Shown here: positions 1 to 53,395 of the stretch, piece by piece
How positions within the stretch are numbered: position 1 is the stretch's first letter
How the letters are laid out: every line of letters begins with the position of its first letter
Position numbers and translations under genes: made by a program
Notes under the pieces: model-generated
The model's input: the letters and a program-made list of their open reading frames with translations, nothing else
What the model was told of the DNA's origin: nothing
Databases searched by the model: none
IMG/VR virus record: IMGVR_UViG_3300034050_000199
Coordinates: 1 to 53,395 of that record
DNA from: a virus
Taxonomy: Duplodnaviria > Caudoviricetes
Reading direction: 5' to 3' (one strand)
DNA: 53,395 nt

Positions 1-33
1 TCTTAAGTAATTTTGTAAATTGTAGCTTTTCAT
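1..33 (-). CDS. 5' end of a gene running off the left edge (MKSYNLQNYLR...)
   Basis: ATG at 33-31 directly after the stop of the 36..191 ORF; only 11 codons visible. Confidence 0.5.
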   Translation of the reverse strand, partial: MKSYNLQNYLR

Positions 34-35
34 AT

Positions 36-191
36 TTATTCTTTATAGTTATAGTATGTTGCAAAACTTTCGTAATCATTATTACAGCCTTCGCATAAAA
101 GATCTTCTGTAAAACCTTCTGTTATTATATAATAACATCCATTACAAAGTGTTGCACCTATTCCGTTATTAAATTTATGTATTGGCGTCAT
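36..191 (-). CDS. 51-aa small protein with two CxxC pairs (possible Zn ribbon)
   Basis: Manual translation MTPIHKFNNGIGATLCNGC...LLCEGCNN...; start overlaps the stop of 188..412; below ORF-track cutoff. Confidence 0.65.
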   Translation of the reverse strand: MTPIHKFNNGIGATLCNGCYYIITEGFTEDLLCEGCNNDYESFATYYNYKE

Positions 192-412
192 AATCCTTTT
201 TCCTTTTTAAACATTTTTAATAGTTCTTTATAATCTAAATATTTTAATTTTGAATGATTACAATTTTTAATTATCCACTCCGTAAATTCTGTCATATAAT
301 TATAAATCCATTCATCAAATTCTAAATAGTAATCTTCATAAGGTCCAGAAAATGCAGGTCTTTCTTTTATACATTCTTTTACATATTCATTATATTGTTC
401 TGTTAACGTCAT
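188..412 (-). CDS. hypothetical early protein
   Basis: 74-aa ORF in tightly packed minus-strand operon; C-terminal ELLKMFKKEKGL module. Confidence 0.7.
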   Translation of the reverse strand: MTLTEQYNEYVKECIKERPAFSGPYEDYYLEFDEWIYNYMTEFTEWIIKNCNHSKLKYLDYKELLKMFKKEKGL

Positions 413-518
413 AATTGTTTATTTAATAGTTGTTGTTAGGATAATAATCTCTACCAAATGTATTTTTTAATTGAATACAAATTAATTGTAATGCAATTTT
501 TAAAGATTTTACCATGCT

Positions 519-794
519 TTATTTTTTTTTAAATTGTTCAAATATTTCTTTTGAATTTAATCCAGCTAATTTACCATTAAAAAAATTATCAATAGTATAT
601 TTAATTGAATCAATAACTTCTTCCTCACTATACTTATTATTGTCTTGTTCTTGTTGCCATTTAGTACCAAATTCAATAGCGTTTTCAATTAATTCTCTAT
701 TATTTATATGCAAATTAGCACAAGGAATATCATATACTTCATTATGTATGTCAGCATAATTTGATTTAGCTTCTTCAAGTGTTTCTTGTTTCAT
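519..794 (-). CDS. hypothetical early protein (MKQETLEEA...KWQQEQ...YSEEEV type)
   Basis: 91-aa ORF with ATGA overlap to the upstream gene; shares YSEE module with 3099..3341. Confidence 0.75.
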   Translation of the reverse strand: MKQETLEEAKSNYADIHNEVYDIPCANLHINNRELIENAIEFGTKWQQEQDNNKYSEEEVIDSIKYTIDNFFNGKLAGLNSKEIFEQFKKK

Positions 795-1411
795 AATTGT
801 TTATTTAATAATTCTTTTTCTTTTTTAAGTTCATTACTCATATTGCGATGTATTGTTCTTGTTGAACATTTAAAATGCTCTGCAATATTCTTTATTGTTA
901 TCTTCTGCGATATATCATGCATGTAAAGCATTGCTTCATATATATCAGATTCAGTTACTTTTTTACTTTTACCAATTATATGTCCTACAATTGATAGTTT
1001 TTCAGAAGTTGTTAAACCTGTATTGTCTTTAAATATAATCTTACGTAATTTGTTTGGCGGTGGTTTTTCTAAATCAACCATGCTAACATCATATAATATA
1101 TTTTCTAAAGCATGCTCTGATATATTAAAAGTAACAAATCCATTAGATCTTGTACATACATATCTTGCAAGCGTTTCAAACTGGTCCTGACTCATTGAAT
1201 GATTAAGATACCATAATACATACAAATGCCATTTCAATGATTTATATGTGTTGATTTGAGCCCGTGAGTTAAATAATGTATAGCATTCGCGAGTTCCATT
1301 TTCAAAGTAATAACCCCAATCATACTCTGCTGAACACTTATCATTAACAGGATCTTGTCTATATAATATTCTTCGTTTATTTAAGTATTCTATATTTCTT
1401 TCATCATGCAT
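791..1411 (-). CDS. DNA-binding protein with C-terminal HTH; candidate replication initiator or regulator
   Basis: C-terminal ITIKNIAEHFKCSTRTIHRNM is a typical HTH; inverted-repeat site immediately upstream. Confidence 0.7.
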   Translation of the reverse strand: MHDERNIEYLNKRRILYRQDPVNDKCSAEYDWGYYFENGTRECYTLFNSRAQINTYKSLKWHLYVLWYLNHSMSQDQFETLARYVCTRSNGFVTFNISEHALENILYDVSMVDLEKPPPNKLRKIIFKDNTGLTTSEKLSIVGHIIGKSKKVTESDIYEAMLYMHDISQKITIKNIAEHFKCSTRTIHRNMSNELKKEKELLNKQL

Positions 1412-1423
1412 TATATTAAATTT

Positions 1424-1479
1424 AAAAGTGTGACATTAGCCTGCTACTATAACTAATTAACAACCTATCGTCGCATTTT
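1424..1479. repeat. inverted-repeat site copy 1 (AAAAGTGTGACATTAG-N25-CTATCGTCGCATTTT)
   Basis: Imperfect palindrome around an AT-rich spacer; same arms at 9142 and 10768. Confidence 0.85.
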
Positions 1480-1484
1480 AATTA

Positions 1485-1751
1485 TCATTTTAATTTATCT
1501 AATATTACTTTAAGTTGTTGTATTTTTGTTTTTGTAAGCTCTGCTTTTTCATAAGCCTCTGTTGTTATATACTCTGATAATAATAGTTGTAAACCAACCA
1601 TTTGTTGTAATACCATATCGTATGTTAAATTCTGTTGATGAACTTGATCATAAGCATAATCATATTCTATTTGTTTACGCAATATCTTTTCAACAACTGT
1701 ATCAGCTATTTTATTAATATCTTCTTGTGTTAGTCTTACGTTTAGTCTCAT
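1485..1751 (-). CDS. hypothetical protein with C-terminal UVR (UvrB/C)-like coiled-coil motif
   Basis: LLLSEYITTEAYEKAELTKTKIQQL resembles the UVR E-x-Y/F-E-x-A pattern. Confidence 0.55.
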   Translation of the reverse strand: MRLNVRLTQEDINKIADTVVEKILRKQIEYDYAYDQVHQQNLTYDMVLQQMVGLQLLLSEYITTEAYEKAELTKTKIQQLKVILDKLK

Positions 1752-1756
1752 ATATA

Positions 1757-1969
1757 TTATCGTTTATTGTTCGTATTTGTTTTGTATTCAATTATAAATC
1801 CTATAGCAACAATTATATTCATTCCAAATGAAGCTATTATCTCGTGTATGTCTTCATATATATTTACAGTTAAATGTACATGACCTACTACCCAGAATGG
1901 TATAGACAAGTTACTGGCTATCCATGTAATAGTAAATTTTAAAAAGTTAATAAGGTTTCGTGTTAACAT
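1757..1969 (-). CDS. small membrane protein (about 2 TM segments)
   Basis: Two hydrophobic stretches in a 70-aa ORF. Confidence 0.7.
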   Translation of the reverse strand: MLTRNLINFLKFTITWIASNLSIPFWVVGHVHLTVNIYEDIHEIIASFGMNIIVAIGFIIEYKTNTNNKR

Positions 1970-2141
1970 TTTCTTTTAATTCGTTTGCTAATTCAATTAT
2001 ATGCTGATCAATTGTTATTGGCATCCAGCCGTTAGCTACTAGCATGCCCTTAAATGCATCGAAAAATTGCTCTAGATCTACATCAGAATTAAGGAACTCT
2101 GTTGTAACTATTTCTGTGTGGGTTTCTAATTTTAATTTCAT
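1947..2141 (-). CDS. hypothetical protein
   Basis: 64-aa ORF overlapping both neighbours. Confidence 0.7.
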   Translation of the reverse strand: MKLKLETHTEIVTTEFLNSDVDLEQFFDAFKGMLVANGWMPITIDQHIIELANELKENVNTKPY

Positions 2142-2389
2142 ATCTCTTTCATTAATTTTTTAATATCCCCTATTGTATATATCCCTTGGTGTGAATTATC
2201 TAACGCATATACTTTTGTTTCATCCGGTAATTTACTTGCAAAATCATTAAGCCATCTTGAATTTTTTAATGATCTAAAAAATATATCATTAAAAAAGTTT
2301 TTGCTTATATATGGTTGTAATTCACCTTCTTCATCTAGTAAGATTGCATCATCTACTGGATATACTGGTATTCCAAATGTTGTACTCAT
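2138..2389 (-). CDS. hypothetical protein
   Basis: 83-aa ORF with A-rich leader. Confidence 0.7.
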   Translation of the reverse strand: MSTTFGIPVYPVDDAILLDEEGELQPYISKNFFNDIFFRSLKNSRWLNDFASKLPDETKVYALDNSHQGIYTIGDIKKLMKEI

Positions 2390-2395
2390 AATTTA

Positions 2396-2566
2396 TTAAT
2401 CTAAAAATATTTTTAAAGTTTTTCCACTATCTTGTATTGATATTTGAATACTATTAAAGTCACCAAGATCTTGGTACAATGTTAATAATCTACCCATTGT
2501 AAGGTTGTTATTTGCATGGTTAATTACTTCTATTCTGTTTATTTTTGTTTCATCTATTTCTTTCAT
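2396..2566 (-). CDS. 56-aa hypothetical protein (MKEIDETKINRIEVINH...QDSGKTLKIFLD)
   Basis: Manual translation; exactly fills the gap between neighbours. Confidence 0.7.
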   Translation of the reverse strand: MKEIDETKINRIEVINHANNNLTMGRLLTLYQDLGDFNSIQISIQDSGKTLKIFLD

Positions 2567-2568
2567 AT

Positions 2569-2808
2569 TTATTCTTCTAATTTAATTAATACTAAATCTT
2601 CTATTTCATTTAATTGTAAGTTTATAAGTATCTCTATAATGTTTATTTTAGAATCACTTACAAATATTTCATTTGCTTCAAAATATGGTCCATCACCAGG
2701 ATAGCCTAAAAAATCTGCATCATATTGTACAGGAGGAGTTGGTTCATAATAATCACCTATTACAATAATTTCAACACCCATATAATCTATTGTTACTTCT
2801 TTTTCCAT
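2569..2808 (-). CDS. acidic hypothetical protein
   Basis: 79-aa ORF in operon. Confidence 0.7.
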   Translation of the reverse strand: MEKEVTIDYMGVEIIVIGDYYEPTPPVQYDADFLGYPGDGPYFEANEIFVSDSKINIIEILINLQLNEIEDLVLIKLEE

Positions 2809-2907
2809 ATCTTATTTATTTTTAAATTTTTGTATAATTTTTATAATTAATTTCGCTAATAATTCTACAATTAACCATACTAAATCAAATATATTTAATA
2901 ACATATC

Positions 2908-3102
2908 TTATTTTTTAAATGTTTCGTTGTAGTATTGTTCTTTACTTAATGGATTTCTAAAGTAAGCAGTATTATAACCTTGTTGGTAAGCATCAACAAT
3001 CTGTTGCTTTTCCATTTCTTTGGCTTTTTCAAATGTTTCATCTGTTATACGCTCATTTGAATACCATTTTTCTTTTAACCATTCAACTGCTGTGTTTTTC
3101 AT
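2908..3102 (-). CDS. hypothetical protein (TAVEWL...AKEMEKQQ type)
   Basis: Paralogous to 3099..3341. Confidence 0.75.
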   Translation of the reverse strand: MKNTAVEWLKEKWYSNERITDETFEKAKEMEKQQIVDAYQQGYNTAYFRNPLSKEQYYNETFKK

Positions 3103-3341
3103 ATCTTATTTGTTTTTAAATTGTTCAAAAATTCATTAAATGGTATGCCGTTATCAAATCCTGCGGGTTTATTAAAATCTAAACAAGCATCCCAACATTT
3201 TTTCATATCTTCCTCACTATAACCTTGTTGTTGCTTTTCCATTTCTTTAGCTTGTTCAATTTCATCTTTAAATACTAAATTAAAATTATCATTAAGATTA
3301 TTTAATAATTTAACTAAAAATTCTACTGGTGTTTGTTTCAT
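3099..3341 (-). CDS. hypothetical protein (TPVEFL...AKEMEKQQ...YSEEDM type)
   Basis: Shares protein and DNA segments with 2908..3102 and a module with 519..794. Confidence 0.75.
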   Translation of the reverse strand: MKQTPVEFLVKLLNNLNDNFNLVFKDEIEQAKEMEKQQQGYSEEDMKKCWDACLDFNKPAGFDNGIPFNEFLNNLKTNKI

Positions 3342-3342
3342 A

Positions 3343-3783
3343 TTATTTATCTTTTAAGTGAGCTTTACCAATTTCGTAATATTTTTTATAACCTTCAACT
3401 GCATCTGCCATTTTGTATTCGTCTGGCATACATTGTGGTGGATCGCAAAAGTCTTCAGCATGTATAGCATGTGGTACTTTAGATAATACTTCACGACACT
3501 TTGCAATAGTTAAGTGATGCTTTTTATAACGACGTGTGTATTCAGAACCTAATGCTAACATATATTCATAACACCATAAGTAATTAGCTCGTGATGATCG
3601 TACCCATACTGCTGATGGGTGATTCATGTGTGTCTTTTTATATGGTACATCATCTGGATTGCCGGATAGATGATGCGCTGTACAAAGTAATTGTGCTGCT
3701 TCTAATACCATTTTAACAACATGCTTATTATAGTGTTGTTCTGCTGCTTTAACAGGATCTCTGTCTAAATAAAATATATTCAT
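3343..3783 (-). CDS. pyrimidine-dimer DNA glycosylase / endonuclease V-like family protein
   Basis: MNIFYLD.DP..AA..H..KHVVKM.LE.AQLL.TAH, H.NHP...W and PPQCMPDEYK motifs typical of this phage family. Confidence 0.75.
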   Translation of the reverse strand: MNIFYLDRDPVKAAEQHYNKHVVKMVLEAAQLLCTAHHLSGNPDDVPYKKTHMNHPSAVWVRSSRANYLWCYEYMLALGSEYTRRYKKHHLTIAKCREVLSKVPHAIHAEDFCDPPQCMPDEYKMADAVEGYKKYYEIGKAHLKDK

Positions 3784-3796
3784 AGTTAATTTTTTT

Positions 3797-3840
3797 TAGT
3801 TACATTATTATTATCAATTAGTATTCGTGTTTGTTTTGTA
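3797..3840 (-). promoter_or_regulatory. early promoter-like motif copy
   Basis: Minus strand TACA-N6-AYACGA-N8-TGATAATA-N4-TGTAAC upstream of the 3783 start. Confidence 0.8.
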
Positions 3841-3851
3841 TGTTATTAATT

Positions 3852-3923
3852 TGGAACTAAAAGGGGAATCGAACCCCAAAACCCGTCGGTCGCTTAACGC
3901 TATTTAAAGCCCTCGCTTAGTTC
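3852..3923 (-). ncRNA. tRNA-like element (degenerate; no clear anticodon arm)
   Basis: 7-bp stem GAACTAA/TTAGTTC, T-arm GGGG-TTCGATT-CCCC, 3' end ...TTCCA; D and anticodon arms non-canonical. Confidence 0.5.
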
Positions 3924-4160
3924 TTTTGTTAGTGTGCAAACCGGTTATTTTCTTTATATGCACGCTTCAGTTGCAACCTTGGATCCGTTCCGGTCTATCT
4001 TTACGCAACCCCAGTAACTAACGTTTTAACAGTTCTTATTTAACGAACTCACTGCTACCTGAGTCGATTCAGCATTACGTGCTGTTTCCCACGATAACAC
4101 CGAGACTTATATATGCTCCAATTATTTTAACGGACTCGAACCGTTCATAATGCACCGTGT
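3924..4160 (-). ncRNA. candidate structured non-coding RNA
   Basis: GC-elevated stretch with no ORF-track ORF; T-arm AACGG-TTCGAGT-CCGTT (4129-4145) and several further hairpins. Confidence 0.45.
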
Positions 4161-4166
4161 ATATTA

Positions 4167-4619
4167 TTATTTATTTACTACATAATTATAATTTATTGCA
4201 ATAGCTTTTGCTGCTTCTTTATTATATGTTGCTTGTTGTGTAAACGTACCAGACTTTTGAGGCATTGGCAAGTGTATAGCAACCGCATTTGCATTATCAT
4301 AGATTGCTAATTGTTCATTAACAATACCTGAATAACATGCTTCATATAGATCGTTAATTTTTACAGATATATCTAAGTATACTCTATTGTTTTCAATCCA
4401 TGCTCCAAGATAATAATCACTACTATTTGCTAAAAATTCTATGTTCTTAAGAATATAATCTTTTATTACTTGTTCGCTAAGATCATCTGGAAATAGTGTT
4501 GTTTCATAACCTGGTAATGATACCATGTAACCATCAGTAGGATTATAATCACCTGTTGTAATATTGTATGATACACCACCGTTATCATTAATTTCTTTTA
4601 ATAAGTTTCTTAAGTTCAT
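4167..4619 (-). CDS. hypothetical protein
   Basis: 150-aa ORF; GG.SY...GYMVS...LGAW...VYLDIS...Q.AIYD pattern. Confidence 0.8.
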   Translation of the reverse strand: MNLRNLLKEINDNGGVSYNITTGDYNPTDGYMVSLPGYETTLFPDDLSEQVIKDYILKNIEFLANSSDYYLGAWIENNRVYLDISVKINDLYEACYSGIVNEQLAIYDNANAVAIHLPMPQKSGTFTQQATYNKEAAKAIAINYNYVVNK

Positions 4620-4633
4620 AGTATATATATTTA

Positions 4634-4996
4634 TTAGTTACCTGCTTCTACTCTTTCAAATGCTCGCTCTAAAGCATTTTCTAATTCATCTACATTTATA
4701 TCAATGTTTGATAGCTCAACTCTATTGTCGTAGCTTATTTGAAATTCCGCTGAATCTTGATCAACATATTCACCATAACGATTGTCATCTAGTTCATGTC
4801 TGAATGCTTGTAATACATCTAGTTTGAATGCTGTTAATTCAGGAGCTTCCGCTGGTTTTTCTTCTTCAATTAAAAGTAATACTTCCTGCTTTAATGATTG
4901 TAAAATATTAATTACATCTTCAGTAGAAAATATACTTGACGGCGATGTTAATATAAATTGTTTTTTTAATTCAAATGTTTTGTTTACTGATTCCAT
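4634..4996 (-). CDS. acidic hypothetical protein
   Basis: 120-aa ORF with A-rich leader. Confidence 0.75.
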   Translation of the reverse strand: MESVNKTFELKKQFILTSPSSIFSTEDVINILQSLKQEVLLLIEEEKPAEAPELTAFKLDVLQAFRHELDDNRYGEYVDQDSAEFQISYDNRVELSNIDINVDELENALERAFERVEAGN

Positions 4997-5017
4997 AATT
5001 TTATTTTTAGTTTGTTA

Positions 5018-5221
5018 TTAAATATCTTTTTCTACTAATTCAGCTATGTAATTCCATAACTCTAAATCTCTCTTTGCTCCTCTAATCATAAGGTCTAGTT
5101 GCTCATCTTCTAATATAGATAGATGATATTTTTTATCATTTTCTATATCTCTTATTTTTACCGTAATATTACTTATTTTAGAAAATGCTTTGTCTCTTAG
5201 TTTGTCTTGTAGTGCTGTCAT
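5018..5221 (-). CDS. hypothetical protein
   Basis: 67-aa ORF directly downstream of the promoter motif at 5223-5260. Confidence 0.7.
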   Translation of the reverse strand: MTALQDKLRDKAFSKISNITVKIRDIENDKKYHLSILEDEQLDLMIRGAKRDLELWNYIAELVEKDI

Positions 5222-5222
5222 A

Positions 5223-5260
5223 TATTATTATTATCAATTATTGTCCGTGTTTAGTTTGTA
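5223..5260 (-). promoter_or_regulatory. early promoter-like motif copy
   Basis: Plus strand TATTATCA-N8-CCGTGT-N6-TGTA. Confidence 0.75.
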
Positions 5261-5400
5261 TGTAACATTATATTTTTATAAACTCTAGCGTATGCTTCTG
5301 CCATTTTTTCGTTGTTAGCATAATGTACATTTTGTACTTTATCTCGTAGCCATAAGTGAAATTTGTCACACTCAAGCATTGCTTTGTCTCTGTTACTCAT
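5251..5400 (-). CDS. 49-aa hypothetical protein (MSNRDKAMLECDKFHLWL...)
   Basis: Manual translation; fills operon gap. Confidence 0.55.
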   Translation of the reverse strand: MSNRDKAMLECDKFHLWLRDKVQNVHYANNEKMAEAYARVYKNIMLHTN

Positions 5401-5402
5401 AG

Positions 5403-5615
5403 TTAATCGTTTTTTTCTATAAATTCAATGTGTTTACTTACGTGAAATCCTATTGTATTGTCTTGTTCAGTTATATAATAACCGTTGTTTTCTGATTCTA
5501 ATTCGAAAAAAATGCCGCCGTTTTCAAATTTTAATACTTTACCGTATGTTTCTAATGTAGGGTCAATATAATATGACTTACCTACAATTGCATCATAACT
5601 TTTTACTACATTCAT
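5403..5615 (-). CDS. hypothetical protein (likely start MNVVKSY)
   Basis: Track ORF 5403..5669 trimmed to the ATG just after the upstream stop. Confidence 0.65.
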   Translation of the reverse strand: MNVVKSYDAIVGKSYYIDPTLETYGKVLKFENGGIFFELESENNGYYITEQDNTIGFHVSKHIEFIEKND

Positions 5616-5616
5616 A

Positions 5617-5838
5617 TTATACTGTTTTAAAATTAATATTGTTATGATTCCATAACCCCTTGAATGCAAAGCCTTTACCTTTAGTGAAGCTAGCTTTTTG
5701 TTTAGTGGCTACTTTATTGTATTCGCTTTGATTGAAAGGCTTACAGTAACCGTGTATAGCAACCATTGTTTTATGGTGCTGCAAACATTTTTGCTTACGT
5801 TTGTTTGATCGATATTCGATAAGTTCTTGCATTGTCAT
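5617..5838 (-). CDS. basic hypothetical protein
   Basis: 73-aa ORF in operon. Confidence 0.65.
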   Translation of the reverse strand: MTMQELIEYRSNKRKQKCLQHHKTMVAIHGYCKPFNQSEYNKVATKQKASFTKGKGFAFKGLWNHNNINFKTV

Positions 5839-5841
5839 AGA

Positions 5842-6018
5842 CTATTCTTTTATATAAGTTAAACCTTTGTGATTAAAAAATGATGTGATGCCTTCAGTTT
5901 CATTATCAGCATCGTATATAAATGCAAATGATGGTGGTAAGTTTCCAACAGTATAACCTTTGTATGGTACTTTGTTTAGTAATAATCTGTTACCAGATAA
6001 AAATTTAATTGTATTCAT
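5842..6018 (-). CDS. 58-aa hypothetical protein (MNTIKFLSGN...GLTYIKE)
   Basis: Manual translation; first gene after the promoter motif at 6033-6076. Confidence 0.7.
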   Translation of the reverse strand: MNTIKFLSGNRLLLNKVPYKGYTVGNLPPSFAFIYDADNETEGITSFFNHKGLTYIKE

Positions 6019-6032
6019 AGTATATTATTTAT

Positions 6033-6076
6033 TAGTTACATTTATATTATCAATTGTTATTCGTGTTTGTTTTGTA
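6033..6076 (-). promoter_or_regulatory. early promoter-like motif copy
   Basis: Full consensus with exact spacing. Confidence 0.8.
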
Positions 6077-6340
6077 TTAGTATGGAATTACCTTTAATGA
6101 ATTGGGAGTTAAATTTAATTTTTCTTCAATTTCTTTTAATGTCATCTCAACTTTATAACCATTATGGTAAATGTTAGACCAATATTCGTGGCCACGTTTT
6201 GTGCGGTGGAATGCAATAGATTCAGAAAGTGTTGCATTTTCATATACTCTATTTAGAGCCCATTCTAAGCCATCGGTATCAATCATATCTGATACAAATT
6301 CTCTAAAGTCTGTTTTGTTTAATTCGTTAATTCTAGTCAT
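6077..6340 (-). CDS. hypothetical protein
   Basis: 87-aa ORF; F..T..GH.YW and EMTLKEIEEKL modules. Confidence 0.7.
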   Translation of the reverse strand: MTRINELNKTDFREFVSDMIDTDGLEWALNRVYENATLSESIAFHRTKRGHEYWSNIYHNGYKVEMTLKEIEEKLNLTPNSLKVIPY

Positions 6341-6469
6341 AGTTATATATTTTATAAGTTATTAATTACATACGATGCATTGCGAGCACCCTCTAAAAAT
6401 TCAAATTTAATTTTAATAAATAATCTTCGTAAAAATCTTTTGTTTGTTTTCATGTTGTTTGTTTTAGTT

Positions 6470-6757
6470 TTAAAGTTCCATAGTTTTTCTTATAACATCT
6501 AAAGTGTCTCCTTTAGATTGGTAACCTAATACATCATCTGTTATAAGTGTGTCATACGTAATATTCCAATCATCATCATCTTCAGAATTAAATTTTATAA
6601 TTGCTATTTCAAATTTTTCTTGCTTATTACCGTAAGAAAATGAATGGCTTACTACAGATAAACCATAGTTATTATCAAATCTAAATACTATTTGCATTCC
6701 ATTATTAATAGAATTAAAGTCTATTATGTACTTATTATATTGTTTAATTAAATTCAT
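6470..6757 (-). CDS. hypothetical protein (F.NNYGLSVV....SYG.....FEIAI type)
   Basis: 95-aa ORF downstream of a promoter motif. Confidence 0.75.
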   Translation of the reverse strand: MNLIKQYNKYIIDFNSINNGMQIVFRFDNNYGLSVVSHSFSYGNKQEKFEIAIIKFNSEDDDDWNITYDTLITDDVLGYQSKGDTLDVIRKTMEL

Positions 6758-6768
6758 ATTGTTTGTTT

Positions 6769-6812
6769 TAGTTACATTTATATTATCAATATAGTGTCGT
6801 GTTCTGATTGTA
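6769..6812 (-). promoter_or_regulatory. early promoter-like motif copy
   Basis: Full consensus; overlaps the 3' end of 6786..7130. Confidence 0.8.
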
Positions 6813-7130
6813 TCTCACTATAAAGCCATCATGCCAAGGTAATAAACCGTGTTTTGTTTCTAAAAAAGGTTCAAACTTTTTCATTCGTAATCGTGATGTG
6901 GAACCAAGTGCGTATAGCAAACCGTTCAAACGCATTAACGTCGTTCTAGTGTGCCAACCACAAGTAGAGATAGATATTGTACCGTCTGCTTTCATCGTTG
7001 CAATAGGGTTACCCCATAGACGCATATAAGTTACGCCATCATCTAACTTTGTTACGGACATGTTATCTTTGTAATAGTCTTTACCGTTTAGGAATGCATT
7101 GATCGATTCCGTTGTTATCTTATTATACAT
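6786..7130 (-). CDS. hypothetical protein (LWGN.IA...CGW.TRTT..RLN.L type)
   Basis: 114-aa ORF. Confidence 0.75.
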   Translation of the reverse strand: MYNKITTESINAFLNGKDYYKDNMSVTKLDDGVTYMRLWGNPIATMKADGTISISTCGWHTRTTLMRLNGLLYALGSTSRLRMKKFEPFLETKHGLLPWHDGFIVRYNQNTTLY

Positions 7131-7150
7131 AATTATATTTTTATTAGTTA

Positions 7151-7249
7151 TTATTCTTCATCAAATGAACAGTGTTCTAAACAATCACCGCATAATTCAT
7201 CAAATATGTGATGTCTTGATGCACCACAACAATCGCTGTATTCTTCCAT
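7151..7249 (-). CDS. 32-aa Cys-rich protein (SDCCGA...CGDCLEHC)
   Basis: Manual translation; metal-binding pattern, A-rich leader. Confidence 0.6.
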   Translation of the reverse strand: MEEYSDCCGASRHHIFDELCGDCLEHCSFDEE

Positions 7250-7262
7250 ATTATTTATTTTA

Positions 7263-7451
7263 TTATTCATCTACTGTCATTAAAAATGTGCATACAAGAG
7301 CTATTGATAAATATAATCTAATAAGTCTCCAATCAATATTTAATTCAATGATACTCCAAGAAGCGAAACAACAAATTAAGTATAGCATAATGCAAAACAA
7401 CAGTGGTAATACTATAAAGAAAGCTAAATAGGTTTTCAAAAATCTTTTCAT
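7263..7451 (-). CDS. small membrane protein (2 TM)
   Basis: Two hydrophobic segments in 62 aa. Confidence 0.65.
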   Translation of the reverse strand: MKRFLKTYLAFFIVLPLLFCIMLYLICCFASWSIIELNIDWRLIRLYLSIALVCTFLMTVDE

Positions 7452-7603
7452 AACATACTTTTAATTAAAAAAAAATCTTTTTCGTTTGTAATAATTTTTT
7501 TCTCTGTTTTTGTTAAATATTTATAATCCTTGACTTCCTCAAAAGAATATTTTAATATACCTAAAATTTCTTTTTTATAACGTATGTAATTAATTAAATT
7601 CAT
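7448..7603 (-). CDS. 51-aa hypothetical protein
   Basis: Manual translation; ATGA overlap with the next gene. Confidence 0.55.
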   Translation of the reverse strand: MNLINYIRYKKEILGILKYSFEEVKDYKYLTKTEKKIITNEKDFFLIKSML

Positions 7604-7604
7604 A

Positions 7605-7790
7605 TTATTTATTTTTTAATTCACTTATTATTTCACCTTGTAAGTCTTCTATAATTCGCATTTTATAGTATGCTTTTCCAAATGTTTCTGGGTTTTTATC
7701 GTATGTTATTACTTCCTCACATTCTTTATACAACCAATCTAAAGCTTCTTGTATTATCACCGCTTCTCGTCTCGCTAAATTTAATTTCAT
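7605..7790 (-). CDS. hypothetical protein
   Basis: 61-aa ORF in operon. Confidence 0.65.
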   Translation of the reverse strand: MKLNLARREAVIIQEALDWLYKECEEVITYDKNPETFGKAYYKMRIIEDLQGEIISELKNK

Positions 7791-7808
7791 ATTAATTATT
7801 TATTAAGT

Positions 7809-8021
7809 TTATAAATCTTCTTCGGTATAAAGAAAGTCATCAGAGTGGAACATATAATGTATGTCATTTAAGCTAAAGCCTAGTTCAACAATCCATTGTT
7901 CAAAAGCTTCACTTTCATCTAAAGAATTATCTTTATTAATTATTGCATCAATTACTTCTTGTGGGTATGTAAATTTCCAAACTCTACCCCAATTAAAATC
8001 TAAGATTGTTATATATTTCAT
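7809..8021 (-). CDS. acidic hypothetical protein
   Basis: 70-aa ORF downstream of a promoter motif. Confidence 0.7.
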   Translation of the reverse strand: MKYITILDFNWGRVWKFTYPQEVIDAIINKDNSLDESEAFEQWIVELGFSLNDIHYMFHSDDFLYTEEDL

Positions 8022-8033
8022 ATTATTTGTATT

Positions 8034-8077
8034 TAGTTACATTATTATTATCATTTAGTAATCGTGTTGGCTTTGTA
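8034..8077 (-). promoter_or_regulatory. early promoter-like motif copy
   Basis: Full consensus with exact spacing. Confidence 0.8.
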
Positions 8078-8459
8078 TTTTAACCGGTTTTACTTCATAT
8101 AACTCAATTCGTATATGGTTATTATATAATTTAAGTTCACTTTTTTTCCAACGTTCAAGTTGGTATTCTTTAGGTTTGTCATTTTCGTAATCAACTAGTA
8201 CGTCGTACCAAACGTATTCAATATTATCGTCAATACCTAGTTGCTCATAATTAAAATCGTAATACAAATAGTTTTCAAAATACCATTTAATTGCTTCTTT
8301 TAAGTCTTCCGCATAAACGTGAGAGGACAAATTATAAGCAGAAACAAACTCTAATTCGCCTTCATTATAGTCATCAACGTATATTTCGTGATAACTTTTA
8401 ATCAAATACTCTTTCATATCATTACTTTTTTTAGTTAATTTAGCGGACAACATATTCAT
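8055..8459 (-). CDS. acidic, aromatic-rich hypothetical protein
   Basis: 134-aa ORF; start uncertain (may be the internal MKEYLI). Confidence 0.7.
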   Translation of the reverse strand: MNMLSAKLTKKSNDMKEYLIKSYHEIYVDDYNEGELEFVSAYNLSSHVYAEDLKEAIKWYFENYLYYDFNYEQLGIDDNIEYVWYDVLVDYENDKPKEYQLERWKKSELKLYNNHIRIELYEVKPVKIQSQHDY

Positions 8460-8728
8460 TATCTAAAGTCAATTCTCTCATTACTCAAATCAAACCATAT
8501 ATTAATCGCTTGATTTACACATTCAAGGTCATCATTACCCGATAAATATACTCGACTCGCATTGTAAACCGCTAATATAGCCGGGTCACCATTCCTACCC
8601 GTAAAGTCATACGGTTCATCACCTTGCATGAAATCAATACCCACAATTGTATTAGCCACCTTAATGATTAACACTCGTCTATCGTAATCATCACTCCAAT
8701 ACTCTATTCTACTTTCTACTACTCTCAT
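8459..8728 (-). CDS. hypothetical protein
   Basis: 89-aa ORF downstream of a promoter motif. Confidence 0.7.
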   Translation of the reverse strand: MRVVESRIEYWSDDYDRRVLIIKVANTIVGIDFMQGDEPYDFTGRNGDPAILAVYNASRVYLSGNDDLECVNQAINIWFDLSNERIDFR

Positions 8729-8740
8729 ATTATTATTTTT

Positions 8741-8784
8741 TAGTTACATTATTATTATCAACACCCAATCGTATTCGTCTTGTA
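8741..8784 (-). promoter_or_regulatory. early promoter-like motif copy
   Basis: Full consensus with exact spacing. Confidence 0.8.
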
Positions 8785-8848
8785 AAGGTTATACTTCATT
8801 TATAAGAAAAAATATAGTTAAGGTTATTATCACCTGTCTCTCAGCTAC

Positions 8849-9022
8849 TTACGGAATGAAAACCACTCGTTTTAACTTCCAATTAATCACTTTATGGTCT
8901 TCAAGTGCGTTTTTTACTAATAATTCGGTTAAATCCGGGTAATAACTTGTATCGAATATCACTTCGAATTTCTCACCACTCGGTGATTTAAGTTTTACAC
9001 ATAATTTGTTGTTTGTTTTCAT
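8849..9022 (-). CDS. 57-aa hypothetical protein (MKTNNKLCVKLKSPSGEKF...)
   Basis: Manual translation; (CAAA)n leader and promoter motif upstream. Confidence 0.65.
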   Translation of the reverse strand: MKTNNKLCVKLKSPSGEKFEVIFDTSYYPDLTELLVKNALEDHKVINWKLKRVVFIP

Positions 9023-9040
9023 TTTGTTTGTTTGTTTGTT

Positions 9041-9083
9041 TGTTACACATATATTATCAACTTGGTCTCGTGTTCGTTCTGTA
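9041..9083 (-). promoter_or_regulatory. early promoter-like motif copy
   Basis: Consensus with exact spacing, abutting TGCTATACAC. Confidence 0.8.
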
Positions 9084-9141
9084 TGCTATACACGATAGGT
9101 AAAGTATGAGGTTAAAAAGTACCTTGGCGACCCAATTTCCC

Positions 9142-9197
9142 AAAAGTGCGACATTAGGGTCTTAAGTAATATAATAAGAGGCTAACGTCACACTTTT
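9142..9197. repeat. inverted-repeat site copy 2 (AAAAGTGCGACATTAG-N24-CTAACGTCACACTTTT)
   Basis: 16-bp arms with 2 differences and an AT-rich spacer. Confidence 0.85.
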
Positions 9198-9256
9198 TAA
9201 ATACCGTGTAGGGCGGAGTCTACTCTTCCGACTCTATTTCAAAGCCAGGCCAAGGG

Positions 9257-9288
9257 TATTATCAAAAAAGAACCGTGTTCACTCTGTG
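9257..9288 (-). promoter_or_regulatory. early promoter-like motif copy with no ORF downstream
   Basis: Plus strand TATTATCA-N8-CCGTGT-N6-TGTG, same spacing; points into non-coding 9100-9255. Confidence 0.65.
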
Positions 9289-9310
9289 TGCTATACACCC
9301 TAATCGGGTG

Positions 9311-9535
9311 TTATTCTACTGGTGACAGGTATATTGTGTCATTTATTATCGTATCAATTTCAATGTGACCGTGTGCAGGTATTCCTTCTAGGTCGTCATT
9401 CCAAATAAACACTGCTCCGGTCTCTTCTGGGCTTGTTTTAGGCTCTTCTAAGTCATTTGTTATAGTTAATGCTACAATGCTTAATAATGCGCCACATAAT
9501 ACAAGTATTCCAATTACTTTATTTTCTTCTTTCAT
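9311..9535 (-). CDS. membrane-anchored hypothetical protein
   Basis: N-terminal hydrophobic helix, acidic remainder. Confidence 0.65.
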   Translation of the reverse strand: MKEENKVIGILVLCGALLSIVALTITNDLEEPKTSPEETGAVFIWNDDLEGIPAHGHIEIDTIINDTIYLSPVE

Positions 9536-9631
9536 CTTTTTTAGGTTTTAATTTGTTAGTAATAAATTGATCCAATGTTGTACTCGTTCTCGCAATGCGA
9601 GCAATGTACTTGTGTTTGTTGTTTGTTCTCA

Positions 9632-9671
9632 TATATTTTTATTATCAATTGTTCGTCGTATTCGTTCTGTG
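9632..9671 (-). promoter_or_regulatory. early promoter-like motif copy
   Basis: TATTATCA-N8-TCGTAT-N6-TGTG. Confidence 0.7.
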
Positions 9672-9683
9672 TATAGCACCGGC

Positions 9684-10049
9684 TTATTCAGCCGATACTA
9701 ATTGTTCTACAGTCGCTAGATGTCTGACATTACTTGGCATATCAGTTGATTGTGACCAATATTCACGTTTGATCCAACAAGGCATTATTGATAGTCTTGG
9801 CAACATTACATCTAGTACTTCGTCATGTTTGTAAGTTACTTTTTGATTTTTGTTGTTGACAAATGTTATCGTTTGATTACGACCATACCAAGATTTTCTT
9901 ACTACAAAGTTTGCTCGTTCGATTGGTGGATAGATTAAAGCTAACTCTTCAGGTGTTAGTTTAGAGATAGCCTCTTGTAATAATTCTTTATTACTTTTAG
10001 TTGTTAAAACTACTTCTTCTACTTTTACTTTTTTTACTTTAGTTGTCAT
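9684..10049 (-). CDS. hypothetical early protein
   Basis: 121-aa ORF downstream of a promoter motif. Confidence 0.8.
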   Translation of the reverse strand: MTTKVKKVKVEEVVLTTKSNKELLQEAISKLTPEELALIYPPIERANFVVRKSWYGRNQTITFVNNKNQKVTYKHDEVLDVMLPRLSIMPCWIKREYWSQSTDMPSNVRHLATVEQLVSAE

Positions 10050-10065
10050 ATATATTTTATTTAAT

Positions 10066-10109
10066 TAGTTACATTATTATTATCATTTAAACGTCGTATT
10101 CGTTCTGTA
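10066..10109 (-). promoter_or_regulatory. early promoter-like motif copy
   Basis: Full consensus. Confidence 0.8.
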
Positions 10110-10289
10110 TTAGGTTATTATTGTGAATCTTAAACAAAGTCTTTTAAATACCTTCTCAACATATTCTATGTCCTCCGAATCGATCAAGAGGTTAGACCCT
10201 ATAATTCTATATGGATGTTGTAATTTATTGGAGTTAGATAACTCACTATGTAATTGTACTCGGAAATTCTTATTAATCTTTAGTATCAT
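10110..10289 (-). CDS. 59-aa hypothetical protein (MILKINKNFRVQLH...)
   Basis: Manual translation; lies between two promoter motifs. Confidence 0.6.
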   Translation of the reverse strand: MILKINKNFRVQLHSELSNSNKLQHPYRIIGSNLLIDSEDIEYVEKVFKRLCLRFTIIT

Positions 10290-10304
10290 AATGTTATTTG
10301 TTAT

Positions 10305-10348
10305 TGGTTACACTTATATTATCAATTAGTCGTCGTATTCGTTTTGTA
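10305..10348 (-). promoter_or_regulatory. early promoter-like motif copy
   Basis: Consensus with exact spacing. Confidence 0.8.
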
Positions 10349-10374
10349 AGTCATACTCTCACATTTAATATTTT

Positions 10375-10417
10375 ACTTACACTTATATTATCAATGATCA
10401 CTCGTGTCCAGTCTGTA
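10375..10417 (-). promoter_or_regulatory. early promoter-like motif copy (most upstream of the arm)
   Basis: Consensus with exact spacing, abutting TGCTATACGC. Confidence 0.75.
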
Positions 10418-10427
10418 TGCTATACGC

Positions 10428-10545
10428 GTTGCTCGCTGCGCTCGCTCGCTATTGCTATTGCATTGCATCTCATCATCATCATATCATATCATCATCATAC
10501 AACGTACATACACTGACCACATCAGCACATCACACAGCACAGCTA
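10428..10545. repeat. low-complexity tract (GCTC, CATCAT/CATAT, CACA repeats) in the divergence region
   Basis: Direct reading; non-coding and C/A-skewed. Confidence 0.7.
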
Positions 10546-10767
10546 GTATATCTATAGTAATATCTCAATCATTCCCAGAAGTTCAAAGCAAAAGGCAAAA
10601 CTTTTTCATCAAAACTTATAAAAGACCGGGGGGTGGTGTAAATCAGATTCATTTTCCTTTTCAACTTTAAGTATTGAAATAGGTATATAACCCCTTACTT
10701 CTATATATCTAATAACATATTTAACTACCTTACTTATATATATCTGATAACATTTTTTATTCCGCAC

Positions 10768-10818
10768 AAAGTGTGACATTAGCTGGTATATTATATAGTA
10801 GTAGGCTATTGTCGCATT
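10768..10818. repeat. inverted-repeat site copy 3 (AAAGTGTGACATTAG-N23-CTATTGTCGCATT)
   Basis: Same arms as 1424 and 9142. Confidence 0.85.
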
Positions 10819-10846
10819 ATATTACGATGTATGTTTTGGTATTTAT

Positions 10847-10857
10847 ACGTAATGATA
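10847..10857 (+). promoter_or_regulatory. candidate late promoter element RCGTRATNNTA
   Basis: ACGTAATGATA before the first plus-strand gene; similar at 20372, 23698, 34361, 41913. Confidence 0.45.
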
Positions 10858-10880
10858 CAGGTATACTAAAATCTATTTAT

Positions 10881-11126
10881 ATGGCACAAAAATTAAGCGC
10901 TGAAGCGGCAAAGAAAAAAGCAGCTAGAGATCTTGCTTACGCAAAAAGCCCTGACAGAAGAGCGAAGAAAGCAGATGCACAGAGAAAGAGAAGAGCAGAT
11001 CCAAGCGGAGCTAAGGGTAAAGACTGGGATCACAAGAATCAGAGATGGGAATCACCTGCGCAAAATAGAGGCAACGATGGTTTAGGTACTAAATCGGAAA
11101 GTGGTAAAAAATATAAAACAAGATAG
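10881..11126 (+). CDS. basic protein with degenerate HNH-like motif (KDWDH...S.AQNR)
   Basis: ATG at 10881 with A/T-rich leader preferred over the GTG at 10773, which lies inside an inverted repeat. Confidence 0.65.
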   Translation: MAQKLSAEAAKKKAARDLAYAKSPDRRAKKADAQRKRRADPSGAKGKDWDHKNQRWESPAQNRGNDGLGTKSESGKKYKTR

Positions 11127-11127
11127 C

Positions 11128-11619
11128 ATGCCAACAAAAAAGAAAATTGAGCCTACGGCTAAGAAGTCAGGGGTTATGAGTAATAAATCTGGGCAAACGC
11201 CGCCTAAGAAAGAAATGATAAAAAGAAAAGACGGTAGTGTTTCTCAAAGAGGATTATGGGATAATGTTAGAGCTAATGTGGGTTCTGGTAAAAAACCTAC
11301 AGAAAGCATGTTAAAGGAAGGCGAGAAGATTAAGAAGGATAGCCCGTTAAAAAAGACGGCGGCTTGGACACGTAAGGAAGGTAAAGATCCTAAAGGAGGA
11401 TTGAATGCAAAAGGAGTTGCAAGTTATAGAAGAGAAAACCCGGGTAGTAAATTACAGACAGCTGTAACTAAAAAACCATCTGAGTTAAAACCGGGCAGCA
11501 AAGATGCAAAGCGTAGAAAATCGTTTTGTGCTAGAATGTCTGGTATGCCAGGAGCAATGAAAAAACCGAATGGTGAACCAACTAGAAAGAAACTTGCATT
11601 AGACAAGTGGAATTGTTAA
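11128..11619 (+). CDS. highly basic phage protein (DUF6321-like C-terminal domain)
   Basis: AWTRKEGK.P.GGLNAKG..SY...NPGS.L...RRKSFCARM.G; ATG right after the upstream stop. Confidence 0.7.
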   Translation: MPTKKKIEPTAKKSGVMSNKSGQTPPKKEMIKRKDGSVSQRGLWDNVRANVGSGKKPTESMLKEGEKIKKDSPLKKTAAWTRKEGKDPKGGLNAKGVASYRRENPGSKLQTAVTKKPSELKPGSKDAKRRKSFCARMSGMPGAMKKPNGEPTRKKLALDKWNC

Positions 11620-11637
11620 TTAATAAATAAAATATAC

Positions 11638-13344
11638 ATGGCAGGAATAGTAGCATATCCCGTAGTAGCTCCAGAGATAGATGATTTACTATTAGGTACA
11701 GAAATAAAAGAGGAAGGCTCAGCTCATTTAACCAAAAATTTTACGGTAGGTAGTATTGTTAATTTAGTAGCAAGTACCATACCAGCTGGAGCTGTCGGTC
11801 CTCAAGGACCTCAAGGTATTCAAGGAGTTCAAGGATCTATTGGATCACAGGGAATACAAGGAGTTCAGGGTAATACCGGTCCTCAAGGTGTACCTGGTCC
11901 TGTTGGGCCTGCTGGATTAGAATGGAAAGGATCTTGGGTATCGGGCGATTCTTATATTGAGGATGACGCAGTCGGATATGACGGAGCTTCCTATTTTTGT
12001 ATATTAGCTACTTCAGGAACAATAGCTCCCGATTTAGACACCACACACTGGGCTTTATTAGCTGCTGAAGGTTTACAAGGACCCGCTGGTGCTACCGGAG
12101 CAATCGGAGCGACTGGACCTACTGGACCACAAGGTGTACAAGGAATACAAGGTATTCAAGGTGTCGCTGGACCGTGGGGAAGTATTACAGGGGACATACT
12201 ATCTCAAATAGATCTACAAAACCAATTTGCAACTCATGTACCTACAGCAAGAACTATAACGATTAATGGTGTTACACAGGATTTATCATCTAATAGGACA
12301 TGGACAATACCAGGAGGTGGATTAGTTAATTCAGTATTTGGAAGAACTGGAAATGTTATTGCTACATTTGGCGATTACACAACAAGTCTTGTAGCAGAAG
12401 GTGCAAACCTTTATTTTACAAACAATAGAGCAAGAACCGCTATCTCCTTAACAACTACAGGAACAAGTGGAGCAGCAGCATATAATAATTTAACTGGTGT
12501 TTTAAATATACCGCAATATACATTAGCGCTAGCAGGATATGTTCCTTATACAGGCGCTGCCCAATCGGTTAATCTTGGAGCTTTTAATTTAACAGTTAAT
12601 AATGTTTCCGTAGGTAAAGGAGCTGGGACGGGTGTAAATAATACAGCAGTAGGAGAAGAAGCTCTGCAAACAAATACAATAGGTACGCAAAATACAGCAT
12701 TTGGTTATCGCGCTTTAAAATTTAATGCTGCCGCAAGTAACAACACAGCGATTGGTACGTTTACCCTAACTTCAAATACAACAGGGTCAGATAATACAGC
12801 TATTGGTAGAGCAGTTAATTCATCAAATACTACAGGGTTTGGTAATACAGCAGTTGGTGCTGCATCATTATTTTTAAATACTATCGGTAATTATAATGTG
12901 GCTATTGGCACACAAGCACTTGGTGGTGGTAGCGGTAGTAATAATGTTGGGGTTGGTAATAGCGCTGGTAGAGACAGTAGCACTACTAATAATGTAACAG
13001 TTAATAATTCTGTTTTTATAGGTCATGAAACAAAAGCACAAACAAGTAGTCAAACTAATCAAATTGTAATAGGTTATCAAGCTATTGGAGCAGGCTCAAA
13101 TACTGTTACTTTAGGTAATAGTTCAATATTAAAAACTTTTTTAAGAGGACAGGTATATATTGGAACTTCAACACCGGACAACAGTGCCGCATTTCAAATA
13201 GATAATGGTTCAAAAGGATTTTTACCGCCAAGAGTTACAGGTACGAGTTCTATTGTAGCTCCTATTGCGGGATTAATAATTTATGACTCATCAGTAAATA
13301 TATTAAAATGTTGGAATGGAACCGTTTGGGTTGACTTATTTTAA
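11638..13344 (+). CDS. fibre/spike protein with collagen-like Gly-X-Y repeats and NTAIG/NTAVG repeats
   Basis: GPQGPQGIQG tracts, trimeric-adhesin-like NTAxG repeats, C-terminal KGFLPPR...GLIIYD...W module. Confidence 0.85.
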   Translation: MAGIVAYPVVAPEIDDLLLGTEIKEEGSAHLTKNFTVGSIVNLVASTIPAGAVGPQGPQGIQGVQGSIGSQGIQGVQGNTGPQGVPGPVGPAGLEWKGSWVSGDSYIEDDAVGYDGASYFCILATSGTIAPDLDTTHWALLAAEGLQGPAGATGAIGATGPTGPQGVQGIQGIQGVAGPWGSITGDILSQIDLQNQFATHVPTARTITINGVTQDLSSNRTWTIPGGGLVNSVFGRTGNVIATFGDYTTSLVAEGANLYFTNNRARTAISLTTTGTSGAAAYNNLTGVLNIPQYTLALAGYVPYTGAAQSVNLGAFNLTVNNVSVGKGAGTGVNNTAVGEEALQTNTIGTQNTAFGYRALKFNAAASNNTAIGTFTLTSNTTGSDNTAIGRAVNSSNTTGFGNTAVGAASLFLNTIGNYNVAIGTQALGGGSGSNNVGVGNSAGRDSSTTNNVTVNNSVFIGHETKAQTSSQTNQIVIGYQAIGAGSNTVTLGNSSILKTFLRGQVYIGTSTPDNSAAFQIDNGSKGFLPPRVTGTSSIVAPIAGLIIYDSSVNILKCWNGTVWVDLF

Positions 13345-13424
13345 TCACAAACAAAAATATAAATTACAATAAACACGGGGTTACCAAAAAAACAATTAGA
13401 TAACTAAAATAAAAACAATAATAT

Positions 13425-13676
13425 ATGGCAGGAATAATTGCATACCCAGTAGCATCACCGGAAACAAGTGATCTATTGTTGGGTACAGATATAAAAGAAG
13501 ACGGTAACTTAACCAAGAACTTTACAATTGGTTCAATCTATTCACTAATGAAAGAAGTAGGATTTTCTGGGTTACAGGTTTATACAGATAATGCCGCAGC
13601 TTTAACAGCTGGTCTAGAAGAAAATAACGTGTATCGAAAAGCTGATGGTACATTAATGGTTGTATTTAATCCCTAA
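13425..13676 (+). CDS. short paralogue of the fibre N-terminal anchor domain
   Basis: MAGIIAYPVASP..DLLLGTDIKE.G.LTKNFTIGSI closely matches the 11638 N-terminus. Confidence 0.8.
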   Translation: MAGIIAYPVASPETSDLLLGTDIKEDGNLTKNFTIGSIYSLMKEVGFSGLQVYTDNAAALTAGLEENNVYRKADGTLMVVFNP

Positions 13677-13679
13677 CTT

Positions 13680-14426
13680 ATGGCAATAATCTATAGCTAC
13701 CAAACGAATACAGACATACTAGCTACAGATCTTATTATAGGTTCATCAACTAAGGTTGTAAACGGTAAAAAGAAAAATGTAACTAAGAATTTTCAGATAG
13801 CTAGCATTGCCGAATTCTATAATGAGATAAGTGCTATTGCTATTGCGGGTCAAAACAATTTCTTTTTCCAAAATCAAATTGCTCCAGGTAGAAAGCAAGG
13901 ATCAATTAGTTTTATAAATGGAAGTGGAACGGGTACGCCTTTCAGTAATATAACAATATTACGATTAAGCAAGTTTGCTACTTCTGGTAATTTAATAATA
14001 GACTATATAAACACATTAGTTAACCAGGCTATCATTATTGCACAATGTGATGATTTGAATAACTTTGGTATATATAAGTTTAATAACATATTACCCGTTT
14101 CGGGGCAGCCTAATTTTGTGGACATCGTAATAGAATCAGTAGGAGCGCATGGAAGTATTCTACAAGATAAGTTTTATGCTATCGCGGTTTATCCAGGATT
14201 TGTTAATCCAGATATAGATCCAGGTGGAAATGATAAGAACTTTGTATATACTCAAGCAGTTGCTGCGTCAATATGGAATGTGCAACATGACCTAGATAAA
14301 TTTCCATCAGTGTCTATTGTTAACGATGATAACACACAGGTTTTTGGATCAGTAGAATATGTAGATAATAATAATTTAATAATAACATTTACCGCACCGT
14401 TTTCAGGTAAGGCATATATGAACTAA
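13680..14426 (+). CDS. virion structural / fibre-associated protein
   Basis: Same N-terminal D.IIG...TKNF motif; C-terminal W.VQHDL.KFPSVSIV domain. Confidence 0.75.
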   Translation: MAIIYSYQTNTDILATDLIIGSSTKVVNGKKKNVTKNFQIASIAEFYNEISAIAIAGQNNFFFQNQIAPGRKQGSISFINGSGTGTPFSNITILRLSKFATSGNLIIDYINTLVNQAIIIAQCDDLNNFGIYKFNNILPVSGQPNFVDIVIESVGAHGSILQDKFYAIAVYPGFVNPDIDPGGNDKNFVYTQAVAASIWNVQHDLDKFPSVSIVNDDNTQVFGSVEYVDNNNLIITFTAPFSGKAYMN

Positions 14427-14428
14427 CT

Positions 14429-15637
14429 ATGGCAATACAATATTTAAGTAGTATAAATTTAACTACGAATCAATTACAATATGCGGTTATACAACCGGCA
14501 ACTACGGATCCTACATTATATGCACCTGTAGAAGGACAGATATACTATAATTCTGTATCTAATAAATTAAGACTTTATGATGGAGCCTTATGGAATGATG
14601 TTGGAGCAGGAGTAACTTCCTTTGCAGCAACAGATGGTACGTTTATAAATCTAACTCCTAATACTACACAAACAGGCGCAGCTACTTTAACGGCTGATCT
14701 TAGCGCAACTGGAACTCCAGATAGTACAGTGTATCTTCGAGGAGATAACACTTGGTCACCAGTTTCTGCAATACCAGGTACATACGTATGGTCAATACAA
14801 GGCGGAACAGGTGGACCTACAAATGTGGCATCCGGAACAAATATAACTTTTGCCGGGGGTACAAATGTAACAACAGCATTAGTTGGTAACACATTGACAA
14901 TAAACGCTACCAATGCTTCGATTACATTAACAGGTGATGTTACTGGAACAGGTACAACTTCTATAGCTACAACAATAGCCTCAGGAGCGGTAGAATTTTC
15001 TATGATGGATCCAGTTGCGGTAGTTACTGCAGCAGAAGGAATTGCAAGTAATGATAATGATGTAACATTACCAACATCTGCAGCCGTAAAAGCTTATGTA
15101 GATTCATCATTAGTAGGCTCTTTAATATTTCAAGGAGGATATAATGCAGCAACAAATACTCCAAACTTAGATGTTCCTCCAACAGGTACTATTAAGAAAG
15201 GATTTATGTGGACAGTAACCGCTGATGGTTTATTCTTTGGAACGGAACAACTTAGAATTGGAGATTCTGTAATTGCAAATATTGACACGCCTACAGTCTT
15301 AGCTGATTGGACAAGAGTTCAAAGTAACATTGATTTGGCTACATTAAGTACAGTAGGTATTGGTAACGTAAACGCCGGGACTGGGATTGCCGTTAGTTAT
15401 TCTAATGGGACTGCTACAGTAAGTACCCTAACAACTTCTTATGCTACAACAATATCTGTTACATCAACAATAACGCATAGTTTAAATACAAAGGATGTAA
15501 ATGTACAATTATACGATACAGTTACATTTGAAACAATTTTCGCAGACGTATCTAGACCAACTGTAAATACAGTTACAGTAACATTTGCAACTGCACCAAC
15601 CAATCCAATTAGAGTATTAGTTACAAAGGTTGGGTAA
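14429..15637 (+). CDS. tail fibre / structural protein
   Basis: Thr/Gly-rich; LTGDVTG, LPTSAAVKAYVD and ITHSLNTKDV.VQLYD modules. Confidence 0.8.
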   Translation: MAIQYLSSINLTTNQLQYAVIQPATTDPTLYAPVEGQIYYNSVSNKLRLYDGALWNDVGAGVTSFAATDGTFINLTPNTTQTGAATLTADLSATGTPDSTVYLRGDNTWSPVSAIPGTYVWSIQGGTGGPTNVASGTNITFAGGTNVTTALVGNTLTINATNASITLTGDVTGTGTTSIATTIASGAVEFSMMDPVAVVTAAEGIASNDNDVTLPTSAAVKAYVDSSLVGSLIFQGGYNAATNTPNLDVPPTGTIKKGFMWTVTADGLFFGTEQLRIGDSVIANIDTPTVLADWTRVQSNIDLATLSTVGIGNVNAGTGIAVSYSNGTATVSTLTTSYATTISVTSTITHSLNTKDVNVQLYDTVTFETIFADVSRPTVNTVTVTFATAPTNPIRVLVTKVG

Positions 15638-15654
15638 TTTAATACAAATTTAAT

Positions 15655-18600
15655 ATGAGCCAAAAATTTAAAAGTGATATAGAAACACAAGCTGGCCTTA
15701 TAGACTCATTCGGGTTTACAGGAACAGCTGGTCAAGTACTATCTTCTACAGGAACTAAAACAGAATGGATCACTCCTCCTCAATCACCAGGAGGAGGTGG
15801 ATCTAGTCAAGTATTCTATTTTAATGGAGGAACAGCATCAAGTGTTGGTGGCTATTATCAAATGAGTCCAGTTGCTAACACAGGCACAGCTGCTGATTTT
15901 ACTATTAATGCAAATGGATATATAGCTTCATTCTTAACAGATGTGGCTTCACCAAATCAACTTAATATACCAGCTGGAAATTGGAACTTTGAAATTTACT
16001 TTAGCGCAAGCTCTAGTGGAGGTTCTCCATCTTTCTACGTTGAATTATATAAATATTCTTCGGGTGGTGTCTTTACTTTAATAGCTAGTAGTTCAGCAGC
16101 ACCTGAAGGTATAACGAATGGTACAGCTATTGATGCTTATTTTACACCTTTAGCGGTTCCCGCAACTACATTACTGGCTACTGATAGATTAGCTGTTAGA
16201 GTATATGTAACTCACTCGGGTAGAACTATTACAATGCATACCCAAAATGGACACCTTAGTGAAGTTATTACAACATTCTCTACAGGTTTAACCGCTTTAA
16301 ATGGATTGACCGAACAAGTACAATATTTTAGTACGGGTACAGCTGGTACAGATTTTAATATTGCTTCCGCTGTAAATACACACACATTCAATTTACCGAC
16401 AGCATCGGCTATAAACAGAGGTGCTTTAAGTTCAGCAGATTGGATAACATTTAATTCGAAAGCAAACGCAAGCGGCACAACGAACTACGTGCCTAAATTC
16501 ACAGGATCTACAACGTTAGGTAATAGTCAGATATTTGACAATGGAACAAATCTAGGGATTGGAACGACAAGTCCTGGAGCAAAACTTGATGTGTCTTCGG
16601 GAAATATTAATTTAAGTAATTCTTTTAATTTAACTGGTAGAAACAATGCTAATACTTTAAATATTGCGTTAATTGGTAGAAGTTCAACAGACAGAGTAAT
16701 TATTGATGCTGACGGTTACGGAACTAATATTGGTGGGGGCGGTTCTGTATTAATTAATCAAAACGGTGGTAACGTTGGAATTGGAACTACAAGTCCTGCA
16801 AGAACATTACACGTTTTAGGCCAAACAGGAATTGGTACAGTTTTAAAATTAGAAGGTGCTACAGGAACGACTACTTATTTACAATTATCATACAATGGAG
16901 CGACAAACTCTCAAAGTGGGTATATAGGTTATGATTCAAGTTCTAATATGTCATTATTTACAAATGACACCGAACGTATGCGTATTGCTTCAAATGGTGC
17001 AATTAAATTTAACAACTACGGATCAGGTTCATTCACAGGAACAGCTACTCAAAAATTAGCAGTAGACAGTTCAGGTAATGTTATAGAGATTCCAATTGGT
17101 GGTGGTGCTGTAGACGGATCAGGTACAACAAACTATGTGACAAAGTGGCTAGATGCTGATACAATAGGTAATAGCCAAATATTTGATAATGGCGCAAATG
17201 TAGGTATAGGAACAAATATACCAAGTGCTGCTTTTCAAGTTGGGAATGGAACGGGTTTAAAAAACATTTTAATAAGTGGTAGTGGTAATAATTTAGGATT
17301 AGGAGGATTAAGTGTATCTTTCTTAGGATTTGCAACGGGTACTATATCTACAGTAAATACATCAGGAGCAGTTCCTTTAGGTGTTGGTACAAGGTCAACA
17401 CAACCATTAGTCTTGGGTACAAATAACGCTGAAAGAATGCGAATTGATTCAAGCGGAAACGTAGGTATTGGAACTTCAAGTCCTAGTGCAATGTTAACTT
17501 TAAACTCAATAACACCTTTTATTAGAATAGAACGCGCGGGCGTACCAACTTGGCAAATTCAAAACAATACAATTGTTGCAACGGCTGGTTTTTCAATTAA
17601 TAACATTACAAACGGAACTACGCCTTTTTTTATAAATGGTACAAATGACAATGTAGGTATTGGCACTGGTAGTCCAAATGGTAAGTTAGAAATTAGAGGA
17701 ATTGAATCAAATACAAAAGATTTACTTTTAAATTTATCTAAATTTGCTTACGGAACAACACAATTTTATCAAAACTATTCAAATACATTTTACACTGCTG
17801 GTAAAAGTTTAGAAATTGAAGTTGAGGCTTTACCTTTATTACAATTAGCTGTTAACAATGCTGGTTCACAAGGAAAAGTTATATTTCCAAACGGAAGCGT
17901 TGGAATTGGAACGACAAATCCAGGGAGTAAATTATCAGTTATTCAAGACAACGGAGTTATTACACAATTTAATACAAATTCACCTTCTTCTGGAAATTTA
18001 GCTATTGAACTTGGCGCTTACTCAACAACATATCCTAATTCAGGTACACATATAAGAGCCTATTTTAATCACGGATTAACCGCTAATTCTGATTTAGCAT
18101 TTGAAGTAAACGGAGAACAAGAAAAAATGCGTATCACTTCAGCGGGCAACGTAGGTATTGGAACAACAAGTCCAGCTTATCAATTAGATGTAGCTAGCTC
18201 AGGTAGGTTTGCTGGATTATTAATATCAAATGATAGATTGTGGCTAAACGGAAACACAGTTATTTCTGATTGGATTTCTAGCGGTTTATCAGCAGGATAT
18301 AGTCAAACAAATAGTTATGGATGGATTAATGGAGCAGGAAACCTTATTTTAGGTACAAATGGTTCTGAAAGAATGCGTATCACTTCTGGCGGTAATGTAG
18401 GAATTGGAACCACAAGCCCAGGCGGATTAGGAGAGAAATTAACAGTTATAGGTTCTATAAATTCAAATAACACAGCTCTTTTCTTTGGAGATGGAGCAGA
18501 TAATAGTGCAAGTATTTATTCAACTGCTGGACCAATTAAATTTTTAGCAAATGCGTCTGAAAGAATGCGTATTACTTCAAGTGGTAATGTAGGTATTGGA

Positions 18601-18795
18601 ACGACTAGTCCGAACGCAAGTGCAATACTTCATTTACGCTCAACTACACAAGGGTTTTTGCCTCCAGTTATGAGAACAGGAGAAAGAAATGGCATAAGTA
18701 GCCCTGCAGTAGGACTAATGATATTTAACGAAGAAGAAGATGTGGTACAAGTGTTTACTAACGGAGGGGGATGGAGAACACTAGCTTGGGCGTAA
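15655..18795 (+). CDS. long tail fibre / receptor-binding protein with repeated (ERMRI.S.)GNVGIGT.SP modules
   Basis: About 9 GN(V/L)GIGT-type repeats; C-terminal GFLPP...GLMIFN module. Confidence 0.85.
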   Translation: MSQKFKSDIETQAGLIDSFGFTGTAGQVLSSTGTKTEWITPPQSPGGGGSSQVFYFNGGTASSVGGYYQMSPVANTGTAADFTINANGYIASFLTDVASPNQLNIPAGNWNFEIYFSASSSGGSPSFYVELYKYSSGGVFTLIASSSAAPEGITNGTAIDAYFTPLAVPATTLLATDRLAVRVYVTHSGRTITMHTQNGHLSEVITTFSTGLTALNGLTEQVQYFSTGTAGTDFNIASAVNTHTFNLPTASAINRGALSSADWITFNSKANASGTTNYVPKFTGSTTLGNSQIFDNGTNLGIGTTSPGAKLDVSSGNINLSNSFNLTGRNNANTLNIALIGRSSTDRVIIDADGYGTNIGGGGSVLINQNGGNVGIGTTSPARTLHVLGQTGIGTVLKLEGATGTTTYLQLSYNGATNSQSGYIGYDSSSNMSLFTNDTERMRIASNGAIKFNNYGSGSFTGTATQKLAVDSSGNVIEIPIGGGAVDGSGTTNYVTKWLDADTIGNSQIFDNGANVGIGTNIPSAAFQVGNGTGLKNILISGSGNNLGLGGLSVSFLGFATGTISTVNTSGAVPLGVGTRSTQPLVLGTNNAERMRIDSSGNVGIGTSSPSAMLTLNSITPFIRIERAGVPTWQIQNNTIVATAGFSINNITNGTTPFFINGTNDNVGIGTGSPNGKLEIRGIESNTKDLLLNLSKFAYGTTQFYQNYSNTFYTAGKSLEIEVEALPLLQLAVNNAGSQGKVIFPNGSVGIGTTNPGSKLSVIQDNGVITQFNTNSPSSGNLAIELGAYSTTYPNSGTHIRAYFNHGLTANSDLAFEVNGEQEKMRITSAGNVGIGTTSPAYQLDVASSGRFAGLLISNDRLWLNGNTVISDWISSGLSAGYSQTNSYGWINGAGNLILGTNGSERMRITSGGNVGIGTTSPGGLGEKLTVIGSINSNNTALFFGDGADNSASIYSTAGPIKFLANASERMRITSSGNVGIGTTSPNASAILHLRSTTQGFLPPVMRTGERNGISSPAVGLMIFNEEEDVVQVFTNGGGWRTLAWA

Positions 18796-18807
18796 AATAA
18801 TAAAAAC

Positions 18808-18851
<44 letters not shown>

Positions 18852-18853
18852 CT

Positions 18854-19234
18854 ATGATCACTTACAAATGGATTTTTTCTGCATTCGATTGCAGAGTAGA
18901 CGAGGATGGAATGCAGGATGTTGTTACAACAGTGCATTGGAGATATAACGGTACAACAGAAGATGGAGTATCAGCAGAGATTTATGGAGCGCAGGCTGTA
19001 GGAACACCTACTCCTGATGCATTCACACCTTATCCTGAATTAAACGAGGAGCAGGTTATTGGTTGGATGGAAGAGACAATGGATGTTCCAGCTATGCAGT
19101 TAAATATTGCTGAGCAAATTGAACTAATAATCAATCCTGTAATGGTAACTTTACCTCCTCCCTTTGCAAACACAGAAGAAACTGTTGTTGCTGTTGTAGA
19201 TGGTGATGTTGTAGTTAAAGAAATAAATGAGTAA
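18854..19234 (+). CDS. acidic protein following the tail fibre (possible fibre-associated factor)
   Basis: TYKW......DVV..VHW...F.PY..L.EEQVIGW pattern typical of phage fibre neighbourhoods. Confidence 0.75.
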   Translation: MITYKWIFSAFDCRVDEDGMQDVVTTVHWRYNGTTEDGVSAEIYGAQAVGTPTPDAFTPYPELNEEQVIGWMEETMDVPAMQLNIAEQIELIINPVMVTLPPPFANTEETVVAVVDGDVVVKEINE

Positions 19235-19442
19235 TAAAGAAAAAGTAGATCTATTTTTAAATAAATGGGTTAGTAGAAAATTAACAGTATTTGTAATTGC
19301 TTCAGTAGGTTTATTTACTGCGGCAATTACTTCCACAGATTGGGTTATAATAGCAACTTCATATATAACAATAGAAGGTGTTACAAATATAGTAGAACGT
19401 TTAATGAAAGCAAAGAATGACAACCAAGGAAGTAATATCTAA
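19227..19442 (+). CDS. putative holin
   Basis: 71 aa, 2 TM, W.SRKL motif, directly before the endolysin. Confidence 0.7.
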
Positions 19443-19881
19443 ATATGGCAAACCAAATGTAACTGGTGATGGTTATCTTGTTACAATACTATTACCATAC
19501 CCAATGCGATTAGCCTGGGACACAGAAACAGTAGTTAATAAAATGAGATGTCACAAATTGGTATCAGGTAGATTCTTAGCTGTATTTAATGAGTTACTAA
19601 GAGTATATGGTTATGCTAAGATAAAAGAATTAGGTATTGATTTATTTGGTGGTTGTTTTAACTTTAGAAAAATGAGAGGTGGAAACGATTGGTCTATGCA
19701 CTCATGGGCTATCGCTATTGATTTGGATCCTGCTAGAAACCAATTAAAAGAAACAAGTACTACAGCAAGATTTGCAAGGCCGGAATATAAAGCTATGATT
19801 GATATATTTTACAAGCATGGGTTTATATCTTTAGGTAGGGAAAAGAATTATGATTGGATGCATTTTGAAATAAAAGAATAA
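19417..19881 (+). CDS. endolysin, M15 (VanY / L-Ala-D-Glu peptidase-like) Zn peptidase
   Basis: R...S.HSWAIAID and D.MHFE Zn-ligand motifs. Confidence 0.9.
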
Positions 19882-19882
19882 T

Positions 19883-20353
19883 ATGAAAAACCTAATATGG
19901 ATATTAGCATCGACATTACTTATTGGGTGTGGTGCCAAAAAAGTAAATAAAGTAGATAAAGTAGAAGATAAAACAATTGTAGAAGTTGTTACACAAAAAG
20001 ATTCTATTCAAACTACAAATAAAACAGAAATTAAATACGATGTTGAGAATTACGAAATATCAGTAGTACCTATAGATTCAACTAAAGAATTTGTAGTAGA
20101 AGGTAAAAAGTATTTTAATGCTCGTATTTTAATCAAAAAGAAGAAAGATAACACTTTATACTCTAACGATAATAAAGTGTCTAAAACAAGCTTAAAACAA
20201 GCTAAAACAATAACTAAGGAACGTAAGATTGAGAAAACAAAAGTTGTAGATAAAAAAGAAGCTAAAACATTTTGGTTTTGGTTATCGTTCTGGATTATAT
20301 TACTATTATTAATTATTTGGTTGTATCAAAAATTTAAAAGTAAACTGTTTTAA
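19883..20353 (+). CDS. putative unimolecular spanin (lipoprotein with C-terminal TM)
   Basis: Lipobox LLIG-C at residue 16, C-terminal hydrophobic helix, follows the endolysin. Confidence 0.75.
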   Translation: MKNLIWILASTLLIGCGAKKVNKVDKVEDKTIVEVVTQKDSIQTTNKTEIKYDVENYEISVVPIDSTKEFVVEGKKYFNARILIKKKKDNTLYSNDNKVSKTSLKQAKTITKERKIEKTKVVDKKEAKTFWFWLSFWIILLLLIIWLYQKFKSKLF

Positions 20354-20415
20354 CCTAAAATGGTAAAATATACGTAATAATACAACTATCAACTTAAATT
20401 AAATAAAATCAAATC

Positions 20416-21969
20416 ATGACAGAAGCAATCGTAAAGAATCTTAACTTTGGCGAAGATGCAAAGAATAAGATATTCGAAGGTATTACTAAATTAACTAGAG
20501 CCGTAAGTTCAACACTTGGTGCTAGTGGTAAATGTGTAATATTAGAAGATGGAGCTGGTAGACCAGTAATTACAAAAGATGGTGTAACAGTAGCAGATAG
20601 TATTATACTATTAGATCCAGTAGAAAATATGGGTGCAACGTTACTTAAGGAAGCTGCAAGAAAAACAGTTAAAGAAGCTGGAGACGGCACAACAACCGCT
20701 ACAGTATTGACGCATTCTATTTTAAATCATGCTTATAAAGTTCCAAAAGGTACTAGTAGCAGAGAATTAAAAGAAGGTATTGAGAATGCTACAGAAAAAG
20801 TAATTAAATATTTAGAGAGTGTTGCAATACCAGTATCAGGAGATATGATTGATAACGTAGCTACTATATCTGTTAATAATGATCCTGAATTAGGTAAGGT
20901 TATTGCAGATGCTTTTAGAGCCGCTGGTGACAATGGTATTGTAATGATGGAAATGTCAGATCTTAATACTACAGAAATAGAAGTTATTGATGGTATTCAA
21001 TATGATAAAGGATTAGTTAATTCACATTTTGTAACTAATGCTTCAAAAAAAGCAGCAGAGTTAGATAATGCTTTGGTTCTTATCATTGAATCACCAGTTG
21101 AAAATATTAGACAAATACAAGGTGTTTTAGAACACTGTATGAAAATAAAAAAACCATTACTTATTATTGCGGATATGGAACCACAAGTTCTTTCAGTAAT
21201 TGCAATGAACAAAGTTAAAGGTAATTTAAAAGCAAACGTTATTAACGCGCCAACGTACGGTGTTAATAAAAAAGATACATTAGATGATTTAGCATTATTA
21301 ACTGGAGCTACAATTATTAACGAAGATCTTGGAGATGATATGGATCTTATAACTCCAGAACATTTAGGATCATGTATTAAAGCTGTAACAACCGATGCGG
21401 AAACAATTATTCAAGTTGGAGAATATTCACAAGAAGTATTGGATCTTATTGATACAGTAAAAAAACAATTAGAAACAGCTAAGAATCCAGCTGATGTAAT
21501 TAGATTGGAAAGAAGATTAGCAAGATTATCAGGCAAAGTAGCTGTTGTAAAAGTAGGTGCTGGATCTGATATAGAATTAAAAGAAAAAGCGGATAGAGTT
21601 GAAGATGCAATCTGTGCAACAAAAGCGGCTATTAAAGAAGGTATTGTACCTGGCGGCGGAATTGCTTTATTAAATGCCGCAATGTATATTGGTGGATTAA
21701 ACAATGGAGAGCAAGCATTACTAGATGCAATCAAAGCTCCTTATCATACAATATTATCAAACGCTGGAATTGAAATACCAATACCACAAGAAGAAGGCTT
21801 AGGTTTAAATGTTATAACTGGTGAAACAGTTAATATGATTAAAGCCGGTATTATTGATCCATTACTTGTAACAAAGTCTGCGTTAAAGAATGCTTCTTCA
21901 GTTGCTACAACTATTTTATCAACCGATTGTGTAATAAATAATCTTAGAATTAATGAAGGCAATAGGTAA
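20416..21969 (+). CDS. groEL: chaperonin GroEL (phage-encoded)
   Basis: ITKDGVTVA, AGDGTTTATVL, RVEDA..AT.AA..EGIVPGGG, GIIDP..VTKSAL.NA.S motifs. Confidence 0.97.
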   Translation: MTEAIVKNLNFGEDAKNKIFEGITKLTRAVSSTLGASGKCVILEDGAGRPVITKDGVTVADSIILLDPVENMGATLLKEAARKTVKEAGDGTTTATVLTHSILNHAYKVPKGTSSRELKEGIENATEKVIKYLESVAIPVSGDMIDNVATISVNNDPELGKVIADAFRAAGDNGIVMMEMSDLNTTEIEVIDGIQYDKGLVNSHFVTNASKKAAELDNALVLIIESPVENIRQIQGVLEHCMKIKKPLLIIADMEPQVLSVIAMNKVKGNLKANVINAPTYGVNKKDTLDDLALLTGATIINEDLGDDMDLITPEHLGSCIKAVTTDAETIIQVGEYSQEVLDLIDTVKKQLETAKNPADVIRLERRLARLSGKVAVVKVGAGSDIELKEKADRVEDAICATKAAIKEGIVPGGGIALLNAAMYIGGLNNGEQALLDAIKAPYHTILSNAGIEIPIPQEEGLGLNVITGETVNMIKAGIIDPLLVTKSALKNASSVATTILSTDCVINNLRINEGNR

Positions 21970-22216
21970 CAATATAGTTATTTTGCCTAAGAAGGTAAAA
22001 GCTACAAAAGAAACAAAAAACGGTCTTATTTTAAAAGAAAAAGATAGTGAAGATATTAGATATAAAGAAGCAATAATTGTATCGATCAGTGATGAAATAA
22101 AAGTCATTAAAGAAGGTGACGAAATATATTATGATAAACATGCTGGTCATACTATTGAATTTGAAGGTAATAAATATACAGTTATAAAACTACAAGATAT
22201 AGTTGTTGTATTATGA
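21953..22216 (+). CDS. groES: co-chaperonin GroES
   Basis: KAIGNNIVI...ETKNGLIL...IKEGDEIYY.K.AG..I...G.KY.VI...DIV. Confidence 0.9.
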   Translation: MKAIGNNIVILPKKVKATKETKNGLILKEKDSEDIRYKEAIIVSISDEIKVIKEGDEIYYDKHAGHTIEFEGNKYTVIKLQDIVVVL

Positions 22217-22659
22217 AGCGGTTAGAAGCTAGTGACCTACGTGAATCTGGTTTATTAAAACATTACAGAATAATTAGGAGATGGGCTTGTAGAAATAACG
22301 GTCTTGCTGATGCAGATTTAGAATTATTAATATATTTTGATTGTTTAGATTTCTTTACTAGACATGATTATGAGGTAGGTACTTATACATATAGTTGGGA
22401 TAAGATGCGCTGGGACAGGTTGTTAAAAGAAGGGTGGATAGTGGTTTGGAGAAAACGTAACCATACAACTCAAAAATACAATATATATAAAGTCTCTTTC
22501 AAGTGCAAACAACTAATAAGTAGAATGTACCGTATTATGATTGGAGACGAAGATATACCAACAAGCGAAAGAAGAAATACTATAATGAGAGGTAAAACAT
22601 ATACAGACACAGTTTTACAATCAGCAATAAAGAACGTTAATAAAGATAAAACACGATGA
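22213..22659 (+). CDS. winged-helix (MarR-like) DNA-binding protein
   Basis: GL..ADLELLIY...RLLKEGWIV.....Y.VS.K pattern. Confidence 0.55.
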   Translation: MKRLEASDLRESGLLKHYRIIRRWACRNNGLADADLELLIYFDCLDFFTRHDYEVGTYTYSWDKMRWDRLLKEGWIVVWRKRNHTTQKYNIYKVSFKCKQLISRMYRIMIGDEDIPTSERRNTIMRGKTYTDTVLQSAIKNVNKDKTR

Positions 22660-22958
22660 AAAATTATTTACAAGATGTACAACCTAAAATGACAGTTGAC
22701 AATTATACAAACGCATCACAAGCTTTAAATCCAAAGATGGATGCAAATACAGATTTAACATCACAACCTAAAATGGCTAATCCTGCTTTAGCATCTACGC
22801 CAAGACCAATGAATCCTAATATTAAGAATAGCGGTGCACCTGTACCATTTAGTCCACAAAGTGCATCAACAATTAATGGTGTATTCGGAACAGGTATGGA
22901 GAATTCATTTGACAGAACAATGTCAAGTATGGATCCAGCTCAAGAACCTCAAATGTAA
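22656..22958 (+). CDS. low-complexity Pro/Met/Asn-rich protein
   Basis: 100-aa ORF with ATGA overlap; P.M repeats. Confidence 0.7.
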   Translation: MKNYLQDVQPKMTVDNYTNASQALNPKMDANTDLTSQPKMANPALASTPRPMNPNIKNSGAPVPFSPQSASTINGVFGTGMENSFDRTMSSMDPAQEPQM

Positions 22959-22976
22959 TTACTAAACAACAAAGAT

Positions 22977-23192
22977 ATGATGAATAATAAAACAATCGAC
23001 CCACACTTAGTTAAAATGGAAAAACCTGGTGTATCTGGATTAAACCATTTATGGGACGGACCATTAGATATGTCTGCTTATCCAAAAGGACAAGGATTTA
23101 GTGGCGGTAAAAATGGTATGAAATTAAAATTAGATTGTGGATGTGGAGGTGCACCACTTGAGCCTATTACGCAACGTGCTAAAAGAAGATAA
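22977..23192 (+). CDS. small protein (LWDGPLD...PKG.G.S.G..GM)
   Basis: 71-aa ORF with A-rich leader. Confidence 0.7.
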   Translation: MMNNKTIDPHLVKMEKPGVSGLNHLWDGPLDMSAYPKGQGFSGGKNGMKLKLDCGCGGAPLEPITQRAKRR

Positions 23193-23195
23193 AAA

Positions 23196-23360
23196 ATGAC
23201 ATTTACGGATTTGAAGATTTATACTCTAAACTCAGTGTCATTAATGTTAAGTATGACAGCGATAGAACCATTCTTAAAAATAACTTTGTTATTGGTATCA
23301 ATAGGATATACATTACATAAGTGGATGCATATAGGTGGTAAAAAAGAAGAGAACAATTAA
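23196..23360 (+). CDS. 54-aa membrane protein, holin-like (MTFTDLKIYTLN...LKITLLLVSIGYTLHKW)
   Basis: Manual translation; hydrophobic core, charged C-terminus. Confidence 0.7.
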   Translation: MTFTDLKIYTLNSVSLMLSMTAIEPFLKITLLLVSIGYTLHKWMHIGGKKEENN

Positions 23361-23371
23361 TATATAAACTT

Positions 23372-23683
23372 ATGGCGTTCAAACTAAGAAGTCCATACGA
23401 AATTGATAATACTCCTATCTATCAACAAGATATGGGTGAAGATGTTTTAGGAATGGCTACAAATAAAGGTAGTATACTTATAAATAAAAATGTTTCGCCT
23501 GCTGTATTAAAAAAGAATAAAACAATTTCTCATGAGAAGGTTCATTTAGATCAAATGAATAGAGGTGATTTGGATTATAACGATTCGCATGTATTCTGGA
23601 AAGGTAAAAAATACCCCAGAGCTACAATGAAAGAAGGTAGTAAGAAATTACCTTGGGAAGCAGAAGCCTATGCAAAACAATAA
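23372..23683 (+). CDS. small zincin-like metallopeptidase
   Basis: HEKVH (HExxH) with downstream PWE.EAY. Confidence 0.75.
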   Translation: MAFKLRSPYEIDNTPIYQQDMGEDVLGMATNKGSILINKNVSPAVLKKNKTISHEKVHLDQMNRGDLDYNDSHVFWKGKKYPRATMKEGSKKLPWEAEAYAKQ

Positions 23684-23742
23684 AAAGTAAATATTATGCG
23701 TGATATATATATTAATACTAATCTAATTAAATTTATATCATT

Positions 23743-24108
23743 ATGAAAAAACTTATTTTAATTTTAGCGTTTGGATTATTTAATTTAAACACTTTTGCGC
23801 AAGAAGAGATTAACACATTACAACTTATTGGTTGGTGGATGCCAGATAAACCATCTGCGCACTTATTCTTTTGGGAAACACCAGCAGGTGAATTAAAAGT
23901 ACAACAGATAAGCAATGTAACAGGAGAAAGTTTTATAAACAGAGATTTTAGAATTAATTTAGAATCTATATTTATTAAATCAAGTATCAAAGAAGAAGAT
24001 AAAGCATTAAACTATTATGTGATGTTGGAAAACGGTACTATGGAATGTACTTCTACAAACTGTTACACTAATAAAGTTACAAAAATAATATACACAAAAA
24101 CAAGATAA
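23743..24108 (+). CDS. exported protein with Sec signal peptide
   Basis: MKKLILILAFGLFNLNTFA/QE typical Bacteroidota signal; LIG.W lipocalin-like start. Confidence 0.7.
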   Translation: MKKLILILAFGLFNLNTFAQEEINTLQLIGWWMPDKPSAHLFFWETPAGELKVQQISNVTGESFINRDFRINLESIFIKSSIKEEDKALNYYVMLENGTMECTSTNCYTNKVTKIIYTKTR

Positions 24109-24135
24109 CAATTAACCTAAAACAAAACAAACAAA

Positions 24136-24606
24136 ATGGCATACAAACAAACACCAGGAAGAGGTAACGGTACAAAAACTGGAGCAGGAATTTCTCCTAC
24201 ATTAATGAGTGGTTCACCAATGCGTCAAGAAGACCCTAAGGTAAAAAAAGCTTTAGGATTAGTAAAAGCGGGAGAAGAAGCTGCTAAGAAGCGCGCAAGC
24301 ATTAAAAAACTATCAGAAAGAGATCGTGGTATTGAAATAGGTGCTGCTACAGATAGTATAGAAGCCAGCAATAAGGCGGGTGATTTATTTACTAAAAGAC
24401 AAAAGGCAGCCATTGGTAATAAAGCGGCTAACAAAACTCGTAAAGAAAGCGGAGCCACTACTACTGTTACAAAAACTCAAGTAGAAGGTAAAAAAGGTTT
24501 TGAGGATAAATATACTAGAACTCCTGCTAAGCAAATGGCAAAAAAATCCCCAATGAAACAAATGAATAAAATGCCAATGAAGCAAATGAAGAAAAAAAGT
24601 TGCTAA
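24136..24606 (+). CDS. basic protein with (S/T/M)P.(K/R)Q repeats, probably virion-internal
   Basis: SPMRQ, TPAKQ, SPMKQ, MPMKQ. Confidence 0.75.
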   Translation: MAYKQTPGRGNGTKTGAGISPTLMSGSPMRQEDPKVKKALGLVKAGEEAAKKRASIKKLSERDRGIEIGAATDSIEASNKAGDLFTKRQKAAIGNKAANKTRKESGATTTVTKTQVEGKKGFEDKYTRTPAKQMAKKSPMKQMNKMPMKQMKKKSC

Positions 24607-24638
24607 TTAAAATAACTAAGCTTATGTAGTAAGCTGAT

Positions 24639-24711
24639 AGCAGGTGGGAGGTAAGGTATCTCACGGGTCTCATAAGCCCGCTTAAACTGGTTCGACTCCA
24701 GTACGTTGCTA
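24639..24711 (+). tRNA. tRNA with CAT anticodon (Met or Ile2)
   Basis: D stem GAGG/TCTC, anticodon arm CGGGT-CTCATAA-GCCCG, T arm ACTGG-TTCGACT-CCAGT, acceptor AGCAGGT/ACGTTGCT with one bulge; no encoded CCA. Confidence 0.85.
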
Positions 24712-24739
24712 CTAATTATTAACAATTAAATCAAGTAAA

Positions 24740-24997
24740 ATGAAAAAAGTGGAAACAAAAACTATTAAGAAAGATCAATTAGAAAAAATCGTTGCTCAAC
24801 AAAAAGACTTAAACGTATTGTTAACGAACATTGGTGTTCTAGAAACACAAAAGCATTCGTTATTACATCAAGTTGCTGAAGTCAATAAAGAAGTTGAGGA
24901 TTTTAAATCAGAATTGGAAGCTGAATACGGTGCTATTAATATTAACCTAGAAGACGGTAGTTATACTGAAATCGAAAAGGAAGAAAGTAATGGCTAA
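24740..24997 (+). CDS. coiled-coil hypothetical protein
   Basis: Heptad pattern, C-terminal YG.ININL.DG.Y. Confidence 0.75.
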   Translation: MKKVETKTIKKDQLEKIVAQQKDLNVLLTNIGVLETQKHSLLHQVAEVNKEVEDFKSELEAEYGAININLEDGSYTEIEKEESNG

Positions 24998-25217
24998 TGT
25001 CATTAGAAAAATAAGTATTGGAGCGGATTATAAAAACGACGCAATGCACTATTCAGTAAATCAAGAAGTATACGGGGGACATAAAATCTCCCATATACTA
25101 TTTGAGGAAGTTGATAATTCATACAATATTTATATAAAGAAAAGTGATGAAGTTATGCCGTGGAAGAAATTTAACAGTCACATGGCTATTTCAGTGGAAT
25201 ATGATTTAGAATACTAA
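24990..25217 (+). CDS. hypothetical protein (IRKISIG.DYKNDAMHY)
   Basis: 75-aa ORF overlapping both neighbours. Confidence 0.75.
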   Translation: MANVIRKISIGADYKNDAMHYSVNQEVYGGHKISHILFEEVDNSYNIYIKKSDEVMPWKKFNSHMAISVEYDLEY

Positions 25218-25834
25218 TGAGAAGTGCATTTAGCTTTATTGTTAAACCCGTAGGCAATAGGTATGACAATACAGTTAAAGTTGGTGATAAAGATTTAATT
25301 GTTAACACATCGATTGAATCTTTTAAAGCTGTTAATAATATGGCTGAAGTTTTAGCTGTACCCTTGTTTGGAACAACTGATATTAAAGTTGGTGACAAAG
25401 TAATAATACATCATAATGTTTTTAGAAGATTTTATGATATAAAGGGTAAACCAAAAAACAGTAGATCATACTTTAACGAAGACAAGTATTTTGTAGATTT
25501 TGATCAGATATATTTATATGGTGATGTTGGTAATTGGAAAGCTTTTGGTGACCGTTGCTTTATACAACCAATAAAAAATAATAACAGTTTTAGCTTAGAA
25601 AAAGAGCAAAGACTTATTGGAATACTAAAATATGGTAATAGCTCCTTAAATGAAGCAAAAATAGTGCCAGGTGACTTAGTAGGATATAAACCATACGGAG
25701 AATTTGAATTTATTATAGAAGGTAAACGATTATACTGTATGAAATCAAATGATATTGTAATTAAATATGAATATAGAGGAGACGAAGCAGAGTATAATCC
25801 AAGCTGGACACAAAGCAGTATTGGAATTAATTAA
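25217..25834 (+). CDS. protein with two tandem GroES-like domains
   Basis: IKVGDKVIIH and KAFGDRCFIQP...IVPGDLV.Y....EF.IEGKRLYCMKSNDIV both resemble GroES. Confidence 0.6.
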   Translation: MRSAFSFIVKPVGNRYDNTVKVGDKDLIVNTSIESFKAVNNMAEVLAVPLFGTTDIKVGDKVIIHHNVFRRFYDIKGKPKNSRSYFNEDKYFVDFDQIYLYGDVGNWKAFGDRCFIQPIKNNNSFSLEKEQRLIGILKYGNSSLNEAKIVPGDLVGYKPYGEFEFIIEGKRLYCMKSNDIVIKYEYRGDEAEYNPSWTQSSIGIN

Positions 25835-26045
25835 GGTTGCTGAAGAAGCTATCTTAGATAACGGGGAAGACGACTTAGCCGCGGATAAATTAAAAAATGC
25901 TGCAGCAACAAAAAAGTTAGCTATCTTCGATGCATTCGAGATACTTAATCGTATTGAAGAAGAAAGACAAAAATTAGATGCTCAAGATGCGAGCGAAAAA
26001 GCAAGCAAAGTTTTTAAAGGGTTTGCAGAAGGGAGATCTAAATAA
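25767..26045 (+). CDS. putative terminase small subunit
   Basis: Helical 92-aa protein ending GFAE.RSK directly before the large terminase; call is positional. Confidence 0.6.
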   Translation: MNIEETKQSIIQAGHKAVLELIKVAEEAILDNGEDDLAADKLKNAAATKKLAIFDAFEILNRIEEERQKLDAQDASEKASKVFKGFAEGRSK

Positions 26046-28267
26046 TGTACGAACAAAATTTAATAACCACATTAACTGACTATATTAAACCAACTATTAT
26101 AAGTAGGCTTAATAAAAGTAAGAAGTGGGAATACGGATATAATAAAGATCATGACATAATTGTTATAAGTAAGACAGGTAAGATTGGAGAAATTGTAGAA
26201 ATACAAAATTTAAAGATTGCATTACCTTATATTGAAAACGCTTACAAAAGATCTAATAAGAAAGAAGAACAATATTGGGAACAAGCTAAATATCCAAAAG
26301 AGCTTGAGCGTATCAAGAGTGTATTTGACTGGAATAAATATCCAGATAAATTTAAAGAAAATTGGTATGACTTTATTGATGCAGAATTCAAATACAGAGA
26401 AGAAGGTTTTTCTTTTTACAACAATGGTGTACCTACTTATATAACCGGTACACATTATATGTATTTACAATGGAGCAAGATTGACGTTGGTGCTCCGGAT
26501 TTTCGTGAATCTAACAGAGTGTTCTTTATATTTTGGGAAGCTTGTAAAGCAGATAATAGATGTTATGGTATGTGCTATTTAAAGAATAGACGTTCAGGAT
26601 TTTCATTTATGTCTTCTGCTGAGTTAGTTAACCAAGCTACATTAAGTTCTGATACAAGGTATGGAATACTATCTAAGTCAGGAGCCGATGCAAAGAAAAT
26701 GTTTACAGATAAGGTTGTACCTATATCAATAAACTATCCTTTTTTCTTTAAACCAATTCAAGATGGTATGGACCGTCCGAAAACTGAATTAGCTTATAGA
26801 ATACCTGCATCAAAATTAACAAGAAGAAAATTAGATGCTCAAGAGCAATTAGAAGAGCTTGAAGGATTAGATACTACGATTGACTGGAAAAATACTGGAG
26901 ACAATAGCTATGATGGTGAAAAGTTAAGATTATTAGTTCATGATGAAAGTGGTAAATGGGAAAGACCAGATAACATTTTAAATAACTGGCGTATTACAAA
27001 AACCTGTGTAAGGTTAGGTAGTAAGATCGTTGGTAAGTGTATGATGGGTTCTACTTCAAATGCTTTAGATAAAGGAGGAGACAACTTTAAAAAATTATAT
27101 TATAATTCAGATGTAACTAAACGTAACCGTAATGGTCAAACAAGCTCTGGATTATATTCTTTATTTATACCAATGGAATGGAACTTTGAAGGATTCATGG
27201 ATAAATTTGGTATGCCTGTTTTCTTAACACCTGAGCAACCTATTAAGGGAGCAGATGATATGTGGATTGATTATGGGGTTATTGAGCATTGGCAAAATGA
27301 AGTTGATGGTTTGAAATCGGATCAAGATGCTTTAAATGAATACTACAGACAGTTTCCAAGAACGGAACAACACGCATTCAGAGATGAAGCAAAGCAATCA
27401 TTATTTAACCTTACAAAAATATATGAGCAAATAGATTATAATGATGATCTAAGAAATTCAAATGTTATAACACAAGGTAGCTTCCAATGGGAGAATGGTA
27501 TACAAGATAGTAAAGTGATGTTTGTACCAAATAAAGATGGTAGGTTTTTAATTTCTTGGATTCCTCCGCTAAATCTCCAAAATCGTGTAATTATAAAGAA
27601 TGGAGTTAAATATCCTGGTAACGAACATTGCGGTGCATTTGGTTGTGACAGTTACGATATATCAGGAACAGTTGATGAGAGTAGAGGTTCTAAAGGAGCT
27701 TTACACGGATTAACAAAGTTTTCAATGGAAGATGTTCCACCTAGTCATTTCTTTTTAGAATATATAGCTAGGCCACAAACAGCGGAGATATTTTTTGAAG
27801 ATGTATTAATGGCTTTAGTATTTTATGGTATGCCAATATTAGCAGAGAATAACAAACCTAGATTGCTTTACTATTTAAAAAGAAGAGGATATAGAGGTTA
27901 TTCAATGAACAGGCCGGATAAAGTATGGAATAAGTTATCACCAGCAGAAAAAGAAATTGGTGGTATACCTTCAGCTTCACAAGATATGTTACAAGCTCAT
28001 GCGGCGGCTATCGAATCTTACATCGACAAATATGTAGGTTTATTAGAAGGTGGCTACGGGGATATGTATTTTCAAAAGACTTTGAATGACTGGTCCAGAT
28101 TTAATATAAATAATAGAACTAAGCATGATGCTACTATTAGTTCAGGTTTAGCTATAATGGCTTGCAACAAAAACGCTTACACACCTGTATTTCACGCTCC
28201 AAAAGAGACGGTTTCATTAGGTTTTAAAAAATATAATAACGAAGGTTTTAGTTCAAAAATAATATAA
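26045..28267 (+). CDS. terL: terminase large subunit
   Basis: Walker A-like YLKNRRSGFS, Walker B LLVHDESG, motif III GST, nuclease GAFGCDS...LAENN...HDATISSGLA. Confidence 0.93.
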   Translation: MYEQNLITTLTDYIKPTIISRLNKSKKWEYGYNKDHDIIVISKTGKIGEIVEIQNLKIALPYIENAYKRSNKKEEQYWEQAKYPKELERIKSVFDWNKYPDKFKENWYDFIDAEFKYREEGFSFYNNGVPTYITGTHYMYLQWSKIDVGAPDFRESNRVFFIFWEACKADNRCYGMCYLKNRRSGFSFMSSAELVNQATLSSDTRYGILSKSGADAKKMFTDKVVPISINYPFFFKPIQDGMDRPKTELAYRIPASKLTRRKLDAQEQLEELEGLDTTIDWKNTGDNSYDGEKLRLLVHDESGKWERPDNILNNWRITKTCVRLGSKIVGKCMMGSTSNALDKGGDNFKKLYYNSDVTKRNRNGQTSSGLYSLFIPMEWNFEGFMDKFGMPVFLTPEQPIKGADDMWIDYGVIEHWQNEVDGLKSDQDALNEYYRQFPRTEQHAFRDEAKQSLFNLTKIYEQIDYNDDLRNSNVITQGSFQWENGIQDSKVMFVPNKDGRFLISWIPPLNLQNRVIIKNGVKYPGNEHCGAFGCDSYDISGTVDESRGSKGALHGLTKFSMEDVPPSHFFLEYIARPQTAEIFFEDVLMALVFYGMPILAENNKPRLLYYLKRRGYRGYSMNRPDKVWNKLSPAEKEIGGIPSASQDMLQAHAAAIESYIDKYVGLLEGGYGDMYFQKTLNDWSRFNINNRTKHDATISSGLAIMACNKNAYTPVFHAPKETVSLGFKKYNNEGFSSKII

Positions 28268-28270
28268 TAG

Positions 28271-30688
28271 ATGGTTTATACTAATAATAATAGTTCTTTT
28301 CCTAGTCAGGTAGTACCAGATTCAGAGAAACAAAGCTACGAGTACGGAGCTAAAGTAGGTAGAGCTATTGAAAACGAATGGTTTAGAGGTGATAGAGTTG
28401 GTGGTGCTGGAAACAGATGGGGATCCAACTGGCAAAACTTCCACAGATTAAGATTATATGCTAGAGGTGAGCAATCAGTTCAAAAGTATAAAGATGAATT
28501 ATCAATCAATGGTGATTTATCTTATTTGAATCTTGACTGGAAACCTGTACCTGTTATACCTAAGTTTGTTGACATCGTTGTTAACGGTATATCTAGCAAG
28601 AACTACGATATTAAAGCATACGCACAAGATCCAGATTCAATTAAAAAGAAAACAAATTATGCTTCTGCAATACTTGAAGACATGATGGCCAAAGATCTTT
28701 TAAATGAAATACAAGGAACGTTAGGAGCAAATCTATATAATACTATGGATCCTGCTAATTTACCAGAGGATAAAGAAGAATTAGAAATTAGACTTCAATT
28801 AAGTTACAAGCAAGAAATTGAAATAGCTGAAGAAGAAGTAATAAGTCAAATATTAGATAACAATAAATATCCGTTAATAAACAAAAGATTAAATTACGAT
28901 TTAGTTGTTTTGGGTATTGCGGCAACAAAAACAAATTGGAACAAAGCAGAAGGAGTAACAATAGATTATGTTGACCCTGCTAACCTTGTTTATTCTTACA
29001 CAGAGGATCCAAACTTTGAAGATATATATTATGTTGGTGAAGTTAGATCTGTTACGTTAGAAGAGGTTAAAATGCAATTTCCACATTTAACAAAAGCTGA
29101 TTTAGAAGAGATTGAAAAATATCCAGGTGATGTAAATTATACACGTAACTATTACGGACAAGATTATGACACTTCTAATGTACAGGTGTTGTATTTTGAA
29201 TACAAAACATTTTCTAATCAAGTATTTAAAATTAAACAAACAGATGTTGGTTTAGAAAAAGCATTAGAAAAAACGGATGATTTTAATCCACCAGAAAGCG
29301 ATACATTTAGCAAAGTATCAAGAAGTATTGAAGTTTTATATTCAGGAGCAAAAATATTAGGTCACGAAAAAATGTTAGAATGGAAACTAGCAGAGAATAT
29401 GACGAGACCATTTGCTGATACAACAAGAGTACAAATGAATTATGCTATTTGTGCACCAAGAATGTATAAAGGCAGAATTGAATCATTAGTAAGCCGTATA
29501 ACAGGGTTTGCAGATATGATCCAGTTAACGCATTTAAAGATACAACAAGTATTAGCTAGATTAGTTCCTGATGGTGTATTCGTCGATGTTGATGGGTTAG
29601 CCGAAGTTGATTTAGGTAATGGTACAAATTATAATCCTGCAGAAGCATTAAATATGTATTTCCAAACAGGTAGTATCGTTGGTAGATCAATGACGCAAGA
29701 TGGAGATATGAACAGAGCTAAAATTCCAATACAGGAATTACAAACTTCATCAGGTAGCGGCAAGATACAATCATTAATACAAACATATCAGTATTACTTA
29801 CAAATGATACGTGATGTAACCGGATTAAATGAGGCAAGAGATGCTAGTACACCAGACAGAGATGCTTTGGTTGGTTTACAAAAAATGGCAGCAGCAAATT
29901 CAAACACTGCAACAAGACACATATTACAATCGAGTTTATATTTAACTCTACGTATATGTGAAAACATTTCAAGAAGAGTAGCTGATTCATTGAACTTCCC
30001 ATTAACAGCAAGTTCATTAATGCAAAGTATATCGGTATCATCAGTAGAAACATTAAAAGAATTACAAAACTTAAACTTACATGACTTTGGTATTTTCTTA
30101 GAATTAGAACCAGATGAAGAAGAAAGAGCACAATTAGAACAAAACATACAAGTTGCTTTACAATCAGGGGGTATTGATCTTGAAGATGCTATTGACTTAA
30201 GACAAATTAAAAATATTAAGCTAGCTAATCAGTCTCTTAAATATAAAAGAAAAAAGAAACAAGAAAGGGATCAAGAAAATCAAAAAGCAAACATACAAGC
30301 ACAAGCTCAAGCAAACGCTCAGTTAGCGCAAGAAACAGCAATGGCTGAAGTACAAAAGCAACAGGCAATTACAGAACAAAAAATACAATTAGAGCAATCT
30401 AAGTTAAATTTCGAGATTCAAAAGATGCAACAGGAAGCATTGATAAAGAAACAGTTAATGGCAGAAGAATTTAGTTATCAATTGCAATTAGCAGAAATGC
30501 AACTGGCTCAGGCTCAAGAGAAACTTAATAAAATGGAAGATCGTAAAGATCAAAGAACAAAGTTACAAGCCACACAACAATCTGAATTGATTGAACAAAG
30601 ACAAAACAATACATTACCAAAAGATTTTGAATCAGCAGGGTTTGACAATCTTGGTGGGTTTGGTTTGGAGCAGTTCTCTCCTAAATAG
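28271..30688 (+). CDS. portal protein
   Basis: 805 aa after TerL; PVIPKFVDIVVNG, IRDVTGLNEARD, long Gln-rich C-terminal coiled coil. Confidence 0.88.
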   Translation: MVYTNNNSSFPSQVVPDSEKQSYEYGAKVGRAIENEWFRGDRVGGAGNRWGSNWQNFHRLRLYARGEQSVQKYKDELSINGDLSYLNLDWKPVPVIPKFVDIVVNGISSKNYDIKAYAQDPDSIKKKTNYASAILEDMMAKDLLNEIQGTLGANLYNTMDPANLPEDKEELEIRLQLSYKQEIEIAEEEVISQILDNNKYPLINKRLNYDLVVLGIAATKTNWNKAEGVTIDYVDPANLVYSYTEDPNFEDIYYVGEVRSVTLEEVKMQFPHLTKADLEEIEKYPGDVNYTRNYYGQDYDTSNVQVLYFEYKTFSNQVFKIKQTDVGLEKALEKTDDFNPPESDTFSKVSRSIEVLYSGAKILGHEKMLEWKLAENMTRPFADTTRVQMNYAICAPRMYKGRIESLVSRITGFADMIQLTHLKIQQVLARLVPDGVFVDVDGLAEVDLGNGTNYNPAEALNMYFQTGSIVGRSMTQDGDMNRAKIPIQELQTSSGSGKIQSLIQTYQYYLQMIRDVTGLNEARDASTPDRDALVGLQKMAAANSNTATRHILQSSLYLTLRICENISRRVADSLNFPLTASSLMQSISVSSVETLKELQNLNLHDFGIFLELEPDEEERAQLEQNIQVALQSGGIDLEDAIDLRQIKNIKLANQSLKYKRKKKQERDQENQKANIQAQAQANAQLAQETAMAEVQKQQAITEQKIQLEQSKLNFEIQKMQQEALIKKQLMAEEFSYQLQLAEMQLAQAQEKLNKMEDRKDQRTKLQATQQSELIEQRQNNTLPKDFESAGFDNLGGFGLEQFSPK

Positions 30689-30719
30689 AACAACACAACT
30701 AATTATATAATATTTTATC

Positions 30720-31880
30720 ATGGCAGAACAAATTAAACAAGAAGGTGACTTTAAAATTAAAAAAGCTAAAGTACCTACCATTAAGCATGTATCAGCACAG
30801 TCTGTTGCAAAAGTAGATTTAACAACTAAACCAGTAGGCGATGCCGTTCAAGAGCAAACAACAGATGAAGGCGTGTTACAGCCAGGGCAACCCGAAATGG
30901 GATTGCAAGAAGTGGTCGAAGGAAACACCGAGCAAAAAATCATTACCGAACCGGTTGATGAGAAAGAAGTAGTTGTAGTTAATATTACAGAAACTACTGA
31001 AGAAGCAAAAGAACTTGAAGCAGAAGCAGAAAAAGCAATTAATGATTTAAAAGTATCAGGTAAACCATTACCAGAGAATATTGAAAAGTTAATTACTTTT
31101 ATGGAAGAAACAGGTGGAGATATAGAAGATTATACCCGTTTAAATACGGATTATTCTAAATTAAACCCAGAAGTTCTATTAAAAGAATATTACAAGAAAA
31201 CAAAACCACATTTAGATTTAGATGAGATTGACTTTCACATGGAAGAAACTTTTTCGTATGATGAGGATGAGGATGATGAGCGAGAAATTAAAAAGAAACG
31301 TATCGCTTTCAAAGAAGAGGTTGGTAAAGCCAAAAGCTTTCTAGAGGATCTTAAGAGTAAATATTATGATGAAATTAAATTAAAGTCTAATGTAAACCCA
31401 GATCAACAAAAAGCAATTGATTTTTTCAATCGATACAAAGAGGATCAACAATCAGTTGAGCAAATGCATTCAGCATTTAAAGATAATACCAAAAAGTTTT
31501 TTACACAAGATTTCAAAGGTTTTGATTTCAACGCAGGTGGAAAAACATTCAGGTTTAATCTACAAAATACTGACGCTGTTGCAGATAAACAATCAAACAT
31601 TACTAACCTACTTAAGAAGTTCTTAAACGAAAAAGGTGAAGTAACAGATATGACTGGGTATCATAAAGCAATGTATGCTGCTGAAAACACTGACAGTATT
31701 GCAAACCATTTTTACGAACAAGGTAAAGCTGACGCTATTAAAGAGATGTTAGCTAAATCAAACAACATTTCAACAGAGCCTAGACAAACGTCTGCTGGTG
31801 AAATTAACGTGAATGGATTTAAAGTAAGAGCTATCAATGGTGTTGATTCTTCAAAATTAAGAATTAAGAGTAAATTTTAA
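30720..31880 (+). CDS. putative capsid scaffolding protein
   Basis: Very acidic helical protein between portal and capsid; HFYEQGKADA motif. Confidence 0.7.
   Translation: MAEQIKQEGDFKIKKAKVPTIKHVSAQSVAKVDLTTKPVGDAVQEQTTDEGVLQPGQPEMGLQEVVEGNTEQKIITEPVDEKEVVVVNITETTEEAKELEAEAEKAINDLKVSGKPLPENIEKLITFMEETGGDIEDYTRLNTDYSKLNPEVLLKEYYKKTKPHLDLDEIDFHMEETFSYDEDEDDEREIKKKRIAFKEEVGKAKSFLEDLKSKYYDEIKLKSNVNPDQQKAIDFFNRYKEDQQSVEQMHSAFKDNTKKFFTQDFKGFDFNAGGKTFRFNLQNTDAVADKQSNITNLLKKFLNEKGEVTDMTGYHKAMYAAENTDSIANHFYEQGKADAIKEMLAKSNNISTEPRQTSAGEINVNGFKVRAINGVDSSKLRIKSKF
30841..30972 (+). CDS. nested +1-frame 43-aa basic protein MPFKSKQQMKACYSQGNPKWDCKKWSKETPSKKSLPNRLMRKK
   Basis: Manual translation; resembles small stand-alone phage MPFKS..Q...W..ETP..LP proteins; locally raised GC. 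Confidence 0.6.
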   Translation: MPFKSKQQMKACYSQGNPKWDCKKWSKETPSKKSLPNRLMRKK

Positions 31881-31897
31881 ACTAAAACAAACACATT

Positions 31898-33382
31898 ATG
31901 GCAACAGTAAATGTTACCCCGAACTTCGGTTCGATTAAGCCGTCACAAAAGCAACAAGCTTTAGACACAAACTATTTAAACTTTACGGATCCAAGTAACG
32001 CGGATTTCGTATCATTTGCACAACAATATTTACCAGAAGTTTATGAAGCTGAGGTAGAGCGTTATGGAAACAGAACATTATCTGGTTTCTTACGTATGGT
32101 TGGTGCTGAAATGCCAATGTCTTCTGACCAAGTTATCTGGTCTGAACAAAACAGATTACACGTTGCATACACAGGTGTAGACGTTGTAAGTGCTGCAGGT
32201 AATACTTTATTGATTGCAAGTAATTTGAATCCTTCTGTTGCTACTGATTATGTAGCTAACGTTATTTCAAAAAACCAAACAATCGTTATTATGAATCCTG
32301 CAACAGGATTAGAAGTTAAAGCTATCGTTACTGTTTCTGGAGCAAATGATACTTCTTCTAACGCTGCGAATGGTGCATTAACTGTTGCTCCTTATACTGC
32401 TGCTACTTTAGCTGCTGCTGGATTTACAGATGGAATGGACGATTTAAAAATCTTCGTTTATGGTTCTGAATACAAAAAAGGATCTACTTTAACAGGTGAT
32501 GATTACACTAGCATTCAACCTTCATTCACTCAATTTAATAACTCTCCAGTAATTATCCGTAACAAATATGCTGTTAATGGATCTGACACTGCACAAATCG
32601 GATGGGTAGAAATTGCTACTGAAGATGGTGCTGATGGTTACTACTGGTACTTAAAAGCTGAATCTGAAACAAGATTACGTTTTGAAGACTATTTAGAAAT
32701 GACAGTTGTAGAGGGTGAATTAGCTGCTGCAGGATCTGCTGCATTAGCTGCTGGTAAAAAAGGTACACAAGGTTTATTTGCTGCTGTTGAAGACAGAGGA
32801 AATATCTTAAATAACTTTAGCCCAGTTGGCGGTTTAGGTTCTTTCGATAATATCTTGAAAAACTTAGATACTCAAGGAGCAATCGAAGAAAACATGTTAT
32901 TCTTAAACCGTCAATTATCTTTAGATTTTGATGATATGTTAGCTGGTTTATCTGCTGGTTCAGCGGGTGGGGTTGCTTACGGTTTATTTGAAAACTCATC
33001 TGAGATGGCATTAAACTTAGGTTTCTCTGGATTCAGAAGAGGTTCTTATGACTTCTACAAAACTGACTGGAAATACTTAAACGATGCTTCAACTCGTGGG
33101 GCAATGACAGGTGTTGGTAGTTCAATCGAAGGTGTATTAATTCCAGCTGGAACTTCTACAGTTTACGATCAAATTTTAGGAACTAACATCCGTAGACCAT
33201 TCTTACACGTTCGTTATAGAGCTGCACAAGCTGATGACCGTAGAATGAAATCTTGGATCACTGGATCTGTTGGAGGTGCTTACACATCTGACTTAGATGC
33301 AATGGAGGTACACTTCTTATCTGAAAGATGTTTATGTGTGCAAGGTGCTAATAACTTCGTGTTATTCACTGCTTCAGCATAA
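31898..33382 (+). CDS. major capsid protein
   Basis: 494 aa, strongly biased codon use, position after scaffold, followed by a terminator; crAss-like MCP size and layout. Confidence 0.88.
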   Translation: MATVNVTPNFGSIKPSQKQQALDTNYLNFTDPSNADFVSFAQQYLPEVYEAEVERYGNRTLSGFLRMVGAEMPMSSDQVIWSEQNRLHVAYTGVDVVSAAGNTLLIASNLNPSVATDYVANVISKNQTIVIMNPATGLEVKAIVTVSGANDTSSNAANGALTVAPYTAATLAAAGFTDGMDDLKIFVYGSEYKKGSTLTGDDYTSIQPSFTQFNNSPVIIRNKYAVNGSDTAQIGWVEIATEDGADGYYWYLKAESETRLRFEDYLEMTVVEGELAAAGSAALAAGKKGTQGLFAAVEDRGNILNNFSPVGGLGSFDNILKNLDTQGAIEENMLFLNRQLSLDFDDMLAGLSAGSAGGVAYGLFENSSEMALNLGFSGFRRGSYDFYKTDWKYLNDASTRGAMTGVGSSIEGVLIPAGTSTVYDQILGTNIRRPFLHVRYRAAQADDRRMKSWITGSVGGAYTSDLDAMEVHFLSERCLCVQGANNFVLFTASA

Positions 33383-33394
33383 GCATAAATAATT

Positions 33395-33441
33395 GTAAAT
33401 TTTACCCTCGTTGAATCTACGGGGGTAATTTTTACTCTTTT
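33395..33441 (+). terminator. intrinsic terminator after the capsid gene
   Basis: Stem TTACCCTCGT/ACGGGGGTAA followed by a T-rich tract. Confidence 0.8.
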
Positions 33442-33474
33442 AATAAACAATAATTAATTATATAATATTTTATC

Positions 33475-34359
33475 ATGGCACAAGCTAAAACTGCTGCTAA
33501 AGCAAAAACTATTCAACCAAGTACATACGTTGAACCAGAAAATACATTTGAACAAAGTGTTGAAGAAACATACACATTAGATGAACAACCAGTTGCGAAA
33601 ACAAAACCGCAAACAGTGTTACCAAAATGGGAAATTAAAGATAGAACATATATTTTAGCAGGGCCACACTCTCCTTTAACATATACTATTTCTTCAAGAC
33701 ATACAAGTAGATTCCCTTTATTATGGTTTGACAAAGATAATGGTGATCAAAAAGAATTAAGATATGCTACGAACCAAAACTCTGTTTTTGTAGAAGATCA
33801 AAAAGGAGAATCAACCTTGGGACATATCATATTTAAAAACGGTACTTTGTTTGTACCAAAAGAAAAACAAAACTTACAAAAACTATTATCATTATATCAC
33901 CCAGACTTAAATAAGAAGTACAGAGAGTTTGATCCTGTTATTACTGCTGGAGATGATTTAGATGATATGGATATACAATTAGATGCGATGAATGCAGCAA
34001 GAGAAATGGATATTGATCAAGCTGAGGCAATACTAAGAGTTGAGATTGGATCTAAAGTTTCTAAAATGACTTCTAAAGAAATTAAAAGAGACTTAATGTT
34101 ATTTGCTAGAAGTAATCCATATTTATTTATTGATTTAGCAAATGATGAAAACGTACAGCTTAGAAATGTAGCTATTAGAGCTGTTGAAGCTGGTATCGTA
34201 ACTTTATCGCAAGATCAACGTACATTCTTATGGACATCGAACAATAGAAAATTAATGACTGTACCATTTGATGAAAACCCATACTCAGCTATGGCGGCAT
34301 TCTTCAAAACAGATGAAGGTATAGAAGTTTACAGGTCTATAGAGAAAAAAATAGATTAA
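33475..34359 (+). CDS. structural-module protein following the capsid gene
   Basis: 294 aa; ELRYATNQ.S.F...Q.G...LGHIIF.NG.L.VP. Confidence 0.75.
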   Translation: MAQAKTAAKAKTIQPSTYVEPENTFEQSVEETYTLDEQPVAKTKPQTVLPKWEIKDRTYILAGPHSPLTYTISSRHTSRFPLLWFDKDNGDQKELRYATNQNSVFVEDQKGESTLGHIIFKNGTLFVPKEKQNLQKLLSLYHPDLNKKYREFDPVITAGDDLDDMDIQLDAMNAAREMDIDQAEAILRVEIGSKVSKMTSKEIKRDLMLFARSNPYLFIDLANDENVQLRNVAIRAVEAGIVTLSQDQRTFLWTSNNRKLMTVPFDENPYSAMAAFFKTDEGIEVYRSIEKKID

Positions 34360-34379
34360 CACGTAATATTAATATATAG

Positions 34380-34403
34380 AGCGGTGGCTTAACGGTTACC
34401 GCT
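34380..34403 (+). terminator. intergenic hairpin (terminator or processing site)
   Basis: AGCGGTGGC/GTTACCGCT stem flanked by TATATA. Confidence 0.5.
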
Positions 34404-34428
34404 TATATATTATAATAAAATAAGCAAA

Positions 34429-35358
34429 ATGGCAATAAACGTAGATACAGTTTACAAAACCGTTTTATTAATACTTAACAAGGAGCAACGTGGTTACATG
34501 ACTCCTGATGAGTTTAATAAAATAGCAACTCAAGTTCAACTTGAAATATTCGAGGATTATTTTAATAATCTTAATCAACAATTAAGAGTACCGGATAATG
34601 ACAGTGAATATGCTGATAGGATAAAGAATTTAGATGAGCAATTAGCTGTGTTTAAAACTATAGGTAATTGTACTTATGTAGGTAATAGTGAATGGACTTT
34701 GCCAACATCATCAGGTATGGCTGTATATTCTTATGGCTTTACAACGGTTAATAATCAACCAGCATATATTCTTGGCAATCAATTAACGCAAGCAAGAATA
34801 CAAAATGGTTTGGTAAAAGTTTATTTTAGTGGAGTTTTACAAAATCCATCAGCATATACTATAGCAGACAATAATATAATATTAACAGCATTACCTACAA
34901 CAGCATTTGATGTGCTTATTACGGTTACTGATAACGACTTTTACAGATTAGGTACTGTAATATATGATGATACAATTGAAATGCAGAGAGTGCAGCGAAA
35001 TAACTTATTATATATAAATAAATCACCTTTAACAAAACCGACAAAAAAATACCCACTATATATATACGAAGAGGAAAAATTATACGTATATCCAGAAACA
35101 ATAGCCACAAACGATAAAGTTACAGCTTCTTTTGTTAGAAAGCCTAAAGATGTTATATGGAATTTTACCGCAACTGCTCCTTATTATACATATTCGTATA
35201 GTCCCAATACTTCGCAACAATTTGAATTAATGGTTTCTGAACAAACGAATGTTATAACAAAAATATTGTTATATTCGGGTGTTGTTATTAAAGATCCACA
35301 AATAATTCAAGTTGCAGCACAACAGATTCAAAACGAAAACATAAATTCAAAATCATAA
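34429..35358 (+). CDS. tail ring / head-tail adaptor protein
   Basis: VY.TVL.ILNKEQRGY.TP.EFN N-terminus; position in tail module. Confidence 0.65.
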   Translation: MAINVDTVYKTVLLILNKEQRGYMTPDEFNKIATQVQLEIFEDYFNNLNQQLRVPDNDSEYADRIKNLDEQLAVFKTIGNCTYVGNSEWTLPTSSGMAVYSYGFTTVNNQPAYILGNQLTQARIQNGLVKVYFSGVLQNPSAYTIADNNIILTALPTTAFDVLITVTDNDFYRLGTVIYDDTIEMQRVQRNNLLYINKSPLTKPTKKYPLYIYEEEKLYVYPETIATNDKVTASFVRKPKDVIWNFTATAPYYTYSYSPNTSQQFELMVSEQTNVITKILLYSGVVIKDPQIIQVAAQQIQNENINSKS

Positions 35359-35364
35359 TAAAAT

Positions 35365-36594
35365 ATGGCATTTCCAGATGGCGGATTAATTACCGAAACA
35401 AATAGACAATATTATGCTGGAGCACAAGGCTTTCAGGTAGAAGGATTAGGTCAAACGGAATTTACATTCACTTTTGATACTGAATTATTTTTAGGTGGTC
35501 CAGACGCATGGAGTCCAGATGACGCCGGCTATGCTTTAAATAATTTTAAATTATATACTAGTATTAACGGTATAGATTTTACAGAGTACACATCAGAATA
35601 TAGATTATCAAAGAATACAATAACATTTGATACAGCCGTCGGACAAGGAGATGTTGTAGTTGTGCAACTTAAATCAACTGAAGGTGGTAATTATGGAGAC
35701 TATGATGCTTATGGGGACGCCGTAGAGAACAATTACGGAGGTTATTCTTATATTACCTTAGATGATATTATAAATAACTTTATTGTTGCTTATGTTGGCT
35801 CTGGTAAGCTTATATCAGATGTTAAAAGAACCGATGTGTTGTTCCATGCAAAACGTGGATTACAAGAATTTAGTTATGATGTACTAAAAAGCGTAAAATC
35901 GCAAGAACTTACAATACCACCTAGCTTAAGCATTATATTGCCTCAAGACTATGTGAACTATGTTAAAATGTCATGGATAGATAACCAAGGGATTAAACAT
36001 CCGATTTATCCTACATCGTTAACAATAGATCCATCAGAAACCCCATTACAAGATAATATAGGTCAACCAATACAAAGTAGTTATGATGATAACTTAGAAG
36101 GTTCATCTATAACTGAAGAGAGATGGAAGAAAATGAATAATGGCAAATTACTAAACTATATCAATGGAGTTGGTAACAATGACGGATTTGGTAATGGATG
36201 GAACAATGGATATGATTATGGTTACTACGGTAGAAGATACGGTATGGACCCTCAATATGCAAACTACAATGGTACATTTACCATAAACGAAAGCGAAGGA
36301 AAAATATCATTCTCAAGTAATTTAGTTGGTATGTTAATTGTATTTGAATACATATCTGACGGTTTAGCTTACGAATTAGATAGTAAGATACCTAAGATGG
36401 CAGAAGAAGCAATGTATGCACATATATTACATTCAATAATATCTACAAGATCAAATCAACCTGAGTATTTAGTGCAACGTCTTAAAAGAGAAAGAAGTGC
36501 TAAATTAAGAAACGCTAAGATTAGATTATCTAATATTAAATTAGAAGAGTTTACACAGGTTATGAGAGGAAAATCAAAATGGATTAAACACTAA
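35365..36594 (+). CDS. tail ring / tubular protein (P22 gp4-like position)
   Basis: LPQDYVNYVK, EYISDGL...IPK.AEEA.YA motifs; position. Confidence 0.65.
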   Translation: MAFPDGGLITETNRQYYAGAQGFQVEGLGQTEFTFTFDTELFLGGPDAWSPDDAGYALNNFKLYTSINGIDFTEYTSEYRLSKNTITFDTAVGQGDVVVVQLKSTEGGNYGDYDAYGDAVENNYGGYSYITLDDIINNFIVAYVGSGKLISDVKRTDVLFHAKRGLQEFSYDVLKSVKSQELTIPPSLSIILPQDYVNYVKMSWIDNQGIKHPIYPTSLTIDPSETPLQDNIGQPIQSSYDDNLEGSSITEERWKKMNNGKLLNYINGVGNNDGFGNGWNNGYDYGYYGRRYGMDPQYANYNGTFTINESEGKISFSSNLVGMLIVFEYISDGLAYELDSKIPKMAEEAMYAHILHSIISTRSNQPEYLVQRLKRERSAKLRNAKIRLSNIKLEEFTQVMRGKSKWIKH

Positions 36595-36600
36595 AATTAA

Positions 36601-39600
36601 ATGGCAGAAGTAAAAAATAGTTTCCTAAAGTCTAAGATGAATCAAGACTTAGACGATAGACTTATCCCTAATGGGGAATATAGATATGCAAATAATATTT
36701 CAGTTGGAAAATCTGAAACAGATGATATTGGAGCATTAAAAAACGTTCTAGGTAATGAATTACTTTTAAATACACAGTCAGAATATGACGAAGGCATGGA
36801 GTGTATTGGTATATTCATGGATAACCAGAATAACCGTATGTTTCAATTTTTAACGAATTATACGGATCCAAATCCAAATCAAATAACATTTCCAGAAGAT
36901 GTACCACTTCCAAATGGTATAACTGAATGGAAAATGAAAATAGCAATGTACACTTTTGAAGGCAACAGTGCTCCTTATGTAACATTGGTTGACGGGTTAT
37001 TTTTAAATCTTGCAAAAAATAAACAATTTAAAATTACGGGTGTAAATTTAGTTGAAGGTTTATTATTCTGGACTGATAATAGAAATCAACCAAGAAAAAT
37101 AAATGTTGCTAATGCTTTATCTAATATAAATTATTATACTACAGAAGAACAAATATCTGTAGCTAAATATGCTCCGATAGATCCTATAACATTATATAAA
37201 AAAGTAGTTACTACAGCCGATGGCGATTCATCAGGTAATACATTAGAGGTTGTTGATGCGGCTGGCATCGTGCCGGGTATGACATTGGTAACGGAAGATA
37301 TAAGTGGATCAGATTTTTGTACGGTTGTTGATGTTACTGGAAATATTGTAACTTTTTATGAAAATTATCCAGGAACTATTACAGAAGGTACAGAGTTAAC
37401 ATTTTTAATTTCTACAATGTCTGACAAATCCCAATTGCCGTCATGGCCTGGTGACCCTGCTTTTTTAGAAGACAAGTATGTTAGATTTAGTTATCGTTTT
37501 AAATATGATGATAACGAGTATTCATTAATGGCTCCTTTTACACAAATAGCATATATACCTAAGCAGAAAGGTTATTTTATTAATGGAAACGAAACGGACG
37601 CTTATAGAAGTACTGTAATAAATTGGTTTGAAAATAATATTAATAATATAGAATTAATTGTACCGTTCCCTGATAAAATTGGGAATCTCGCTAACAGTTA
37701 TAAAATAATTGAAATTGATATTTTATACAAAGAATCTGATTCAACGGCTATTAAAGTATTTGAAACAGTACCTTTGTCTTTTATAAATACTACAGCTAAT
37801 GCAAATAATAATTATTATATACAACAATATCAATCACAAAAACCATATAAAACATTATCTGAAGATCAAACAGTAAGAGTATATGATAAAGTGCCAGTAA
37901 GAGCCAGGGCTCAAGAATCTGCGGGCAATAGAATAATTTATGGTAATTACTATGATAAATATACTTCGTTAGCTTCTATAAATTACAATATTGCGGTACA
38001 ACCTAAATCAACATCACGTACTAACTTTATAGAATATCCAAATCATACATTAAAAAAGAATAGAAATTATCAAGTAGGCTTTGTAATAGCTGATAAGTTT
38101 GGTAGACAATCACCTGTGATTTTATCTTCCGGTGATTTACCAGGTTTGGATCTTGGACTTGCAGGGTATGCTAAAGGATCAACAGTTTATTCAAGTTACG
38201 AAAATTCAATTTTATTTGATGACGTTCGTACTTGGTTTGGTGATGCTTTAATATTATATTTGAATAGCCCTATAAATCAGCAAAAAGATATACCTACTGG
38301 TCAACCTGGTTTATACGCAATACCTACATCTAATTTTGGGTTTGCAATAACTGATTTTGCTGTAGTTGGGCCAAAAGAATATGCATTTACTATGGATCTA
38401 GATGTATTGGCTTCTCAGTTTATTCCTGAAGTAGGTAATATATTAAGAGGAAAATACGTTGATTATGTAAAGGTATTAGAATCATATCCAGTGTATCAAA
38501 TACCTGGCGATAATACATCTCCTATAGTTAGCGTTACAATTAAAACTTCTGATGACATAAACGATATATATAAATATGTTGATCAAGGATTTGATGTACC
38601 AGATATTAAGTTTTCTTATAAATACAACCCTATTGGATGGTATTCTTATAAAGTTGTTGTTAAACAGCAAGAACAGGATTACTACAATGTGTATTTGCCC
38701 GGCATGTTAAATGGTTATCCTAAGGGTCAAACTTCTGGATCTCAAGTCGTATATGATACAGCAGGTTTGGCATCACTGGAAAACGGTATAAATACTACGC
38801 AGTTTCCGGTAAGTGAGACAGGTAACACATCTCACATCGTATTAATTAATGATAATATTAATAAAGTACCAAGAGATTTATCTGAAGTTGGGCCTGACCA
38901 AAAACAATATAGAAGTAGTGTGCAATTATATGGTAGAGTTGAAAATACTAAAGATACTATAACTATAATAGGTGATGATCCTACATATTCCGCTAAAGTA
39001 ATTATAATAAAATATACAATTGTACCTCCTGGTCCAGGAGAAAAAAACAATGATTGGGCTTTAATAAACCCAGGCGACGGTATTCAATGCGTTGAAGCAA
39101 ATACACCTGTTAATAATACAACTCCAGGGTTAGGAGGCACAATACCAAACCCATATAGATGGTTAGGTGATACTGTTGTTGTTTCTAATGAGGTTGTTGG
39201 TAATGCAGGAACTATAACAATATCGTCTCCAAACTGGGTTCTAGAAGCCAGTGGCACTAACCCTGATTATAAAACATTTATAATTACAAGAGCAGAAAAT
39301 AAACAGTATTTTCCAACTAGAAAAGCTGATACAGTAATATCTATAGCTACCGCTGATGAATTTAATTTTTTGGATAGTTCAGAAGATAATTTAAGTGGTA
39401 CGGCAGGATTAAACTTTTATCAATTGCAAACAAAACCATTAATAGGTAGGGTTTCTACTGTTAATCAGATTGGTGTAACAGCAAAAGATATGATACCTTT
39501 TTTAAGTGTATATGAAACAAGAGCAGAACAAAGCTTATTAGAATTGTTTTGGGAAACAGCAACTACTGGTTTAATATCAGATTTGAATACAGATGTTTTA

Positions 39601-41874
39601 ACGGGATTTAATGGCCCGGTTGGGTTTGGCAATGTTAACTATACTCATTTTGAATGGCAAAACCCTAATGGATTAGGCACAGTTAAAGGAGAAGCTAATT
39701 CGCCATATATAACTGATGAATTTTATGTAGTAGATCAAACAGATACACCTATACAGTTTCCAACTGTAACATTGACATCCGTGTATAATGGGGAATCACC
39801 TCCTGTAAATAGAACTAGTGATTTTGAATTAGAAACTATTCTTCCTACATCACCTGGAGATATTACACAATTTAGATTAAAAATAAAACCTTATGGGCCT
39901 CCGCCTTTAACAGGAACACCATTTGTATTTAATCATACTGCTGGAAATAAAGAATCATACGTTTTTACATTTAATGTAATTGATACTTCGGATCCTGATC
40001 CAAATCAAGCTACCTTAACCTTTAGCGGTAGATTAGGAAACAAAGCCCCAATTATAACCACAACAGATGAATTTTATAGTATAACTCAAACGCCTGGCGT
40101 AGTAGTAGACTTACAAGCTAATAACGGTTCGTTTTCCTCTTCTACTTCGGATTTAAAATGGAGTATAATGAGTGGAAATAATGCAGGTTACTTCCAAATA
40201 AATGCGACTAGTGGCGTTTTAGAAATGATTGATGATACAGTGCCTTTAGGCACATATAACTTGCTTGTTAAAGTACAAGATGCGGTTAATATAACTGATG
40301 GAGAAGTACTAGAGCCGGTTAATACTATATTTGGAACTTTAGAATACACTATTCCATTAACTATAAATGTTGGAGATGCTATTGTAAATCCTTGGTTAAG
40401 ACCTAATTATACAAGCGCCGTTCTAACAGGATCTGCAGGTTGTGGAACTAGCGGAATCGGAAATAGTTTTGGAACTTGGTGGGGTGCGGCTTATATAGGT
40501 CCAAACCCAAATCCGTCAAATGAATATCTACCCGCGATTAATGGTGTTTATCAAGATATTCCATCTTACTTAGCTGGAGCAAATAGAAACGTAGAAGTTA
40601 AAAATTCATTAGATTACAATCCACCAGTGAATAGTCTTCAACCAATTGGTTTAACTGAAGGGGAATATAGATTCTCAATAAAATTAGATGTAAATGCACC
40701 TGGAATATGTCCAGCGGGACCTGGTCAGCCTACTACTAATTCCGCTAATTCAAAAGGGGAAGCGGAAATATATTTGTATAAAAGAGCATACCAGCCGACT
40801 GCTCCTTTACAATGGCAATTAGTCAGAAACGAAAATAATTTTGGTCTACCTAGTCAATCTCCGCCCGTGGTTCTGCCTTATAAAATAGGCCCATTAGAAG
40901 TAAGTACATTTGATAATGAGGGAATAATATTTCAAGGAGCTACAAAATCACTTGTTACTTCCTTTACTATTGAAGCAGAAGAAATACTACAAGAGTATGC
41001 GGTTGTTGTTAGATTGTTTGGTATATATGAAAGCGGTTTTAGTGAAGCAGGACAGACTGTTACTATCTATGGTAATGATGCAAATTTTTCTTATCCAGTA
41101 ACAACATTTCCTTTTTTACCCGCTCAAACAAATGAGTACGAATATTATACGGGAGTAGAGGAAATTACAGCTGGACCGGGACCGGGTTACCCATCGGGTA
41201 TACCTTATGCTACCCAGGATGCAACTAGAGGACTTTCTTATTTTTCAGCTAATAATCAAATAGCTTTAGGTTCGGCCAATGCTGGTAATCTTGTTGTTGA
41301 GCTTACTTTAGTAAATGTTAATAGTCAAATAGTTAAAGGTCTTAGGAGTTTAATTACTAGTGTTGGGCCAGGTAGGGTAATAGATGTTAACCCAATAAAC
41401 CCCGCTCAAATAACATTACAACTTGATTTCCCACCGCCGTCTAATATTGATTTGGCTGGGGCTAATTTACAAGTTAATACGATTGGTGACAATACAGATT
41501 TAGGAAAACTATATATTAATACTGAAGAAGGTACTGAAGCAAGAAGATTTTACACAGATCCTGATTTTATACATCCGTGGACACCTCCTGTGGCTGGTCA
41601 ATTTTACAATTTTATAACAGTTAAAGACTATAATCCGCAAGATTTGGTATTTCCACCAACTTCTCCGTACGCAGGCTTGCCTTTATATAGTAATTTTCCT
41701 ATTTATTGTGCGCGAATTAATGAAAATGGAGAAGTAATAGAACAGGCTGGTTCAACACCTAACGTACAAACAGCTTGGGAAGGAGCAGATGCGTTTAGTA
41801 ATCTTCAAATTTCAAATAGAAATTATAGCTACAATGTATTATACACGGAAACACCGGTACCACCAACACCATAG
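36601..41874 (+). CDS. tail stabilisation / muzzle protein, N-terminal part with cadherin/Ig-like insertions
   Basis: N.F..SKMN.DLD.RL.P.GEYR.A.N, LLFWTDNRNQPRKIN, RFSYRFKY.D.EYS, GNRIIYGNY; cadherin-like SGN.AGYFQINATSG. Confidence 0.8.
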   Translation: MAEVKNSFLKSKMNQDLDDRLIPNGEYRYANNISVGKSETDDIGALKNVLGNELLLNTQSEYDEGMECIGIFMDNQNNRMFQFLTNYTDPNPNQITFPEDVPLPNGITEWKMKIAMYTFEGNSAPYVTLVDGLFLNLAKNKQFKITGVNLVEGLLFWTDNRNQPRKINVANALSNINYYTTEEQISVAKYAPIDPITLYKKVVTTADGDSSGNTLEVVDAAGIVPGMTLVTEDISGSDFCTVVDVTGNIVTFYENYPGTITEGTELTFLISTMSDKSQLPSWPGDPAFLEDKYVRFSYRFKYDDNEYSLMAPFTQIAYIPKQKGYFINGNETDAYRSTVINWFENNINNIELIVPFPDKIGNLANSYKIIEIDILYKESDSTAIKVFETVPLSFINTTANANNNYYIQQYQSQKPYKTLSEDQTVRVYDKVPVRARAQESAGNRIIYGNYYDKYTSLASINYNIAVQPKSTSRTNFIEYPNHTLKKNRNYQVGFVIADKFGRQSPVILSSGDLPGLDLGLAGYAKGSTVYSSYENSILFDDVRTWFGDALILYLNSPINQQKDIPTGQPGLYAIPTSNFGFAITDFAVVGPKEYAFTMDLDVLASQFIPEVGNILRGKYVDYVKVLESYPVYQIPGDNTSPIVSVTIKTSDDINDIYKYVDQGFDVPDIKFSYKYNPIGWYSYKVVVKQQEQDYYNVYLPGMLNGYPKGQTSGSQVVYDTAGLASLENGINTTQFPVSETGNTSHIVLINDNINKVPRDLSEVGPDQKQYRSSVQLYGRVENTKDTITIIGDDPTYSAKVIIIKYTIVPPGPGEKNNDWALINPGDGIQCVEANTPVNNTTPGLGGTIPNPYRWLGDTVVVSNEVVGNAGTITISSPNWVLEASGTNPDYKTFIITRAENKQYFPTRKADTVISIATADEFNFLDSSEDNLSGTAGLNFYQLQTKPLIGRVSTVNQIGVTAKDMIPFLSVYETRAEQSLLELFWETATTGLISDLNTDVLTGFNGPVGFGNVNYTHFEWQNPNGLGTVKGEANSPYITDEFYVVDQTDTPIQFPTVTLTSVYNGESPPVNRTSDFELETILPTSPGDITQFRLKIKPYGPPPLTGTPFVFNHTAGNKESYVFTFNVIDTSDPDPNQATLTFSGRLGNKAPIITTTDEFYSITQTPGVVVDLQANNGSFSSSTSDLKWSIMSGNNAGYFQINATSGVLEMIDDTVPLGTYNLLVKVQDAVNITDGEVLEPVNTIFGTLEYTIPLTINVGDAIVNPWLRPNYTSAVLTGSAGCGTSGIGNSFGTWWGAAYIGPNPNPSNEYLPAINGVYQDIPSYLAGANRNVEVKNSLDYNPPVNSLQPIGLTEGEYRFSIKLDVNAPGICPAGPGQPTTNSANSKGEAEIYLYKRAYQPTAPLQWQLVRNENNFGLPSQSPPVVLPYKIGPLEVSTFDNEGIIFQGATKSLVTSFTIEAEEILQEYAVVVRLFGIYESGFSEAGQTVTIYGNDANFSYPVTTFPFLPAQTNEYEYYTGVEEITAGPGPGYPSGIPYATQDATRGLSYFSANNQIALGSANAGNLVVELTLVNVNSQIVKGLRSLITSVGPGRVIDVNPINPAQITLQLDFPPPSNIDLAGANLQVNTIGDNTDLGKLYINTEEGTEARRFYTDPDFIHPWTPPVAGQFYNFITVKDYNPQDLVFPPTSPYAGLPLYSNFPIYCARINENGEVIEQAGSTPNVQTAWEGADAFSNLQISNRNYSYNVLYTETPVPPTP

Positions 41875-41927
41875 TATATAATACTACAATTAAATTAAAA
41901 ACCATAAAAAAAACGTGATTATAAAGT

Positions 41928-43457
41928 ATGGCAGCAATATTAGAATTAAAATATTTTAACTCTTTTTGGTTAAAGAAACTCGATACAATAGTAGAGGTAC
42001 AAAATACGGGAGCAGAAGTAGAGGGTAATGTCGCTAATTCTGCTACTGTAGTTATAACAACACCAAACAATGAAATTAGGGTTGGACAAACTGTTAGTTG
42101 GGTAGGGGTTCCGGTCCCTAATCCATCTGTGTATAAAGTAATAAGCTCTACTCAATTTGTATTAAGTGAACCTGTAACTATATTGGATGGTGTAGGATTG
42201 AATTTTGGTCCATTAACAGATTTTACTTATGTACCTAATGCTTATGCACCAACACCTACATCAGATTGGTATGTTGAGGAAGCTAGAATTAGAGGTGGAT
42301 ATAATAATACAAATGTGGATCTTGGTGTTAAAGCTTATATTGTTGAGGACAACATTAGACAGCAACACAGACAAAATTCATTAATATACTCTGGTGTATT
42401 CAATTCAAGAACGGGTGTTAATAAAACAAACGAGTTTTCAGTTGGTGAAGATATAACAAGAAGTTTAGATCCATCAAATGGTTCTATTCAAAAATTATAT
42501 TCTGAAGACACAAACTTAATTGTATTCCAAGAATTTAAAGTTAGTCAAGCATTAATTGATAAAGACGCTATCTATTCAGCAGAAGGACAGCCAATGACAA
42601 CATCTGGAGCGCAAGTAATCGGTCAGGTTCAAGCTTATGCTGGTAACTATGGTATTGGTACTAATCCTGAAAGTTTTGCTGTCTATGGCTTCCGTAAGTA
42701 CTTTGTTGATAGAAACAGAAACGTAGTATTAAGATTGTCACAAGATGGTATATCTGAAATATCAGAATATGGAATGGGTGATTTCTTTAGAGATAATCTT
42801 TCTGAAATTGGTAATGACGGATTTATATTAGGTATGTGGGACATGCATAATAAAGAATACGTTTTATCTATGCAACCAATTAATGGAACTTACAAAACAT
42901 TGACATTCGACGAAGACGTTGCTGGTTGGACAAGTTTCTTTGATTTTAAACCAAACTGGGGCGGAAGTTTAAGAAATAACTTTTACACATTTAAAAATGG
43001 AGAAATATGGAAGCACTATTCGCCAGGTAATAGCGGATGGGGTAGATTCTATGGAGTTACTTATGATTCATCAGTTGAAGTTATATTTAATCCTGATGTA
43101 TCTTTAGTTAAGACTTTTAAAACAATAAATTATGAAGGAAGTACTGGTTGGGAAACTTTATCGTTTTACACTGACTCTGATATTTCAGTTCCTATATCTA
43201 AAGCATCTTATACAACGACTCTTGCTGATTTAGAATTACAATTATTTACTAATTCATTCAAGAGAAAAGAAGATAAATACTTTGCAAATCTTATTAACAT
43301 TACGCCAGCCTCAAATAGTGAAGTGGTATGGGGTAACTCAATGACGGGTGTAAAAGGAACAACAGCAACGGTTAGAATGAGATATTCAAATACGGATTTA
43401 CAGAAGAGTGGAACACTGTTTGCGGTATCTTCTGACTACATAGATTCATCTTACTAA
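41928..43457 (+). CDS. tail stabilisation / muzzle protein, C-terminal-like part
   Basis: LIYSG.FNSRTGVN..NEF, GSIQKL, YGI..NPESFA.YG...YFVD, GWTSF, K.FKTINYEG. Confidence 0.8.
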   Translation: MAAILELKYFNSFWLKKLDTIVEVQNTGAEVEGNVANSATVVITTPNNEIRVGQTVSWVGVPVPNPSVYKVISSTQFVLSEPVTILDGVGLNFGPLTDFTYVPNAYAPTPTSDWYVEEARIRGGYNNTNVDLGVKAYIVEDNIRQQHRQNSLIYSGVFNSRTGVNKTNEFSVGEDITRSLDPSNGSIQKLYSEDTNLIVFQEFKVSQALIDKDAIYSAEGQPMTTSGAQVIGQVQAYAGNYGIGTNPESFAVYGFRKYFVDRNRNVVLRLSQDGISEISEYGMGDFFRDNLSEIGNDGFILGMWDMHNKEYVLSMQPINGTYKTLTFDEDVAGWTSFFDFKPNWGGSLRNNFYTFKNGEIWKHYSPGNSGWGRFYGVTYDSSVEVIFNPDVSLVKTFKTINYEGSTGWETLSFYTDSDISVPISKASYTTTLADLELQLFTNSFKRKEDKYFANLINITPASNSEVVWGNSMTGVKGTTATVRMRYSNTDLQKSGTLFAVSSDYIDSSY

Positions 43458-43468
43458 AATTTAATTAA

Positions 43469-43942
43469 ATGAATGACAAATTAGAAACAAAAACTGAGAA
43501 TAGAATAATTAGCCAAGACTATATTGATAAGGTAGAACATTTAGAGCAAACGTTGCTAGCAATGAACGATCCTAATGTAGCTAAAGGTAATACAGATTTG
43601 TTTCCATTAAAGCATTCATTTTCACACGGTATATACATACGGGAGATGTTTATGGAGAAAGATAGCGTTGTTATCGGTAAACTTCATAAGTTCTCCCATA
43701 CGTGGTTTTTATTGAAAGGTCAATTACTAGTATCAACAGATGAAGGATCAAATCAATACATAGCTCCTTGTTATGTTAATGCTCCTGCTGGTACAAAAAG
43801 AGTTATATATGCGGAAGAGGATTCTATATTTATAAATGTCCACCCAAACCCGGATAATATAACAGATACAGATGAACTTGAGGATATTTTAGCATGCACA
43901 TCGTATAAAGAATATAATGAATATAAACTATTAAAAGAATAA
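43469..43942 (+). CDS. cupin-like protein
   Basis: HSFS.GIYIRE......VIGKLHK..H..FLL.G...AP....PAGTKR. Confidence 0.7.
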   Translation: MNDKLETKTENRIISQDYIDKVEHLEQTLLAMNDPNVAKGNTDLFPLKHSFSHGIYIREMFMEKDSVVIGKLHKFSHTWFLLKGQLLVSTDEGSNQYIAPCYVNAPAGTKRVIYAEEDSIFINVHPNPDNITDTDELEDILACTSYKEYNEYKLLKE

Positions 43943-43945
43943 TAT

Positions 43946-44749
43946 ATGAGTATGGTAGTAGTTGGAGTAATAGGTGCCGCAGGCACAATAGCTTCAGGAT
44001 TAATAGGTGCTGGTGCTGCTAAGAAAAGAGAAAGAGCAGCTGCACAAGATAAAGCTAGATTAGGTGCTGAGCTTAACCAATTAGAAAATAGTAGACAAGC
44101 AATTATAAATCCTTACTCTACAACAAAAGACATGAGTAGCTTGGCTAAAGATTTATCTGGTACATTAAGTAATCCTTATGCTAATTTAGGTGTTGCTACA
44201 AATGCAGCTAAATTTGAGGCAGAGCAGATTGATGTTTCATTAGCAAATACATTGGACACGTTAAAAGATACTGGAGCAGGAGCAGGTGGTGCAACAGCAT
44301 TAGCTCAAGCGGCATTAAAAGCTAAACAAGGTATTTCTTCTAATATTGAATCTCAAGAGGCTAACAATGAAAAAATGAAAGCACAAGGAGAAGCAAATTT
44401 ACAAGAGGCTAAAATGCAAGAGAAACAAAGAATACAAGGTGTTCAAATTGATGAAGCTCGTCGCGTGCAATCAGCAGAGGCGGCTGGTAAGTCATTTATG
44501 TTTGGCGCACAAGAAAATAGAGAACAACAAAAAATAGACAGAGTTGCGGGACAATTAGCCGGAGCCGGAGCACAACAAATGCAGGCACAAGCGGATAGAA
44601 CAGGCGCAATTACCGGTATGATTGGTGGTTTATCATCAATAGCAGGAAGTATGGCTGGAAGTGCTGGATCTGGAGCAACAAGTACTCCCGGGTCAGGAGC
44701 AGGCTATGCATCTCAGTTTGGAGCAATGGCAAATCAATTTAAAAAATAA
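43946..44749 (+). CDS. internal virion / ejection (pilot-like) protein
   Basis: Gly/Ala-rich hydrophobic ends, Gln-rich coiled coil, GAGAGGATALAQAA. Confidence 0.7.
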   Translation: MSMVVVGVIGAAGTIASGLIGAGAAKKRERAAAQDKARLGAELNQLENSRQAIINPYSTTKDMSSLAKDLSGTLSNPYANLGVATNAAKFEAEQIDVSLANTLDTLKDTGAGAGGATALAQAALKAKQGISSNIESQEANNEKMKAQGEANLQEAKMQEKQRIQGVQIDEARRVQSAEAAGKSFMFGAQENREQQKIDRVAGQLAGAGAQQMQAQADRTGAITGMIGGLSSIAGSMAGSAGSGATSTPGSGAGYASQFGAMANQFKK

Positions 44750-44757
44750 AAATATAT

Positions 44758-46164
44758 ATGGGAGCATATTCAAATCCACAAATACCTATTGACACACAAT
44801 CAGGACAATACTATAGGGATCTTACAAATACAATAGCAAGCAATACTGTTAATACTATTAACACATGGGCCGCAAAAGCCGCTGAGAATAAAAAAAATAA
44901 TGAAGCTTTAAAAGTAAAAGTCGGAGAAGAAGAAAGTGCGTTATATAGAAATCTAAGCAGCACACAGCAACAAAATCCTACAGTTAATTTTGAAGAATTA
45001 TATAGACCTCAAATAAAAAGATACGCTGAATTAAGAACAAGCATATTAAACGGAACAAGTACTGATCCTTCTAGAGATAGAATGGAAGCAGATAAAATAT
45101 TTGCAAGTGTTGGTAATATTAAAAATTCATTAGTGGATTTATCAAGTGAAGGTTTTGATGAAAAATATTCTAAAATGGGTGGTGCAGGTGGTTATGCCGT
45201 AAAAGAAAATGATCCAAATGTTATGAAGTCAATGCTAATATTCTCAGGTAAATTACCCGGTAAAAAAGTAGCAAGATTTGAAGATAATGATCCTTCTAAA
45301 GTAGTTTGGGATATATACGACGGTGAAACTAAAATACAATCTTTATCAGCTGAACAATTAAAGAAAGCGGCTAGTGGCCAAGGTTTATTAAAAGTAATAC
45401 CAAATGCTGCAGATTCTATAGACAATGCAAAAGCCGCTGTACCCGATGTATTTGATGTGAAAGATGGATTGCCAACTGGAACAATTAAACAAGAATATTT
45501 AGGAGAGGTATACGAAAAGGAATTACCTGGACAAGAAACATCGATAGTTAGTGGTTATCAAAAAAATACCAAAAAGTATGTAGCTACAGCAAAAATTAAT
45601 AAAGAAGCTATTATGGCAAACCAAAACTTTTTAAATGTTTTAAATGCTAAAGCTGACGGTTTCATTAATGGCTCTGCGGATAATTCTCAAGCAATATTAT
45701 TCCACAATACATATATTGCTAAGTCAGATCAAGATTTGCTTGAATGGGATAAACCTATGACTACAGAACAACAAAATAAATTCAAATACGATTATAGAAT
45801 GTTTGTTATAGATGGATTACCGGAAGAACAAACTGTTCCAGGATCTGGAATTATTGAAAAAGAAGAAATTACAAAACAAGTTATATCTAAACCAACAGGT
45901 GGTAAAGGAGGAAGTAATAAACCAAATAAACCATCTGCGGCCGCTGAAAAACAAGCAAAATTAGATGCCGAAGTTGCTGATTTAATAAAAACTAAAAAAG
46001 GAGGCCTTACTAGACAAGGGTATACATTAAGTATTATAGATGGCAGATGGGGCCTTTATGATAAAGATGGGTTACCAAAACCTGGAACAGAAAATATTAC
46101 AAGTCCTACAGAATTAGCTACATTTATTGGTGGATCACGACCAAGTAAAACAAAATTAAAATAA
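44758..46164 (+). CDS. putative internal virion protein
   Basis: 468 aa between the pilot-like gene and the giant gene; call is positional. Confidence 0.6.
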   Translation: MGAYSNPQIPIDTQSGQYYRDLTNTIASNTVNTINTWAAKAAENKKNNEALKVKVGEEESALYRNLSSTQQQNPTVNFEELYRPQIKRYAELRTSILNGTSTDPSRDRMEADKIFASVGNIKNSLVDLSSEGFDEKYSKMGGAGGYAVKENDPNVMKSMLIFSGKLPGKKVARFEDNDPSKVVWDIYDGETKIQSLSAEQLKKAASGQGLLKVIPNAADSIDNAKAAVPDVFDVKDGLPTGTIKQEYLGEVYEKELPGQETSIVSGYQKNTKKYVATAKINKEAIMANQNFLNVLNAKADGFINGSADNSQAILFHNTYIAKSDQDLLEWDKPMTTEQQNKFKYDYRMFVIDGLPEEQTVPGSGIIEKEEITKQVISKPTGGKGGSNKPNKPSAAAEKQAKLDAEVADLIKTKKGGLTRQGYTLSIIDGRWGLYDKDGLPKPGTENITSPTELATFIGGSRPSKTKLK

Positions 46165-46182
46165 AAAATAACAATAATATAT

Positions 46183-49100
46183 ATGGCAAAGTATTTTAAT
46201 AATAACGGAGAAGAATATACTATAGAAGAAATCGTAGCAGCTGCTGAAGAAAACAATAAAAGTGTTGAAGACATTATAGCAGATAATGGTTTAACTATGG
46301 ATGGTGAGAAGCCGGGAAAGTCTCAGGGTGTAACTGCAAAGAAACCGGTAGTTGCACCAAAAAAACGAAAATCGGTTTTACCATCGGGAAATACTTCTTC
46401 GGGTTGGAATACTAAAGAGGCACCAAAATATGGTATTGAAGCTATTACGGAAACTTTTCAAATAAAAAAGAAAGCTCAAGAAAAAAAAGCAGCAACTAAA
46501 AAAGCAGAAGTTAAGAAAAGCAAAGCTGTTGTTAATAATTTTGTAGATGCACAGCCTGATATAGCTAATCCTTTTGATACAACAATAAAAGCAGATGTAA
46601 CTGATCCATTTAATACGGGTGTAAAATTAGATGTAAGTAATATACAAAGCGATTATTTAGGTAGAGAAGATAAAAAAGCAATGCAATTTATTAATTCTAG
46701 TGTTAATTTTGACGAAGCTAACAGTAAGTTAAATGATGAATTAAATGATTCTCAGACTATTGATTATGTAAGAGAAGGAGCAAAAGAATATTATAATGAA
46801 TTAATTGCAAATCCACTTACTGAAGTTGCTGGGTTATTTGGTGCAAATATTGATATAAAAATGGCCCCATATAAACCATTAGAGAATGAGAAGAAACAAG
46901 CTAGAGAAGAATTAGCTAAAAAAGGCATAAAGATTACTAATGAAAAAATAGAAGAAAGAGCTAAATCTATATATATAGATAATCAAATATTAGATCAAAA
47001 AGGTAAAGCTGCTGAAGAATATTTTGACACATTAGATGATGACAAATTAAAAGACCAATTAAAAATTAAAGCGATTGCTGATAAATTAAATGCATCGGAC
47101 AAAGCTAGGCAATATACAATGCTATCTAAAGTTTATGATTCTCAAATAAAAAGCTTTGGTAGTTATGCAAATAATATAAGAAAAAAATACAATGACGGTA
47201 GTATAACGCCTGAAGAGTTAGCAGAATATAAAGTTAAAGCAAAAGAAGCTAAGGAAGCTTATGGATATTTAGAAAATATTTATAAAGACTTTCCTAAAGT
47301 AGAGAAGCAATTAAAAACAGACACAGAAAAACTAGACTTTTATAAATTAAATTATGATGATGTAGAAGGTAATCTAAAAAGATTATATGCAAGTGGTTTA
47401 AAAGTATTAGGTGGAACGTTAAAAATTGGTGGTGAAAGCGCTAAGTTTTTAGAAGAAAGCATAACAGGTAATATAAGCCCAATTGGTACAGGAACAAACT
47501 TAAGTACTATTGGAGGTATGATGTTGGAAGATGCCGAGACCGAAACACAGGATTTAAAATCTATAACTTTTGAAAGTGTTAGTAATTTTAATGATTTTGG
47601 TAAATATATGGGTAATCTGTTCTCAGATCAAATACCTATATATGCTTCAATGTATTTTGGTGGTTCCGCAGGAGCAGGTGCAGTTTCGCTTAGTTCGGGT
47701 GGACAAAAGATACAAGAAATGGAAAACGAAGTTGGAGCTAACTATAGTTTAGGTACAAAGCTACTTACAGGTTATGCTTATGCTACAGCTGAATTCATTC
47801 CAGAAAAAATAGGTACACTTAGAATGTTTGAGAACCTAAAAGGTACTATGGCTTCTGTTGGTAAAGAATCAAGAGAATTATTTAAAGACGGACTATTTAA
47901 GTCTGCTATTGGAATTGGAGGTAAAACGGCAATGGAATCCACCATAGAAGGTGGTACTGAGGGTTTGACTGAATTTTTAGATATGGCTATTGATGAGCAT
48001 TTATTAGGTAAAGAATTTACAGCTCAAACAAAAGTAAAAAGGATTAAAGAGGCTGTTGCCGGTGGAGTATTTATGGCTGGTCCTATGCAAACTATTGGAG
48101 GTGCTAATACTTTAATTGCAAAAGAATTAAAAAACTATGCAACCGAAAACGAAATACAAGAAAGTAAAAAGATTATAGATAGAATCGATTTTTTACAGAA
48201 TGAGTTAGCAACTAATGCTAGTTTATCAAGTAGTGAATCAAATCAAATCAAACAAGAGATAAATAATTTATCTGATACTTCTATTGGTATAATTGAAAAT
48301 TCTCAAGATAGAGTTTACAATATGACTACAGAAGATATGGTTGCTGTAGTTAATATAAATAAAGAACAAGCTAACTTAAAAAATAAGTATACAGAATTAA
48401 TTGACTCTAATTTTTCAAATGAAATTAAAGTTGAAAAAGCAAACGAATTAAATAAGGAATTTAAACAACTTGAAAAAGAAAGACAGTTTTTATTAACGGA
48501 TAAATATGCTACAATAAATAAAGTAGTTAATAACGCTTTGGTTATTAATGACAGCATTGAAAATATAACTAAAATAGCTAATTCTATTGGACAAGTTGAA
48601 TTTGATAATAAAATAGGTGATCAATCTGGTATTGCTGTATTTAATTCACCAAAAGAATTAGGTGAAGCGTATAAAGTATGGTTAGTTAAAGATAATAAAA
48701 ACGAAGATGGTACGGAAAAGAAAACACCTGCTCAAATTGATTTAGAAGTAAAAGAAGCAATTAACTCAGATGGTTTTAAATTACCAAATGGACAAATTGT
48801 AATCAATAAAGCTGTTGCTGCTAATACAGGGGCTATTAACGTTGCTAACCATGAATTCTTACATAAAATACTACAATCAACATTTGAAGATAAAAAACAA
48901 GCTAGTTTATTAGTTAATCAATTTTTAAATGTATTGAGCAATAAAGAAAGAGCTATTGTTCAAAAAAGGATTGATGATAATTATAGATATTCAATAGACG
49001 CAAACGGCAATAAAGTTGAGAATGATTTTGAAGATTATGCTGAAGAATATTTTAATTCATTTATTGATGCTTTAAAATACGAAGAGATTAATAACAAAGA

Positions 49101-52100
49101 TAACTTTAAACAATTATTAATTAGAGTTGCTTATCCTATATTAAAGTATTTTAAAAAATTAGGTTTTAATAAAATAGAATTTGAATCAGGTGATGATGTT
49201 TATCAATTTTTAAAGTCCTACCAAAAAAATATATCAAAAGGTAGAATTAGTAAAAGAGCAACTAAATTACTTAGCCAAGAAAAAGTAGGTGGTAGAGTAA
49301 TGAAATCAAAATCTATTCAAGAAAGAATGGATAAACTTGATGATCAATTAGGTTCAGGAGAAATAGACATTGACATGTACGAGACCCGTATGGTTGCCCT
49401 TGAAAAAGAGGAATTTGAAGAATCTAAAAAAGCATACGAAGAAGAAAAGAAAACGGTTAAAAAAGAACCAACTAAAAAAGAACCAACAGAAATAAGTGAA
49501 TCAGCTGCAAAAGCAAAAGCTAAATTAGATAGTATTGGTAATGATCCTAAAGGGTATAATCCAAACAATCCAGCTATTTACGATGAGCTTGACAAAATGG
49601 TTAAAGCTAAATCAAGAAACTATAGAACTTCAAACGGGACCGTTATTGATCTTACAAGTAAAGAGAAGGGTGGATTAGATGGATTCAATATGGAAGAAAT
49701 GGTAAGTTATGTTAGAACTTCCATGATCCCTTATATTGCTAAATTTGATCCTACTAAAAATAATAGTTTGTATGGCTATATCAATGCCCAGTATATTAAT
49801 AGAATGAAGGCTGCTCTGAAAAGTGGAGAAGTTGCTGATGTTGTATTTACTGAAGATGTTAGTGAAATGACTAAACTTTCTAATGAAGAAGTTGAGGTAA
49901 AAACACCTTCATTACCAGAAAGGAAAAGATACCAGAATATTTTAGAGTCTGGTGTATTTTCACCAGCTGTTATTGAAGATATACAAGCAAAGATATTACC
50001 AATAATAAGAACTTTAAAATCTAAAATAGATGAGAAGGTTTCATTAAATAAAACAGTACCTCCTATTATTGCTGAAATACGTAACGAGATTGGTAAACAA
50101 GCTGATATTGACGTTAAAAGAGCTATGGGCGGTAAAGAAGATGGCCAACTTAGAAAGTTCTTATTAACAAATAAAAAACCTATTCTTGAAAACATGACTA
50201 CTACATGGTTAATGGGTAAAGATAATGGTAAAACAGTTTCAGGTGGTATGCCTTTTGCTGTTCAAAAAAGAATTAATAATCAATGGACAAGTTATCCAGA
50301 TTGGATTGGAAGAAAAGTTGATAGAGAATCTGTTAGCACTGATTTAGCTGGTAGAACATCTGGTGCTGAATTAGTCAGAAGATTACCTAATGTAGCTAAT
50401 AATATTTCTGATGAAGTATTTTTAGAGTCTATTATAGATCCAGTTACAGGATTACCATTAAGAGGTAGAAAAGAATCATTAGCAAAAGCAATAAGCGAGG
50501 AAATTACTTTTGATATAATATCAGATGATTTAGCAAATGAAGGTATATTATCTCAAGCATTACAGAAAAATCAAGAAATACTGGGTGCAGAAATTGGTAA
50601 AGTAATTGTACAAGAGTTTGATAGATTAGCTGAAAGGGGTAATGTTAAATTTTCTTTATCTTCGCAAAAGAATATAAACTTAGATAAAGCAATGCAATAT
50701 CTAATTAAAAATGGCGGAGATGTAATACAAATAGAGGAAGATTTAAAAGAAAGATCTAAAGACGAAAATACTAATGAATTTAGAAAACTTTATAAATATC
50801 TTATAAGCAATAAGGTTACTAAAGATGACATAATTGATATTATTAAAAAATATACAGAAAGTTTATCTAAGATAGCTTATAATTACCATGAAAAGTATTT
50901 AGTAAATTTAATAAACTCTACATCTAAAACAGGGCCAAGAGCTAAATCTTATGGTGGAAATAATAACAATGTTCCTGATATAGTTATTGGAGCGGCTTTT
51001 AGAATAAAAGATAAAGACAAGTTAAATAAATATAACGGTTCATTAGCATTTGTGGAAGCTAAACTAAATGCTTATGCAAGATTGACTTCTGGTACTTTAA
51101 ATGCTTTAAATACTAAGCATAATAATAAAGAATGGGCAAAATCTATAAATGATCTATATTCTAAATTTAATGATTCTACATTAGGAAAACAATTAAACAA
51201 GTATACAGAAAGTAATAAGACTGATGCAGGTGCTCTTGTTATTAAAGATGGTGAATTAAATAATGTAAATAATCTTTTATTAAATAATAAACTAGTAGGT
51301 AAGATTGATTTAGGTATTGATGCAATATTAGATATTAATAATTCTAAAACATTTAAAAACGATCTGTTAATTATAAAAACAACAGTAACAGATTATTTTG
51401 GCGAAGATTTTTTTAATACATACTTTGGCAATGAAGATGTTAGTAAGAATATAATATCTGCACAAATAGAGTTAAAGGTTGAACAAAATAAATTTATAAG
51501 GCCTAGAGTTTACTTTTATATTAATAGAAATATTGCTAACAATATTAATAAATTAAATATAGAAAAAAGCAATTTAACGGAAATACTGCCAAAAGCGGAT
51601 GCTGTAATTAAGAATAAAACTTTATTAAAAGAGAATAAATTAATTGAAAACTCTGTTAAAGTAGTTAATTTTAGTAAATCAATATCAACCGCTACTGATT
51701 ATATTAATAAAAACAATTTAAGAAGATTAGACACTGAAACTTCTTATGAATTACTTGATCAATTAGCAAAAGAAATTGAAAATTATTGGGGTGTTTTACC
51801 TAATGATGTTATTCTTGGAATGAACAGAGCTGTAGATTATGCTGTGGACGTAATAGAAGATCGCGAAGGATCTGGCTTCTTAATGGAAGCATTGAATCAA
51901 GGTTTGAATATTGAGACTGTTAAAAATGCTGAAAAGCAATTAAACGAATTTATTGATAAAAACAAACCAAAAAGCACAATGTATAGCAAATCCTTGGATT
52001 TTGAATTCAATGATATACTAGAAAGAAATACGGGTGTTGCAGCATTTACAAAAGTATCTGATGTAGTGGCTAAAAGAACAGGTATTAAGAAAAACACATT

Positions 52101-53395
52101 ATCATTCTTTGTACCACCTTCAGCTGATGACTTTAGAGGTTTAACAACTTATATGTTTGCTGGTAAAGGTAAACAAGGAGAACAAGATCAAGAATTCTTT
52201 GATAAAAACTTAACTGTTCCGTATGTAAAAGGTATTAATACTTTAGATTCTGTACGTCAGTCTATTAGAAAAGAATATAAGATGTTGCTTAATAATTTCC
52301 CTGATATTAAAAAGAAACTTGAAAAGTTAACACCAGATAAAGGTTTTACTTATGATCAAGCTGTTAGGGTTTATCTTTGGTCGTCAACTGGTAAGGAAGT
52401 TCCTGGTTTATCAAGAACTGATAAGAATAAATTATTGTACTTTGTAAAACAAAATCCTGATTTACTGGCTTTTGCAAACGCATTGTCAATAACGGGTAGA
52501 CAAGATGGCGGCTGGATTGATCCTTCAACAACTTGGGATAGTGAAACTATTATATCTGATCTTCACAATATTACTGAAGGCGCTGGTAGAAAGAAATATC
52601 TAGAGGAGTTTATAGAAAACGCTGATGCAATATTTACAAAAGAAAACCTAAACAAGATACAATCTATATATGGTACAAATACAAGAGAAGCATTAGAAGA
52701 TTCTTTATATAGAATGAAGAATGGTAAGAATAGACCAGAAGGTACTGATAGAGTAACAAATACTTGGATGAACTGGATTAATGGTTCTACTGCTGCAATT
52801 ATGTTCTTTAATACTAGATCAGCATTGTTACAGACTATATCAGCAATTAACTTCATAAACTGGAATGATAATAATCCATATATGGCAGGTAAAGCTTTTC
52901 TTAATCAGAAACAATATTGGTCTGACTTCGCGATGATTATTAATTCCGACAAATTAAAAGAAAGAAGATCTGGTTTAAAAGCCGATGTTACTCAAGCTGA
53001 GATTGCTAATGCTGCAAACAGTGCTAAAAACAAATTTAACGGTGTTATATCTTATTTACAAAAAATAGGTTTTACACCTACACAAGCAGCGGATAGTTTT
53101 TCTATCGCAGTTAGCGGTGCTACATTCTATAGAAATAGAGTTAACACATATTTGAAAGCAGGTGATACTGTACAAGAAGCTGAAGAAAAAGCATTCAATG
53201 ATTTTTCAATCATAACGGATCAATCAATGCAATCCGCCGATCCAATGTACGTTTCAAAACAACAAACAACTGCATTAGGACGCATTATATTGGCTTTTGG
53301 TAATACTCCAATGCAATATAATAGATTGATCAAAAAAGCTACGTTAGACTTAGCTAATAGACGTGGAGATTGGAAAACAAATGTTTCTAAAATTG
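46183..53395 (+). CDS. giant (>2400 aa, 3'-truncated) multidomain internal virion protein: zincin HExxH, sigma-region-2-like, PD-(D/E)xK-like
   Basis: ATG 46183 (MAKYFNNNGEEY...), frame open to the window end; HEFLH at 48850, KFDPTKNNSLYGYI at 49741, PD...EAK at 50974-51063. Confidence 0.85.
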   Translation, partial: MAKYFNNNGEEYTIEEIVAAAEENNKSVEDIIADNGLTMDGEKPGKSQGVTAKKPVVAPKKRKSVLPSGNTSSGWNTKEAPKYGIEAITETFQIKKKAQEKKAATKKAEVKKSKAVVNNFVDAQPDIANPFDTTIKADVTDPFNTGVKLDVSNIQSDYLGREDKKAMQFINSSVNFDEANSKLNDELNDSQTIDYVREGAKEYYNELIANPLTEVAGLFGANIDIKMAPYKPLENEKKQAREELAKKGIKITNEKIEERAKSIYIDNQILDQKGKAAEEYFDTLDDDKLKDQLKIKAIADKLNASDKARQYTMLSKVYDSQIKSFGSYANNIRKKYNDGSITPEELAEYKVKAKEAKEAYGYLENIYKDFPKVEKQLKTDTEKLDFYKLNYDDVEGNLKRLYASGLKVLGGTLKIGGESAKFLEESITGNISPIGTGTNLSTIGGMMLEDAETETQDLKSITFESVSNFNDFGKYMGNLFSDQIPIYASMYFGGSAGAGAVSLSSGGQKIQEMENEVGANYSLGTKLLTGYAYATAEFIPEKIGTLRMFENLKGTMASVGKESRELFKDGLFKSAIGIGGKTAMESTIEGGTEGLTEFLDMAIDEHLLGKEFTAQTKVKRIKEAVAGGVFMAGPMQTIGGANTLIAKELKNYATENEIQESKKIIDRIDFLQNELATNASLSSSESNQIKQEINNLSDTSIGIIENSQDRVYNMTTEDMVAVVNINKEQANLKNKYTELIDSNFSNEIKVEKANELNKEFKQLEKERQFLLTDKYATINKVVNNALVINDSIENITKIANSIGQVEFDNKIGDQSGIAVFNSPKELGEAYKVWLVKDNKNEDGTEKKTPAQIDLEVKEAINSDGFKLPNGQIVINKAVAANTGAINVANHEFLHKILQSTFEDKKQASLLVNQFLNVLSNKERAIVQKRIDDNYRYSIDANGNKVENDFEDYAEEYFNSFIDALKYEEINNKDNFKQLLIRVAYPILKYFKKLGFNKIEFESGDDVYQFLKSYQKNISKGRISKRATKLLSQEKVGGRVMKSKSIQERMDKLDDQLGSGEIDIDMYETRMVALEKEEFEESKKAYEEEKKTVKKEPTKKEPTEISESAAKAKAKLDSIGNDPKGYNPNNPAIYDELDKMVKAKSRNYRTSNGTVIDLTSKEKGGLDGFNMEEMVSYVRTSMIPYIAKFDPTKNNSLYGYINAQYINRMKAALKSGEVADVVFTEDVSEMTKLSNEEVEVKTPSLPERKRYQNILESGVFSPAVIEDIQAKILPIIRTLKSKIDEKVSLNKTVPPIIAEIRNEIGKQADIDVKRAMGGKEDGQLRKFLLTNKKPILENMTTTWLMGKDNGKTVSGGMPFAVQKRINNQWTSYPDWIGRKVDRESVSTDLAGRTSGAELVRRLPNVANNISDEVFLESIIDPVTGLPLRGRKESLAKAISEEITFDIISDDLANEGILSQALQKNQEILGAEIGKVIVQEFDRLAERGNVKFSLSSQKNINLDKAMQYLIKNGGDVIQIEEDLKERSKDENTNEFRKLYKYLISNKVTKDDIIDIIKKYTESLSKIAYNYHEKYLVNLINSTSKTGPRAKSYGGNNNNVPDIVIGAAFRIKDKDKLNKYNGSLAFVEAKLNAYARLTSGTLNALNTKHNNKEWAKSINDLYSKFNDSTLGKQLNKYTESNKTDAGALVIKDGELNNVNNLLLNNKLVGKIDLGIDAILDINNSKTFKNDLLIIKTTVTDYFGEDFFNTYFGNEDVSKNIISAQIELKVEQNKFIRPRVYFYINRNIANNINKLNIEKSNLTEILPKADAVIKNKTLLKENKLIENSVKVVNFSKSISTATDYINKNNLRRLDTETSYELLDQLAKEIENYWGVLPNDVILGMNRAVDYAVDVIEDREGSGFLMEALNQGLNIETVKNAEKQLNEFIDKNKPKSTMYSKSLDFEFNDILERNTGVAAFTKVSDVVAKRTGIKKNTLSFFVPPSADDFRGLTTYMFAGKGKQGEQDQEFFDKNLTVPYVKGINTLDSVRQSIRKEYKMLLNNFPDIKKKLEKLTPDKGFTYDQAVRVYLWSSTGKEVPGLSRTDKNKLLYFVKQNPDLLAFANALSITGRQDGGWIDPSTTWDSETIISDLHNITEGAGRKKYLEEFIENADAIFTKENLNKIQSIYGTNTREALEDSLYRMKNGKNRPEGTDRVTNTWMNWINGSTAAIMFFNTRSALLQTISAINFINWNDNNPYMAGKAFLNQKQYWSDFAMIINSDKLKERRSGLKADVTQAEIANAANSAKNKFNGVISYLQKIGFTPTQAADSFSIAVSGATFYRNRVNTYLKAGDTVQEAEEKAFNDFSIITDQSMQSADPMYVSKQQTTALGRIILAFGNTPMQYNRLIKKATLDLANRRGDWKTNVSKI
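46314..46379 (+). other. -1 programmed ribosomal frameshift signal (slippery G GGA AAG + H-type pseudoknot)
   Basis: In-frame heptamer 46314-46320; 6-nt spacer; stem 1 46327-46337/46348-46358 (11 bp); stem 2 AAACCG 46342-46347/CGGTTT 46373-46378. Confidence 0.75.

Follow-up and report, generated by a model that had tools for sequence, protein, structure and literature searches.

A probable programmed -1 frameshift site with a predicted H-type pseudoknot near the 5' end of a giant structural gene of a Flavobacteriia-type podovirus

Can the first codons of a giant phage gene also be used for making a second, short protein? This question is raised by a very long open reading frame in the IMG/VR virus record IMGVR_UViG_3300034050_000199, of which the whole stretch of 53,395 nucleotides (hereafter, the window) has been analysed. 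An earlier note made from the letters alone had proposed a canonical -1 frameshift site with an H-type pseudoknot at codon 46, at which the shift truncates the product rather than extends it and gives a short protein having the acidic N-terminal domain of the giant protein. Comparative evidence supports this core reading, and we consider it likely that the site is a genuine programmed -1 frameshift producing a truncated protein which shares its N-terminus with the giant structural protein.

The cassette and its gene

The following features have been assigned.

46183..53394, + strand: giant ORF (0 frame), ATG at 46183, no stop by the end of the window, at least 2404 aa
46183..46320, + strand: codons 1-46, common to both products, an acidic domain plus a linker ending in P-G-K
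46314..46320, + strand: slippery heptamer G GGA AAG in the X XXY YYZ register (CCG GGA AAG is codons 44-46)
46320..46415, + strand: -1 extension, 31 sense codons (46320-46412) and then TAA at 46413-46415
46321..46326, + strand: spacer TCTCAG, 6 nt, read from the sequence
46327..46337, + strand: 5' arm of stem 1, pairing with 46348-46358 (11 bp including two G-U)
46338..46340, + strand: loop 1 (AAA), from the sequence plus the predicted pairings
46341..46347, + strand: 5' arm of predicted stem 2 (GAAACCG), within the stem-1 loop, 7 bp with 46373-46379, one of them G-U
46348..46358, + strand: 3' arm of stem 1, abutting the 5' arm of stem 2 with no loop 2
46359..46372, + strand: loop 3, 14 nt, A-rich, between stem 1 and the 3' arm of stem 2
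46373..46379, + strand: 3' arm of predicted stem 2 (CGGTTTT), pairing with 46341-46347

The cassette is compact (about 70 nt). The in-frame heptamer, the 6-nt spacer and the 11-bp stem 1 with two G-U pairs, which the earlier note had described, are all present, and so are the second heptamer, G GGA AAT at 46386, and the pairing of the loop with downstream sequence across a 14-nt A-rich loop; for this pairing 7 bp were found, one pair beyond those noted. The sequence also confirms the open -1 frame with its stop at 46413-46415, and with 31 codons counted after GGG AAA the predicted frameshift product is 46 + 31 = 77 aa. Three TCG codons in this region had been called unusual; TCG accounts for 8 of the 156 Ser codons of the giant gene, and 3 of these 8 lie at codons 64, 68, and 73.

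The site stands out within the gene and the window in several respects. GGGAAAG occurs only once among the 24 in-frame XXXYYYZ heptamers of the gene and is built from rare codons (CCG and AAG for 3 of 59 Pro and 50 of 262 Lys codons, respectively). The -1 stop-to-stop run at 46308-46412 (35 codons) is the joint longest of 415 runs, and 33 or more open -1 codons are found at only 0.34% of 2354 codon positions. This ORF lacks a start codon, and stops close it 2-4 codons before the heptamer. On the + strand of the 53-kb window, no 33-nt segment folds more stably than the stem-1 hairpin (-16.4 kcal/mol), whereas folding of the whole 107-nt segment is less striking (z = -1.92; 12 of 200 shuffles fold equally well or better). 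There is no T-run 3' of the hairpin and no terminator was called there, and in an Rfam scan at 46150-46550 the best scores were 8-15 bits, far below the gathering scores (41-95), and none of them was for a frameshift element. Shine-Dalgarno-like purine runs (GGTGAG or AAGGAG) were seen by eye upstream of the heptamer in the window and in the related contigs L036 and L037; a stimulator of this kind is not claimed, because the runs are missing from L035, L040, and L041.

Judging from sequence relationships, the giant gene probably encodes a structural protein (at least 2404 aa) and belongs to a podovirus of the Flavobacteriia type. Relatives of the protein are annotated as virion structural proteins, it is partly homologous to gp21 of Elemovirus, a "structural protein" (aa 369-779, 28% identity), and its closest relatives in culture are podoviruses, namely Elemovirus and Pachyviridae. 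A scan that included the upstream neighbours assigned no Pfam or PHROG family to the giant protein, the PHROG scan gave no tail chaperone match, and the matches in the ESM Atlas belong to unnamed clusters only. For the cassette region, no match was obtained by blastn against cultured phages and no relatives by scans of genome contigs. The window encodes no tRNA. The stretch is represented in many lake-water metagenome runs, at least half of the sampled words being found in 17 of the 24 listed runs. Comparison of four public sequencing runs, one of them with a tentative RNA label, with the stretch gave no listed difference in the heptamer and zero indels, and the variants were only those known from L001- and L030-type contigs.

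Homologues and RNA structure

Homologues were collected in a census of IMG/VR by residues 1-44 only, which lie upstream of the heptamer, so that the collection had no bias toward the signal. Nine loci were obtained, three of them on new contigs (L035, L039, and L041). All nine have an in-frame G GGA AAG at codon 45-56 and 31-35 open -1 codons after it. In L041 the codon before GGA is GTG (Val) in place of CCG (Pro), and the heptamer is nonetheless intact. Given this conservation in 9/9 loci, the frameshift signal is evidently not a product of chance. For the alignment, 10 distinct sequences from 11 contigs were used, with 60-96% nucleotide identity to the window over the cassette; four of the ten are at least 90% identical to the window there, and some members were first retrieved by DNA patterns requiring part of the signal. 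The heptamer is invariant in all ten, and the -1 frame is open for 31-35 codons in each. One pattern-scan match, L028, was rejected as an unrelated chance match, and the final viral pattern scan gave zero new contigs.

A sister clade carries the same giant gene with a homologous N-terminal domain (33-38% identity), and the heptamer is found in 0 of its 19 loci; the metagenome contig scan gave at least six loci of this clade. The cassette is thus a clade-specific addition and not a property of the gene family, and the giant gene, as far as these 19 loci tell, can do without it. The sister clade has a different conserved hairpin at codons 20-31, without a slippery site.

Over both stems, 88.1% of pair cells are paired in the 10 sequences, against 26.6-43.5% when the partners are slid by 1-3 columns. 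Compensatory double changes are found in 6 of the 18 pairs (5 in stem 1 and 1 in stem 2), and the covariation score of 0.331 (0.220 when shuffled) was reached by none of 500 shuffles. Stem 1 (11 pairs, 91.6% of cells paired) is recovered independently by RNAalifold. Stem 2 (7 pairs) has 82.9% of cells paired, and its terminal pair is unpaired in 6 of the 10 sequences. Every sequence has a spacer of 6-7 nt, a stem-1 hairpin of -6.0 to -18.7 kcal/mol, and a duplex between the loop and the downstream segment of -5.2 to -11.2 kcal/mol, which shuffled downstream segments match in 0-7.8% of 500 trials. L039 and L041 have the same topology with different stem-2 sequences; the weakest cases are stem 2 of L034, with an internal mismatch (shuffle fraction 0.078), and stem 1 of L040, with 7 bp only. 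RNAalifold prefers to stem 2 a nested helix of alignment columns 4-8 with 71-75, and the same CGG is used by both. Stem 1 is supported by these comparisons, and stem 2, with the nested helix as its rival, makes the H-type pseudoknot a candidate fold of the cassette.

The earlier note had named conservation of the heptamer, the stems and the -1 ORF in homologues, and covariation of the stems, as checks on its proposal; the conservation holds in 9/9 loci with this type of N-terminus, and compensatory changes occur in both stems. Its suggestion of a dual-coding constraint is supported by the clustering of rare codons together with the suppression of synonymous change and the entropy pattern described in the next section.

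The -1 frame and the rival explanations

The course of events that we infer is as follows. Ribosomes translating the giant gene mRNA would reach CCG GGA AAG with tRNA-Gly in the P site and tRNA-Lys in the A site, and the predicted H-type pseudoknot 6 nt downstream, at the mRNA entrance, would resist unwinding. Some of them would re-pair on GGG AAA, translate the 31 codons of the -1 frame and terminate at the TAA of 46413-46415, releasing the 77-aa protein. Other ribosomes would melt the knot and go on to make the giant protein. The outcome would be a fixed ratio of the short to the giant protein, with one N-terminal domain in common. The sequences show how the site is built and conserved, that its stems covary, and that the -1 ORF is kept open under constraint; that ribosomes slip, how often they do so, and that the short protein is put to use are expectations. 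As a guess, the short protein may work alongside the giant protein or compete with it at the target of the N-terminal domain, in virion assembly or genome ejection.

An explanation that accepts the frameshift and gives the 77-aa product no role of its own is quite unlikely in our view, and it survives better than the other two considered here. The giant protein, very long and of low copy number, would be kept scarce from a strong late structural operon by ending a set share of ribosomes early, and the position of the site, at codon 45 out of 2404 or more, is the cheapest for such an abort. The sister clade, too, manages without a short protein, and its hairpin at codons 20-31 could also modulate translation. 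Such a use needs merely a close -1 stop; yet all ten aligned sequences keep their 31-35 codons open, when in simulated recoding (0-frame peptide and phage codon usage) the -1 frame was open with a probability of only 0.012-0.097 per sequence. The ends of the -1 frames, moreover, nearly coincide, and the sequences share the tail motif K-I-G-F-x-x-x-K-x-F-[FI]-G-[LI]-x-[YW]-stop. Entropy in alignment columns 66-111 is of the -1 type (0.64, 0.39, and 0.84 for -1-frame codon positions 1, 2, and 3, respectively), so that the most variable position is position 2 of the 0 frame.

Other measures of coding constraint bear on the same question. On the 3' side of the heptamer, pN/pS is 0.54 for the -1 frame, 0.86 for the 0 frame, and 0.97 for the +1 control. 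Beyond stem 2 the two frames are near-equally constrained (0.68 and 0.74), the -1 frame only marginally more, which leaves some room for a product of no use. Between the window and L011 (53% aa identity over 700 aa), identical codons are used at 16 of 19 positions in the overlap and at 187 of 340 outside it (one-sided Fisher p = 0.009). Among the first 200 codons, no other run of 33 codons is as well conserved in this comparison as the overlap, and conservation drops sharply just past the -1 stop. A profile of the -1 peptide had 0 matches among 1.84 billion proteins, so the tail has no homologue there, a point in favour of a product without a role; this result is expected of a hidden ORF and gives no independent support either.

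Very unlikely is a second alternative, in which the pseudoknot or hairpin has another RNA role (pausing for folding or docking of the N-terminus, mRNA stability, or processing), frameshifting is negligible, and the heptamer and open -1 frame are by-products of conserved DNA. No hairpin in the window is stronger than this stem, the Cys codons and the I-G-F of the -1 peptide coincide with stem arms, and the sister clade keeps a conserved hairpin at the same gene start without a slippery site, all of which would suit such a role. The conserved Cys codons, which overlap the stem-1 arms, may indeed be by-products of the RNA structure. Against this stand the invariance of the heptamer in 10/10 sequences despite its rare codons, its survival of the Pro-to-Val change in the overlapping codon, and the constant spacer of 6-7 nt; besides, the openness and motif conservation of the -1 frame run about 35 nt past the last paired base. 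A last alternative is that heptamer, hairpin and open -1 frame came together by chance in a linker rich in A+T and in Lys. For it one may cite the 24 in-frame XXXYYYZ heptamers of this gene, the slippery-looking runs that Lys-rich linkers yield and a z of only -1.92 for the 107-nt segment. Its probability is negligible, and in our view it is already refuted by the census and the stem covariation, with 9/9 independently retrieved loci conserved down to 60% nucleotide identity and compensatory changes in the stems.

The short product, known systems and wider leads

On the preferred reading of a programmed frameshift, the predicted short protein consists of acidic residues 1-46, a basic Cys-containing segment, and a hydrophobic/aromatic tail. 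The domain of codons 1-46 is small, with a net charge of -7. An AlphaFold model of the N-terminal domain (mean pLDDT 87.6) has the order strand-strand-helix-helix. Searches with this model gave no match at E <= 0.001 in the PDB by Foldseek and a best Z of 3.1, to unrelated chains, by VIA-align wide; a PDB sequence profile and Pfam gave nothing significant for 14 members of the domain. A LysM-like beta-alpha-alpha-beta fold appears in weak rows only (Foldseek rank 13, E = 5.4), and LysM is absent from the Pfam and PDB sequence search matches. For a pair of identical N-terminal domains, complex prediction gave a score of 0.01 and no answer, which speaks neither for nor against their association. 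The last 14 residues of the -1 extension are predicted, in an AlphaFold model of moderate confidence, to form a beta-hairpin, and the early guess of a hairpin in the tail agrees with it.

Several known systems resemble the cassette in part. The lambda G/GT system, which has relatives in siphoviruses and myoviruses, uses G GGA AAG, and, like the proposed cassette, it is a -1 shift on this heptamer that sets the ratio of two proteins with a common N-terminus in a phage morphogenesis module. In lambda, ribosomes shift late in a short gene, close to its 3' end and upstream of the tape-measure gene, and G is extended to GT with low efficiency, whereas the cassette lies at codon 45 of a giant gene in a podovirus-type genome, would truncate, and has a large predicted pseudoknot; the two are unrelated in sequence. 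A tail assembly chaperone of the G/GT type, with two overlapping chaperone ORFs just before a tape-measure gene and a shift that extends the product, was rejected as an identity for the locus, as the shift here falls within the first codons of a giant structural gene and would truncate its product, and the nearest relatives in culture are podoviruses. The pseudoknot of the coronavirus IBV has a spacer of about 6 nt, an 11-bp stem 1, a 6-7-bp stem 2, abutting stems and a long loop 3, and resembles in architecture the fold predicted for the cassette; IBV differs in being a eukaryotic RNA virus that joins two long ORFs at a U UUA AAC site, and it too has no sequence relation to the cassette.

In dnaX, a site of A AAA AAG is combined with a simple stem-loop and with a Shine-Dalgarno-like stimulator on its 5' side. 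About two thirds of that gene have been read when the ribosomes shift, and a single residue is added in the new frame. The cassette differs in that about 2% of the gene would be common to the products and a conserved 31-residue tail would be added. Tau/gamma of dnaX is similar in being a bacterial -1 shift that gives a shorter, N-terminally coincident product in a set ratio (PMC5009743). Similar in layout are the trans-frame proteins of cardiovirus (2B*), flavivirus and alphavirus, where -1 PRF takes ribosomes out of a very long ORF and into a short one embedded in it, so that the trans-frame protein is small and has few residues of the 0 frame (PMC5009743). These systems have eukaryotic hosts, unlike the cassette, and some have protein stimulators. 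In the same source, G_GGA_AAG is rated highly shift-prone in E. coli and is given as the g-t site of the haloarchaeal virus HCTV-5 (PMC5009743). According to the PRFect paper, annotated phage frameshifts are nearly all of the tail-chaperone type, with a few capsid extensions. In the literature searched, no -1 PRF into a short embedded ORF was found in a virion gene of a tailed phage, and no such use of frameshifting was found described for this phage group.

The locus offers a putative pseudoknot-stimulated -1 site of textbook quality in phages whose cultured relatives infect Flavobacteriia, and its position so early in a gene of 2404 codons or more, where it would truncate rather than extend, is unlike that of annotated phage frameshifts. 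If the reading is right, a hidden, conserved protein of 77-85 aa, invisible to gene callers, is added to phage proteomes. Translation in Flavobacteriia differs from that in E. coli, and the cassette may be used as a natural sequence of about 70 nt for probing the response of Bacteroidota ribosomes to pseudoknots.

A wider lead, which we regard as rather doubtful, is that Flavobacteriia podoviruses have generally and convergently come to make a mini-protein, an N-terminal domain with a beta-hairpin tail, out of roughly the first 50-65 codons of the giant virion gene by varied recoding signals. In the clade of the window the signal would be G GGA AAG with the pseudoknot. The short protein would then be a stoichiometric partner docking via the common N-terminal domain, and its aromatic-ended hairpin would insert into the host envelope or nucleate a channel there at ejection. 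Should the poly-A sites of Elemovirus and of Podoviridae sp. MW202828 be analogous to the cassette, the cultured elemo phages would be a direct system for studying giant virion proteins and their N-terminal mini-versions. No comparable feature was found in Cellulophaga phi13:2 gp127 and gp120 or in Tenacibaculum Gundel_1 gp090. In gp21 of elemoA (3695 codons), a cultured Flavobacterium phage, the sole homopolymer of 8 or more is an A10 at codon 57-60, which sits at the start of the longest -1 ORF of the gene (46 codons, rich in Gly and aromatic residues); at the start of this gene the 68 elemo phage records all share 95% identity or more, too much for their comparison to bear on the lead. The corresponding run in MW202828, again the sole homopolymer of 8 or more, is an A11 at codon 63-66, and it is followed by 28 open -1 codons.

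The cassette in the window

The window (IMG/VR virus record; 53,395 bases, linear, estimated completeness 84%) carries genes for the large terminase, portal, a GroEL-like chaperonin and tail fibres, and a series of 'virion structural protein' genes. The phage-encoded GroEL-type chaperonin is located at 20416-21969 (PHROG 5725, E = 1.5e-133). The closest cultured relatives are podoviruses of Flavobacteriia; terminase identity to Flavobacterium Elemovirus is 44%, and identity is 31-39% to Cellulophaga and Tenacibaculum Pachyviridae and 63% to uncultured Podoviridae sp. MW202828.1. The following features of the giant gene are used in the analysis.

46183-53394: giant gene, last in the window, open at the record end, 2404 aa
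46314-46320: slippery heptamer G GGA AAG in slippery register (codons 44-46, CCG GGA AAG)
3' of the heptamer: spacer of 6 nt
46327-46337 with 46348-46358: stem 1, 11 bp (two of them G-U) around a 10-nt loop
46341-46347 with 46373-46379: stem 2 (predicted), seven loop residues paired across a 14-nt A-rich stretch
From the shift to TAA at 46413-46415: -1 extension of 31 codons, giving 46 + 31 = 77 residues
46311-46315 with 46372-46376: alternative nested helix GCCGG/UCGGU (columns 4-8 with 71-75 of A8, the 10-sequence cassette alignment)

All elements listed in the earlier note, namely the heptamer, spacer, stem, loop pairing and -1 ORF, were found where it had placed them. Since the 5' arm of stem 2 directly adjoins the 3' arm of stem 1, the predicted topology is that of a classical H-type pseudoknot.

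The heptamer by itself means little, because the giant gene contains 24 in-frame XXXYYYZ heptamers, only one of which is GGGAAAG. The -1 stop-to-stop run starting 6 nt before it has 35 codons, joint longest of 415 in the gene, and of 2354 codon positions just 0.34% have at least 33 open -1 codons. No other 33-nt segment on the plus strand of the entire window is as stable as the stem-1 hairpin (-16.4 kcal/mol); the fold of the whole 107-nt segment is unremarkable (z = -1.92; 12 of 200 shuffles equally stable). The P-G-K codons are rare in the gene (CCG, 3 of 59 Pro; AAG, 50 of 262 Lys; GGA, 33 of 147 Gly). Two of its three CCG codons are codons 44 and 55, and three of its eight TCG codons fall within codons 64-73. 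No terminator was called and no Rfam family was found as an explanation of the hairpin.

A second slippery-type 0-frame heptamer, G GGA AAT, lies at 46386-46392, and its position is occupied by A AAA AAG or A AAA AAT in three relatives (L035, L037 and L041). A slip there would join the same -1 frame 9 codons ahead of the stop. RNA folding revealed no suitably spaced structure downstream, and this heptamer may simply reflect G-K or K-K codons of the -1 frame.

Relatives and RNA structure

Protein-based IMG/VR scans initially retrieved a 98% identical contig (L001) and a clade of about 43% identity (L002 and others). In the distant clade the N-terminal domain is homologous (33-38% identity), the P-G-K region is deleted, and GGGAAAG was found in the first 600 nt of none of 19 loci, several of which are the same contig twice (L006-L010, L012-L016, L002-L004 and L017-L022). 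In a closer relative, L011, the first 700 aa of the giant protein are 53% identical; its heptamer is the sole XXXYYYZ in 150 codons and is followed by 35 open -1 codons. The loci L027, L029, L030 and L031/L032 were added by DNA-pattern scans. Because these patterns required part of the signal, IMG/VR was rescanned without this bias, using an alignment of residues 1-44, which lie wholly upstream of the heptamer. Nine loci from nine contigs were obtained (L035, L039 and L041 being new), and in this check of conservation, proposed in the earlier note, all nine have an in-frame G GGA AAG at codon 45-56 followed by 31-35 open -1 codons. In L041 the overlapping codon is GTG (Val) in place of CCG (Pro), with the heptamer intact. 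Including the window and L030, the comparison set comprises 11 contigs with 10 distinct sequences, whose cassettes have 60-96% identity to that of the window. A scan with the -1 tail motif gave no more contigs, and genome collections gave no relatives.

The sister clade (L006-L010, L012-L016) has its own strong conserved hairpin at nt 59-91 after the ATG (codons 20-31; -13.2 to -15.6 kcal/mol), formed by GC-rich codons of M-A-A-E-Q-K-x-S-A, with invariant stems, a variable loop and the stem base over an internal ATG.

In A8, 88.1% of 177 pair cells are paired in the pseudoknot as drawn, against 26.6-43.5% when partners are slid by 1-3 columns. Of 18 pairs, 6 show compensatory double changes, 5 in stem 1. 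None of 500 column shuffles reaches the covariation score of 0.331, though related sequences may beat shuffles without structure. Stem 1 was recovered independently by RNAalifold, which cannot draw pseudoknots; in its fold the downstream CGG is instead paired with GCCGG, located at the heptamer's 5' edge. In mRNA that is not being translated, this nested helix would sequester the first heptamer bases in competition with stem 2; it is impossible while a ribosome occupies the heptamer. Since it uses the CGG of stem 2, stem 2 remains a candidate, short of proof. A 6-7 nt spacer, the stem-1 hairpin and a loop-to-downstream duplex occur in all ten sequences; the duplex has -5.2 to -11.2 kcal/mol, equalled with shuffled downstream sequence in 0-7.8% of 500 trials. 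In L041 and L039 it is formed from different nucleotides, the strongest argument for stem 2.

Constraint on the -1 frame and its interpretation

Among the ten -1 peptides, G1, K2, C8, K19, G21, F28 and G30 are invariant, and the stop is preceded by K-I-G-F-x-x-x-K-x-F-[FI]-G-[LI]-x-[YW]. When synonymous codons were redrawn from phage usage with the 0-frame peptide kept (20,000 draws per sequence), the -1 frame stayed open in only 1.2-9.7% of draws. In the 3' half of the overlap, entropies at the three -1-frame codon positions are 0.64, 0.39 and 0.84, the usual coding pattern for that frame; variability is thereby highest at 0-frame position 2. Summed pairwise pN/pS past the heptamer is 0.54 in the -1 frame, 0.86 in the 0 frame and 0.97 in the +1 control, and past stem 2 the -1 and 0 frames differ little (0.68 vs 0.74). 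In the comparison with L011, no other stretch of the otherwise fast-evolving linker is as well conserved as the overlap, in which codons are identical at 16 of 19 conserved residues versus 187 of 340 elsewhere (p = 0.009). Similarity collapses directly after the -1 stop. Five substitutions in a row are seen at 46416-46420 in L001 and in a contig from the public sequencing run X21, a pattern that fits a constraint ending at this stop. Lacking a start codon and closed a short way upstream, the -1 ORF is reachable by shifting only.

The -1 frameshift reading of the earlier note is thus supported by the nine loci, the stem covariation and the conserved -1 ORF, and in our judgment the cassette is probably a genuine set-ratio -1 frameshift giving a short, N-terminally coincident protein. 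The proposed slip would set the ratio of this protein to the giant one, with the N-terminus in common. It is unlikely that the shift is real but only throttles giant-protein synthesis, a reading against which the conserved length, endpoint and motif of the -1 ORF speak. Another RNA-level role of the structure, with negligible shifting, seems more doubtful still; the Cys codons overlap stem arms and their conservation may therefore be RNA-driven, but the same three properties of the -1 ORF speak against this role. Chance co-occurrence of the signal elements is effectively excluded.

The proposed mechanism is standard -1 PRF, and PMC5009743 describes G_GGA_AAG as highly prone to shifting in E. 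coli. In its predicted outcome the cassette is closer to dnaX, where the frameshift product is the shorter one, and to short embedded trans-frame ORFs known from some RNA viruses than to phage tail-chaperone or capsid frameshifts. Annotated phage frameshifts are nearly all in tail chaperones, according to the PRFect paper. Our literature search found no paper on ribosomal frameshifting in a Flavobacterium phage; for frameshifting in connection with phage ejection proteins it found one paper, whose subject is kuravirus-like Escherichia phages. The observation is confirmed and the frameshift interpretation supported, as a known mechanism in a new form.

Predicted products and related giant genes

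For residues 1-46 (14-sequence alignment), AlphaFold predicted two short strands and two helices with a mean pLDDT of 87.6, and no significant structural or sequence match to this model was found. The -1 part (10 sequences) was predicted weakly overall (pLDDT 62.5), with a beta-hairpin in its last 14 residues (block pLDDT 84). Net charge is -7 in the shared part, which is acidic, and +3 in the new, basic part, which contains three Cys and five aromatic residues. Since the folded domain is common to both proteins, the short one may compete or co-assemble with the giant protein at a putative binding site of this domain. The hairpin, with its aromatic end, may serve in beta-augmentation or membrane contact.

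No Pfam or PHROG family was found for the giant protein; residues 369-779 match Elemovirus gp21 ('structural protein', 3694 aa) with 28% identity. In L029 the N-terminal module is 95% identical to that of the window, residues of about 100-800 are not alignable, and homology returns around an HEFLH motif (44% over 374 aa). The cassette therefore moves with the N-terminal domain and not with the body. The giant genes are mosaic: in L029/L034 and L030 the module with the cassette has 90-96% DNA identity to 46183-46500, about 700 residues beyond it do not align, and homology returns near residue 820, which suggests modular exchange. The HEFLH motif (HExxH, zincin-like) is at residue 890 (48850-48864) in one of the segments conserved with L029, and a Pfam scan detected no metalloprotease family.

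Homopolymers are found near the starts of two related giant genes. In Flavobacterium phage elemoA_7-9A (NC_055852.1, L042), the structural gene gp21 (7768-18852, 3695 codons) has a sole homopolymer of at least 8, an A10 run at codons 57-60 (nt 169-178). The longest -1 open run of the gene (46 codons, rich in Gly and aromatic residues) begins precisely at this A10 run, and its longest +1 run (61 codons) begins in this region too, at codon 45. In this cultured phage the A10 run may be a comparable recoding site or a site of transcriptional slippage. In MW202828.1 (L026), the giant gene (741-12320, minus strand, 3859 aa) has as its sole homopolymer of at least 8 an A11 run at codons 63-66 (nt 187-197), just past two N-terminal repeat domains and followed by 28 open -1 codons; the -1 run that contains them has 34 codons and ranks sixth in length among 524.

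Follow-up and report, generated by a model that had tools for sequence, protein, structure and literature searches.

Could a phage make its first transcripts by delivering a promoter-specificity factor from the virion instead of a polymerase? Known phages start transcription either from promoters that suit the host holoenzyme or with a virion-borne polymerase, as in N4 and the crAss-like phages. The locus studied here lies in a whole linear virus record of 53,395 bases (the window), with an estimated completeness of 84%. An initial annotation of this DNA had pointed out a peptide that resembled sigma-70 region 2 by eye, and had suggested that the phage injects a sigma-like module that redirects host RNA polymerase (RNAP) to its own early promoters. 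The peptide is the frame-1 translation of positions 49585-49820 and falls within a giant ORF, the product of which is presumed from its sequence context to be a virion cargo or ejection protein.

The giant ORF runs off the 3′ edge of the window, with 2404 aa visible; in full-length relatives it measures 2826 and 2845 aa, and among close relatives the protein ranges from ~2680 to 3200 aa. It has at least three conserved blocks with variable stretches between them. All 198 family proteins with 2400 aa or more carry an HExxH motif, and a Pfam scan of the giant protein gave no match to the HExxH region. The sigma-like segment forms part of a ~390-aa module. Clustering of the family at 90% leaves 997 proteins and clustering at 50% leaves 357 clusters, and across these 357 representative clusters the module is always internal, within proteins of 2000-3400 aa. 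We considered 62 shorter matches as free-standing copies and rejected them: they look like gene fragments that start or end inside the module, mostly on short contigs. No clearly stand-alone module was found among the best 150 representatives, and none of 130 long proteins had a second significant sigma-like copy, indicating that the domain is single-copy. The features discussed below are collected in Table 1.

Table 1. Positions of the features discussed in the text (window coordinates; aa numbers refer to the giant protein).
Feature	Position	Strand	Remarks
Free-standing sigma-70-family gene, first 11 codons	1..33	-	11/11 residues identical to L095:1402-2160; cut by the left edge of the window
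206-aa ORF (p206), C-terminal HTH	794..1411	-	98% identical to G001 ORF; HTH_11 E 3.7e-4, below cut-off
Motif site	1755..1786	-	1 mismatch; last before p206 and sigma genes
Motif site	3809..3840	-	pattern search
Motif site	5229..5260	-	pattern search
Motif site	6045..6076	-	pattern search
Motif site	6781..6812	-	pattern search
Motif site	8046..8077	-	pattern search
Motif site	8753..8784	-	pattern search
Motif site	9052..9083	-	pattern search
Motif site	9257..9288	-	without ORF within 235 nt downstream
Motif site	9640..9671	-	pattern search
Motif site	10078..10109	-	pattern search
Motif site	10317..10348	-	pattern search
Motif site	10386..10417	-	opens the arm, at the divergence point
crAss-type muzzle gene, two ORFs (36601-41874, 41928-43457)	36601..43457	+	phrog_14478; second ORF PF25731 E 4.9e-9, PF25729 E 4.9e-12
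Three ORFs, 157, 267 and 468 aa	43469..46164	+	between muzzle and giant genes, at the place of crassvirus cargo genes
Giant ORF	46183..53394	+	closes the + strand structural block; preceded by the muzzle gene and the 157-, 267- and 468-aa ORFs
HExxH motif, aa 890-894	48850..48864	+	candidate zincin-like metallopeptidase site, from sequence
Predicted sigma region-2-like (gp55-like) domain, aa 1105-1222	49495..49848	+	AF2 model residues 1-120
Predicted β′-contact helix, aa 1171-1183	49693..49731	+	putative counterpart of sigma region 2.2; co-fold
Conserved [FYW][DN][PG]...L.[GA][YFW][ILV]N.....R stretch, aa 1188-1213	49744..49821	+	putative counterpart of region 2.2 end through 2.3-2.4
Low-confidence linker, aa 1225-1246	49855..49920	+	pLDDT <50, model residues 121-142
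Second module domain, aa 1247-1485	49921..50637	+	best conserved part of the protein; pLDDT mostly 80-94
C-terminal conserved module, start at aa ~1936 to window end	51988..53394	+	truncated by the window end

An AF2 model of aa 1105-1500, built on a 54-sequence alignment, had a pLDDT of 80.5. Comparison of the model with 48,161 chains by VIA, in which Foldseek was not used, placed T4 gp55 first (7d7d_F; Z 8.2, rmsd 2.9, 93 aligned), the sole row with Z of at least 8 and 1.7 above the next, and sigma entries, judged by title, occupied 20 of the 30 top rows, compared with mixed rows for a control model. In a second look by VIA all 50 rows were sigma entries, the best being gp55 again (7d7c_F; Z 8.1, rmsd 5.3, 106 aligned), with sigma70 (6ca0_F) at Z 7.2, rmsd 2.7 and 84 aligned. 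Model residues 25-111, corresponding to window positions 49567-49827, superposed on residues 376-446 of E. coli sigma70 (1sig_A; Z 5.7, rmsd 2.3, 71 aligned). A Foldseek search of the PDB listed sigma or sigma-holoenzyme entries in 49 of 50 rows, and in BFVD 16 of the 31 named rows within the top 50 were called sigma factors, each at E 0.06 or worse. Nearest-neighbor analysis of ESM Atlas features put 21 of the 30 nearest named clusters in the Sigma70_r2 set (score 0.96).

Comparisons of sequence gave a fainter signal of the same kind. A profile of the domain searched against 177,635 PDB sequences returned eight rows, four of which were sigma factors aligned in register, with a best E of 0.029, which is borderline. 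Sigma70_r2 was the Pfam family matched by most members of the alignment (3/54; best E 0.025, below the cut-off), and a match to it in the giant frame of the relative G001 had E 0.024 and 10.8 bits, relative to a gathering score of 24 bits for PF04542. Single-sequence scans of the window's own domain segment found no Pfam or PHROG family. With NCBIfam, the window segment yielded noise, such as dipicolinate synthase B at E 0.029, and so did the 54 domain sequences, for which the commonest family was a DNA polymerase model (7 members) and 7 of the 25 listed families were sigma, far below the cut-off.

These scores leave room for the view that the resemblance to sigma region 2 reflects a widespread helical arrangement, or a relic that plays no part in transcription, and that the module serves assembly, packaging or ejection of the giant protein. 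Every sequence score is below threshold, as is consistent with such a view, and the Foldseek values are no better than 0.06. A Z near 8 can be reached by chance with helical models: the unrelated C-terminal module of the same protein, modelled in full from L003 (852 aa, pLDDT 77), is all alpha-helical and gave mixed generic rows without a specific structural match, with Z up to 9.1 on four-helix bundles. The ESM comparison shared 146-151 of 256 features, below the 170 typical of same-family matches. However, independent methods converged on one family in the same register, and positions typical of sigma factors, aromatic and basic, are kept in 46-54 of the 54 sequences. The position equivalent to aa 1188 is aromatic in 53/54 and L1196 is found in 52/54; position 1199 is aromatic and position 1200 is I, L or V in all 54, and R1207 is present in 46. 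In HMMER alignments this stretch is in register with sigma factors, and its aromatic and basic positions are candidate equivalents of the residues with which sigma regions 2.3-2.4 open and recognise the -10 element. We conclude from the models that aa 1105-1222 probably adopts the sigma-70 region-2 fold, so that the by-eye likeness is borne out at the level of predicted structure and is borderline in sequence. In the model the sigma-like part of the giant protein is region 2 only: neither region 3 nor region 4, the helix-turn-helix with which sigma factors recognise the -35 element and bind the β flap, was discerned in the giant protein, the VIA structure rows being confined to model residues ~4-125.

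Of the two halves of the ~390-aa module, the sigma-like one is less conserved, and in distant clades the domain is only 10-36% identical to that of the window. The second domain is basic, with a family median pI of 9.27. ESM features gave no known family or fold for its ~240 aa, and VIA gave weak rows only (DpnI, Z 5.7; RepB, Z 4.7).

The initial annotation had proposed co-folding with the host β′ clamp helices as a check on the sigma-like reading. A co-fold of the module with residues 1-450 of Flavobacterium johnsoniae β′ (RPOC_FLAJ1) scored 0.66, and the best of three controls scored 0.00, which supports binding in silico. In the tool's calibration 58 of 80 solved complexes and 2 of 110 mismatched pairs attained this mark, a rough guide since our own alignment was supplied. 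The runs shared at least 66% of contacts, with a partner pLDDT of at least 86. Contacts were predicted between module residues 67-79 and β′ residues 288-319, which we take from E. coli numbering to be the clamp helices. Two acidic residues at the start of the predicted contact helix are conserved (consensus GFxxEE). The score may reflect mere likeness, since sigma2-β′ complexes have been solved, and flavobacterial β′ is a stand-in for that of the host. On these predictions we think it reasonably probable that the domain binds host core RNAP. A chance helical arrangement would also have to account for the placement of the region-2.2-like helix on the presumed clamp helices while all three controls remained at 0.00, and we consider that explanation unlikely.

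The initial annotation had noted no catalytic motif of an RNAP in the part of the protein that is visible, and indeed D.D.D is absent from its 2404 aa. Of the 198 family proteins with 2400 aa or more, only four contain DFDxD, at scattered, non-conserved places. None of the 12 rows obtained with a full-length profile against PDB sequences was a polymerase. Both aa 1105-1500 and the C-terminal module were predicted to be helical, and the ~420 C-terminal residues that lie beyond the window, as judged from relatives, fall in the all-helical module. The DLAGR sequence at aa ~1386 was considered, together with AFGN, as the T/DxxGR motif of a T7/N4-like polymerase and was rejected, being unsupported by the model or the searches. 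A virion RNAP encoded beyond the window had been named as grounds for abandoning the sigma proposal; none of the 10 ORFs analysed in the corresponding stretch of relatives encodes a recognisable one, and the stretch codes for an HTH protein, a sigma factor, ERF, a nuclease, a primase-helicase, ThyA, MazG and RNR. PF00940 (RNA_pol) matched none of five records, a result to be read with the control genomes, which were equally silent. We conclude that a recognisable polymerase is absent from the parts tested.

The position of the giant gene is nevertheless that of a polymerase gene in other phages. The virion RNAPs of crAss-like phages (phi14:2 gp66; PhicrAss001 gp47/49/50) and N4-like phages (gp50) are described as giant virion proteins that are ejected with the DNA and start early transcription. 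The crAss-like enzymes, such as phi14:2 gp66 (PDB 6VR4), are two-barrel RNAPs with double-psi beta-barrel domains and a DFDxD catalytic motif. As in those systems, the giant gene ends the structural block, and here a crAss-type muzzle gene lies just upstream; unlike those polymerases, the protein lacks D.D.D, DFDxD is rare in its family and its modelled modules are helical. The 157-, 267- and 468-aa ORFs, for which no PHROG or Pfam family was found, were compared by position with PhicrAss001 gp45/gp46. If a specificity factor rather than an enzyme is delivered, early transcription should be rifampicin-sensitive.

Judging from synteny, the giant protein is probably carried in the virion. Alternatively, it might not be delivered into the cytoplasm, and the domain would act late in the infected cell, in the run-up to packaging or in its course, for instance by restraining polymerase or the free-standing sigma factor described below. 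Consistent with such a role, the virion location is drawn from synteny only, no cultured phage with the module was found, and hydropathy showed no strong hydrophobic segment or clear transmembrane segment in the window's giant protein (one, at aa 720-741, is present in the protein P0003). However, the gene closes the structural operon directly after the muzzle and cargo-like genes, and giant cargo proteins at the same place in PhicrAss001 were identified in the virion by mass spectrometry. Moreover, "polyvalent" phage proteins, which are very large, multi-domain and commonly equipped with a zincin-like HExxH domain, are proposed in PMC5512222 to be injected and to jump-start transcription or replication. 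We consider a purely late role very unlikely.

The giant protein resembles the polyvalent proteins in being giant, multi-block and HExxH-bearing, a motif known here from sequence, and differs from them in that no Pfam "LPD" family matches it. The same source describes fusion of N4-like polymerases to HExxH peptidase domains (PMC5512222). The word "sigma" does not occur in the text of that paper, and its listed modules accordingly include no sigma domain. It also describes T4 Alt, a head-packed ADP-ribosyltransferase that biases host RNAP toward phage early promoters (PMC5512222); Alt is a polymerase-modifying enzyme, unlike a stoichiometric specificity subunit. A literature search found no report of a sigma domain within a virion or ejection protein, most subscription journals being outside its scope.

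The closest known counterpart of the domain is T4 gp55. According to PMC7892883, gp55 is a minimal sigma with a region-2 homology domain only; acidic residues of one of its helices bind the β′ clamp helices, and it reads a -10-like element. It also has a helix-loop-helix extension and a C-terminal sliding-clamp-binding motif, and its partners are gp33 and the sliding clamp, gp45 (PMC7892883). As the best structural match (PDB 7d7c / 7d7d), gp55 aligns with the domain over 93 of 137 residues at ~17% identity; the domain likewise has region 2 as its sole recognised sigma part and a predicted contact helix that is acidic at its start. Whereas gp55 is a free protein of the 185-aa class that is made midway through infection, the domain is embedded centrally in a ~2800-aa protein, precedes a conserved but unrelated domain of 240 aa, and would be active as soon as infection begins. 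It is comparable to the free phage sigmas that redirect host core RNAP in that it is proposed to guide the host enzyme to phage promoters; these are encoded by separate genes and expressed after infection begins, whereas the embedded domain lacks a recognisable region 4.

We next consider the early promoters themselves. The initial annotation had counted 12 rigidly spaced promoter-like sites in the early arm; a pattern search found 13, relative to 0.04 expected, all of them oriented alike and located between 1755 and 10417. Written in the direction of transcription, the motif, of ~40 bp, is ATACAR-N3-RAAYACGA-N8-TTGATAATA...TGTAAC, in which TGATAATA is an AT-rich, -10-like box. Twelve of the 13 sites lie directly 5′ of a minus-strand ORF. 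Of nine relatives searched, six retain the motif, among them all four records that are at least 96% complete. Five public runs carry small shares (0.05-0.22) of the early arm, in contigs only, and their table of transcript starts was empty. The Bacteroidota primary-sigma promoter consensus is TTTG...TAnnTTTG, and it is absent from the early-arm motif, as had been pointed out at the start. Host-type promoters of the form TTTG-N17-21-TAnnTTTG were sought and rejected: the two sites in the window both lie within + strand genes, on the wrong strand. Also set aside was a second (late) motif, ACGTRATWWTA, with three sites and 0.52 expected; since 2 of 100 shuffles reach three, it is too weak. Scans of the window with tRNA and Rfam models gave no matches. 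The early transcripts of phi14:2 are reported to share no upstream motif, in contrast to the very strong early motif of this phage.

A second sigma factor complicates the assignment of this motif. In this family a free-standing sigma of 252 aa reaches the Pfam Sigma70_r2 cut-off and has regions 2 and 4, and one source labels the protein a sigma-70-family factor. In relatives its gene has the 206-aa ORF directly upstream; it is located at the far end of the early arm, downstream of the last motif site, and with just 11 codons inside the window it was out of view of the initial annotation. The free sigma was found with the module and the motif in every relative tested (3/4 by Pfam, 5/5 by profile), and MW202828.1 has none of the three. 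The free-standing sigma is thus a serious rival as reader of the early motif, because it co-occurs with both module and motif. Co-occurrence of domain and motif across related genomes had been put forward as a check on the injected-sigma proposal, and both are present in every relative tested; since all three elements are there together, presence or absence cannot tell which sigma reads the motif. We also asked whether the embedded domain had been copied recently from the sigma gene of the phage itself and rejected the idea, since hhalign gave E 0.03 with a probability of only 1.7%, and only 19 columns aligned when the domain alone was compared.

It follows that the domain might bind host RNAP without reading promoters, either as a decoy in host shut-off or as a tether at the entering DNA end, while the motif is read by the host holoenzyme and then, or instead, by the free 252-aa sigma. 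The fold and co-fold results fit this equally, and a full-length sigma with regions 2 and 4 is available in every relative tested. It is better conserved (profile matches of E 1e-93 to 1e-166 in relatives) than the embedded domain, the conserved upstream boxes of the motif would suit a sigma that bears region 4, and the motif is almost invariant across distant clades while the embedded domain diverges. In phi14:2, for instance, it is the host polymerase that recognises phage promoters built of -35/-10-like blocks (10.1101/2020.03.07.982082). However, with its gene placed beyond the last motif site, the free sigma cannot be the factor that first starts transcription of the arm, the motif lacks the sequence expected for the host primary sigma, and the conserved residues of the domain correspond to sigma regions 2.3-2.4, which a pure decoy does not need. 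We judge binding without promoter reading to be rather unlikely, and we hold the alternative, that the domain itself reads the early motif, as a tentative proposal at somewhat less than even odds.

Based on these results, we suggest, with a rough probability of 40%, that the giant protein is packed in the virion and that its ejected, gp55-like sigma directs host RNAP to the early promoters. Of the original idea of an injected sigma-like module that redirects host RNAP, the predicted sigma-2 fold and the in silico β′ contact stand, and its exclusive claim on the motif is contested by the free-standing sigma. The sequence and its conservation, the predicted fold, the motif, the gene order and the lack of a recognisable polymerase in the parts tested are direct results of the analysis; we infer packaging and ejection, binding of RNAP in vivo, promoter reading and a relay of two sigmas. 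According to this proposal, a giant multi-module protein would be expelled from the virion into the host along with the DNA. On entry, the domain would bind the β′ clamp helices of host core RNAP, as sigma region 2 does, and would guide the enzyme to the conserved early promoters, probably by reading the AT-rich, -10-like TGATAATA box. The basic second domain may touch the upstream boxes or the polymerase. The free-standing sigma encoded at the end of the early arm would subsequently assume control of middle and late transcription, and the outcome would be a two-phage-sigma relay with no phage polymerase. More tentatively still, an uncultured family of ~61-kb podophages without an RNAP may inject a gp55-like sigma, with a second, early sigma taking over; the injected protein would then be the first virion-delivered promoter-specificity subunit.

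If this is correct, a sigma-like domain in an ejected protein would be a third way to make the first transcript and would link a crassvirus-type cargo system to sigma appropriation. The ~390-aa module and the ~40-bp motif would form a defined, testable pair in a large, environmentally abundant, uncultured phage family. Even polymerase binding alone would add a new module to the injected "polyvalent" proteins, and would show that giant cargo genes at the crAss-like position need not encode polymerases.

The giant open reading frame that carries the sigma-like sequence lies on a linear record of 53,395 bases with a completeness estimate of 84%, and about 420 of its residues are absent from the window, because the full-length gene encodes 2826 and 2845 aa in two related viral contigs (L003 and L009). 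The sigma-like peptide quoted in the initial annotation matches the frame-1 translation of 49585-49820 exactly. The + strand block around the gene contains two tail fibre genes, a GroEL-type chaperonin, large terminase, portal, a major-capsid-type protein and a crAss-type muzzle, and the muzzle is followed by three unassigned ORFs (157, 267 and 468 aa) and then the giant gene. The PHROG match of the first muzzle ORF is confined to its first 200 residues. A (TAAA)n run at 18800-18855 occupies the gap between the gene for a 1046-aa tail fibre and the next ORF. Of the 87 phage records that matched the terminase, 68 belong to Flavobacterium, 15 to Cellulophaga, 2 to Tenacibaculum and 1 to Maribacter, and 1 is unnamed. 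MW202828.1 leads at 63% identity and all others stay at 44% or less; the host is therefore likely a member of the Flavobacteriia.

Features of the window that bear on the giant protein and the early arm
Feature	Position	Strand	Remark
Giant ORF	46183..53394	+	2404 aa, open past the right window end
HExxH	48850-48864	+	invariant, 198/198 family proteins of at least 2400 aa
crAss-type muzzle, two ORFs (1757 + 509 aa)	36601-43457	+	PF25731/PF25729 in second ORF only (41928-43457)
GroEL-type chaperonin	20416-21969	+	phrog_5725, E 1.5e-133
206-aa gene	1411..794	-	
Free-standing sigma, first 11 codons, cut by the window edge	33..1	-	whole in L095:1402-2160, a related viral record

In PhicrAss001, gp45 and gp46 (cargo proteins) and gp47, gp49 and gp50 (giant and RNAP-associated) are encoded behind the muzzle, and mass spectrometry detected all five in virions (PMC10172136). 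By synteny with PhicrAss001, the sole basis for this assignment, we presume that the giant ORF encodes a virion protein. We consider it quite improbable that the protein has its role inside the cell with no delivery.

A word-seeded search with aa 1120-1500 as the query recovered 997 proteins at E ≤ 1e-3 from 6279 candidates of 1322-4207 aa, and HMMER, run in full over 1.84 billion representatives, yielded 357 clusters, 286 of them at ≤ 1e-10. In the best 150 of the 357 clusters, the module occupies roughly aa 900-1450 of proteins of 2000-3400 aa or is found in evident fragments. Shorter module-bearing proteins were rejected as stand-alone copies; their start or end falls inside the module, and they look like truncated gene calls. 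Alignment of 26 full-length proteins revealed two well-conserved blocks, with identities to the window protein per 30-residue bin of 0.41-0.74 (aa 1081-1500) and 0.51-0.76 (aa 1951-2404), while the remainder stays mostly at 0.14-0.31. The sigma-like domain (aa 1105-1222) lies at the beginning of the first block. No other part of the giant protein is as well conserved as the second domain of the module (aa 1247-1485), which is basic (family median pI 9.27); ESM features recognised no family for it, and within the whole-module model it returned weak structural matches only, such as DpnI at Z 5.7. A model of the C-terminal module (852 aa of L003, 57 sequences, pLDDT 77) is entirely helical and had no specific structural match. 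The HExxH motif is located about 215 residues ahead of the sigma-like module with a charged, low-complexity linker in between, and it is conceivable that the giant protein cuts itself into modules.

No Pfam or PHROG family was found for the giant protein or the segment, the sole row being a sub-cut-off match to ADDT (E 0.059), and tblastn gave no match among 50,697 phage records. Dipicolinate synthase B, the only NCBIfam match for the 118-aa domain of the window (E 0.029), was dismissed as chance. The profile signal for sigma likeness is weak but consistent. An alignment of 54 module sequences searched against 177,635 PDB sequences returned 14 rows, comprising five sigma factors (E 0.11-1.1, all at profile positions ~5-115), six amyloid-precursor helices elsewhere on the profile and three miscellaneous entries. 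With a domain-only alignment, sigma factors made up four of eight rows (SigE N-terminal domain, E 0.029; WhiG, 0.2 and 0.43; RpoE, 2.1), and the FDP...L.GYIN...R stretch was aligned to its counterpart in sigma factors. Sigma70_r2 is the Pfam family matched by most members, yet this amounts to 3 of 54 (best E 0.025); it also matched the giant frame of G001, a related viral record, at E 0.024. In hhalign, the module aligned with the phage's own sigma in the region-2 register over 69 columns (E 0.03, probability 1.7%), and the domain alone over 19 columns. The ESM Atlas placed a 121-aa segment near ~119-aa viral clusters of the Sigma70_r2 set (21 of 30 matches, score 0.96), which we treat as a lead, the 146-151 shared features of 256 being under the count typical for one family. 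Positions resembling regions 2.3 and 2.4 are conserved in 46-54 of the 54 sequences.

The likeness to region 2 that had been seen by eye was borne out by modeling, which predicted a sigma-2 fold. In the AlphaFold2 model of the module (pLDDT 80.5, pTM 0.58), residues 1-120 form a helical domain and residues 143-381 a mixed second domain, with a linker of low confidence (121-142) between them. Foldseek found nothing in the PDB at E ≤ 1e-3; sigma or sigma-holoenzyme entries accounted for 49 of the 50 rows listed (E 0.06-0.7), and in BFVD 16 of the 31 named rows of the top 50 were sigma factors by name. When the Foldseek candidates were realigned with VIA-align, all 50 were sigma entries, led by T4 gp55 (7d7c_F, Z 8.1, rmsd 5.3, 106 aligned) and followed by sigma70 (Z 7.2, rmsd 2.7, 84 aligned) and sigma28 (Z 7.1, rmsd 2.5, 74 aligned). 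A Foldseek-independent scan of 48,161 chains again placed gp55 at the top (7d7d_F, Z 8.2, rmsd 2.9, 93 aligned) as the sole row with Z of at least 8. Helical models reach such values fairly often, and the unrelated C-terminal model scored 9.1 on mixed four-helix bundles. The top 30 of that scan held 20 sigma entries by title, or 23 with CnrH, AlgU and BldN, which we take to be ECF sigmas, and all structural matches were restricted to model residues ~4-125. The sigma evidence weighs through its uniform matches and their agreement with the sequence register rather than through scores. On the scores, the likeness might have arisen by chance or the domain might be vestigial; with the uniformity and register in view, we regard this as unlikely. 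We conclude that the domain probably belongs to the sigma-70 region-2 superfamily, a membership that is structural and provisional because the domain fails the Pfam threshold.

The proposed docking on the β′ clamp helices was supported in silico using the domain-only alignment and residues 1-450 of Flavobacterium johnsoniae β′ (RPOC_FLAJ1) as a stand-in for the host. The co-fold scored 0.66 (runs of 0.65, 0.69 and 0.66), whereas none of three controls exceeded 0.00; because sigma2-β′ complexes are already solved, this pass may do no more than restate the sigma likeness. In the tool's calibration, 58 of 80 solved complexes attain this mark, as do 2 of 110 mismatched pairs, counts that are only rough here because our own alignment was supplied. 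Contact agreement between runs was at least 66%, and partner pLDDT at least 86. Confident contacts joined module residues 67-79 (aa 1171-1183, window 49693-49731) to β′ 288-319, a stretch that we equate with the clamp helices on the basis of E. coli numbering, with flanking contacts at module residues 24-29 and 112-115. The contacted helix is the one that the initial annotation had aligned with sigma region 2.2. PMC7892883 describes gp55 as engaging through acidic residues of the equivalent helix, and the embedded domain would, on the model, work in the manner of gp55.

The giant protein resembles a crAss-like or N4-like virion polymerase in position and size, yet it lacks the catalytic motif that defines those enzymes. 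As first reported, the visible protein shows no such motif: D.D.D is absent from its 2404 aa. Of the 198 family proteins with 2400 aa or more, 4 contain DFDxD and 59 contain D.D.D, with no fixed position for either, and a full-length profile matched no polymerase in the PDB. A virion RNAP encoded beyond the window was not found among the G001 genes of the missing stretch, which specify an HTH protein, a sigma factor, ERF, a PDDEXK nuclease, GIY-YIG, a primase-helicase, thymidylate synthase, MazG, DUF1064 and ribonucleotide reductase. Across the motifs, the PDB profile, the two modelled modules (aa 1105-1500 and the C-terminal part from about aa 1936) and this stretch, no polymerase was found. 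The giant protein would fit the theme of polyvalent proteins, described in PMC5512222 as giant, HExxH-bearing, injected and proposed to jump-start transcription; the word sigma is absent from that paper. Full-text searches of a collection without most subscription journals found no published sigma domain within a virion or ejection protein, a result that does not establish novelty.

The early arm had been described as carrying 12 rigidly spaced promoter-like sites. The motif stood, and the count became 13 with the pattern TATTATCA-N9-CGTRTY-N4-YTGTR at up to two mismatches (single orientation, 1755-10417; 0.04 expected). In the sense of the minus-strand genes it reads ATACAR-N3-RAAYACGA-N8-TTGATAATA(W)4-5-TGTAAC, with conserved upstream boxes at about -40 and -28 counted from an assumed start near TGTAAC, and the Bacteroidota primary-sigma consensus (TTTG...TAnnTTTG) is absent from it, as had been claimed. 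For 12 of the 13 sites, the box is followed 4-30 nt on by the ATG of a minus-strand ORF with 35 aa or more; the other site (9257) has no ORF inside 235 nt. A transcript from site 9257 (9090-9288, -) would contain a long, almost perfect hairpin (161 nt as folded, -46.8 kcal/mol, z -3.2). One of its arms, the 16-mer AAAGTGYGACATTAG, is repeated at 1425 and 10768; the hairpin has no Rfam match and is possibly a small RNA or regulatory element. Public runs offered contigs only, covering small shares of the early arm.

The motif was found in six of nine relatives searched: four records at least 96% complete hold 14, 16, 8 and 13 copies, each set in one orientation, and two distant relatives (module identity 33-36%) hold slight variants, with 5 copies of TATTATAC and 7 of TATTATCC. 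G005 gave a single two-mismatch match that was left uncounted, and the motif was not found in G006 (44% complete) and G007 (67% complete). The divergence region between the arms (10418-10783) contains a CT/CA-rich low-complexity run and two tandem 25-mers (10694-10718 and 10729-10753; 2 matches vs 0.01 expected) just before the + strand genes. ACGTRATWWTA, a weak candidate for a late promoter box, occurs on the + strand immediately 5′ of three genes: at 20372 for GroEL, at 34361 for the 34429 ORF and at 41913 for the second muzzle ORF (3 matches vs 0.52 expected; 3 attained in 2 of 100 shuffles).

Relatives also carry a conventional sigma gene of 252-255 aa, which scores 24-25 bits against Sigma70_r2, close to or at the cut-off, and matches region 4 weakly. 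JGI labels it 'RNA polymerase sigma factor (sigma-70 family)', and it follows the 206-aa HTH gene and sits downstream of the last motif site. It was present in all five further relatives (E 1e-93 to 1e-166). Two other records, G004 and G008, likewise end at or within this gene, and an assembly-breaking variable spot may adjoin it. In the window, about 760 nt (34-793) separate the 206-aa gene from the start of the sigma gene and contain small extra minus-strand ORFs (519..794 and 188..412); G001 lacks these ORFs, and its two genes overlap. The expected co-occurrence of domain and motif held across relatives; because the free-standing sigma always accompanies them, this co-occurrence links all three without telling which sigma reads the motif.

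The free-standing sigma gene itself sits behind a motif promoter, so a factor present at entry must fire the arm, either the host holoenzyme or a delivered factor. We suggest, with a probability of about 0.4, that a delivered gp55-like specificity module in the presumed cargo protein would start early transcription through the motif with its AT-rich -10-like box, TGATAATA, and that the free-standing sigma would then serve later genes. This reading is favoured because the motif is unlike the Bacteroidota primary-sigma consensus, no phage polymerase was found, the domain is predicted to fold and dock like region 2, and its region-2.3/2.4-like positions are conserved. In a somewhat less probable arrangement, the domain would bind polymerase and the promoters would be read by the host holoenzyme, the free-standing sigma or both. 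Three points favour it: the embedded domain diverges strongly between clades beside a nearly constant motif; the upstream boxes could well be recognised by a sigma that has region 4, or by a separate DNA-binding domain; and the phage promoters of phi14:2 that are read by the host enzyme have -35/-10-like blocks.

The GenBank phage closest to this one, MW202828.1, is without module, motif or free-standing sigma. Its giant protein (3859 aa) has two HExxH motifs and neither conserved module; its genome gave 0 motif matches even with three mismatches allowed, and a homologue of the sigma was likewise absent. In place of the motif, the early arm of MW202828.1 carries 12 copies of a different palindrome, GTGTCGTTAACGACAC. 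Giant cargo genes and early control elements are exchanged as sets among related phages.
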